Assembly (NCBI GenBank): GCA_016699145.1 | Contig: CP064962.1 | Location: forward strand, 1,110,001 to 1,142,000 | Length of the DNA: 32,000 nt | Direction: 5' to 3' | DNA from: Candidatus Saccharimonadota bacterium | GTDB taxonomy: Bacteria > Patescibacteriota > Gracilibacteria > UBA1369 > 2-02-FULL-48-14 | Shown here: in pieces, positions 1-32,000 of the stretch | Numbering within the stretch: position 1 is the first letter of the stretch | How the letters are laid out: each line of letters begins with the position of its first letter | Made by a program: the position numbers and the translations under genes | Notes under the pieces: model-generated | What the model saw: only the letters and a program-made list of their open reading frames with translations | The model's database searches: none | Told to the model about the DNA's origin: nothing

Positions 1-1252
1 CTTCACCCGGAGCTTCCACAAAATTCACTCCTGATTTTTTCATCCCGTTGCGCAATTTTTCTTCAGTTTCAAGCCAGAGTTCGGGCTCATTCACATATTT
101 TTTTCCAAGGCCTTCTTTGTCGTGCAAAGACAAACGCATGACATACTTTTCAATGCCAAATATTTCGAAATATTTTTTATAAATTTCCAGCACATTCAAA
201 AACTCTGTTTCAAATTGTTCCGGGGTGCAATAAATGTGAGCATCGTTCATGCACATCGAGCGCACACGCATCAGTCCAAACAAAGCTCCGCTGTCTTCAA
301 AACGATAGCAGTGTCCATACTCCGCAAGGCGAATGGGCAGTTCACGATACGAGCGCTTGCGACTGCCATAAATAAGGTGATGATGTGGACAATTCATCGG
401 CTTCAAATAGTATTCCTCGTTGTCGAGTTTCATCGGGGGGAACATCGAATCAGCATAATAGGGGAGGTGCCCCGACTTGTGGTACAAAGTTCCCTTTGTG
501 ATGTGTGGAGTGCGCACGCGAGAATAGCTGTTGTCGAACTCCACTTGCTTTGCGAGTTTTTCAATTTCTTCCACCAGCACCGCTCCATTCGGAAGCCACA
601 GCGGAAGGCCTGCCCCCACTTCATCCGAAATCATGAAAATTTCCAACTCTTTCCCCAATTTGCGATGATCGCGTTTTTCCGCTTCCTCCAGCATTTTCAA
701 GTGTGCCGAAAGTTCTTCTTCGCTGTCAAAACACAGTCCGTAAATGCGCTGAAGTTGAGGATTTTTTTCATTTCCACGCCAATAGGCCGCTGCAATTTTA
801 TTGAGCTTGAAGGCCCCGATTCCCTTCGTGCTTTCGAGGTGCCCTCCACGGCACAGGTCAATGAATTTCGTTTCGCCTGCTTTATTCACATTTTTATAAA
901 AAGTAAGGGTTTGCCCTGCCTCCGCAAATTCCGTCGCAAGTTCCACTTTGAAGGGCTGCTCTGCTTTTTTCAAAAATTCAATCACTTTTTCAGGGTCTTC
1001 TTCCATGCGTTCAAAACTTTGATCATCCACAATGATGCGTCGCATTTTTTCTTCCAAAATCTCCAAATCCTCAGGAACCAAGGCACGGGGGAGCTGAAAG
1101 TCGTAATAGAATCCATAATCGATCACCGGCCCGACCCCCAACTTGGCTTCGGGAAACATTTCTAAAACCGCTTGAGCCAGCACATGCGCTGCGGAATGAC
1201 GAACGGCATACAAAGGATCTTTGAGTTTTTCTTCCAGAAGTTCTTTTTGCAT
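1..1252 (-). CDS. thrS: Threonyl-tRNA synthetase, first ~417 codons; the 3' end of the gene runs off the left edge of the window
   Basis: Own translation of the minus strand from ATG (1252-1250): MQKELLEEKLKDPLYAVRHSAAHVLAQAV...RDHRKLGKELEIF...YYLKPMNCPHHHLIY...YRFEDSGALFGLMRVRSMCMNDAHIYC. The HxxxH editing-domain motif and the class II ThrRS catalytic motifs are family hallmarks. It is absent from the ORF track because it is open to the window edge. The 122..1165 plus-strand ORF is its antisense shadow. Confidence 0.95.
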   Translation of the reverse strand, partial: MQKELLEEKLKDPLYAVRHSAAHVLAQAVLEMFPEAKLGVGPVIDYGFYYDFQLPRALVPEDLEILEEKMRRIIVDDQSFERMEEDPEKVIEFLKKAEQPFKVELATEFAEAGQTLTFYKNVNKAGETKFIDLCRGGHLESTKGIGAFKLNKIAAAYWRGNEKNPQLQRIYGLCFDSEEELSAHLKMLEEAEKRDHRKLGKELEIFMISDEVGAGLPLWLPNGAVLVEEIEKLAKQVEFDNSYSRVRTPHITKGTLYHKSGHLPYYADSMFPPMKLDNEEYYLKPMNCPHHHLIYGSRKRSYRELPIRLAEYGHCYRFEDSGALFGLMRVRSMCMNDAHIYCTPEQFETEFLNVLEIYKKYFEIFGIEKYVMRLSLHDKEGLGKKYVNEPELWLETEEKLRNGMKKSGVNFVEAPGE

Positions 1253-1277
1253 AGATTAAGGGAAACCGGATGCTAAA

Positions 1278-1306
1278 CTTATAAACACTCGGAGCGCCGC
1301 TGTCAA
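1278..1306 (-). promoter_or_regulatory. Sigma70-type promoter for thrS: TTGACA-N17-TATAAG
   Basis: The reverse complement of 1301-1306 is TTGACA and of 1278-1283 is TATAAG. The spacer was hand-counted at 17 nt. The -10 lies about 25 nt upstream of the thrS ATG. Confidence 0.5.
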
Positions 1307-1357
1307 CGAAGCCCGCTAAGACCGGTTCCCGCGCAATTTTCTACGTAGTTTCACGAA

Positions 1358-1404
1358 TTTCAAGTACAGCTCAGGGGAAAAGGAAGAGGGAGTAGAGTAG
1401 AGAT
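1358..1404. repeat. Left terminal inverted repeat of the IS
   Basis: TTTCAAGTACAGCTCAGGGGAAAAGGAAGAGGGAGTAGAGTAGAGAT aligns by hand to the reverse complement of 2416-2460. About three quarters of columns are identical. The outer 21 columns match 19/21, and an AGTAGA(G/A)TAGA core is conserved. Confidence 0.7.
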
Positions 1405-1431
1405 ACTTTACTTCTTCACCCCAACTCCCTC

Positions 1432-2484
1432 ATGGAACAATATAACATGACGAAAGGCATTCGTGGACTGAGAAGATTACTTCGGCAGTTTAACGAAGCT
1501 ACTTTAAAGCCCTGGCAGAGAGACGTACTTAGAGAAAGAATCCTTATTTTGGATTGGTACGACCATAATGGAAAGAATAAAGCCAAGACTGCCAGGGCTT
1601 TTGAAACTTCTAGAAGCCACGTACAAAAAGCTGGTGAAGGCCAGAAAGGAAGAAGGACTGGGTGGTCTTATTCCGAAAATAACAGGACCCAATAACAAAC
1701 GTGGATTTAATCTCACCAGTGAAGAGAAACAAGAGATTGAACGCTATGCAAGGATGTTTCCAGATTGGAGCCACAAGAAGCTTCACATGTTTCTTCACCA
1801 GCACAGCATTTCCACCTTGTACCGCTATTTGGCAGCAAAGGATTACTGGTTCGTAATCGCTGCCCCGGGTTTCACAAGAAACCAAAACCTAGGTCTGCTT
1901 GGAAAGTCCAAAGAAAGAAACTCCCCAAGGACTACCAAATCTTAAAACCTGGAGACTTGGTAGTCCTAGATTCCATCGTTGAGTTTGTGGACAGCGCCTT
2001 CAACAAACTGTACTTCATTACCTGTGTGGATGTGGCCACCAGGATAGGTTTTGCACTCGTAACCAAGCACCACAGTTCCAAGGCGGCCAAAGCTTTGCTG
2101 GAAAAGATGGAAGAAGTGCTCCAGACCAAGATTAAAGCTGTTTTAACAGACAACGGCAGTGAGTTCCTGGCGTACTTCCATAAAGCCTGCCAGCAGCAAG
2201 GGATTGAGCACTTCTTCACTCGCCCCAGAACACCAAAAGATAATGCGATTTGTGAGCGATTCAACCTTACTTTGCAACAACACCTCTACTGGAGAGTGGA
2301 CTTAACCAGTCCCATTTACAAGATTAATGAGGTGCTCGCGGATTGGCTCGTGGAGTATAATTGCCTTCGTCCACATGAATCTCTCAATATGAGACCTCCA
2401 GTTGCTCACTACTTTCATCTATTCTACTCCCCTCGCCCCATCCCCGAGGTGTACTTGAAACTATGGAACCGGACATTTTCTTGA
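1432..2484 (+). pseudogene. IS481-like DDE transposase (HTH + rve integrase core), ~350 codons, frame broken twice (frame 1 to 2 near 1625-1629, frame 2 back to 1 near 1837-1841)
   Basis: Three track ORFs (1432..1695, 1568..1945, 1765..2484) concatenate into one sensible protein: ...ARAFETSRSHVQ/KLVKARKEEGLGGLIPKITGPNNKRGFNLTSEEKQEIERYARMFPDWSHKKLHMFLHQHSISTLYRYLAAK/GLLVRNR...VVLDSIVEF...AVLTDNGSEF...TPKDNAICERFNLTLQ...YNCLRPHESL. This carries the D, D, E core pattern of the rve family. Removing one A from the A5 run at 1625-1629 and adding one base in AAAGG at 1837-1841 restores a single frame. Confidence 0.85.
2416..2460. repeat. Right terminal inverted repeat of the IS
   Basis: The reverse complement reads TTTCAAGTACACCTCGGGGATGGGGCGAGGGGAGTAGAATAGATG. 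It lies inside the last ~20 codons of the transposase frame, which reads through the IS end to a stop at 2482-2484. Confidence 0.7.
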
Positions 2485-2510
2485 CGAAAACCTATACTTA
2501 CTTGTAATAT
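2481..2510 (+). promoter_or_regulatory. Possible sigma70-type promoter TTGACG-N18-TAATAT just outside the IS right end
   Basis: TTGACG at 2481-2486 and TAATAT at 2505-2510, read directly. It would drive the ~125-nt unit that ends at the 2617-2642 terminator. Confidence 0.3.
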
Positions 2511-2616
2511 GCATACGCTTTATGAATCACACTTTCTTTTTTAGCAGCTTTTTCTCCTTCGCCCCCAGCGAGGCTGCTCAAGTGTGAACGCATAAAGTTT
2601 ATCACCCACACAGAAG

Positions 2617-2642
2617 CCTCGCAGGAATGCGAGGATTTTTTT
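2617..2642 (+). terminator. Rho-independent terminator (7-bp stem, GGAA loop, T7 tract)
   Basis: CCTCGCA (2617-2623), GGAA loop, TGCGAGG (2628-2634), then A and TTTTTTT (2636-2642). Confidence 0.6.
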
Positions 2643-2662
2643 AATTGATTCACCCCATCAAT

Positions 2663-2833
2663 ATGCCAGAAGAATGTCCAGGAACAGATGAACCCGCCAT
2701 GGCAGCACATGAAACCCAAAGTGCATCGCCAGGAGAAGTAGATAAGATTTTAGAACGAGCCCAGCAGGCTGCTGCTGTCCTAGGCTTAAGTCAAGCTACA
2801 AGAGAAATGGTAGGCGATGCTTTCAATTTCTAA
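2663..2833 (+). CDS. Small acidic hypothetical protein (56 aa from the ATG at 2663; the track ORF starts at TTG 2645)
   Basis: The ORF reads MPEECPGTDEPAMAAHETQSASPGEVDKILERAQQAAAVLGLSQATREMVGDAFNF. No recognisable family. The ATG lies only ~20 nt after a terminator T-tract, so expression is doubtful. Confidence 0.3.
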   Translation: MPEECPGTDEPAMAAHETQSASPGEVDKILERAQQAAAVLGLSQATREMVGDAFNF

Positions 2834-2960
2834 ACCTAAAGACCTCCTAAATCATGAACCGACTTTATTTCTATTTTTTCACCCTCTTCAACGCGAGCTT
2901 GACCCTCGTGGTGCTGAATCGTGATCGATTTTGACGCCACTCACACTCTTTACCTCTCAA

Positions 2961-2982
2961 GCTCGCTCTGGCGAGTTTTTTT
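2961..2982 (+). terminator. Rho-independent terminator-like hairpin with T7 tract
   Basis: GCTCGC (2961-2966), TCTG loop, GCGAG (2971-2975), then TTTTTTT (2976-2982). Confidence 0.45.
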
Positions 2983-2994
2983 AAACCTTTATTT

Positions 2995-3270
2995 ATGACT
3001 GAAACTACTCTTTCCACTATCAAGTTATGCCCCACACGGCGAATACGACTCCATGTACTTCTGGATCAAGAACTTCAAGTAGCCCTCCTCTCCAACACAG
3101 GTCGCCTACGTGAGGTGATCCAAGGTGTTTTAGCACTTCCTGACGGAGCTCATTCTGCTCCAGAGGCTTTACAGGAGCTCAATCAGACTTCCTGGTGGAT
3201 TGACCTCGGTGGCAGCCACGTTCAAGGAGTGGACCTCCTGCACCAATTGAATGCGGTTCTGCTTCCTTGA
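2995..3270 (+). CDS. Hypothetical Leu-rich 91-aa ORF, doubtful
   Basis: This is a track ORF with an ATG start and no recognisable motif. It begins 12 nt after a terminator-like T-tract, and its stop overlaps the -35 of the rplJ promoter. The opposite strand is also partly open here. Confidence 0.3.
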   Translation: MTETTLSTIKLCPTRRIRLHVLLDQELQVALLSNTGRLREVIQGVLALPDGAHSAPEALQELNQTSWWIDLGGSHVQGVDLLHQLNAVLLP

Positions 3271-3295
3271 CTTCCCTGTCCATTCCTTATAGAAT
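3267..3295 (+). promoter_or_regulatory. Sigma70-type promoter for rplJ-rplL: TTGACT-N17-TAGAAT
   Basis: TTGACT at 3267-3272 and TAGAAT at 3290-3295, with a hand-counted 17-nt spacer. It leaves a ~190-nt leader before the rplJ ATG. Confidence 0.6.
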
Positions 3296-3486
3296 CCGCC
3301 TGCGTTCGAAGACAGTGGGCATTTCGCACCAGCGAAAAGAAGACCTACCGAGAGCAGCAGGCTAACCTGTAAAAAGGTCCAGTCCTAAGTTTGTCTCAAC
3401 GCGAGTTGAGTTGTTTGAGGTATTCACCCTAAAGGGTTCATGCCTCCAACGAGGTCGCCTCCACTCTAAAGAAAAATTGCATTACT
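3296..3486 (+). promoter_or_regulatory. Structured 5' leader of rplJ, probable L10(L12)4 autoregulatory leader
   Basis: The leader is long and untranslated. GAAGACAGTGGG (3309-3319) can pair with CCTACCGAG (3344-3352) around a TTCGC-ACCA-GCGAA hairpin (3323-3336). A CTCAAC-GCGA-GTTGAG hairpin with a GNRA loop sits at 3395-3410. The AGACAG-GGG...CCUACCGAG arrangement is what I recall for bacterial L10 leaders. No covariance search was possible. Confidence 0.45.
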
Positions 3487-4011
3487 ATGGCAACAACTCG
3501 CACAAAGAAAGAAAGCACACTGAAGGAACTTCGAGAGAAGTTTGAAAAAGCTCAATCGGTAGCCTTCGGTCAGTATGCTGGACTCACGGTGGAACAAGTC
3601 TCCAAGCTCCGCAAGGAACTTCGTGCCGCTGGAGTTGAATTCAAGGTTGCAAAACGCACCTTGTTTAAGATTGCCGCCAAAGAGCAGGGCTTCGAACTTC
3701 CCGATGAAATCATGGAAGGAACCGTGGGCGCCGCCTTCTCCTATGAAGACAGCGTTGCGGGTCCTCGCCTTTTGAAAAAACTCGGAAAAGATTTTGAAAA
3801 GCTCCAACTCATGGGTGGTATTATGGAAGGAAAAGTGATGACCGTCGCTCAAATGAAGGAAATCGCCGGACTTCCCTCCAAACAAGAACTTCTCGCAAAA
3901 TTCGTGGGCCTTATGCGCGCACCTTTGCAAGGCTTCTACGGGGCTATTCAATCCCCTCTTGGATCTTTTGTTCGTGCTGCTTCACAGTACGCGGAAAAGA
4001 AACCCGCTTAA
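3487..4011 (+). CDS. rplJ: 50S ribosomal protein L10 (uL10)
   Basis: 174 aa: MATTRTKKESTLKELREKFEKAQSVAFGQYAGLTVEQVSKLRKELRAAGVEFKVAKRTLFKIA..., the typical L10 N-terminal signature. It lies directly upstream of rplL. Confidence 0.97.
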   Translation: MATTRTKKESTLKELREKFEKAQSVAFGQYAGLTVEQVSKLRKELRAAGVEFKVAKRTLFKIAAKEQGFELPDEIMEGTVGAAFSYEDSVAGPRLLKKLGKDFEKLQLMGGIMEGKVMTVAQMKEIAGLPSKQELLAKFVGLMRAPLQGFYGAIQSPLGSFVRAASQYAEKKPA

Positions 4012-4049
4012 TTTATTCCCGGCTTTTGCCGATTTAACACTCTATTAAT

Positions 4050-4442
4050 ATGGCTGACGTAGAACTCTCCAAAGAGGGTAAGGCCCTCATCGAGGCTCTC
4101 GAAAAACTCAACATTGTTGAACTCAACAACGTTGTTAAATTCATGGAACAAGAGTACGGAATTTCCGCTGCTCCTGTGGCTATGGCTGCTCCTATGGGCG
4201 GTGCCGCTGCTGGCGCTGCTGCTGAAGAAGAAAAGACTTCTTTCAACGTTAAACTCACTGACTCTGGTGCTCAAAAGATCGGTGTGATCAAGGTCGTTCG
4301 TGAACTCACTGGACTCGGTCTCAAAGAGGCTAAGGATGTGGTTGATGCGAACGGTATGGTTATGGAAAACGCTGACAAGGCTAAGGCTGACGAGGCTAAA
4401 AAAGCTCTCGAAGCAGCTGGAGCTAAGGTTGAACTTCAATAG
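4050..4442 (+). CDS. rplL: 50S ribosomal protein L7/L12 (bL12)
   Basis: 130 aa with an Ala/Gly-rich hinge ([22 protein letters not shown]) and the C-terminal domain [24 protein letters not shown]...[15 protein letters not shown]. Confidence 0.97.
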
Positions 4443-4470
4443 TTTCGCCCTCTGGTCTATTCAAAGTTCA

Positions 4471-4495
4471 AAAACCCTCGGGAACGGGGGTTTTT
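4471..4495 (+). terminator. Rho-independent terminator after rplL
   Basis: AAAA, then CCCTCG (4475-4480), GGAA loop, CGGGGG (4485-4490, with one G-U pair), then TTTTT (4491-4495). Confidence 0.7.
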
Positions 4496-4522
4496 GCTAA
4501 AGGGACAATTTTATTGTATAAT
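4494..4522 (+). promoter_or_regulatory. Sigma70-type promoter TTGCTA-N17-TATAAT for the 4542 gene
   Basis: TTGCTA at 4494-4499 overlaps the terminator T-tract. The consensus TATAAT is at 4517-4522 and the spacer is 17 nt. The ATG lies 19 nt after the -10. Confidence 0.5.
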
Positions 4523-4541
4523 TGCCACAGTTATCCTCGCC

Positions 4542-6017
4542 ATGGATTTAAAACACATCTGGGAACCGATTTGGAAGAAAAATCCTGCTTTACAAAAAAT
4601 CATGGAAAAGCACGGAAATGTGAGTGTTTATGAATATGTAAAAACTTTCCTTACGCCCAGCGATTTTAAACCTGAAAGGCAAGAAGAATGGCTCACGGTT
4701 TTTGCTGAACTTTTGGAGCCACGCCTAGGCAGGGAAGTGAGCATAGCAGTGACTGAGCAACTGCGAAACCTGCCCTTGGTTTCCACGGCCGATCATCACG
4801 CCCCCCTCGATGAACCCTATTGGGTGAACACCAACCTCGTGCACAGTTTGGCACAAGAGGCAGCCGGGAACGCCTACTGCATCGCCCTTTCTTTTGCCAG
4901 CATTTCTTTGAACACGGCTCTTGGTTACCCTCGAGGACTTTTGATGCACGGCGCAAAAATACCTCCAGAAAATCAATTTTACCCTGAAGAAAAACTGCTT
5001 CGCCTCTCGTATTTTGGCGACAAAGATAAAATGTCGGTGGTCTATGGTTTTCGTCCCTTTCAAAAAGAAGATTTTGAACGTCTCACCAACGCCATCCAAC
5101 TCAAAATGAAGGAAGGCAACCTCTCAAATACCGATGGAATTCAATTGAAAACTTGGTGTGAGCACTATTTTCTAGATCCGGATTTTTTAAAGCAAAAAGA
5201 CTATTCCAGCCAAATCACTGTCTTGAATTATAAAGCTTGGCCCAGCCTCTTTTCCGAAGGCCATTCTGGACCACGCATCGTGTACTTGGAGATTGAAACT
5301 CTGGTCGCCGAACTCTTGAAACGCGTGCATTTCAAACAGCCCGACTCACCTCTTTACAAACTGCTATTCACTCCTGAAGGGCGTGCAGCTTTTGTTCAAA
5401 ATTTTGAAGGAGTACATGGAGCTTTTTGTGCGCATGAAAACGAGGGAACGTATTATTTTTGGGGCCTGGATGACAAAGGTCACCGAGTGCGGCTTTTTTT
5501 GAAGGACGACTGTTTGCATTCCGAAACCAAAGACATTTGCATCACCTTAACTCCCGAAGCGTTCGAATCCGCCATGAAAGCTGGAAAAATCTTCCCCAGC
5601 ATGGCGCTTTGTTACATTGTGATTGCTTTTTATTATGGCTTACATTGCCTCGGCGGAAGCAGCCAAATCAAAGATTTGGAACGAAGCAAACAAGCCTGGA
5701 TGCAAGTCTTGCAAGCCATGAACTGTCCTGCCGAAGCCGAAAGCATTTCAAAATGTCCAACTCAAGATTTAGTGGGAAGCATTGCTTTGTCCACTTTAGA
5801 GTGGCCTTCCAAGGGCCGAGCCTTACCAACGGGCATAGATCTAGCCCTTTTGAAAGAGAAAAACAGCTTCAACGATTGCATTGAACGGGCCCAAAAAATT
5901 GCCTTAAACGAAGCCCTTTTATTATACATCAAGGACTTTTACATCGATTTTTGCCAGGAACTGCCCTTCCCTGAGGAGGAGCTTCGTCCAATTGTAAGGG
6001 CCCCGGTCCTGCAATGA
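4542..6017 (+). CDS. Hypothetical cytoplasmic protein, 491 aa, no family recognised
   Basis: This is the long track ORF 4494..6017. I place the start at the first ATG (4542, MDLKHIWEPIWKKNPALQ) because the upstream codons overlap the rplL terminator and the promoter. There is no signal peptide. One hydrophobic stretch occurs (FPSMALCYIVIAFYYGLHCLGG). Confidence 0.8.
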   Translation: MDLKHIWEPIWKKNPALQKIMEKHGNVSVYEYVKTFLTPSDFKPERQEEWLTVFAELLEPRLGREVSIAVTEQLRNLPLVSTADHHAPLDEPYWVNTNLVHSLAQEAAGNAYCIALSFASISLNTALGYPRGLLMHGAKIPPENQFYPEEKLLRLSYFGDKDKMSVVYGFRPFQKEDFERLTNAIQLKMKEGNLSNTDGIQLKTWCEHYFLDPDFLKQKDYSSQITVLNYKAWPSLFSEGHSGPRIVYLEIETLVAELLKRVHFKQPDSPLYKLLFTPEGRAAFVQNFEGVHGAFCAHENEGTYYFWGLDDKGHRVRLFLKDDCLHSETKDICITLTPEAFESAMKAGKIFPSMALCYIVIAFYYGLHCLGGSSQIKDLERSKQAWMQVLQAMNCPAEAESISKCPTQDLVGSIALSTLEWPSKGRALPTGIDLALLKEKNSFNDCIERAQKIALNEALLLYIKDFYIDFCQELPFPEEELRPIVRAPVLQ

Positions 6018-6027
6018 GGGGTTGAGG

Positions 6028-6056
6028 TTGCCATAAAAGGCTTTTTTTGCTATACT
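6028..6056 (+). promoter_or_regulatory. Sigma70-type promoter with extended -10 for the pilus operon: TTGCCA-N17-(TGc)TATACT
   Basis: TTGCCA at 6028-6033, TG at 6048-6049 and TATACT at 6051-6056, with a 17-nt spacer. The first operon ATG is at 6084. Confidence 0.55.
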
Positions 6057-6083
6057 TATAGGAATAAATAAAAATAAAACGGT

Positions 6084-7334
6084 ATGGCAAATGAGCTCAA
6101 CCCTGCACTCGGTTCACCGAAGCTGTTTCCAGGGTTAAAAAATGCAAACGCTGAAAGCCCTGCTATGCCCCAAGCCATGGCCGGGGGACAGCTCACTGAA
6201 GAATCCAAAAACGTGTTCACAGAGCTTTTTGGGAAAGACGCTTCGCAAAAAAATGCAGCCATGATGAACACCGTGGTGGCGCAAAACGATAGAAAAAACA
6301 TCTCTTATTTCGGGGCAAAACCCAAAACTCCAGAGCTCGCTTTGAAAAATTTTGCAAAGCACAGTTCTCGTCCTGGTGCCGCCGTTTTAAAAGCTTCCAT
6401 TTTAGTCCTCTTTTTAGCAGCTTTTGTTTTTGGGACGCAAACCCGTTCTCAGCTGTCCATTTTTGGAGTGAATCCGGCGCTTCGCCTCGAAACGGTTCAA
6501 ATGCAAGTTGAAGAATTGAACGCCGAAGTGCTCGTGCAAAAACACCTCGCCTCTGCCTTGCTCCTTGATGAATTTTCCAACATGGCGGATGAATATTTGT
6601 ATGCCCGTTCTCAAGTGGAATCGACTTACACTTCTTCCAATAAACGCGAAGAATACGAAGCCTCTTCCAAAAAACTCAAAACAGAAATTGTAAGCTTGCT
6701 CAGCCAAGTCCAAACAAAATTGGCAGGAGAAATCACTCCTGAAGAAACGGTTTTAGCCGTTCAAGTGGCCGACGAACTCATTGGTCAACTGCAAGGACAA
6801 AGCGGCAGCGTGGATGAGCAAAGTTTGCAACAAGAAATACGCGATTTACAAACCACCAAAGCACTGCTTCAGAACAATGCATTCCGCAATCAAATGGCAA
6901 GTTTAGACATGACAGCACTAGATGAAACCCTCATCCAATCGATTTTTGAAAATTTCAGCACCATGAATGCCAGTCTCAACGCAACCATCAACAGCATTCA
7001 AAGCACGCGCATTGCTTGGTCGCTTTATTTAGATGAAATCGAATCCATCACAAAGCGCGTGGACCCTCTTTTCAACACCGAATTTCAAAGCAGCTTGATG
7101 CTGACAGACCTCATTTTGAAAGAAGACGGAACGGTTTCAGTTTCAGGCGTGGTGCGCACGGACGATTCCAAAAATTTCACCCTCGTTTCAAATTTGATCG
7201 ATGCTTTTGAAGCCTCTCCACATTTTGAAAAAGTGGAAGAACGTTCCTACAGCAAAAGTGAAGAAGAAGAGAGCTACACCAGCAATTTCCGCCTTTCGAT
7301 GACGCTGCAAACTAACCCCGATTCCGATGAATGA
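6084..7334 (+). CDS. Bitopic membrane protein with a long coiled-coil ectodomain; PilN-like by position and topology (function tentative)
   Basis: 416 aa with a ~105-aa cytoplasmic N-terminus, a single TM segment (AAVLKASILVLFLAAFVFGT) and a Gln/Glu/Leu-rich helical region. It is the first gene of the operon and overlaps the next gene by 8 nt (ATGAATGA). The canonical PilN N-terminal motif was not seen. Confidence 0.6.
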   Translation: MANELNPALGSPKLFPGLKNANAESPAMPQAMAGGQLTEESKNVFTELFGKDASQKNAAMMNTVVAQNDRKNISYFGAKPKTPELALKNFAKHSSRPGAAVLKASILVLFLAAFVFGTQTRSQLSIFGVNPALRLETVQMQVEELNAEVLVQKHLASALLLDEFSNMADEYLYARSQVESTYTSSNKREEYEASSKKLKTEIVSLLSQVQTKLAGEITPEETVLAVQVADELIGQLQGQSGSVDEQSLQQEIRDLQTTKALLQNNAFRNQMASLDMTALDETLIQSIFENFSTMNASLNATINSIQSTRIAWSLYLDEIESITKRVDPLFNTEFQSSLMLTDLILKEDGTVSVSGVVRTDDSKNFTLVSNLIDAFEASPHFEKVEERSYSKSEEEESYTSNFRLSMTLQTNPDSDE

Positions 7335-7902
7335 TCGACACCAACTGTTTTTGGGTCTCTTCGTTTTTACACTCACACTGGCTCTGGGTGTGTGGCAATG
7401 GAGCGAACTTCAAGGCATGAAGGAACAAACCCAGGCCTTGCAAAGTGAGGCCAGCAATCTCACTTCTTTCAGCGAAGAATTGGCAGATGAATACAAAGTT
7501 ATAAAAGTGGATGTGACCGCCGCTCGCGAAGAAACCGAGCAAGCCCTTTCTGAAGTGTTTCCCGTGGGAGAAAATTTAACGGCTCTCACTCGTTTATTTG
7601 ATGATTACGCCGTAAAAAACAATTTTGAAAGCAATCCTTTTTTTATCAGTAGCATTCAATACAGCACTGAAAATCCAGATGCATCCGCGGCCACTTACCG
7701 CAGTTTGACTTTGAATCTCAACGCCACTGCTTCCAAAAAAAACCTGAGCAAATTCTTAGAAATGGTTGAAAATTCCGGCTCTTTAGAAGCTTCGGATCGT
7801 TTGATGAGCGTGCAAGGTTTGACAATCTCTTACCCCGATGAATACGGAGGCACTTATGCCCTGAAGGCCGAATTACAGGCTTACTACACCTCCGCTCTTT
7901 GA
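7327..7902 (+). CDS. PilO-like type IV pilus assembly protein
   Basis: 191 aa with an N-terminal TM segment (LFLGLFVFTLTLALGVW), a coiled coil, then a small alpha/beta domain (LTLNLNATASKKNLSKFLEMVENSG...LKAELQAYY). That is the PilO architecture, and the gene sits immediately upstream of pilB. Confidence 0.6.
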   Translation: MNDRHQLFLGLFVFTLTLALGVWQWSELQGMKEQTQALQSEASNLTSFSEELADEYKVIKVDVTAAREETEQALSEVFPVGENLTALTRLFDDYAVKNNFESNPFFISSIQYSTENPDASAATYRSLTLNLNATASKKNLSKFLEMVENSGSLEASDRLMSVQGLTISYPDEYGGTYALKAELQAYYTSAL

Positions 7903-7904
7903 TT

Positions 7905-9155
7905 ATGAACCCAAAACTCCAAGCATTGCAGGACGCGATTGTAGGGGGAAACATCCCTCAATTGGTGATGAATGCGGTGTCTTATGCCATCGACATGCGT
8001 TCTTCCGACATCCACATTGAACCCCAACAAAGCACGGTTCAAATGCGTTACCGCGTGGACGGTTCGTTGCAACGCATTGTGGAGTACCCGCACAACATTC
8101 ATCCGGCTGTGGTTTCGCGCATCAAAATCATGTCGAATTTAAAAATCGATGAACAGCGAATCCCGCAAGATGGACGGGCTCAAGTCACCACACAGGAAGG
8201 TCGCGAACTCGATTTGCGTGTGTCCAGTTTGCCCACAGTGAATGGAGAAAAAATGGTGATGCGTATTCAAGACAAATCCAAAGAAATTCCAAGCTTCGAA
8301 AAATTGGGCATCAGCGGGAATGCGCTCAAAGCCTTCACAGAGGCTCTCAGTTTGCCTAATGGAGTTTTGCTCACGTCGGGGCCCACGGGTTCGGGTAAAA
8401 CCACGACGCTTTACGCCGCTTTGCAACTTTTGAATAAGCCGGATGTGAACATCATGACCATTGAAGATCCGGTAGAAATTCAAATGAATGGACTCAATCA
8501 ATCGCAAGTGCATCCCGACATCGATTACAATTTTGCCTTTGGGCTGCGTACCGCGCTGCGTCAAGACCCCGACATCATCATGGTGGGGGAAATTCGTGAT
8601 CGTGAAACAGTGGATGTGGCCATTGAAGCCTCATTGACCGGTCACCTTGTTTTGTCCACCATTCATACCAATTCAGCAGTAGAAACGCTCACTCGTATTT
8701 TGAACATGGGCGTGCCCGGATTTTTGATGACCGCAACCATCAACGCCATTATGGCTCAACGCCTAGTGCGCCGCCTCTGCGACAAATGCAAAAAAATCAC
8801 ACTCACCGACGCTCAAACCCTGGAACGGGTGAAGGCGGCGCTGAGTCATCTGCACCCTGGTGAACCCCGCGATTCTGCACAAATGGCCGCTTTGCAATTT
8901 TTTGGCCCCGGCGGCGTGGCCTGCGAACAATGCAACGGCGTGGGCTATTACGGACGCGTGGGACTTTATGAGGTTTTAAAAATGAACAATTCCATTCGTG
9001 AAATGATTCTGAAAAACGCCTCTAGTATGGAAATTCAAGAAGCCGCGATAAAAAGTGGAATGGTCACTCTCGAACAAGCCGGCATCTTAAAAGCCCTCGC
9101 TGGCATCACTTCACTCGAAGAAGTTTATTCTGTAGCTCGTCCTGAATCCGCTTGA
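7905..9155 (+). CDS. pilB: Type IV pilus assembly ATPase (GspE/PilB family), short form lacking the usual N-terminal domain
   Basis: Walker A is SGPTGSGKTTTLYAAL, Walker B and Asp box is DPDIIMVGEIRD, and the His box is HLVLSTIHTN. The tetracysteine motif CDKC...CEQC is typical of PilB/GspE rather than PilT. I chose the ATG at 7905; the track start TTG 7899 overlaps the upstream stop. Confidence 0.93.
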   Translation: MNPKLQALQDAIVGGNIPQLVMNAVSYAIDMRSSDIHIEPQQSTVQMRYRVDGSLQRIVEYPHNIHPAVVSRIKIMSNLKIDEQRIPQDGRAQVTTQEGRELDLRVSSLPTVNGEKMVMRIQDKSKEIPSFEKLGISGNALKAFTEALSLPNGVLLTSGPTGSGKTTTLYAALQLLNKPDVNIMTIEDPVEIQMNGLNQSQVHPDIDYNFAFGLRTALRQDPDIIMVGEIRDRETVDVAIEASLTGHLVLSTIHTNSAVETLTRILNMGVPGFLMTATINAIMAQRLVRRLCDKCKKITLTDAQTLERVKAALSHLHPGEPRDSAQMAALQFFGPGGVACEQCNGVGYYGRVGLYEVLKMNNSIREMILKNASSMEIQEAAIKSGMVTLEQAGILKALAGITSLEEVYSVARPESA

Positions 9156-9157
9156 TT

Positions 9158-10360
9158 ATGAATGTAGACAACCCCAACACGACGCGTCTCGACATTGGGC
9201 TTTCACGCGAAGACCAAGAACGAATTGAGAATTTGCGCACCGTGAATTTGGATAAAAAATCGCGCAATCCATCGACGTTTTTTAAACAATTGAATGATGC
9301 GGTCATTGGATGGACTAAAATTTCATTGCGAGAAAAGGTGACTTTTTTTCAATTGCTCGCCGTGATGATCAACGCAGGCATGCCTATCATTCGCTCGCTT
9401 TACGTTTTGGCAGATCAGCTCAAAAACCTCAAACTCAAAGTGGTGATTCGAAAATTGGCCCTTGAAATGGAGGAAGGAAAAAGCCTTTCGCAAGCCATGG
9501 AGAGTCATCCCAGCGTATTTTCTGCCGCAGACCGGGGCATGGTGGCCAGCGGCGAAGCTTCAGGAAATTTAAATGCCATTTTGAACGACATCGCTCACCA
9601 ATCTGAAAAAAGTGCCATGATCATTTCAAAAGTGCGTGGAGCCATGATTTATCCAGCCGCCATTTTAATCATCATGGGACTGTGCCTCTTTCTTATTTTG
9701 ACCATGGTGGTGCCCAAACTCACCGACTTATTCACCAGCAGCGGAAAAGCCTTGCCAACCAGCACCAACTTGCTTTTGAAAACTTCGGCTTGGGCTCAAG
9801 AATATTGGTTAGCGGTCTTATTGCTTTTTTTGGCCTTCATGCTCGGCCTCATTCTGATGCACCAAACCAAAAAAGGACGTTACAGCATCGATCTTGTGCT
9901 TTTGCGTCTCCCCATTTTTGGCAAATTGATCCGTGAACTCATGATTTCCCGTTTTGCACGTATGCTCGCCAGTTTGATGAAAGCCGGAGTGCCCATTGTG
10001 CGAGCGCTAGAAATCGATTCCAATGCCCTGGGCAACACCGTGTATCAACAGCGTGTGAATTTTGCCTCTCAAGACGTGGCTCAAGGGATTCCTCTCGGGG
10101 AAAACCTGAGTGGAAGCGATTTTCTTTTCCCACCCATGGTGGCTTCCATGGTGCTGGTCGGGGAGCAAACCGCCAATCTTTCAGAAGTTTGTGGGAAAAT
10201 TGCAGATTACTATGAAGAGGAAGTGGACAATGCCGTGGCTTCGCTTTCCAAACTGATGGAGCCCGTCATTCTGGTGGTCATGGGAGGCATGGTCGGGTTC
10301 ATTGTGGCGGCAATCATGCAGCCCATCATTTCGCTTTCAGACATTTCCAGCTCCATATAA
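9158..10360 (+). CDS. pilC: Type IV pilus / T2SS platform protein (PilC/GspF family)
   Basis: About 400 aa with the duplicated GspF-type repeat (FFQLLAVMINAGMPIIRSL... and FARMLASLMKAGVPIVRAL...) and three hydrophobic TM regions. It lies directly downstream of pilB. I chose the ATG at 9158; the track TTG is at 9152. Confidence 0.93.
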   Translation: MNVDNPNTTRLDIGLSREDQERIENLRTVNLDKKSRNPSTFFKQLNDAVIGWTKISLREKVTFFQLLAVMINAGMPIIRSLYVLADQLKNLKLKVVIRKLALEMEEGKSLSQAMESHPSVFSAADRGMVASGEASGNLNAILNDIAHQSEKSAMIISKVRGAMIYPAAILIIMGLCLFLILTMVVPKLTDLFTSSGKALPTSTNLLLKTSAWAQEYWLAVLLLFLAFMLGLILMHQTKKGRYSIDLVLLRLPIFGKLIRELMISRFARMLASLMKAGVPIVRALEIDSNALGNTVYQQRVNFASQDVAQGIPLGENLSGSDFLFPPMVASMVLVGEQTANLSEVCGKIADYYEEEVDNAVASLSKLMEPVILVVMGGMVGFIVAAIMQPIISLSDISSSI

Positions 10361-10370
10361 AAGAGAGCGC

Positions 10371-10398
10371 TTGCAATTTCAAAGTGACGGAGTAGTAT
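10371..10398 (+). promoter_or_regulatory. Possible internal promoter for the pilin gene: TTGCAA-N16-TAGTAT
   Basis: TTGCAA at 10371-10376 and TAGTAT at 10393-10398, in the 70-nt gap between pilC and the pilin gene. Confidence 0.3.
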
Positions 10399-10430
10399 TC
10401 TTAAGAAACGTCATTTTAACCATTTACGTC

Positions 10431-11018
10431 ATGAATCTCAGTCCTCTTCGCCGACGAGCGTTCACTCTAATTGAGCTTTTAATTGTCATCACCATCATTG
10501 GGATTTTAGCCGTCGCGCTGATCCCAAGACTCACCGGAGGTCCCGGTCGCGCCCGCGATGCTCAGCGCCAAGCCGATTTGCAACAAATCGCAACGGCCAT
10601 GGAATTTTTGTACAACGACCGAGGGGCTTACCCCAATTTCTCTGGATGCGTCAGCGACATGACCGATCTCAGCAGCTATTTGACCACAGTACCCAGTGAT
10701 CCTTCCAGCCGCGCCGTTTCTGCCACTCACATCAGTGGAACAGGAGCTCCCACATGTTCAACAGGTTACGCGTATGTGGGCTTGAACGGAGGATCTGCTC
10801 CGACGAGCACCTATGGCACTTACAATTCCACCGGTTATTTGCTCATTGCTGATTTGGAAACAGAAACCACACGTGGGCAATCCATTTATGGAGGAGCCAC
10901 CGCCTTTGCCTTAACCTGGAATGCAACGGCAGCCAGCAATTTCAGCAGCAACTCTACTAAATTGTGTAGCAGTTCTTCGTGTACCGCGACCAATGTTTGG
11001 TTGATGTCCGGACGATGA
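10431..11018 (+). CDS. Type IV pilin / pseudopilin (class III signal peptide, GspG-like N-terminal helix)
   Basis: From the ATG at 10431 the protein reads MNLSPLRRRA-FTLIELLIVITIIGILAVALIPRL...ARDAQRQADLQQIATAMEFLYNDRGAYP. This carries the prepilin motif with Glu at +5. It has 195 aa, four Cys residues and a Ser/Thr/Gly-rich globular part. The track ORF start at 10302 overlaps pilC and would bury the signal peptide. Confidence 0.9.
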   Translation: MNLSPLRRRAFTLIELLIVITIIGILAVALIPRLTGGPGRARDAQRQADLQQIATAMEFLYNDRGAYPNFSGCVSDMTDLSSYLTTVPSDPSSRAVSATHISGTGAPTCSTGYAYVGLNGGSAPTSTYGTYNSTGYLLIADLETETTRGQSIYGGATAFALTWNATAASNFSSNSTKLCSSSSCTATNVWLMSGR

Positions 11019-11055
11019 TCTCAAGCTAGAAGCCATCTCAAAAAATCCAATTAAA

Positions 11056-11080
11056 GCCCTTCCCAGCGAGGGGCTTTTTT
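11056..11080 (+). terminator. Rho-independent terminator after the pilin gene
   Basis: GCCCTTC (11056-11062), CCAGC loop, GAGGGGC (11068-11074, with one G-U pair), then TTTTTT (11075-11080). Confidence 0.7.
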
Positions 11081-11161
11081 GTTTGTCAGGAAATATTTTT
11101 ATATTAATCAAGTCGAAATCATCTCAACAGATTAAATTCGAGGGTAAAGCCCAAAGCTTTT

Positions 11162-11170
11162 TGCTAGAAT
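11162..11170 (+). promoter_or_regulatory. Extended -10 promoter element (TGcTAGAAT) 9 nt upstream of the giant-gene ATG
   Basis: TG at 11162-11163 and TAGAAT at 11165-11170. No good -35 was seen. Only 9 nt separate the -10 from the ATG at 11180, which implies a leaderless or near-leaderless mRNA. Confidence 0.4.
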
Positions 11171-11179
11171 AAAACCCGT

Positions 11180-14100
11180 ATGAATCCGCACGCCACTCCA
11201 CGCTCCACGCGCTTGATCGTACTTGCAATTTTATTCACCTTATTTGCCTCCTTTTTGCCGATGGTTCGGGTGACGGAAGCGTTGAGCATCATTGGAAGGG
11301 CGCAATTGGAACTGAGCGGAAATCCTGGGGGAGGCTTGAATGAAATTCGTTCCGTAAGCCCGGTGGAAACACGTTACGACTTGGTGGTGATTTTAGTGGA
11401 TGAAGAAATCTGGAGCAGCTCATCCAGCGGTTCGGGCTTTTTTTCATTTTTAGGCACCGCGGCTCTGAACGAAAAAATTCAACGTTATGCCGAAGACGTG
11501 CAATCCGCTTTGCCGTGGACAAAAAGCATGATCGTGACGGTTTCGCCGGGAGATAGCACAGTAGACATACAGCGTTTTTTAGAAAAATTGTATTTTGAAG
11601 GGAATGCCGAGGACAGCGACGCCACGCGCCTTGCGGGAGTAGTAGCCGTGGGACAAGTGCCCTTGCCCGTGGTGAATAAAAACGGATACCGCTTCGTGTC
11701 TTTGCTGCCTTACACTGATTTTGAAGAACCTGCCTACATTGTGGACGAAGCCAGCCAAGATTTCGTACTCAACACGGGGGCTCAAAACCTTCAAGCAGAA
11801 GTCTGGCATGGAGTCTTAGTGCCTCCTTTGGGGGGACAAGACGGGGTGGATCTGCTCGCGGCTTACTTCGATAAAAATCATGCCTTCCACTCGGGGGAGG
11901 AAGAATACATCCGTTTTGATGAAAAAGTCTTCATCGCCGATTTTGTCACGGAGAGTCACACGCTGAATTCTGTGGCTTATGGCGCTTATGAACGTTACAC
12001 CAATTTGTGGGAAGACTTGGCTTACTACCGTTACACCAATGATTTGATTGAGGAAGTTTTCACCGAAATGCAAAGCACAGTGAATTCGGGGGACATGCTC
12101 GACAACGATTTTGACGGCAATTACGACGAAGAAGCCAGCAATAATATGGACGACGACGGAGATGGCCTGGTGGATGAAGATTTAGGGGACGGTTTTTTTG
12201 GGATAGACAACGATGGCGATGGTCTAGTGGATGAAGACGGCTCCGCAGATAATAACAACGACGAAGATCATTTGACCGACGAAGATCCTCCAGGGGATGC
12301 CAATGCCGACGGCTGTGCAGGGTATTGTGGCAAAGACGACAATGGGGACGCTTCAGACAGCGACGGAGACGGTTACCCCAATGGACTCGAAACAGTGCTG
12401 GGCACCGATCCTGCCGATGAAAGTGAACCTTGGAAATCGGTGCTCACCTTTTCGAATGCCGAACCTTATTCCTTCAATTTTTCTACTGCGGATGAAGCCA
12501 CCGACTACTGGGCAGCAGCTTTCACGGATCAATTTTTTGCTGGAAATGGACTGGACAGTTCCTGTTATTCGAATGGCGCTTATCACCCTGAATGGGACGA
12601 CGATGAAGACGGTTTCTGCGACGAAGATGGTTCCATCGAAATGCCTGCTGGAGCTTTTTGTGCGTACAACGATGCCGACTGCGACGGCACGGTGGATGAA
12701 GACACCCAAGGCTTGCAACCGCGCGCTTTGTTTGAAAATTTACCCGACTTGCAATCCAAAAAATTACTGGAAGGTTTGACTAAAAAATACGTCGAACTCT
12801 TCAGTGAGCCCCAAGGAGTTTGGAATCGAGTGGTCAGAGGCACGGGCCGCTACGAAGCTCAAGCGCTCGATTCGAATGAAAGGGCGCTCAGCGATTACGA
12901 CACGCCGATTTCTCTCATTTCTAAAAAAGATGAATACACTCTAGAGTATTTGCGTGCGGTCAACGACACCCTTGAAAGTTTGACCAACGACTTGGTCAAC
13001 GAAGAATTGGCTCGTCAAATTCCCGTCATTGGCATGATGGAACTCAGCGGCACCTACACTGCCGAAGAAGAAGACAGCGAAGCACAAGCCATTTGTACGG
13101 CGGGGGAAGCAGCAGATTTGACCAGTGACGCCTGTCTACAATTTTTCAATTCCGGATCCAGCGATGGAGTTTTTGATTCGGTGGATTTGCCGCACAATTC
13201 CATGGCTGAGTATGTCTCGTCCAACGACGCAGATAAAATTTATATGAACGGAACAGCCCTCACCGACATCGACAGTCCCGCGGCTTGTACCCTTTTCGCA
13301 GGGACTTATGAAGAGGACGGTCAGCTCTCGCAATTCAATGCCATGTACAGTACTGATCAGTTGGATTTGAACGTGAATGAAGTCCAGGATTACAAAAATT
13401 GTGTGCCCGAATTCGCTTCATATTTGGATGAGATCCCCGAGCTGTGTAGCGTGGCCACTGCCACCGAAGACATTCGCAATTTAGGTGGAGCCATTTCGGC
13501 GGATGAACTGGCCGAGCGCATCGGACAAACACCTGAAGAGGCCGCCTCCAATTGGGAAGTGGGTCCCGAAGCGTGTTACGAATTTCGAGAATTCACGACG
13601 TATAGCGTCTACTTGCAATCGAATGGACGTTTCAACGATTGGCTGTCTAAAAAACTTCGTAAATTTCAAAAGGACAGCGGACGCGACGAATCGGAATATG
13701 AAGAATTTTTAGAACGAGTTCAAGAAAGACGCGAAGAATGGGGACCCGACACTGTCACGCTCCGAAAACATTTTAGAGAACTGGATTTGATTTCTTCCAG
13801 CACCGAAATCACCTACACCGTCACCGACATGATGAATGATGTGCTGGGTTATAGAGAAGAGTGGAACGATGATGACATCGACACGTATTTGGCCCTGCAC
13901 GATGAAGACACGCCCATTGTTATTCAAAATCCTGAGTATGGATCGGGAACAGAAGATTTGGCGAACATCACGGTGTATTTGAACAAAGCCTATCTGAGGG
14001 AAGATTCGGAGTCCTTCACTTTGGACGAAGAGGAGGCCGAAATGATTTCTTCCAGCTATTATCACAACGAACCCAACTCAGCCACTTTGAACGCTCAGGC

Positions 14101-17100
14101 GGCCACTTTGGCTTCGCCCAATCTTCCCATTGATGCGACGCGTCGTGTGGTTTTCATTGATGAAGCGGATGAAAGTCAAACACTGAATTATGTGAATGCG
14201 TTCGATGCCAGCACCGTTTCTGACGTGCAAAACCAATTGGACATTTTAGCCGCTGCCGTCGCAAATGTTTCAGAGGGCAGCACTCATGCCAATGACGTGG
14301 AAAACTTCATGGATGCACTGAACGTTCATCAATTGGAAGATGCCCTCACGTGGTACCGTTTGAGCATCGATGAAAAACACGATTATGTGCTCAGTCACTA
14401 TTTGGGCAGCGAAGAGCCTGTTATTTCCAAGGCTCGCAACGGTTACGAAGTGGTGTCCATTATTGCCGATGGCAAGGCCGATGAAATGGTGGCTGCTTTT
14501 CATCCCGTAGACGAACAGGAAAGCGATTTGGAATTCATTTACAGGGATTTAGAATTGGCGGAAGCAGCCCTCTCGGAAGATCAAGCGCCCTCCCAACCCG
14601 AGCCACTCAGCGCCTTGAGCAACACCACTCCCGTAAACCTGTGGGAATGGTTTCCTGCCGTTGAAACTTGGCTGGGGGAACTGCGAAATTCGGTCAATAA
14701 TTTTGGAACCTATGGGGGCGGAGCCGTTTGTGGAGACGCTTCCGATTTTGTCCAAGAAAATGGAGATGAAGATGGGAATGGAATCCCCGATGGAGCAGAG
14801 GCTACGCTGCGTCTGACTTTAAGCAGTGAAGATTACAGTGTTTTAGAAGCCTATGGTTTAAATGGAGACACTTATGTGGTTTCGGTCAGTGCAAGGCAAG
14901 CAGACGATTCTTTGAATGCGCTCGATAACAACACCGAAATTCTGCTGCAAGTCGTCAGCGGCACTGCCAGTGCAGAAATTTTAGGAAGTTCCATTTTGCA
15001 GCTCAGCGGTGGAGTGGCCAGTTTTTCCATTGGCGGTCTGGAACCTGGCACCTTCACTTTACAAGCCTCCGCTAGCAACCGTGAAAATGTAACAAACTCC
15101 AATCTTTTGAGTGGAACGGTGGAGGAAAAACATTTGAAAGTGAGCACCTTCATTCGTGAAAATGCAGATGGAACCGTGCAAGAAAATCATTCAGGGCAGC
15201 GCATTGAAGTCAGGAACGAAAATGGAGAAGTAGTCGCCGTTTTAAATCCTGAAAATGGTGACTTGGAATTGCGCGGCGTGCAGGCCAAACTCTTGGAAGC
15301 CACTCCAAATTTGCCCACTCGTGTGAGCATTCAAGATTCGGAAGGCAGAACCTATGGTGTTTTCTTCCTCATCCCTGAAGTCAAAACGGTTGCAATAGGA
15401 GATGGCTATGCCGGGGTCTTTGTGGAAACCTTAGATTCAAGCCATGAAGCCCTCCCCACCGATGCAGGCGTGGGCCTCTTCAAAGACACTTTGCAAATGG
15501 GCCTTGTTACCGATCATGGACAAATTGCAGTGTCAGAAGGCTATCGTTTGGAATTTGAAAATCCCAGTGAAATAAATCTGTATGAGCCCTTGTACATCAC
15601 CAATTCAGCAGGAGAGCGTTTCTTCAAAGTGAGCATCAAACATTCCATTCAGCAGGGTTCTTTAGTGGAACCCACGGGCCTCTACGAAAATCATTTGAGC
15701 TTGAAACACAAAACGTGGTTCAAACGGGCCCTTGCGGCTTTAGTGATTCCCGATTACGACGCGGACGGATTGGACGATTTGGAAGAATGGGTGATTGGAA
15801 CGGAGACAAATCTCTCTGACACCGATGAAGACGGCTATTTGGATGGAACTGAAATTTTTTCGGGCTACAGTCCCTTGGAAGAAGAGGAAAAATTATTCAC
15901 TGATATCGATGGCTCTCATGAGGCCTATTACGCTCTGGCCACTTTGTATTTGCGAGGCATCGTCAAAGGGTACAGCGATGGCACATTTAGACCCGACAAT
16001 CCCATCACACGTGAAGAATTCATCAAGATCGACTTGGGTGCTATTTGTAAGGATTGCGACAGTTATGAATCCGCTTATGAAGAGGCGCTGATGGCGCTTT
16101 ACAACCAAGATCCTTTTCCGGATGAAAACATCAGTTCAGAACTTTTAGCCTGTGTCGCAGAGGCAAAAACATCAGGAATTGTTTCGGGCTATGCGGGAGG
16201 TGAAGAGGCCGGATTTTTCTTACCGAATCGCCAAATCAGTGTAGCAGAAGCGACGAAAGTTTTAGTTGAAACAGCCGGTTTTGAAAGCCGAACTCCCACG
16301 AGCAATGAAGCCTGGTACGTGGGTTATGTAGAAGCGGCACAAGAACACGATTTATTTCCTACCAATCAAGCCCTCACTCGGGAATGGTTGGAGGGAAGCA
16401 TCACGCGTGCAGAATTCGTGATGATGGCCGTGAATTTGGTGGAGGCACAGGATTGTCGCGCAGTGGACAATGATGCCGACTACTTGAGCGATGTGGAAGA
16501 AACCGTGCTCTATGGCACAAACCCTCAAAATGCAGACACCGATTTGGGCGGCGTGAGCGACTTTGATGAAATCGTTCGGAGCAGCGATCCTTTGAATGCC
16601 GAAGACGATTTCCCCGCTGACACTTCAGACCAAGAGCAGGAAGATTATTCTGCTTACAGTTCTTTTGAGCATGAAGCGGGGCTCTATTCCGTTTCCTCAA
16701 ACGATGCCTATGAAAGCATTACCGTGAATGCAGAAAGCGATTCAAGCGCCCCCAATGTGTATACAAACACTATACCCGCCGACGGAGAAGCCACTTTGTA
16801 TGTGCGTGCCGAAATCACGAATTTGGAAGGAAGCATTTATGTGGATGACAATAGCAGTATTGTCGAGTTTGTGCTTTCCAGTTCAGAACATGGGCGCTTG
16901 GACAGCAACCTCATACAAGTGCAAGGTGGGGTCGCAGAAGCAGTGTTCAACGCTTCCCAAAATGCCGGGGAACTGCATGTCAGTGCTCAAGTTCGTGAAG
17001 GGGCTCTTCCATATGAAGGCCAGACCATTGAGGTCTATGCAGGCCAACCCACTTCCATGAATTTAGCCTTGGAATCCACCGTCCTTCCCATGGGCGGACA

Positions 17101-18235
17101 AAGTGTAACGGAGGCCACTTTGACTCTCTACGATCGTTTTGGAAACGTGGCCAATTATGAGACGTATTCAGTGACTTTAGACAGCAATGAAGTGACCTTG
17201 CTCGACTTGACGGATGAAGACAACGAAACGCCCGGTTACCAAATCCGCATACAAAATGGAACGCAAGCTTTCCGCGTGCTTTCAAGCGTGGAGGCATCGA
17301 CAGGAACAATAATGGCAGCACTCACCGAGCAGCCCGATATTCAAGACAACATTGAATTGAATTCCGTGGAAGGACTGAATGTGAACGTGAGTCTTTCGGC
17401 TCCGTATCTTTTTGCTGGATCAGAAGGGACTCAAGAAGTGCTCATCACTGTGACCGATGCAGAGGGAACGCTGCAAACCGGTTTTCAGGGCGAAGTGAGC
17501 ATGAGCACCAGCGATCCCAATCACGGTCATTTTGATGAACCGACATTTTCTTTGAGTGAAGGCAGTGCCGCCGTGACCCTGACTGCCGGCACCTTGGCCG
17601 GCAACGGAGCAGTGCTGGTAGAAAGCGCGGGTTTGCAAACCGGCAGTGCAAATTTAGAAGTGAAACCCGCCGAGATTTACGAGTTGCGCATTCGAAAAGA
17701 CGACGGAGCGATGCGGGCTCAAGCAGGGGAACTAGAATATTTTTGGGTGGAGGGCTATGACGTGTACGGCAATCGTGTCACCACCGATAGCACAACCACA
17801 GGCACCTTACGGCTCACAGAAGCCAGCGCCGATTATGCCACTCTTTCGAGCGCCATTTTTCAACTGAATCAAGGCGCCGATCGCTTTGGCGTGCAAGTCG
17901 GCGAAGTCAGTGGAAGGCTCAGCATTGTGGCCAGTGCCCCTGCACTTTTGGCGGGAACTTGGGGTGGAAACATTGAATATTTCACAACAGGCGAGGAGCT
18001 GAGTGGCATGCAGCCTCAAATGCTCTATGCCAATGTTTTAGGAGCTCCTTTTGGAAATGTAAATGAAGAAAATTACGTGGCGGGTTGGCTGCTCTTCAAT
18101 GAAAAACTCAAGCCATCAGCAGTTTGGTTTCTGAGCCAAAACCCCATAAACCTTTGGCTTCTGTGGATGCTGAAGGAAACATCACACTGGCCGAAGATGG
18201 ACTGCTCACTCAAGTCGTGGAAGGCGCAGCAATGA
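11180..18235 (+). CDS. Giant secreted/cell-wall-anchored mosaic surface protein, part A (real coding probably ends at the frame break near 18102-18106)
   Basis: The N-terminal signal or anchor is MNPHATPRSTRLIVLAILFTLFASFLPMV. Asp-rich Ca-binding repeats include DDDGDGLVDED, DNDGDGLVDED and DSDGDGYPNGLETVLGTDPAD. Ig-like repeats are present. An SLH triplet begins FTDIDGSHEAYYALATLYLRGIVKGYSDGTFRPDNPITREEF (15895-16450). Four invasin-type Ig-like repeats span 16760-17960. Confidence 0.9.
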   Translation: MNPHATPRSTRLIVLAILFTLFASFLPMVRVTEALSIIGRAQLELSGNPGGGLNEIRSVSPVETRYDLVVILVDEEIWSSSSSGSGFFSFLGTAALNEKIQRYAEDVQSALPWTKSMIVTVSPGDSTVDIQRFLEKLYFEGNAEDSDATRLAGVVAVGQVPLPVVNKNGYRFVSLLPYTDFEEPAYIVDEASQDFVLNTGAQNLQAEVWHGVLVPPLGGQDGVDLLAAYFDKNHAFHSGEEEYIRFDEKVFIADFVTESHTLNSVAYGAYERYTNLWEDLAYYRYTNDLIEEVFTEMQSTVNSGDMLDNDFDGNYDEEASNNMDDDGDGLVDEDLGDGFFGIDNDGDGLVDEDGSADNNNDEDHLTDEDPPGDANADGCAGYCGKDDNGDASDSDGDGYPNGLETVLGTDPADESEPWKSVLTFSNAEPYSFNFSTADEATDYWAAAFTDQFFAGNGLDSSCYSNGAYHPEWDDDEDGFCDEDGSIEMPAGAFCAYNDADCDGTVDEDTQGLQPRALFENLPDLQSKKLLEGLTKKYVELFSEPQGVWNRVVRGTGRYEAQALDSNERALSDYDTPISLISKKDEYTLEYLRAVNDTLESLTNDLVNEELARQIPVIGMMELSGTYTAEEEDSEAQAICTAGEAADLTSDACLQFFNSGSSDGVFDSVDLPHNSMAEYVSSNDADKIYMNGTALTDIDSPAACTLFAGTYEEDGQLSQFNAMYSTDQLDLNVNEVQDYKNCVPEFASYLDEIPELCSVATATEDIRNLGGAISADELAERIGQTPEEAASNWEVGPEACYEFREFTTYSVYLQSNGRFNDWLSKKLRKFQKDSGRDESEYEEFLERVQERREEWGPDTVTLRKHFRELDLISSSTEITYTVTDMMNDVLGYREEWNDDDIDTYLALHDEDTPIVIQNPEYGSGTEDLANITVYLNKAYLREDSESFTLDEEEAEMISSSYYHNEPNSATLNAQAATLASPNLPIDATRRVVFIDEADESQTLNYVNAFDASTVSDVQNQLDILAAAVANVSEGSTHANDVENFMDALNVHQLEDALTWYRLSIDEKHDYVLSHYLGSEEPVISKARNGYEVVSIIADGKADEMVAAFHPVDEQESDLEFIYRDLELAEAALSEDQAPSQPEPLSALSNTTPVNLWEWFPAVETWLGELRNSVNNFGTYGGGAVCGDASDFVQENGDEDGNGIPDGAEATLRLTLSSEDYSVLEAYGLNGDTYVVSVSARQADDSLNALDNNTEILLQVVSGTASAEILGSSILQLSGGVASFSIGGLEPGTFTLQASASNRENVTNSNLLSGTVEEKHLKVSTFIRENADGTVQENHSGQRIEVRNENGEVVAVLNPENGDLELRGVQAKLLEATPNLPTRVSIQDSEGRTYGVFFLIPEVKTVAIGDGYAGVFVETLDSSHEALPTDAGVGLFKDTLQMGLVTDHGQIAVSEGYRLEFENPSEINLYEPLYITNSAGERFFKVSIKHSIQQGSLVEPTGLYENHLSLKHKTWFKRALAALVIPDYDADGLDDLEEWVIGTETNLSDTDEDGYLDGTEIFSGYSPLEEEEKLFTDIDGSHEAYYALATLYLRGIVKGYSDGTFRPDNPITREEFIKIDLGAICKDCDSYESAYEEALMALYNQDPFPDENISSELLACVAEAKTSGIVSGYAGGEEAGFFLPNRQISVAEATKVLVETAGFESRTPTSNEAWYVGYVEAAQEHDLFPTNQALTREWLEGSITRAEFVMMAVNLVEAQDCRAVDNDADYLSDVEETVLYGTNPQNADTDLGGVSDFDEIVRSSDPLNAEDDFPADTSDQEQEDYSAYSSFEHEAGLYSVSSNDAYESITVNAESDSSAPNVYTNTIPADGEATLYVRAEITNLEGSIYVDDNSSIVEFVLSSSEHGRLDSNLIQVQGGVAEAVFNASQNAGELHVSAQVREGALPYEGQTIEVYAGQPTSMNLALESTVLPMGGQSVTEATLTLYDRFGNVANYETYSVTLDSNEVTLLDLTDEDNETPGYQIRIQNGTQAFRVLSSVEASTGTIMAALTEQPDIQDNIELNSVEGLNVNVSLSAPYLFAGSEGTQEVLITVTDAEGTLQTGFQGEVSMSTSDPNHGHFDEPTFSLSEGSAAVTLTAGTLAGNGAVLVESAGLQTGSANLEVKPAEIYELRIRKDDGAMRAQAGELEYFWVEGYDVYGNRVTTDSTTTGTLRLTEASADYATLSSAIFQLNQGADRFGVQVGEVSGRLSIVASAPALLAGTWGGNIEYFTTGEELSGMQPQMLYANVLGAPFGNVNEENYVAGWLLFNEKLKPSAVWFLSQNPINLWLLWMLKETSHWPKMDCSLKSWKAQQ

Positions 18236-21200
18236 CCTTGCCCACGCGCATGCAATGGCGCTCTTTCCCTGACCAAATTTTGCAAGCTGAACTCTTTTTT
18301 GTGCATGGAGAAGCAGCCGTTTATGAGGCCCATTTAGTGGAAGAAAACAATGCCTACAGTCTTTTGGAAGAAGACGGCGTCACTTCGCTTTTGAAAAATT
18401 CAGGCGTGCTAGCAAGAGTGCGTGCCGATGGACAAATCGAACTCCTCGATCCCAGTCTCTACTTGATTGTGAATGCCGCAAATCAAGGCCTGAGCTTGGC
18501 CGTGATGGAGAATGGACAAGCCGTGCTTCAAGTCAATTATGAAAGAGTTTGGGAAGAAGACGTGACTTTGCTGGAAAGCGATCATGACCTCACTGATTGG
18601 TCCAGCTTGAACGCGGGCATTTACATCAAACCCACCGCAGACAATGAGCATGCTTTCGAACCCATTTCTAGCGGCAACAGTTCTTTGAGCCCTCAAGGCT
18701 TGGCCTTGGTGGATCCTACGGAAGAATTGCCCAAAGAAATGCAGGCTTCCCTGGGCTACACTTCTTTAGATCAAGCAGAAGAAGATGGAACTGTGGGTTG
18801 GGAAAAAGAGAATAAAAATCTGCTGCTATTCAGTGCTGGGAACACTGCAGGCGTCTCGAATCTTTTTTATGTTTCGGAAGTCGGAATACTGCTGGGCGAC
18901 CCCACGGTGAGCTTGCCAACCGCCAATGAAGCCAACAGTTTAGGTTTCACCGAAGATGTGGGGACACTGATTTCTGCTTCCCAAGATGAGATTTTAGAGC
19001 TCGTGGATATCGATTACAACGGCGATGGACAAATGGACGTGCTGGTGGCTTACGAAGACGGACGCATTGAAGTTTTGCAAAATCACCAAGCCGCGCAGCG
19101 TTTGCGTTCTCGCGGAACATTGTTGAAAATTGAAAATGGAATCCGTTCCATCGATAAAGGGGACTTCAATGCCGATGGACTAACCGATCTGTTGATCGTC
19201 ACAGAAGAATCTTGCTATGCCGATGAAATGTGCCTTTATGAATACGACAACATTGGCGGTGGTTTTGTAGCTAAAAATTTAAGTTTTTCAGACATTGCAG
19301 CTCAGCCCGAGCAAGTGGAAGTCAGCGATTTGAACAACGATGGTTATGATGATTTGGTTCTGGCCGATGAAAACATGGTTTTGTACACGGTGTGGAACAG
19401 CGCGGGCGGTTTTTATGCGGTGGATGAGATCAAAGATTTTGGACTGCACAGCGACTCCAGCATAGATTTGGCCTCTCAAATGCTCTTGCGCTACAGCGGT
19501 TTGGACAGCGGTTCCGTATCCTTACCCATAACGGTGGATGCTCGTGACACCGGCAATGCTCAATTGGACCGCTTTTTAAATGCTGTGGATACAGCCAGTG
19601 CTTTCACTTTGGAAACCGATGGAGAAAATGGGGGAGGGCTGGAGCAAAAAGCAGACACCCTTTTTGAACATGCCAATGCCGAAGTTTTCAATGATGTGTT
19701 TTCCGTCAGCAAGTCCATGTCCGATGAAAATGGAGGCACAGCTGAAGTAGGGGATGAATTGACCTACACACTCACGCTGCAAAACATTTCAGGAACAACG
19801 CTCAACAACATTTATATTTCAGACACCGTGGATGCGGTCTTCCAATTCAATGCCGAAAGTTTGACCTGCAGCGATTGCAGCGCAGTGAACCTCAGTGAGG
19901 CACAATTTGTCCCCGCAGATGCCACTCGACCTTTTGTGTTTGGCCCCCTCGACCTTGCAAACGGAGCGGATCTAACTTTGACTTATCATGCAGAATTGAT
20001 GCACTTGCCGCAACTTGCTTTGATGGTGGGCAACGATTTATTTGGAGATTATGTGGACGACGACCGGCCCGATATTGGAGTTTCATTGGATGGAAACACC
20101 ACCGGAGAACTGATGGTTTATTACTCCGATGGCAGTTATACAGAAACCTTGGAAGAAGGAATTTTGGGTTCCGATTTAGGAGCCATGACCGTAGAGCATG
20201 TGCATTATGCCGAAAGAAATTATTCGCCCAGCACTTATGCCGAGGAGCATGAAACCGAACGAGCCAGTCCTTTTGAAGATGCCGATGAAGACGGTGTCCC
20301 CGATTTCATGGGTGAAATGGATCCGGAATTGGGCATCCCTGTACCGGACAGCGGTTACGATGCCGTTGCCGAAGTGTTAGGGGGAAGTGATCAAGATGGA
20401 AATGGATATTATTCCAGTCAGGAAATGTTCAGCAGCGACGTGGATGCGGACAACGATGGTCTTTACGATACCATCGATCGATCCAATGCAGGCGAAGGAT
20501 TGATTTTAGATCCGGCCTTGGATTTACTCGTTGGGGAGGGTGCAGAAATCGATGCCGAAGTCGCTCTTTTGGATGAACAAATTTCCGGCCTCACCAATCA
20601 AGTAGAAGAAGTTGTTTCCAGCTTCACTTGCGATGGCGGCTGTTTGGCCTTGCCGGGTAGTGTGGCTTTCTTAGCCAGTGGTACTTTTCACGATCCTTTC
20701 ACGGGAACGCCTTTGGGTTACGACGTCGGTACACCAGTCTTTGGCATCATGCCCAATCCTAGTTATGTGTGCACCGCCACCGCCTGCCAAGCCACCAGCG
20801 TGCTGCGCATTTACATTGCCCCAACCACCACGCTCGGTCTCGGCCTCGGAGTCTGTGTTGCTCCTTACGCCGTGGGTCAATGTTACGCTTTCAATATACC
20901 ACTTTTACAAGCCCTAGGAGTCTGTGATGCCATCAATGGATTCGTAGCGGACTCCCTTTCAAAAGCCAGTGATTTTGTAGAAGAAAATGGAACCGTGGCT
21001 TTGAATGTCCTAGGGTCTTCTGGTGGAACCGTGGCTGCCCCAAGTGGGCTTTCCAGTTCATCGTACGCAAACTACAGTCCGCCCCTTTCCACTCAAACCA
21101 ACATCGACATACCCGGCTTTCCTTCTGTTTTCACAGAATGGTGGAAGGCTCAAAAAATGGAGTTTTTCAAAATGTTGGATTTGCCAGATATCACCTTCAT

Positions 21201-24200
21201 TTATCCTGATCCGAAAAGCCTTTCTTCCGAGTTTGGTGGCATACGTCAAAGGGCCCAAGAAGAATCGGTGAGCTTGGATCAGGCAAGCAATCCCATGGTT
21301 TTGGATCACGAAATCAAGATTCAAGAAATGAGCAGTGGAATTTTAAATTTAGACAAGTGGTTGAACATGGCTCATGCACTTCCGATCATCGATATCCAAA
21401 CCGAAAAAGTCTACATCCACTACCCTGCTTTGACGGAAGAAGAAGTAGAAATTTTTCAAAAAGACATGGGAGAGTGGACGGTTCGTACAAAGAGCAATTT
21501 TGCCATTTTCAAAGAGCAATTTGAATTGCGCCGCTTGGCAGGCGAAGAAATTTCTGCCGCAGAAGAGCAGGCTTATGATGAACTGGTGCTTGCGGTGGAT
21601 GAGGCCATTACGGCGGTGGAGAGCAACATGGCCATTTTAGAGTCTTATAAAGACATCCCTGAGCAAATTTTGGAAATCCGAACTATGCAAGCGCAGTATG
21701 CCAAAGTCATTGTTTGTTATTTGGACGCCATCTTGGATTACACGGCTGGATATTTAAGTGAAAATTTACAACGAGTGGAAGCGTGGGCTCAATTCGTAGT
21801 CGATCTGCGCGACGTGGTGGATGGATGGCAAGTGCTCATCGATTTGTCCGCGGATTTCATGGACTCTTGTGATAAATGCACAAATCAACGCTACAGCGGT
21901 TTACAATTGCTCTTCAGCCTCTTCGTTTTCATGCCGGAATTTCCGGTGGTGGAATTGCCTAAACTCCCCGACATCGTCATCGATGTGTCTCATATTCAAG
22001 CGGGAGTAGACATCCTTTGGCCCGACATTGAATTTGTCCCGGAACGCATTGACATCCCTGAATTGCCCGAATTGGTTTTCCCCTCGGCACGATTCAACTT
22101 AGACACGGAACTGGACATCGATTTGGATATCCCGACTCTGCCCGAATTCCAATTGAATTTTGAGTTGCCACAACTTCCTGCGTTGACTTTGCCTGAGCTG
22201 CCTTCGCTGCCCCCGCCCCCCAGCATTCCAGAATTGGATCCCACTTTAAAAGCCTCTCTCGAAGTTGCCAGCAATGTTTTGAAACTGGTGTGCATCATCC
22301 GTTCAGGTTTTATTCCTACGCCAGAAAGCCAACTCAAAGCCCGCATTGAAGAAATCACAGAGCGTCCCGGTGGCACCTTTGTGGCCGCAGATTTTGCAAG
22401 CACCGTGGAATGGCCTGCCTTCAACTATGACTTTTTGAAACGCATCGAAATCAATACCTATTTGAATTTGAATGCCGACTTCACTCCTCTCTTCGATGTG
22501 ATGGAACATTTGGGGGCTCAAACCGAAGAATTGAGTGAAAACACGGCAGAAGGAATTTCGGGTCCTTTACAAGATTTGGCCAATGAAATTCAAGAGGCAC
22601 TCACAGGTGCCGGTGAAAACACCAGCATCGATATCGATGCAGAATTGAATGTGGATTTGGAAAGCTATGTGCATCCGGCGGTTCAAACGGCTGAACTTTA
22701 TAAAGACGATCCTTTGGTGCAACAAAATTTAATAGCCTTGCAGCAAGTCATGCATTCCTTACAAAGCCAAATCGATGCTTGGGCCAAAGATTTGCCAGAA
22801 GAAGTGCGCTTGGAGGCTACCGATCGACTTTTGGCCTTGGATGATCCATTGCTGAATCGTTACGACGAAATCGCAAAAGAAAATCCCAACTTAGACCCTG
22901 AATTTTTAGCCAGCATTCAAGAAACGCCACTCGTAGGTGTATTGAATTTGAAGAATTCTCTTTTGGCGCATGTTCAAAATCTGGATGCAGAAAACACCCG
23001 CCTATTGGTCATGGACGATGAAAATTTCTTCCGAACTTTGGCTGCCGAATCGTCTTCCTCTCATTTTGAACTCGCAGCGACTCAAGAAGAAGGATACAGC
23101 ACGGCAGCTGAATGGAATTTAAACGCTCTTAAAAAAACCTCCTTGGATGAAGTAGAATTGAGCACCGAAAGCGGAGCACCCGAAATAGAATCCTTGGATT
23201 TGGAAGTGCAAAATCAGGCCTTCAATACGGGGCTTTACATTTACAATGCAGAAGCAGATGTGAGCACTCGCCTCACGGCCTATGCAGCCGAAACCGACGA
23301 GACCACTCATATTTTGTTCATGGACGTGGATCAAGATGGCGATGAAGATGTGATTTATTCATTGGGAGGCGATGTCTACATCAAAGAAAATCACAACGAA
23401 AGTCCCCGTTTGCAGTACGTGAGCACCGATCCTTCGGAAGTAACGCTTTCCGAAGAATTGCCCGCAGCCGGCTCCATGCAAAAATTTGAGGAAAAGAAAA
23501 ACACTCATGGAGAAAGCAGTTTTGCGTTTGGAGCTTCCTATGAAGCAGTGGGTTATGAGTTCACCATGTACGATTCCCTCGACGCTCAAGAGGCAGCTCC
23601 CAATGAAAATGTGAAACGTTTGCTTCTTTTATCGGAGGAAGAAAATCTCAAAGGAGTTTGGTCATCGGAAGGAGATTTTACTGCAGAAACTTCTGGGAAC
23701 CCCGCCATGCCCAGCGTTGCAATGAGTCGATTGGTTGCCACTGCAGTGAGTGGCAATGTGCAGCTTAAAAACGGAGCCGCACGCACTTTCATTCACGACA
23801 ATGCCGAATGGGAAACGAGTGAACCCGTGCTGCTGCAAACCGTGAGTCCGGCGGTCTTGGAGCTGACTTACGAAGAAAGTGAAGCTCGTTTGGAAGTCCC
23901 AGCCTACACGGTTTTGAGTTTTGGAAATGATGTGGGGCGGCGCATACGTTTAGAAAGTGGAGAAGCTTATATGATTGATCCAGACACATTTCTGACAGAA
24001 CAAGATTTAGAGGAAGGCATGATGATTTTTGCTGGAGAAATAGTGGATTTAGAAACGTCAAACGCCGAGGCAACACTGTCGACTACGGAAGGAGGAGTCT
24101 TCCATTTGGATGAGGAAGAAGTCTTTGTGATGGATCGTTTACTCAGTCCAGAAAGCCCTTCTGCACAAGTTCAGCTTGAAAATGGAGCGTACTACACGGT

Positions 24201-26160
24201 GGGCCGGGCTCTCTACGGCGATGGCAATTCAAGCACTCTTTCTGATAATATTCTGCTCAACCCTCAAATTTGTGGCGATGATTCCGAGCCCATGATCATT
24301 TCACCAGATCGTTTGGATTTAGCCATCTTCTCCACCACTGATATTTCTGCGGATCAATCCTTCGATAGCACGAGTGAAATCATCGATGCATATTGGGATC
24401 TGGATGCCAATGTGGATGCCGATGGAGATGGAGAATTCACCAACGATGAAGAGCGTTTCGGATTGAACACCAGCATTGGTCCCTACACCGATTTAGAACC
24501 CAAAACAGTCACCCTTCACGTGGTGGATTCAGCAGGAAACATCGCTCGCAGAAGCATTGAAGTGAACTTGTACGTGCCTGCCATTGAAGTACACACGGCC
24601 ACTCCCGAAGTCGTTGCAGGAGGCACCGATCCTTCCAGCCCCCATTTCCCTTTCACCTTGGTGCGTGAACGCGAAGGAACTTTAAAAGAATTGGGCGCCT
24701 ACATGACAGATGAAGACGGCAATTTCATACTCCCCATGCAGAATTCAGATTTGCTTGCCGTTTATAACGCCGAGGGCCTGTCCATTGCCGAATTCAATCC
24801 CTTGACCAAGCAAGTCCAAATTTTAGATGAAGATTATGAGGTGAGGTTCATCACCGCTTCTGAAACGTGGCCTTCTCATCTTGCAGTGTATGAAAAATCC
24901 ACAGGCATTGTGATGGGTAATTTTATTTTCGTCACCGATTCCAGCTTGCCGATCACTCGTTTGGGAACCCCGCTTTCAGACTATGATTTGAGCACCTTAA
25001 ATCGTGTCACGGTTCACAGTGTGAACGACCCCAACGGTTATGATTTTGCAAACACTTCCATCACCGCTTACGATGAACTTGGGAACTTAGATTTCAAGCT
25101 CAGCAACACCGGGAACATCACCGTATTTGACTCACGTTACACTGTACTGCGTCGCGAAGCCGATTCGCTTGAAGATCCTTTGATTTTGGAAGTTTATGAC
25201 GAAGGCACTTTGGAGTTGGAAATCTGGCCCGGCATGGACAGCACTGTCTATTTAGAAACCACCGATGATTTGAATTTGCCGGCCTCTGCCCTCATTGAAA
25301 ACCATGGGTCTTCCACTCAAGACACGGAGCTTTATTTTGAAGACATTGATGCCGATGATCCTTTGTATGAAAAAATCACAGAACTCGTGCAGCGAAATGT
25401 GCTCGAAGGTTATGAAGTGGATGGCGATCGTTACTTTAAACCTGACAATCAAATCAACCGTGCCGAATTCACAAAAATCATTTTGAGTATTTTGTGCATT
25501 GTTCCTCGCGACGAAGCGGAAATTTTACCCGCTGTCTTCAACGATATTTTGAATGAATCTTCATGGTATTATCCCTATACAAAAGAGTCTTATTTATCGG
25601 GACTCATCACGGGTTATCTTGGTGAAAAAGATGCGACAGGATTGACTCCTTTTAAACCAGAAAACACCATCACCAGGGCCGAAGCGAGCAAAATTGTTTT
25701 GGAGGCATTGAATGCAGAAGGAGTGATTCGTTTGCCCGATCTGCAAAGCGACGGTGCATGGTACGAACCTTATATGGAAATTGCACAAGATTTAAGCCCC
25801 TACATGACGGGGGAAAGCACCGCGGGAACCAGCAATCATCTGCTCACTGCAGAAGAAGCTGCTCTGCCCAACCACGTGCTCACTCGCTATGAATTTGTAG
25901 AAATGTCCGTGCGCGTGCTGCAAGCCTACAATTGTTTTGCACTGGAAACTCCAAGCGATTATTTCAATGATGAAACCGAATGGCTACCCGGAATTCATGC
26001 GCTGCGTGAAGCGTGCAACACTTGTCCTTGTGTTTCTCAAGTGGATTATGCAGCAGAACTTAGACCGGGTGACTTTGTATTTGCTATAATCCAAAATGAA
26101 TGGGGTGAAATCTTTGGAGTGAGCCCCTCGGTAGAAATCCTTGCCCCTTCCTCGCCATGA
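18124..26160 (+). CDS. Giant mosaic surface protein, part B (frame open from 18103; most likely a continuation of part A)
   Basis: There is no ATG, signal peptide or promoter at its 5' end. FG-GAP/VCBS repeats are present (DYNGDGQMDVLVAYEDG, GDFNADGLTDLLIV, SDLNNDGYDDLVLAD). A DUF11-like segment reads GDELTYTLTLQNISGTTLNNIYISDTVD. A PKD-like domain spans 24340-24580. A C-terminal SLH triplet begins FEDIDADDPLYEKITELVQRNVLEGYEVDGDRYFKPDNQINRAEF (25334-25935). Confidence 0.9.
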   Translation: MVSEPKPHKPLASVDAEGNITLAEDGLLTQVVEGAAMTLPTRMQWRSFPDQILQAELFFVHGEAAVYEAHLVEENNAYSLLEEDGVTSLLKNSGVLARVRADGQIELLDPSLYLIVNAANQGLSLAVMENGQAVLQVNYERVWEEDVTLLESDHDLTDWSSLNAGIYIKPTADNEHAFEPISSGNSSLSPQGLALVDPTEELPKEMQASLGYTSLDQAEEDGTVGWEKENKNLLLFSAGNTAGVSNLFYVSEVGILLGDPTVSLPTANEANSLGFTEDVGTLISASQDEILELVDIDYNGDGQMDVLVAYEDGRIEVLQNHQAAQRLRSRGTLLKIENGIRSIDKGDFNADGLTDLLIVTEESCYADEMCLYEYDNIGGGFVAKNLSFSDIAAQPEQVEVSDLNNDGYDDLVLADENMVLYTVWNSAGGFYAVDEIKDFGLHSDSSIDLASQMLLRYSGLDSGSVSLPITVDARDTGNAQLDRFLNAVDTASAFTLETDGENGGGLEQKADTLFEHANAEVFNDVFSVSKSMSDENGGTAEVGDELTYTLTLQNISGTTLNNIYISDTVDAVFQFNAESLTCSDCSAVNLSEAQFVPADATRPFVFGPLDLANGADLTLTYHAELMHLPQLALMVGNDLFGDYVDDDRPDIGVSLDGNTTGELMVYYSDGSYTETLEEGILGSDLGAMTVEHVHYAERNYSPSTYAEEHETERASPFEDADEDGVPDFMGEMDPELGIPVPDSGYDAVAEVLGGSDQDGNGYYSSQEMFSSDVDADNDGLYDTIDRSNAGEGLILDPALDLLVGEGAEIDAEVALLDEQISGLTNQVEEVVSSFTCDGGCLALPGSVAFLASGTFHDPFTGTPLGYDVGTPVFGIMPNPSYVCTATACQATSVLRIYIAPTTTLGLGLGVCVAPYAVGQCYAFNIPLLQALGVCDAINGFVADSLSKASDFVEENGTVALNVLGSSGGTVAAPSGLSSSSYANYSPPLSTQTNIDIPGFPSVFTEWWKAQKMEFFKMLDLPDITFIYPDPKSLSSEFGGIRQRAQEESVSLDQASNPMVLDHEIKIQEMSSGILNLDKWLNMAHALPIIDIQTEKVYIHYPALTEEEVEIFQKDMGEWTVRTKSNFAIFKEQFELRRLAGEEISAAEEQAYDELVLAVDEAITAVESNMAILESYKDIPEQILEIRTMQAQYAKVIVCYLDAILDYTAGYLSENLQRVEAWAQFVVDLRDVVDGWQVLIDLSADFMDSCDKCTNQRYSGLQLLFSLFVFMPEFPVVELPKLPDIVIDVSHIQAGVDILWPDIEFVPERIDIPELPELVFPSARFNLDTELDIDLDIPTLPEFQLNFELPQLPALTLPELPSLPPPPSIPELDPTLKASLEVASNVLKLVCIIRSGFIPTPESQLKARIEEITERPGGTFVAADFASTVEWPAFNYDFLKRIEINTYLNLNADFTPLFDVMEHLGAQTEELSENTAEGISGPLQDLANEIQEALTGAGENTSIDIDAELNVDLESYVHPAVQTAELYKDDPLVQQNLIALQQVMHSLQSQIDAWAKDLPEEVRLEATDRLLALDDPLLNRYDEIAKENPNLDPEFLASIQETPLVGVLNLKNSLLAHVQNLDAENTRLLVMDDENFFRTLAAESSSSHFELAATQEEGYSTAAEWNLNALKKTSLDEVELSTESGAPEIESLDLEVQNQAFNTGLYIYNAEADVSTRLTAYAAETDETTHILFMDVDQDGDEDVIYSLGGDVYIKENHNESPRLQYVSTDPSEVTLSEELPAAGSMQKFEEKKNTHGESSFAFGASYEAVGYEFTMYDSLDAQEAAPNENVKRLLLLSEEENLKGVWSSEGDFTAETSGNPAMPSVAMSRLVATAVSGNVQLKNGAARTFIHDNAEWETSEPVLLQTVSPAVLELTYEESEARLEVPAYTVLSFGNDVGRRIRLESGEAYMIDPDTFLTEQDLEEGMMIFAGEIVDLETSNAEATLSTTEGGVFHLDEEEVFVMDRLLSPESPSAQVQLENGAYYTVGRALYGDGNSSTLSDNILLNPQICGDDSEPMIISPDRLDLAIFSTTDISADQSFDSTSEIIDAYWDLDANVDADGDGEFTNDEERFGLNTSIGPYTDLEPKTVTLHVVDSAGNIARRSIEVNLYVPAIEVHTATPEVVAGGTDPSSPHFPFTLVREREGTLKELGAYMTDEDGNFILPMQNSDLLAVYNAEGLSIAEFNPLTKQVQILDEDYEVRFITASETWPSHLAVYEKSTGIVMGNFIFVTDSSLPITRLGTPLSDYDLSTLNRVTVHSVNDPNGYDFANTSITAYDELGNLDFKLSNTGNITVFDSRYTVLRREADSLEDPLILEVYDEGTLELEIWPGMDSTVYLETTDDLNLPASALIENHGSSTQDTELYFEDIDADDPLYEKITELVQRNVLEGYEVDGDRYFKPDNQINRAEFTKIILSILCIVPRDEAEILPAVFNDILNESSWYYPYTKESYLSGLITGYLGEKDATGLTPFKPENTITRAEASKIVLEALNAEGVIRLPDLQSDGAWYEPYMEIAQDLSPYMTGESTAGTSNHLLTAEEAALPNHVLTRYEFVEMSVRVLQAYNCFALETPSDYFNDETEWLPGIHALREACNTCPCVSQVDYAAELRPGDFVFAIIQNEWGEIFGVSPSVEILAPSSP

Positions 26161-26738
26161 ATCTATTTTTGAATCAAAAACGTTTTATTCAAAGCAGCCT
26201 CGTTGTGCTTCTTCTTTTGAGCTCCACCCTGTGGGTGCAAGCCGATGAGAGCAATTCTTTAGAACTGTACGGAGTTGAAGATTATGCCTGTGCTGCAAAT
26301 CTTGCCGCTGCGGCCGCTCCCATTTTGGAAAATTATGAAAACGTTATGGATCAGTATATGAAAGTGGATGAACCCACGAGTGAACAATTTGAAAATGCCT
26401 TCATGCTTTATCGTTACGTCGAAGACAGCATTCAAGAAGAGTATCAAAACAACGCAACAACTTTGGGGGTCAATAAAAGTTTGTCTTTTTCAAATGAAGA
26501 ACTTTCCGTATGTCGAAACATGCGCGATCAACTGCTTGAATATTCCCGCAGCTTCATTTCCATTTTTATATCCGGTGCAAGTGCATCCAAAACCACCTTT
26601 GAATTTGTGGATGGTTTAAAGTCCATGAATGCCGATTTGAAAGACATGTCTCTTTTATTTCAACGCACTTTTCCAGGTCAATTCGTAGAAATGTCCAATG
26701 CTCTCCCTTGCTACGCTCATCAATGCCTAACTCAATGA
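26157..26738 (+). CDS. Secreted helical protein P1 (193 aa), member of the C-terminal-Cys set
   Basis: The ATG overlaps the giant-gene stop (ATGA at 26157-26160). The signal peptide is MNLFLNQKRFIQSSLVVLLLLSSTLWVQA. The protein ends ...ALPCYAHQCLTQ. Confidence 0.85.
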   Translation: MNLFLNQKRFIQSSLVVLLLLSSTLWVQADESNSLELYGVEDYACAANLAAAAAPILENYENVMDQYMKVDEPTSEQFENAFMLYRYVEDSIQEEYQNNATTLGVNKSLSFSNEELSVCRNMRDQLLEYSRSFISIFISGASASKTTFEFVDGLKSMNADLKDMSLLFQRTFPGQFVEMSNALPCYAHQCLTQ

Positions 26739-27352
26739 AATCTTTTTTCATTCAATACGGACCTTACTTTCTTCTCGCCTTTATAGTCGGTTTTCTTTTC
26801 CCTCGCCTGAGTGCAAGCAGTGTGCAAAGTGCCGCGATCAATTACGATGCCATGGAAAACATGGACGAAATGATTTTGGCTTTTCATACTGACATGAATA
26901 CCACCACCAATCTTTATTTAGAGCGGATGTTTGAAAACCCTCAGCCCAATGTGCTTTACCCCGCCGCCGCTTCTGGATGCGACGATGAAAATTTATCCAC
27001 CTATTGTCTGGCCGTGGTCTTGAACGAAAAATTATTGGCCTTTGAAACCGCAATGCTGAGTCGTAAAGACAGCCTCGCAGATTTGGATGGATCTGTTTCT
27101 TCGGAAGAAGCGACTCAATTTGCCAATCAACAAGTCTTGGTGGTGAACGAACAGCTCCAAAATGCAGAAGCCGCCTTGGACTTAACACTTTCCACTTACA
27201 ACCAAGTTCAAATGGTTTATCCGCTGCATCTAGAGATGGAAAATTTCCGGGCAAATCTAGAAAATTTTCGAGACAATTTAGCAGCCGTGCGGGACGTGGT
27301 TGAACTTTATCCTTCTAAATTCAATGGAGCCAGTACGGCTCAGTGCAAATGA
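26735..27352 (+). CDS. Secreted or anchored helical protein P2 (205 aa), C-terminal-Cys set
   Basis: ATGA overlap with the P1 stop (26735-26738); alternative starts are ATG 26723 and TTG 26708. The hydrophobic N-terminus is MKSFFIQYGPYFLLAFIVGFLFPRLSAS. The protein ends ...GASTAQCK. Confidence 0.85.
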   Translation: MKSFFIQYGPYFLLAFIVGFLFPRLSASSVQSAAINYDAMENMDEMILAFHTDMNTTTNLYLERMFENPQPNVLYPAAASGCDDENLSTYCLAVVLNEKLLAFETAMLSRKDSLADLDGSVSSEEATQFANQQVLVVNEQLQNAEAALDLTLSTYNQVQMVYPLHLEMENFRANLENFRDNLAAVRDVVELYPSKFNGASTAQCK

Positions 27353-28944
27353 AGCGATTTTTACTTCTTAGTTTCGGTCTTCTCATCAGCGCTACTTTGG
27401 GCTTGAAATGGGGTGAAGTTACCTTTGCCGTAAGTCGCTCCGAAGATTTATTGCAGACCCTTTTAAATGAAGAAAATATCACGGTAACAAACAGCAAAGA
27501 CCCTAAGGAGCTGCGTGCTTTGGCGTCGAATGAAGAACTGCCCTTTCAAAATTTGTATCTTTTCATGTTTCAAAACGTCAGCGACGGACCCTCAGAAGCT
27601 GCTTTGGAAGAATTACAAACGCGTTTGAGTATCGAAGCTTATCGCAATTACACAAACAATGAATTGGAACAAATCGTAGTGGAAGGCAATTTAAAGCCCA
27701 TCATTGAAAAACTGGATTCCGATTCTCGAGAAGAAATTTTAGAAGAATACACTTATTTGGTGGATCTCTATCAAAATGAATTGGAACTGCAAAGAGAATT
27801 TAGAAAATTTGCCTACGAAGCCGTGGCGGATGAAATGTTTTTCAACAACGATTTGAATGACTCCGCGAACATCGACATTTTGCACGATTTGGATTTGGCG
27901 CATTACGTGCTCTTCGGTTCCGTCATTGAGTACCCAGATCGCAGTGGGGAAGAAGCCGTGGATTTGGCTTCGGAGCAAAATCCCGAGCTCACGGAGCCGG
28001 TAGTGACTTTGAGCTCAGACGCAATCAGTCCTTACACCTGTTTCGATGATGTGGCTTTGCGCGAAGCTCTCGAAGTTTATTACGAAGCCAATCCCGAAAG
28101 TGAAGAAGAAAGGGAGGGAAGTCAGGGGGGAACAAATTCCTCTTCTGGGGGAGATGTAAATGAAGCAGCAGAAGCAGAGCAAGCCGAAGACATTTTAGAT
28201 GATTTGGATGAATTCATTGCCGATTTACAAGGCACCCCCGGGGACTGGAGCCGCTCCTTGCCTTGCAACGAAATTTTTTGTATCACCGTGGATCTTGTGA
28301 GCGATACGGAAGATCCCGTTTCAGAAAACAATTATGAGCCCACTTCCAATTGCGTGCTCTGTCATCTTTCTTACATCAATCAACGAATGGAAGAGACTTT
28401 GAGCAAAAGTTTGGTAGCCAACAAACCCTCTCAAAATTGGTTTGAAGATGCCACCTGTAAAGAAGCCGGTTCTCAAGTGGATTTAGACTTCAATGTATAC
28501 TTGGTGCCCATGCCCATTGAATTGGACCCTGGGGATGACATTGAGGAGCGGCCTACCGAGCGCATTGCTGAATTGCAAGAAGCGTTGATTTCTTTAGGGC
28601 ATTTTGCTCCAAGAAAAAGTGCTTTCGATCGTGCAACGGAAGACCTTGAATGTGAAAGCATTCTCCATTTATACGACGCAGCCGATTCCGCTGTTTCTAT
28701 CGAAAAAATCCAAGAGGCCTGCGTCGTCGCTGCCGCCGATGCCCAAGCCCAAGTGGATGAAGTTTTTGAAAAACTCAATTTTGAAGCCAGAGCAGAAAAT
28801 CAAAATATGCTTTACGAACAAGCCTCTGCCGAGCTTTACACCATGCTGCTGCTTTTCCAAAATATTCAAGCTGGGTTTCAGCAAAGTTACCTCACTGATG
28901 ACGCTCCGCTCGCCCATTTAATGTCTAAAAATTATTGCAAATGA
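27349..28944 (+). CDS. Secreted acidic helical protein P3 (531 aa), C-terminal-Cys set
   Basis: ATGA overlap with the P2 stop (27349-27352); the track start is GTG 27343. The signal peptide is MKRFLLLSFGLLISATLGLKWGEVTFA. It has an internal Cys cluster (LPCNEIFC...SNCVLCH) and ends ...MSKNYCK. Confidence 0.85.
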   Translation: MKRFLLLSFGLLISATLGLKWGEVTFAVSRSEDLLQTLLNEENITVTNSKDPKELRALASNEELPFQNLYLFMFQNVSDGPSEAALEELQTRLSIEAYRNYTNNELEQIVVEGNLKPIIEKLDSDSREEILEEYTYLVDLYQNELELQREFRKFAYEAVADEMFFNNDLNDSANIDILHDLDLAHYVLFGSVIEYPDRSGEEAVDLASEQNPELTEPVVTLSSDAISPYTCFDDVALREALEVYYEANPESEEEREGSQGGTNSSSGGDVNEAAEAEQAEDILDDLDEFIADLQGTPGDWSRSLPCNEIFCITVDLVSDTEDPVSENNYEPTSNCVLCHLSYINQRMEETLSKSLVANKPSQNWFEDATCKEAGSQVDLDFNVYLVPMPIELDPGDDIEERPTERIAELQEALISLGHFAPRKSAFDRATEDLECESILHLYDAADSAVSIEKIQEACVVAAADAQAQVDEVFEKLNFEARAENQNMLYEQASAELYTMLLLFQNIQAGFQQSYLTDDAPLAHLMSKNYCK

Positions 28945-29993
28945 AAATAAAAAAACTCAAATTCCTTATTCTTTTTTGCTTGGGGGCCACACTTCCATTG
29001 ATGCAAGTTTTACCCGCACCCGCTCAAGCCGCAAGCTTCACGTGCATGAACAATTACTACGATTTCATTCTCAACGTCAATTCTGAAAACTTGCGCAGCG
29101 AAAATCTAAAAGACATTTTTACCTTGGGCTACTGTCCCCTCAATGACATCCTGCTTTTGGATGATGAGTTGGACACACTGAAAACCAATTTTAGAAATGC
29201 CGCCAACGCTTGCGAATCCACTCTTATTTACGAAGAAGACTATGAACGTATCCTTATGGAGATGTATTTTGTACGCCATCTTCAAGCAGGGGAAGCCTTG
29301 AATGCAGTGGATGCCGCCCAACTGGAACAGCTTACAACAGAAAAATTAAACACTTTAAAAAAAGAAATGAAGACTGCTTTTGTGGACATAGAGCAGCGTG
29401 TGGATGAATCCACTTTCAACCGTTATTTTGAACAATGGACTTTCAAATATGAAGACCGAGTGGCCAATTATCGAAACTGTGAAGAAGGTCCTTGGGCCGA
29501 ACTCACAGTCACTTGGGAAGACTTCACCGAAACCATCCAAGAATTAGATTTTTCAGTGGAAAGAAATGAACATGAATCCTTAAAAGAAATTTTGATTCCT
29601 AAAGTGGACGTGGAAGCCGATGAAGACATGACGGCTCTGGGCAATAGCATCAAAAACGTTTGGAATTATTTAAAAACCAAGAAAGAAAAAAACAGAGCGA
29701 ATATCGATCCTGCCTTGAGCGTTTCAGAATTGACTGTGGCAGGAGGATCAGTGAGTTTTGATGAGGCTCTGGAGCAATTGAATTCCAGTGTTTCAGAATA
29801 CGATTTGGAGCTACGCAGCGCCGACCGCATGAGTGAATACGAAATCCTATACGGGGCAGGGGGCTCCGTGCAATCCACCAACCTCCAAAGCATTATGCTA
29901 GCCCTCAATGAAGTGTTGACGGAAGTCAACAATAAAGACCTTCCCAGCATCGCTGGAAACACCGCCCTGATTTCGGACAAGCAGTGCAATTGA
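28941..29993 (+). CDS. Secreted helical protein P4 (350 aa), C-terminal-Cys set
   Basis: ATGA overlap with the P3 stop (28941-28944); the track start is TTG 28935. The signal peptide is MKIKKLKFLILFCLGATLPLMQVLPAPAQA. The protein ends ...LISDKQCN. Confidence 0.85.
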   Translation: MKIKKLKFLILFCLGATLPLMQVLPAPAQAASFTCMNNYYDFILNVNSENLRSENLKDIFTLGYCPLNDILLLDDELDTLKTNFRNAANACESTLIYEEDYERILMEMYFVRHLQAGEALNAVDAAQLEQLTTEKLNTLKKEMKTAFVDIEQRVDESTFNRYFEQWTFKYEDRVANYRNCEEGPWAELTVTWEDFTETIQELDFSVERNEHESLKEILIPKVDVEADEDMTALGNSIKNVWNYLKTKKEKNRANIDPALSVSELTVAGGSVSFDEALEQLNSSVSEYDLELRSADRMSEYEILYGAGGSVQSTNLQSIMLALNEVLTEVNNKDLPSIAGNTALISDKQCN

Positions 29994-30000
29994 TCGACCT

Positions 30001-30180
30001 CTAAAATCCGCGAGAAAGCAAAGAAAAAAACGTATACTTTTTTTTGAGTACGACAGGTTTTTTGCCCTTCACTTCGATTTCAACCGATTCCCGAGCGGCC
30101 CCCAAATCCACCATACAATAGGGACAAAGTTCTTTTTTGAGCGAGATGAGTTTGCCGCAAGAGAAGCAATTGAACAGCAT
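30001..30180 (-). CDS. Possible 59-aa zinc-ribbon protein (CxxC...CxxC)
   Basis: Own translation of the minus strand from ATG (30180-30178): MLFNCFSCGKLISLKKELCPYCMVDLGAARESVEIEVKGKKPVVLKKKYTFFSLLSRGF, with a stop at 30003-30001. It is below the 60-aa track cutoff, has no clear RBS, and lies 45 nt downstream of the HTH gene. Confidence 0.35.
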   Translation of the reverse strand: MLFNCFSCGKLISLKKELCPYCMVDLGAARESVEIEVKGKKPVVLKKKYTFFSLLSRGF

Positions 30181-30225
30181 GGCGAGGCGTGGAGGTTAAG
30201 GGGAATAGCGTGGCGACGCTTTGTC

Positions 30226-30399
30226 TTAAATGATTGTTTGTTTGAGAAGGAAATCTTCCAGATCCTCTTCACGGATCCGATAGACTCGGCCAAATTTGAT
30301 GCTCCGCAGCTTCTTCTGTTTGATGAATTTCAGAACAGTAAGGTGGTGGAGCCGCAGAGCCTCGGCGACCTCTTCGGGAGTGAATAGCCGCGAGACCAT
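30226..30399 (-). CDS. Small helix-turn-helix DNA-binding protein, excisionase/MerR-like (HTH_17-type), 57 aa
   Basis: Own translation of the minus strand from ATG (30399-30397): MVSRLFTPEEVAEALRLHHLTVLKFIKQKKLRSIKFGRVYRIREEDLEDFLLKQTII. This fits the pattern (short N-terminus)-T-x-x-E-(A/V)A-x-x-L-x-(V/L)-x-x-x-T-(V/L)-...-G-R-x-x-R-(F/I)-x-x-x-D-L-x-x-(F/W)-L of excisionase-family HTH proteins. It is below the track cutoff. Confidence 0.75.
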   Translation of the reverse strand: MVSRLFTPEEVAEALRLHHLTVLKFIKQKKLRSIKFGRVYRIREEDLEDFLLKQTII

Positions 30400-30619
30400 T
30401 AAACTTTGTTTAACTTGGCATTACTTTATAGTGCTTGATTTCACTTTGCAATGGAATTCATAATTTTTACTGTTTTTATTTAAGTCTTATTATTTTAAAT
30501 CTATTTTTTAGCATTTTATACTATTTTATATAAATTAATTATATTTAATTAAGTTTTATTAAAGCAACCAGCCTTTTTTTAAGGCATGCAAAAACAAATC
30601 AAATTCATCAAAAAAACAC
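30400..30619. other. Very AT-rich ~220-bp spacer between uvrA and the HTH gene
   Basis: Example sequence: TTTTATACTATTTTATATAAATTAATTATATTTAATTAAGTTTTATTAAAG. It is far more AT-rich than any other part of the window. It contains candidate minus-strand promoter hexamers for the HTH gene (TTGCAA at 30446-30451; TATAAA or TAAAGT around 30423-30430) with uncertain spacing. Confidence 0.5.
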
Positions 30620-31222
30620 CTAAATCCCCATTTTTTGAAGCCATTTCCCAGTGTAGGACAGATCAGCTTTTTTAGAAACCTGCTCGGGCGTGCCTTTAGC
30701 TACAACCATTCCCCCTCCATTGCCTCCGTCGGGCCCCATGTCGATGAGGTGATCGGCACATTTAATAAGATCGAGGTTGTGTTCAATCACGATCACAGTG
30801 TTCCCGGCTTCCACAAGTTGTTGCAGCACTTCCACGAGGCGACGCACATCGTCAAAATGTAGACCGGTGGTGGGTTCATCCAAAATATAAAGAGTTTTCC
30901 CCGTAGAACGGCGAGACAATTCCGTGGCCAGCTTGATGCGCTGAGCTTCTCCCCCCGAAAGGGTGGTGGCCGATTGCCCCAAATGCACATACCCAAGGCC
31001 CACTTTAGACAACGTTTCTAATTTATTTTTCACAGAAGGAATGGCATCAAAGAATTCCAAAGCTTCATCCAAAGTCATGTCGAGCACATCGGCAATATTC
31101 TTCCCACGATAGGTGATTTCCAAAGCTTCTCGATTGTAACGGCGGCCTTTACACACTTCACAAGGCACATACACATCCGGTAAAAAATGCATCTCAATTT
31201 TTTCACCCCGTCCCCTTCGCAA
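30620..31222 (-). CDS. uvrA: Excinuclease ABC subunit A, C-terminal fragment (downstream of the frame break at 31198-31203)
   Basis: ...[39 protein letters not shown]...[38 protein letters not shown]...[25 protein letters not shown]. This is the UvrA C-terminal zinc finger plus the second ABC signature, Walker B and H-loop. Real coding starts around KKIEMHF; the first ~8 track codons (MRRGRGEK) are out-of-frame read-in. Confidence 0.9.
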
Positions 31223-32000
31223 GCTTCACAACGACCTCCTTTCACGTTGAAAGAGAAGCGTCCGGCCTTGTACCCACGCAGACGCGCTTCTTGAGTGTGA
31301 GCAAAAAGTTCACGAATATCTGTGAAGACCCCGGTGTAAGTCGCAGGGTTGGAGCGAGGTGTGCGACCGATGGGCGATTGATCGATATTGATGATTTTAT
31401 CCAAATGTTCAATGCCCCGAATTTCGCGATGAGCCCCGGCAATGGCCTTGCTACGATTGATCACAGAAGTCACCTTTTTAACTAGAATTTCATTCACCAA
31501 AGTGGATTTTCCAGAGCCCGAAACACCCGTCACACAAATGAAGGTTCCAAGAGGCAATTCCACATCCACGTCGCGCAGATTGTGTTCCGTCGCACCTAAA
31601 ATTTCCAGGTTCTTCCCATTCCCTTTGCGTCTGACTTTAGGCATAGGAATTTCTTTTTTACCACTCAAATACTGCCCTGTCACCGAATTGGAATTCGCCA
31701 TGATTTCTTTGGGCGTTCCTGCGGCAACCACTTGTCCTCCGTGCTTGCCAGCTCCGGGGCCAATGTCCAAAATGTAGTCCGCCGAAAGCATGGTGTCCAC
31801 ATCGTGTTCCACGACAATCACGGTATTGCCAATGTCTCGCAAAGTCACAAGGGTTTGAATGAGTTTTTCATTGTCGTTCTGATGCAGACCAATGGACGGC
31901 TCATCCAGTACATAAAGCACACCCACCAAATGAGAACCAATTTGAGTTGCCAAACGGATGCGTTGAGCTTCTCCTCCCGAAAGAGTGTTGGCGGCACGGT
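31075..32000 (-). CDS. uvrA: Excinuclease ABC subunit A, central fragment (open to the right window edge; real coding ends at the frame break near 31203)
   Basis: The frame is continuous to position 32000: ...[42 protein letters not shown]...[11 protein letters not shown]...[20 protein letters not shown]...[19 protein letters not shown]...[20 protein letters not shown]. After KK the frame degenerates ([13 protein letters not shown]...) while the uvrA sequence continues in the other frame. Confidence 0.9.

What the first reader, a model, noticed from the sequence alone, without database searches (positions are those of the whole stretch)
11180..26160. A single ~15-kb gene (about 4,990 codons) for a mosaic cell-surface protein, broken once at an A5 run
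Part A (frame 2) starts with a signal or anchor peptide directly behind an extended -10 element. Part B (frame 1) has no ATG, since its track start is TTG. It also has no signal peptide, promoter or RBS, and its frame is already open from 18103.

Adding one A to the A5 run at 18102-18106 gives a seamless junction: ...VAGWLLFNEKTQAISSLVSEPKPHKPLASVDAEGN.... The uncorrected frame-2 tail (KLKPSAVWFLSQNPINLWLLWMLKETSHW...) is Trp/Leu-rich nonsense that stops after about 40 codons.

The fused product would combine these modules:
- Ca-binding Asp-rich repeats
- Ig-like repeats
- FG-GAP/VCBS repeats
- DUF11-like and PKD-like modules
- two SLH triplets

Well over a third of it (for example 12430-14750 and 20950-24300) matches nothing I recognise. 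A protein of this size next to a pilus operon is a prime candidate adhesin or host-contact factor.
Basis: partly seen in the sequence, partly recalled or inferred. Interest (0 to 1): 0.72.

Follow-up and report, generated by a model that had tools for sequence, protein, structure and literature searches.

The report
Giant Peregrinibacteria surface-protein gene, one-base break
The two long reading frames are one roughly 15-kb gene for a giant wall-anchored surface protein typical of tiny symbiotic Peregrinibacteria, and the single missing base that splits it is most likely a sequencing or assembly error rather than biology.

Summary
ORF A (11180-18235) and ORF B (open from 18103 to 26160) join seamlessly at 18101-18106 into a 4,993-aa protein.

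Eight orthologous loci and two fragments read straight through the junction. Three loci with enough flanking sequence each carry one 5,010-5,246-aa ORF in the same gene order. Of 149 family representatives, 133 match both halves.

One refinement: orthologues also have the A5 run (GGA AAA ACn). The window lacks a G of a Gly codon that is Gly in 97 of 108 relatives and never Glu. The repaired junction is therefore FNGKTQA, not FNEKTQA.

The break is probably an artefact:
- Part B is as conserved as part A.
- uvrA (A6 run, 31198-31203) and an IS481 transposase (about 1838) show the same seamless one-base deletion in purine runs.
- The source is a single 1.34-Mb Peregrinibacteria MAG contig, where part B is annotated as QQR54753.1.

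The protein has a signal peptide, Asp-rich repeats, two SLH triplets, Ig-like domains, FG-GAP and DUF11. It also has a family-defining central module of about 700 aa with no known fold. It follows type IV pilus genes. Host or surface attachment is inferred, not shown. It is a new member of a known kind.

The parts
11053..11077 (+). Intrinsic-terminator-like hairpin plus T-run ending the upstream pilin gene. It separates the pilus genes from the giant gene's own transcription unit.
   Evidence: Comparable GC hairpins with T-runs are visible upstream of the giant gene in L003 and L005.
11162..11170 (+). Extended -10 element TGcTAGAAT, 9 nt before the ATG. No Shine-Dalgarno sequence is present, so a leaderless or near-leaderless mRNA is likely (inferred).
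   Evidence: Sequence. TTTG[CT]TA[GA][AG]AT is conserved 6-9 nt before the ATG in window, L003, L004 and L005. The simple sigma-70 scan found no -35/-10 pair.
11180..18235 (+). Part A as it stands (frame 2, 2351 aa). The homologous part ends at 18106. Positions 18107-18235 are an out-of-frame tail.
11180..11284 (+). N-terminal signal or anchor peptide (aa 1-35; hydrophobic core aa 8-35; ...VTEA|LS).
   Evidence: Hydropathy scan. The same pattern (LPM.QV..ALSI) occurs in L003, L004 and L005.
11357..12079 (+). Conserved N-terminal domain (aa 60-300; motifs PYTDF, E.WHG, DKNH) with no family assignment.
   Evidence: Present in about 110 of 149 family representatives. No Pfam hit in the window or in three relatives.
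12092..12712 (+). Asp-rich, Ca-binding-type repeats (TSP3-like), aa 305-511. A second short set lies at 15746-15865.
   Evidence: TSP3_bac 19.8 bits, below the 25-bit cut-off. D+E fraction is 0.27.
15896..16450 (+). First SLH triplet (aa 1573-1757).
   Evidence: Pfam SLH 75 bits. PDB SLH proteins 8bz2/8bym match. Three TR(A/E)EF-type units are seen by inspection.
16745..17653 (+). Ig-like (Invasin_D3 / Big_1 / Big_3_2-type) domains.
18095..18109 (+). Frame-break site: TTC AAT G-A AAA ACT. The A5 run is at 18102-18106. One base is missing, most likely a G of GGA.
18103..26160 (+). Part B (frame 1). The homologous reading resumes at 18106 (TQAISS...). It is annotated in GenBank from GTG 18163 as QQR54753.1.
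18982..19515 (+). FG-GAP (integrin-alpha-type) repeats.
   Evidence: FG-GAP_3 58 bits, FG-GAP 39 bits.
19702..19995 (+). DUF11 / TIGR01451 repeat domain.
20626..22668 (+). Family-defining central module (fused aa 3150-3830). It contains a Cys-rich beta part, long helical hairpins, the short hydrophobic stretch LQLLFSLFVFM, and Pro-rich PxLP repeats. No known family or fold matches.
   Evidence: 506 representative proteins match it, mostly 3,500-6,000 aa. Invariant Cys/Pro/Trp columns. AF2 pLDDT 65, reaching 85-92 for residues 271-416. No Pfam, PDB-sequence or Foldseek-PDB match.
25336..25929 (+). Second SLH triplet (fused aa 4720-4917).
   Evidence: Pfam SLH 47.8 bits, two stretches. Three units are seen by inspection.
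26157..29993 (+). Four co-oriented downstream genes (193, 214, 533 and 352 aa). All have signal peptides, none has a family hit, and each ends with a Cys 2-4 residues from the C-terminus. The first start overlaps the giant gene's stop (ATGA).
   Evidence: The first three are syntenic in L003 and L004.
6084..11018 (+). Upstream type IV pilus genes: PilM/N-like (416 aa), PilO-like (191 aa), PilB ATPase (T2SSE), PilC platform (T2SSF) and a pilin (N_methyl).
   Evidence: The order is the same in L003, L004 and L005.

Best explanation
Positions 11180-26160 are one gene of 4,993 codons. It is a member of a large family of giant (about 3,500-6,000 aa) surface proteins of Peregrinibacteria/Peribacteria, which belong to the CPR (Candidate Phyla Radiation) bacteria.

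Likely mode of action (inferred):
- The gene is transcribed from its own conserved extended -10 promoter, probably as a leaderless mRNA. It heads an operon with four small secreted proteins, directly downstream of the type IV pilus assembly genes.
- The product is exported by Sec through an N-terminal signal peptide.
- Two SLH triplets, one mid-protein and one C-terminal, tie it non-covalently to the cell wall.
- Displayed modules are an unassigned N-terminal domain, Ca-binding Asp-rich repeats, Ig-like domains, an FG-GAP (integrin-like) region, DUF11 and a central module of about 700 aa with unknown fold.
- Its most likely role is attachment to a host cell or surface.

The frame break. It is a one-base deletion, most probably of a G in the conserved Gly codon GGA that precedes the A5 run. 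I judge it most likely a base-calling or assembly error in the source MAG. A very recent real mutation is the next possibility. It is not a designed feature.
For: Shown: one gene.
- Orthologues at 43-65% identity in this segment are continuous across the junction in 8 loci and 2 fragments.
- Single ORFs of 5,047, 5,010 and 5,246 aa occur in the same synteny.
- 133 of 149 representatives match both halves, and 111 span the junction in one stretch.
- No family member ends at the junction. The only one that begins near it (P0023) is a contig-end partial.

Shown: which base is missing.
- Orthologues read TTC AAy GGA AAA ACn, whereas the window reads TTC AAT G-A AAA ACT.
- Position 2308 is Gly in 97 of 108 relatives and never Glu.

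Supporting an artefact or a very recent event.
- Part B shows no in-frame stop in 2,684 codons.
- Part B identity to orthologues (0.56/0.52/0.55) is not lower than part A (0.53/0.49/0.54).
- uvrA has a seamless one-base deletion at an A6 run, with the UvrA model matched at 485-751 and 752-940 on either side.
- An IS481 transposase is restored to a single model match (27-282) by one base at GCAAAGGATT.
- The source contig is a single 1,338,973-bp MAG sequence.

Surface role.
- Signal peptide conserved.
- SLH, FG-GAP, DUF11 and Ig-like hits.
- Large extracellular FG-GAP proteins in Peribacteria are reported in PMC4736985.
- Giant DUF11/integrin surface proteins in the CPR predator Vampirococcus are reported in PMC8080830.

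Promoter. The extended -10 is conserved in 4 of 4 loci.
Against: - No reads were available, so the deletion could be real.
- The sequencing technology of the source genome is not known to me. A single 1.34-Mb contig only suggests long reads.
- Transposase and uvrA pseudogenes do occur in reduced genomes.
- Strain variation in Peribacteria concentrates in large surface proteins (PMC4736985), though as in-frame indels.
- The attachment function rests on domain types and context only.
- About 40% of the protein, including its most conserved module, has no assignable fold.
- SLH anchoring needs a pyruvylated wall polymer, which was not examined.
Confidence: 0.72

Rival explanations
1. The one-base deletion is real and recent. 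This strain carries a truncated allele. Part A (2,351 aa, with signal peptide, N-terminal domain and first SLH triplet) could still be exported and wall-anchored. Part B is untranslated, or made only by rare ribosomal slippage on GA-AAA-A.
For: - The deposited genome carries the break, and part B is annotated separately as QQR54753.1.
- Part A is self-sufficient for export and anchoring.
- Large surface proteins are the main site of strain variation in Peribacteria (PMC4736985).
- tRNA-Lys on AAA at 18104-18106 can re-pair with AAA at 18103-18105.
Against: - Part B shows no decay at all.
- Two further seamless one-base deletions in purine runs occur within 32 kb, one of them in uvrA. This is more than expected for a streamlined genome and typical of indel-prone assemblies.
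- No other family member is split here.
Confidence: 0.22
2. The break is a designed recoding or switching site: programmed -1 ribosomal frameshifting, transcriptional slippage, or homopolymer phase variation that controls how much full-length protein is made.
For: - The shift needed is -1, and it lies on an A-run where a single tRNA-Lys slip is possible.
- Surface adhesins are classic phase-variable genes (general knowledge).
Against: - All orthologues are in frame with the same A5 run.
- There is no in-frame X XXY YYZ heptamer (GAA AAA CTC).
- The downstream RNA is not unusually structured (z = -0.83).
- A5 is far shorter than tracts known to slip in transcription or replication (general knowledge).
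- The missing base appears to be a G, not an A.
Confidence: 0.03
3. These are two separate genes: an N-terminal exported protein and an independent 2,665-2,678-aa protein starting at TTG 18124 or GTG 18163, as in the GenBank annotation.
For: Only the GenBank annotation of part B as its own protein.
Against: - Part B has no signal peptide, promoter or terminator signals near the junction.
- Homology runs without a gap across the junction in every relative.
- The frame-2 tail has no homologue.
- The family norm is one ORF.
Confidence: 0.02

Closest known systems
Large extracellular proteins of 'Candidatus Peribacter riflensis' (Anantharaman et al. 2016, PMC4736985)
   Same: - Same lineage by orthologue record titles.
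[quoted passage not shown]
- Proposed role in attachment.
- Genomes also encode S-layer and type IV pilus genes.
   Different: - The paper reports proteins up to 3,861 aa and stresses Cys-rich ones, whereas this one is 4,993 aa and only locally Cys-rich.
- The family, its central module and its fixed position behind pilB-pilC-pilin are not described there, as far as I read.
- Direct orthology to a P. riflensis gene was not tested.
Giant membrane or surface proteins of the CPR predator Vampirococcus lugosii (Moreira et al. 2021, PMC8080830)
   Same: - Giant proteins (up to 4,163 aa) with DUF11, integrin and PKD-type domains in a CPR episymbiont.
- Found beside a rich type IV pilus repertoire.
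- Inferred host recognition and fixation.
   Different: - Different order (Absconditabacteria, alternative genetic code).
- Homology to this family was not tested.
- No SLH anchoring is reported there.
Omnitrophota giant genes preceded by T2SS/T4P-like loci (West-Roberts et al. 2023, bioRxiv 10.1101/2023.11.21.568195)
   Same: A giant gene sits directly downstream of gspE/gspF-type ATPase and platform genes and pilin-like genes. This is the same arrangement as pilB-pilC-pilin-giant here.
   Different: - Different phylum.
- Those genes are far larger (tens of thousands of aa) and are implicated in cell-wall degradation.
- No shared domains were demonstrated.
- Here a terminator and a dedicated promoter separate the giant gene from the pilus genes.
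SLH-anchored S-layer-associated proteins of Gram-positive bacteria (solved SLH proteins 8bz2, 8bym, 8bys)
   Same: SLH triplets are recognisable by Pfam and by PDB sequence search. The expected mechanism is non-covalent binding to a secondary cell-wall polymer (general knowledge).
   Different: - This protein has two triplets, one internal and one C-terminal, in a single 5,000-aa chain.
- The internal triplet is present in only about a third of relatives.
- The wall polymer and its pyruvylation enzyme were not examined.
RTX-type giant adhesins secreted by type I systems (LapA, SiiE, Marinomonas MpIBP)
   Same: Multi-thousand-residue, acidic, Ca-binding, Ig-repeat-rich surface adhesins (general knowledge).
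   Different: - This protein has an N-terminal Sec signal instead of a C-terminal T1SS signal.
- No RTX nonapeptide (HemolysinCabind) hit and no long tandem array of near-identical repeats.
- No T1SS genes in the window.

Membership tests
Unnamed Peregrinibacteria giant surface-protein family (defined here by the central module) | Collinear homology over both halves of the protein in a single ORF. | tested here: met
   49-56% identity along all tiles to three full-length orthologues. 133 of 149 representatives match both halves.
Unnamed Peregrinibacteria giant surface-protein family (defined here by the central module) | The roughly 700-1,000-aa central module with invariant Cys/Pro/Trp columns. 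| tested here: met
   A profile of window + P0003 + P0004 finds 506 representatives, 309 at E<=1e-30. Invariant columns are listed.
Unnamed Peregrinibacteria giant surface-protein family (defined here by the central module) | Position directly downstream of pilB-pilC-pilin and upstream of small secreted proteins. | tested here: met
   Window, L003, L004 and L005. This could only be checked in these four loci.
SLH-anchored cell-wall proteins | SLH domains, usually in threes, above the Pfam threshold. | tested here: met
   PF00395 at 75.2 and 47.8 bits against a 20.8-bit cut-off. Three units each are seen by inspection.
SLH-anchored cell-wall proteins | A pyruvylated secondary cell-wall polymer (CsaB) in the same organism. 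| not testable with these tools
   Only 32 kb of the genome is available.
Integrin-like FG-GAP beta-propeller proteins | Multiple FG-GAP repeats above threshold. | tested here: met
   FG-GAP_3 at 58 bits (2 stretches) and FG-GAP at 39 bits (3 stretches). A complete seven-bladed propeller was not modelled.
RTX / type I-secreted giant adhesins | RTX nonapeptide repeats, a C-terminal T1SS signal and adjacent ABC/MFP genes. | tested here: not met
   No HemolysinCabind hit at E<=0.1. The protein has an N-terminal signal peptide. No T1SS genes in the window.
Type IV pilus tip adhesins (PilY1/PilC type) | PilY1/Neisseria PilC domain, encoded within a minor-pilin operon. | tested here: not met
   No such Pfam hit. 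The downstream genes lack pilin N-termini. A terminator and a dedicated promoter separate the gene from the pilin.
Programmed -1 ribosomal frameshift genes | In-frame slippery heptamer X XXY YYZ. | tested here: not met
   The zero frame reads AAT GAA AAA CTC.
Programmed -1 ribosomal frameshift genes | Downstream stimulatory RNA structure. | tested here: not met
   Positions 18107-18200 give z = -0.83 against shuffles.
Programmed -1 ribosomal frameshift genes | The two-frame arrangement is conserved in relatives. | tested here: not met
   All relatives are in one frame.
Phase-variable contingency genes | A long, length-variable homopolymer or short tandem repeat at the break. | tested here: not met
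   The A5 run is also present in in-frame orthologues. The missing base is most likely a G. Read-level heterogeneity is not testable here.

The most novel reading that the evidence does not exclude
The giant protein, its four co-transcribed Cys-terminated secreted partners and the adjacent type IV pilus genes may form one conserved host-contact apparatus of Peregrinibacteria. In this reading the central module of about 700 aa is a previously undescribed device that engages or perturbs the host envelope. That module matches no fold and consists of long helical hairpins followed by a short hydrophobic stretch and PxLP repeats. A still less likely reading is that the frameshift is real and the strain tunes full-length output by rare slippage on GA-AAA-A.
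Probability: 0.15. Interest if true: 0.65.

Novelty: new member of a known kind. Interest (0 to 1): 0.33.

Why it matters
Practical value:
- Two GenBank proteins of this MAG should be one 4,993-aa protein.
- The same 32 kb shows three one-base deletions, a warning about indel errors across that genome.

Biological value:
- The gene belongs to a family of at least 500 sequence clusters of 3,500-6,000-aa proteins that seems characteristic of Peregrinibacteria.
- The family sits in a fixed place behind the type IV pilus genes.
- Its most conserved module has no known fold.
- CPR bacteria are thought to live attached to hosts, so this family is a reasonable target for finding out how attachment works.

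None of this is surprising given published reports of giant surface proteins in CPR genomes.

Tried and rejected
Searches and models that gave nothing:
- AlphaFold2 of fused aa 3100-4000 with a 3-sequence alignment failed (pLDDT 32).
- A 29-sequence alignment gave a moderate model (pLDDT 65). Foldseek against PDB returned only generic helical bundles at E>1.
- PDB sequence searches with single sequences and with a 5-sequence whole-protein profile found only SLH proteins.
- The word-indexed protein search found 2, 2 and 0 relatives for three tiles. Giants of this lineage are poorly reached by that index. The exhaustive profile search was what revealed the family.
- Pfam on N-terminal domains of three relatives found no hit.
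- Self-comparison found no significant internal repeats, and the four downstream proteins show no similarity to each other.

Attempts to trace the source:
- Exact look-ups of window proteins in the contig index failed, so no same-strain contig or read-level evidence could be obtained.
- Literature searches for the source genome found nothing.

Rejected readings: programmed frameshift, phase variation and two separate genes (see rivals). An IS3-type programmed frameshift for the transposase was also rejected in favour of a broken IS481 single ORF.
Full report
**What is in the sequence**

ORF A runs 11180..18235 in frame 2 (2351 aa, ATG start). ORF B is listed as 18124..26160 in frame 1 (2678 aa, TTG start). 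The sequence at the break is TTC AAT GAA AAA CTC, with the A5 run at 18102-18106. A TGA at 18100-18102 closes frame 1, so that frame is open from 18103. After 18106 the frame-2 reading is Trp/Leu-rich and stops at 18235. One extra base joins the two frames into a 4,993-aa product.

**One gene or two**

A 900-aa query centred on the junction found an ENA fragment, P0001, at 51% identity. It aligns without a gap across the junction.

- A scan of species-representative genomes gave three loci from Peribacteria or 'Gracilibacteria' MAGs.
- Each of these has a single ORF of 5,047, 5,010 or 5,246 aa.
- Each shows the same gene order: PilO-like, PilB, PilC, pilin(s), giant gene, then small proteins of about 195, 215 and 600 aa.
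- A metagenome scan gave five further orthologues, all continuous over the 900 residues.
- An exhaustive profile search with the central part of part B found 506 representative proteins, nearly all 3,500-6,000 aa long.
- Of the 149 best representatives, 133 match both part A and part B. In 111, one aligned stretch crosses fused residues 2280-2340.
- None ends at the junction. The only one that begins near it is a contig-end partial.

The single-gene reading is therefore the family norm.

**Which base is missing**

Orthologues read TTC AAy GGA AAA ACn CAG, which translates to F-N-G-K-T-Q. Most of them carry the same A5 run. The window reads TTC AAT G-A AAA ACT CAA. Position 2308 is Gly in 97 of 108 relatives and never Glu. 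The frame outcome is the same either way.

**Artefact, mutation or design**

Part B has no stop in 2,684 codons. It is as similar to the orthologues (0.56/0.52/0.55) as part A is (0.53/0.49/0.54). The break is therefore either very recent or not real.

Two more breaks of the same kind lie in the same 32 kb.

- uvrA, on the minus strand, is split at an A6 run (31198-31203). Its two pieces match the UvrA model at positions 485-751 and 752-940.
- A transposase split into 1568..1945 and 1765..2484 becomes one protein when a base is added at GCAAAGGATT. That protein matches the IS481 model 27-282 in a single stretch.

All three breaks are seamless one-base deletions in purine runs.

Part B, called from GTG 18163, is identical to GenBank QQR54753.1. 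That entry is named 'S-layer homology domain-containing protein [Candidatus Peregrinibacteria bacterium]' and sits on a 1,338,973-bp contig. A single-contig genome of an uncultivated bacterium suggests long-read assembly, where such deletions are the usual residual error. This last point is my inference, because I could not identify the sequencing method.

Programmed recoding is not supported.

- Relatives are in frame.
- There is no in-frame slippery heptamer.
- The downstream RNA is ordinary (z = -0.83).
- An A5 run is too short for efficient slippage.

My estimates are about 0.72 for an error, 0.22 for a real recent mutation, and the remainder for other readings.

**What the protein is**

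Supported features are:

- A conserved N-terminal signal peptide.
- An Asp-rich, TSP3-like region that scores below the Pfam threshold.
- Two SLH triplets (aa 1573-1757 and 4720-4917).
- Invasin/Big-type Ig domains.
- FG-GAP repeats.
- DUF11/TIGR01451.

'PKD-like' was not supported at E<=0.1.

The family core comprises the N-terminal domain (aa 100-300), aa 1900-3000, the central module (aa 3100-3800) and aa 4300-4900. The internal SLH triplet and aa 300-500 and 700-900 are variable.

The central module has invariant Cys, Pro and Trp positions. Its AlphaFold2 model has pLDDT 65, with confident long helical hairpins. It has no Pfam, PDB-sequence or Foldseek-PDB match.

**Context and expression**

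- A terminator-like hairpin (11053-11077) follows the pilin gene.
It lies 6-9 nt before the ATG, with no Shine-Dalgarno sequence, which suggests a leaderless transcript.
- The giant gene's stop overlaps the start of the first of four downstream genes. These encode secreted proteins with no family hit, and each ends with a Cys close to the C-terminus.

**How it most likely works**

This is inferred from domains and context.

- The protein is exported by Sec.
- It is held on the wall by its SLH triplets.
- It displays integrin-like, Ig-like and Ca-stabilised modules for binding a host cell or surface, alongside type IV pili.

This matches published views of large extracellular proteins in Peribacteria (PMC4736985) and of giant DUF11/integrin proteins in Vampirococcus (PMC8080830). 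The pairing of a giant gene with a T2SS/T4P-like locus also resembles the Omnitrophota giant genes (bioRxiv 10.1101/2023.11.21.568195). It is not an RTX/T1SS adhesin and not a PilY1-type tip adhesin (see the membership tests).

**Verdict**

The lost base is probably a G, and the break is probably an assembly error. The gene is a new member of a known kind, so interest is modest. The points worth keeping are the size and coherence of this uncharacterised family and its central module, which matches no known fold.

Noticed in passing
window 30620-32000 (- strand), break at 31198-31203: uvrA, which runs off the window end, is split by a one-base deletion at an A6 run. The two pieces match the UvrA model at 485-751 and 752-940 without a gap.
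   Followed up: yes
window 1568-2484 (+), break near 1838-1842: An IS481-family transposase is split into two overlapping ORFs. Adding one base at GCAAAGGATT restores a 305-aa protein that matches the IS481 model in one stretch. It is a third deletion-type break, not an IS3-style programmed frameshift.
   Followed up: yes
window 2485-3486: About 1 kb between the transposase and rplJ has no ORF of 100 aa or more and no Rfam match, even at E<=1. rplK/rplA would be expected upstream of rplJ. This is unexplained. It could be a badly broken gene, IS-associated debris or an unknown RNA.
   Followed up: partly
window 11100-11145; L003 4180-4225; L004 4280-4325: An upstream motif, CAAGTyGAAAy(N7)AACrGrTTAAA, lies about 35-75 nt before the giant gene's ATG. 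It is shared by window, L003 and L004 but not L005. It may be a regulator site or a -35-region element.
   Followed up: partly
window 26157-29993 (+): Four secreted proteins (193, 214, 533 and 352 aa) lie downstream of the giant gene and have no family hits. Each ends with a Cys 2-4 residues from the C-terminus (CLTQ, AQCK, NYCK, KQCN). The first three are syntenic in L003 and L004, and the first start overlaps the giant gene's stop.
   Followed up: partly
window 4494-6017 (+) and 122-1165 (+): Two sizeable ORFs (507 aa and 347 aa) have no Pfam or NCBIfam match. The first lies between rplL and the pilus genes.
   Followed up: no
window 6084-7902 (+): The pilus genes upstream of pilB are very divergent. 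The 416-aa protein gives only a weak PilN hit (E = 4e-4) at its C-terminus, and the 191-aa protein gives no hit, although it is conserved at 48% identity in L003.
   Followed up: partly

What the first reader, a model, noticed from the sequence alone, without database searches (positions are those of the whole stretch)
26157..29993. Four translationally coupled secreted helical proteins ending in a conserved C-terminal Cys motif: an unrecognised tandem paralogue family behind the giant gene
P1 to P4 (193, 205, 531 and 350 aa) each begin with a Sec-type signal or anchor. They are rich in Glu, Leu, Asn and Gln with helical character. Each ends with Cys at the C-terminal -2 position, or -4 in P1: ...AHQCLTQ, ...STAQCK, ...SKNYCK, ...SDKQCN.

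The DNA at the gene ends is nearly identical: CAGTGCAAATGA for P2, TATTGCAAATGA for P3 and CAGTGCAATTGA for P4. In P2 and P3 this sequence encodes Cys-Lys-stop and the next gene's ATG at once. The last gene has lost the ATG through a single A-to-T difference. That pattern is what tandem duplication of a gene unit would leave behind.

All four junctions, including giant-to-P1, are ATGA overlaps, which implies obligate co-expression with the giant protein. I recognise no known family, enzyme motif or pilin signal in any of them. Each mature protein also has additional Cys residues nearer the N-terminus. A near-terminal Cys is therefore compatible with disulfide linkage, either to each other or to the Cys-rich segments of the giant protein. 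That linkage is speculation.
Basis: partly seen in the sequence, partly recalled or inferred. Interest (0 to 1): 0.78.

Follow-up and report, generated by a model that had tools for sequence, protein, structure and literature searches.

The report
Four cysteine-tailed partners of a giant surface protein
Behind a 5,000-residue cell-surface protein of a Peregrinibacteria (CPR) bacterium lie four secreted proteins of unknown families; they are not duplicates of one another, but the way their tail cysteines are lost in matched pairs across about 80 related genomes suggests that they are joined into one complex.

Summary
P1-P4 (26157-29993) are four tightly packed genes. Each has a Sec-type N-terminus and a Cys 2-4 residues from the C-terminus, and all junctions are ATGA overlaps.

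The window is a Candidatus Peregrinibacteria MAG. The order giant SLH/FG-GAP protein -> P1 -> P2 -> P3 -> P4 recurs in about 80 loci, and the P3 family has 333 cluster representatives.

The 'tandem paralogue' reading is not supported. BLASTP finds nothing, and hhalign gives at most 8% probability with the tool and at most 25% with broader alignments. The similar gene ends simply encode [Q/Y]-C-[K/N]-stop.

None of the four families matches Pfam, NCBIfam or PDB. P2 models as a helical bundle with a floppy Cys tail.

The new result is cysteine parity:
- The tail state predicts odd or even Cys counts in P1 (79/79), P3 (76/79) and P4 (68/71).
- P1, P3 and P4 flip parity in compensating pairs. The sum is even in 59 of 61 loci, over at least 11 state changes on a P3 tree.
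- P2 is odd in 82 of 85 loci.
- The giant's C-terminal domain carries an invariant C-x2-C-P-C in 65 of 65 loci.

This pattern suggests paired tail cysteines between subunits. In this window the predicted link is P3-C530 to P4-C349. Function is inferred only: a surface complex, possibly for attachment.

The parts
11180..26160 (+). Giant surface-protein gene of about 5,000 codons. It has an N-terminal signal or anchor, TSP3, invasin D3, two SLH domains, FG-GAP repeats and DUF11. In this assembly it is split into two ORFs by a 1-nt deletion in the A5 run at 18102-18106.
   Evidence: Pfam hits. tblastn shows that relatives' single giant proteins run straight across the frame change at about 18080-18148. 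Relatives have a single gene of 3485-5456 aa, given as called product lengths; the genes run off the fetched loci.
25984..26157 (+). C-terminal domain of the giant protein with an invariant C-x2-C-P-C (CNTCPC, 26014-26031).
   Evidence: The motif lies in the last 120 residues of the upstream long ORF in 65 of 65 loci. No Pfam or NCBIfam match.
26157..26738 (+). P1, 193 aa, secreted. Core Cys are C45 and C119. The tail is LPCYAHQC, with C185 (26709-26711) and C190 (26724-26726), read as a local C-x4-C loop.
   Evidence: ORF and junction. Conservation. Tail state predicts Cys parity in 79 of 79 orthologues.
26735..27352 (+). P2, 205 aa, a secreted helical bundle. Core Cys are C82 and C91. There is a single tail Cys, C204 (27344-27346).
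   Evidence: AlphaFold2 model with pLDDT 83.9; the tail 197-205 has low confidence. Exactly 3 Cys in 21 of 21 Peribacteria loci and an odd count in 82 of 85 loci overall. Foldseek against PDB finds no hit with E below 0.3.
27349..28944 (+). P3, 531 aa, secreted, the most conserved subunit. It has eight core Cys, including the CxxCH-like NCVLCH at 28348-28365 and the pair C435/C458. There is a single tail Cys, C530 (28936-28938).
   Evidence: 41 close homologues. 333 cluster representatives at E <= 1e-3. Alignment. A single tail Cys goes with an odd total in 60 of 60 sequences, and a tail loop with an even total in 66 of 69.
28941..29993 (+). P4, 350 aa, secreted. Core Cys are C35, C65, C91 and C180; C35 and C91 are lost together in L001 and L017. 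There is a single tail Cys, C349 (29985-29987).
   Evidence: Distant orthologues carry a C-x8-C tail loop with 6 Cys, or no tail Cys with 4 Cys.
11053..11077 (+). Terminator-like hairpin plus T-run between the pilin gene and the giant gene. It suggests that giant plus P1-P4 is its own transcription unit.
   Evidence: This is a consensus scan only.
6084..11018 (+). Neighbouring type IV pilus genes: PilM/N-like, an unknown 191-aa protein, the PilB ATPase, the PilC platform protein and a pilin with an N-methylation motif.
   Evidence: Pfam. The same genes sit next to the module, on the opposite strand, in the distant locus L029.

Best explanation
P1-P4 are four unrelated, Sec-exported accessory proteins of a conserved five-gene module. 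So far the module is seen only in Peregrinibacteria-type CPR bacteria; the named relatives are Peregrinibacteria, Peribacteria, 'Gracilibacteria' and Patescibacteria MAGs.

**Shown.** The first gene encodes a protein of about 5,000 residues that carries SLH cell-wall-anchoring domains. The four genes that follow are tightly packed. Each small protein has a disulfide-paired core and a short C-terminal tail carrying one or two cysteines.

**Inferred: ancestral state.** P1, P3 and P4 close their tails with a local disulfide loop: C-x4-C in P1 and C-x8-C in P3 and P4. P2 has a single tail Cys.

**Inferred: what changed.** In several lineages one Cys of a loop was lost in two different proteins at once. 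The two orphaned tail cysteines then probably pair across subunits. If so, the tails of P1, P3 and P4 lie side by side in one extracellular complex.

**Inferred: this window.**
- P1 keeps its loop (C185-C190).
- P3-C530 and P4-C349 are the two orphans and are predicted to form an intermolecular disulfide.
- P2-C204 pairs either with a second P2 or with the giant protein's invariant C-terminal C-x2-C-P-C.

**Inferred: stoichiometry.** The tight packing suggests coupled translation and matched amounts.

**Inferred only from context.** The complex is held at the cell surface by the SLH-anchored giant protein. It may serve attachment to other cells, possibly together with the adjacent type IV pilus.
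For: **Synteny.**
- The order giant -> P1 -> P2 -> P3 -> P4 is found in 21 Peribacteria loci including the window. It is also found in four distant loci.
- Among the 76 distant loci screened with family HMMs (those four plus 72 metagenome loci), 40 hold all four genes. No locus shows another order.

**Separate families.** HMMs built from the Peribacteria families find 59, 66, 63 and 50 orthologues in those distant loci.

**Tail state against parity.**
- P1: 79 of 79 consistent.
- P3: 76 of 79 consistent. Over the wider family, loop goes with even in 66 of 69, single with odd in 60 of 60, and none with even in 15 of 17.
- P4: 68 of 71 consistent.

**Compensation.** In 61 loci with complete P1, P3 and P4 the parity triples are:

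| P1, P3, P4 (1 = odd) | loci |
|---|---|
| 0, 1, 1 | 22 |
| 0, 0, 0 | 18 |
| 1, 1, 0 | 14 |
| 1, 0, 1 | 5 |
| 1, 0, 0 | 2 |

- The sum is even in 59 of 61 loci, and all three possible pairings occur.
- On a neighbour-joining tree of P3 the triple changes at least 11 times by Fitch parsimony, from an inferred all-even root. The only odd-sum states are two single leaves. A crude binomial gives p of about 0.01.

**Within-protein co-losses that calibrate the method.** P4 C35 and C91 are lost together in 2 loci. P3 C435 and C458 are lost together in 8 loci.

**P2 and the giant protein.** P2 is odd in 82 of 85 loci. The giant's C-x2-C-P-C is present in 65 of 65 loci. The P2 tail is unstructured in the model.

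**Plausibility.** A published analysis of Peribacteria genomes reports large Cys-rich extracellular proteins and one disulfide-bond-formation protein (PMC4736985).
Against: - No biochemical or structural evidence exists. Disulfides are inferred from counting cysteines.
- Parity would look the same if the orphaned thiols shared a metal ion, or if they paired between two copies of the same protein.
- Two loci break the rule: L026 and L067.
- The phylogenetic correction is crude: a neighbour-joining tree of one protein, Fitch parsimony and a binomial test.
- The window's giant protein has 38 Cys, an even number. That does not favour a single P2-to-giant bond.
- In L070, P2 lacks its tail Cys while the giant's motif is unchanged.
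- The P3 model is poor (pLDDT 57.7), and P1 and P4 were not modelled. The geometry is therefore unknown.
- Signal-peptide cleavage was judged by eye.
- The link to the type IV pilus rests on two loci only, and a terminator-like site separates the operons.
- An adhesion function is pure inference.
Confidence: 0.6

Rival explanations
1. Tandem paralogue family. On this view P1-P4 arose by duplication of one gene unit, and the shared 3' end (TGC-AAA-TGA) is a relic of the duplicated unit.
For: - All four share a signal peptide, a tail Cys and tight coupling.
- With broad alignments, hhalign aligns P1 and P2 end to end with P = 8e-4.
Against: - That P1-P2 alignment has 24.7% probability, 10% identity and near-zero similarity. 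The tool's hhalign gives 1.2%.
- All other family pairs score at most 18%. BLASTP finds nothing.
- Lengths differ from 193 to 531 aa and the core Cys patterns differ.
- The shared 12-mer is explained by the codons for [Q/Y]-C-[K/N]-stop. Orthologues use other codons and other stop codons.
Confidence: 0.08
2. There is no covalent complex. Each protein is an independent secreted protein, and its tail thiol is free, binds a metal ion, or pairs with a second copy of the same protein. The compensation between proteins reflects shared ancestry or chance.
For: - Parity alone cannot distinguish a disulfide from a shared metal site or from homodimers.
- Most loci of each type belong to a few clades.
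- Two exceptions exist.
Against: - Homodimers or free thiols would not require that a parity flip in one protein be matched by a flip in another. Yet single-odd states are limited to two terminal leaves against at least 9 compensated switches.
- All three pairings (P1+P3, P1+P4, P3+P4) occur, but never one protein alone as a clade-wide state.
Confidence: 0.17
3. P1-P4 are transient assembly or export factors for the giant protein, or extracellular parts of the neighbouring type IV pilus machine. On this view they are not stable subunits of a surface complex.
For: - The four genes are strictly linked to the giant gene.
- Type IV pilus genes lie next to the module in two distant lineages.
- Giant adhesins elsewhere need co-transcribed helper proteins, for example sprCDBF in Flavobacterium. 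This comes from my own knowledge and was not checked here.
Against: - None of the four has a prepilin (class III) signal or an N_methyl match.
- P2 is a helical bundle, not a pilin fold.
- A terminator-like site separates the pilus operon from the module.
- One-to-one gene coupling and paired tail cysteines fit stable subunits better than catalytic helpers.
Confidence: 0.15

Closest known systems
PilY1 plus four minor pilins (FimU/PilV/PilW/PilX), the tip or priming complex of type IVa pili
   Same: Both combine a large protein carrying beta-propeller-type repeats with four small co-encoded proteins, next to type IV pilus genes. Here the large protein has FG-GAP repeats. Many pilins end in a C-terminal disulfide loop, the D-region. 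The description of the PilY1 system comes from my own knowledge.
   Different: P1-P4 have ordinary Sec-type N-termini with no G|FxxxE prepilin motif and no N_methyl match. P2 is an all-helical bundle. The small genes follow the large gene instead of preceding it. The large protein is about five times longer and is SLH-anchored.
Operons of a giant adhesin with small accessory genes, for example sprC-sprD-sprB-sprF of Flavobacterium johnsoniae
   Same: In both, a very large surface protein is co-transcribed with a few small proteins of otherwise unknown family that it needs to function. The spr description comes from my own knowledge.
   Different: There is no sequence relation. The secretion route differs: Sec in a CPR cell here, T9SS there. 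No Cys-tail logic is known in those systems.
Polymers and complexes joined through a near-terminal cysteine: the penultimate Cys of the IgM/IgA tailpiece with J chain, and Bacillus Ena spore fibres with Cys-bearing terminal connectors
   Same: In both, a flexible terminal peptide presents a Cys a few residues from the chain end and makes inter-subunit disulfides outside the cytoplasm. The comparison comes from my own knowledge.
   Different: The proteins and organisms are unrelated. Here the cross-links are only inferred, and the partners appear to have been rewired between lineages (P1-P3, P1-P4 or P3-P4).
Large Cys-rich extracellular proteins of Peribacteria (Anantharaman et al. 2016, PMC4736985) and giant surface proteins of Vampirococcus (PMC8080830)
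   Same: They come from the same group of organisms and the same class of giant FG-GAP/DUF11 surface proteins. They were proposed to mediate attachment and noted alongside type IV pili.
   Different: The passages found by term search in those papers do not mention the four downstream genes, their order or their tail cysteines. Neither paper was read in full.

Membership tests
Single paralogous family comprising P1-P4 | Detectable sequence or profile similarity between the four proteins | tested here: not met
   The best BLASTP E-value is 0.03. hhalign gives at most 8% probability with the tool and at most 24.7% with 71-85 sequences per family.
Single paralogous family comprising P1-P4 | The same fold in all four proteins | not testable with these tools
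   Only two structure jobs were allowed. P2 modelled well and P3 poorly. P1 and P4 were not modelled.
Type IV pilins and minor pilins | Class III signal peptide with an N-methylation motif (Pfam N_methyl; G|F/M-x-x-x-E) | tested here: not met
   Pfam finds N_methyl in the true pilin at 10302-11018. It finds it in none of P1-P4, nor in the orthologues of P1, P2 or P4 scanned singly. The N-termini lack Glu at position +5.
Type IV pilins and minor pilins | Alpha/beta pilin fold with a long N-terminal helix packed on a sheet | tested here: not met
   The P2 model is an all-helical bundle. Its Foldseek matches, all with E above 0.3, are helical bundles. Only P2 was tested.
c-type cytochromes (considered for P3) | A CxxCH haem-attachment motif | tested here: inconclusive
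   N-C-[IV]-A-C-H is at least 90% conserved across the family. The His is replaced by Asn in P0019, P0021 and P0023. The Cys pair is lost together in P0027 and P0035. No cytochrome family matches in Pfam, NCBIfam or PDB.
c-type cytochromes (considered for P3) | A cytochrome c maturation system (Ccm or Ccs) in the genome | not testable with these tools
   Only 32 kb of the genome is available, and none is encoded in the window.
Sec-exported proteins | An N-terminal signal peptide with a basic n-region, a hydrophobic h-region and a small-x-small cleavage site | tested here: inconclusive
   Present by eye in all four proteins and in their orthologues. No signal-peptide predictor was available. 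The cleavage site of P2 is unclear.
SLH-anchored cell-surface proteins (the giant protein) | S-layer homology domain(s) | tested here: met
   Pfam SLH scores E = 4.8e-19 in the first half and 1.5e-10 in the second half. Precomputed SLH hits, some of them faint, are listed for the giant genes of L001-L003, L028, L029 and L031; nothing is on record for L030.

The most novel reading that the evidence does not exclude
The giant SLH-anchored protein and P1-P4 together build a previously undescribed surface organelle of Peregrinibacteria. Four unrelated secreted subunits would dock through their C-terminal Cys tails, with P2 on the giant protein's invariant C-x2-C-P-C domain. Evolution would have repeatedly rewired which tails are covalently joined. 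The organelle would work with the adjacent type IV pilus in attachment to host or partner cells.
Probability: 0.3. Interest if true: 0.8.

Novelty: categorically new. Interest (0 to 1): 0.62.

Why it matters
CPR bacteria are thought to live attached to other cells, and their giant surface proteins are the usual suspects. Almost nothing is known about how those proteins are built or what they bind.

This work defines a compact five-gene module that is conserved across Peregrinibacteria. It identifies four orphan protein families that always travel with the giant protein.

It also gives a concrete and cheap prediction: specific tail cysteines form inter-subunit bonds, here P3-C530 with P4-C349. 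That turns a block of 'hypothetical proteins' into something testable by co-expression and non-reducing gels, or by multimer modelling.

The method may be useful elsewhere. Compensating cysteine parity between neighbouring secreted proteins could serve as a signal of physical contact in uncultivated organisms.

Tried and rejected
- **Paralogy of P1-P4.** Rejected after BLASTP and three rounds of hhalign.
- **Gene-end DNA identity as a duplication scar.** Rejected. Orthologues show that it is only the coding of [Q/Y]-C-[K/N]-stop, with varying codons and stop codons.
- **Known families.** Pfam on the four proteins and on members of the P1, P2 and P4 families gave only scattered noise. NCBIfam gave nothing. 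PDB profile searches gave no match for P3 and only weak chance-level matches (best E = 0.0017) for the other four profiles.
- **Alternative genetic code (UGA = Gly, as in Gracilibacteria and SR1).** Considered because every junction uses TGA. Rejected because the ORFs are open under code 11 with no in-frame TGA in about 5,000 codons.
- **P2's N-terminus as a conserved membrane anchor.** Considered because L14, F16 and G19 are invariant in close relatives. Dropped because distant orthologues have ordinary, unconserved signal peptides.
- **Minor pilins.** Rejected; see the membership test.
- **Exact look-up of P4.** It failed, probably because the stop codon was included in the reference.
- **Metagenome scan with a 76-sequence alignment.** A 24-sequence subset worked.

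Full report
**What is in the sequence**

| protein | coordinates | length |
|---|---|---|
| P1 | 26157-26738 | 193 aa |
| P2 | 26735-27352 | 205 aa |
| P3 | 27349-28944 | 531 aa |
| P4 | 28941-29993 | 350 aa |

Each junction, including giant/P1, is an ATGA overlap. P4 ends CAGTGCAATTGA. All four begin with a basic then hydrophobic N-terminus and carry a Cys 2-4 residues from the end.

P3 is identical to NCBI protein IPG41_06245 of a Candidatus Peregrinibacteria MAG, on a 1.34-Mb contig. P2 and P4 are the neighbouring IPG41_06240 and IPG41_06250.

**Surroundings**

Upstream lie ribosomal protein L10 and a type IV pilus set. The set comprises a PilM/N-like gene, a 191-aa unknown, the PilB ATPase, the PilC platform protein and a pilin with an N-methylation motif. 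A terminator-like hairpin follows at 11053-11077.

Next come two huge ORFs, 11180-18235 and 18124-26160. They carry SLH, FG-GAP, DUF11, invasin-D3 and TSP3 matches.

In relatives the giant is called as a single gene of 3485-5456 residues. Their sequences align straight across the frame change. The break in the window is a 1-nt deletion in an A5 run at 18102-18106.

uvrA, downstream on the minus strand, is broken in the same way in an A7 run. I therefore read both as homopolymer errors of a long-read assembly. The giant is treated as one gene, 11180-26160.

**Is the tail cysteine more than chance?**

Yes.
- Among 275 ORFs of at least 150 aa in all loci held at that point, 108 have a Cys in the last four residues. 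All but five of these are P1-P4 orthologues.
- The tails are conserved family by family:
  - P1: LPCYxxxC[LIT]xx
  - P2: KFNGA[ST]TxxCK
  - P3: KxYC[KEQ]
  - P4: [DE][KR]QC[NKQ]

**Are the four proteins paralogues?**

I found no support for this.
- BLASTP between them finds nothing.
- Profile-profile comparison of 21-sequence families matches only the signal peptides.
- With 71-85 sequences per family, the best result is P1-P2 at 24.7% probability and 10% identity. P2-P3 gives 17.7% and all others are below 3%.
- The tool's own hhalign gives at most 8%.

The similar 12-mers at the gene ends are the codons for Gln/Tyr-Cys-Lys/Asn-stop. P4 orthologues end QCN, QCK or QCQ followed by TAA, TAG or TGA. 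Nothing suggests a decayed ATG.

ATGA overlaps are themselves a clade habit, at about 20-25% of junctions overall. Nearly all junctions are nevertheless overlapping or at most 20 nt apart.

**How widespread is it?**

- A genome scan found 24 loci, nearly all labelled Peribacteria, Peregrinibacteria or Gracilibacteria MAGs.
- An exhaustive profile search with P3 found 333 cluster representatives at E <= 1e-3, of which 280 have E <= 1e-10. The few that carry names are Peregrinibacteria, 'Gracilibacteria' or Patescibacteria MAGs.
- Four distant P3 relatives all sit in the same arrangement. A giant SLH/FG-GAP gene is followed by genes of about 200, 220-275, 545-610 and 360-410 aa.
- A metagenome scan added 72 loci.
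- HMMs of the four Peribacteria families find 59, 66, 63 and 50 orthologues in these distant loci. The order is always 1-2-3-4 wherever the contig allows, and 40 loci hold all four genes.
- A long ORF ends next to P1 in 65 loci.

So this is an old, fixed five-gene module made of four distinct small families.

**Known families**

- No consistent match appears in Pfam, whether on the four proteins or on members of the P1, P2 and P4 families scanned singly.
- NCBIfam gives nothing.
- PDB profile searches give no match for P3 and only weak chance-level matches for the others.
- The P2 model is good (pLDDT 83.9). It is a helical bundle with helices 43-67, 89-111 and 123-191 and a low-confidence tail at 197-205.
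- Foldseek against PDB gives only generic helical bundles with E above 0.3.
- The P3 model is poor (pLDDT 57.7) and mostly helical.
- Full-text searches found nothing describing this module. The Peribacteria genome paper does note large Cys-rich extracellular proteins, type IV pili and one disulfide-formation protein. The Vampirococcus paper discusses giant surface proteins.

**The cysteine pattern: the main new result**

*Within-protein co-losses show which core cysteines pair.*
- P4 C35 and C91 are lost together in L001 and L017.
- P3 C435 and C458 are lost together in eight loci.
- The P3 CxxC pair is lost together in two homologues.

*Each core then holds an even number of Cys, and the tail decides parity.*
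- Over 165 full-length P3 sequences:
  - a two-Cys tail loop goes with an even total in 66 of 69;
  - a single terminal Cys goes with an odd total in 60 of 60;
  - no tail Cys goes with an even total in 15 of 17;
  - only the upstream loop Cys goes with an odd total in 15 of 19.
- The same rule holds for P1 (79 of 79) and P4 (68 of 71).

*The tail states of different proteins change together*. Totals are mature Cys counts.

| type | P1 tail (total) | P3 tail (total) | P4 tail (total) |
|---|---|---|---|
| A | loop PCYxxxC (4) | loop (8 or 10) | loop (6) |
| B | single, LPGFxxxC (3) | upstream Cys only (7) | loop (6) |
| C | single (3) | none (6) | single (5) |
| D, this window and all Peribacteria | loop (4) | single (7 or 9) | single (5 or 3) |

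One further lineage, L031, has lost all three tails, leaving 2, 10 and 4 Cys.

*The statistics* (1 = odd). In 61 loci with complete P1, P3 and P4 the parity triples are 011 in 22 loci, 000 in 18, 110 in 14, 101 in 5 and 100 in 2. The sum is even in 59 of 61.

On a neighbour-joining tree of P3 the triple changes at least 11 times from an inferred 000 root. Only two single leaves have an odd sum. A crude binomial gives p of about 0.01.

*My reading.* A cysteine orphaned in one protein is matched by one orphaned in another because the two pair with each other. All three pairings occur, so the three tails probably meet at one place in a complex.

For this window the prediction is a P3-C530 to P4-C349 bond, with the P1 C185-C190 loop intact.

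**P2 and the giant protein**

P2 has an odd Cys count in 82 of 85 loci and keeps its tail Cys even where the other tails are lost. It therefore pairs outside the P1/P3/P4 set, either with another P2 or with the giant protein.

The giant's C-terminal domain has the pattern GIYxVxExC-x2-C-P-C...GDxxFAxI...SNxV. It carries three invariant Cys in 65 of 65 loci and is an obvious candidate.

Both sites are invariant, so covariation cannot test the link. Two facts do not favour it. The window's giant protein has an even total of 38 Cys. The one locus whose P2 lacks the tail Cys, L070, keeps the giant's motif.

**Function**

*Shown.* A conserved operon-like module encodes export-type N-termini, an SLH-bearing giant protein and tail cysteines with compensating parity.

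*Inferred.*
- The four proteins form a stable extracellular complex with the giant protein.
- The complex sits at the cell surface.
- It may have a role in attachment.

Type IV pilus genes neighbour the module here. They also neighbour it, inverted, in the distant locus L029. That is only two cases, and a terminator-like site separates the units here.

**Limits**

- There is no experiment behind any of this.
- Signal peptides were judged by eye.
- Only P2 has a usable model.
- The phylogenetic correction is simple.
- Metal sharing or mixed homodimers could mimic part of the parity signal.

**Verdict**

- The paralogue interpretation is wrong.
- The disulfide speculation is strengthened into a specific, testable prediction.

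The four families and the module appear to be undescribed.

Noticed in passing
window 18102-18106, within the giant gene 11180-26160: The giant gene is split into two overlapping ORFs by a 1-nt deletion in an A5 run. Relatives read ...LFNGKTQAISS... without a break. This is probably a homopolymer error of a long-read assembly rather than a pseudogene or phase variation.
   Followed up: yes
window about 31198-31204, minus strand, uvrA 30620-31953: uvrA is split into two ORFs by a missing A in an A7 run (GDGVKK|IEMHFLPD). This is the second homopolymer frameshift in 32 kb, which supports an assembly artefact.
   Followed up: partly
window 28348-28365 (P3 residues 334-339): The motif N-C-[IV]-A-C-H, a CxxCH look-alike, is at least 90% conserved over the whole P3 family. 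Its two Cys are lost together in two homologues. In the low-confidence model it sits at the start of a helix. It could be a structural disulfide, a redox-active CxxC or a haem or metal site. This was not resolved.
   Followed up: partly
window 25984-26157; CNTCPC at 26014-26031: The last 60 or so residues of the giant protein form a domain conserved in every locus, with three invariant cysteines (C-x2-C-P-C). It has no Pfam or NCBIfam match.
   Followed up: partly
window 30001-30180 and 30226-30399, minus strand: Two small convergent genes follow P4. One is a 59-aa protein with a CxxC...CxxC pattern, like a zinc ribbon. The other is a 57-aa protein resembling HTH_17. A small HTH_17 gene follows the module on the opposite strand in L001 and L003, with a second small gene beside it in L003, so it may be a regulator.
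   Followed up: no
window 26720-26738, and the P1/P2 junctions of L008, L011 and L013: In several relatives P2 seems to start at the ATG formed inside the Gln-Cys codons (CA-ATG-Y) of P1's last cysteine, giving an overlap of about 16 nt. The window has this ATG as well (26722-26724), upstream of the ATGA start.
   Followed up: partly
window 1432-2484: An IS3-like element: an integrase core (rve, rve_3) with overlapping upstream ORFs.
   Followed up: no
L029 14607-20750, compared with window 3487-10360: The block L10/L12, PilM/N-like, 191-aa unknown, PilB, PilC lies next to the module in a distant lineage too, but downstream and on the opposite strand. The neighbourhood has persisted through an inversion.
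   Followed up: partly
window 20600-22400 (giant protein, second ORF, residues about 830-1400): This central stretch of the giant protein has no Pfam match. By eye it is recognisably conserved in the distant L028 giant. Examples are SCDxGCxALP..., IPGFPS...W and CDKCxxxR followed by a hydrophobic segment and Pro-rich repeats. It could be a membrane-associated or core region.
   Followed up: no
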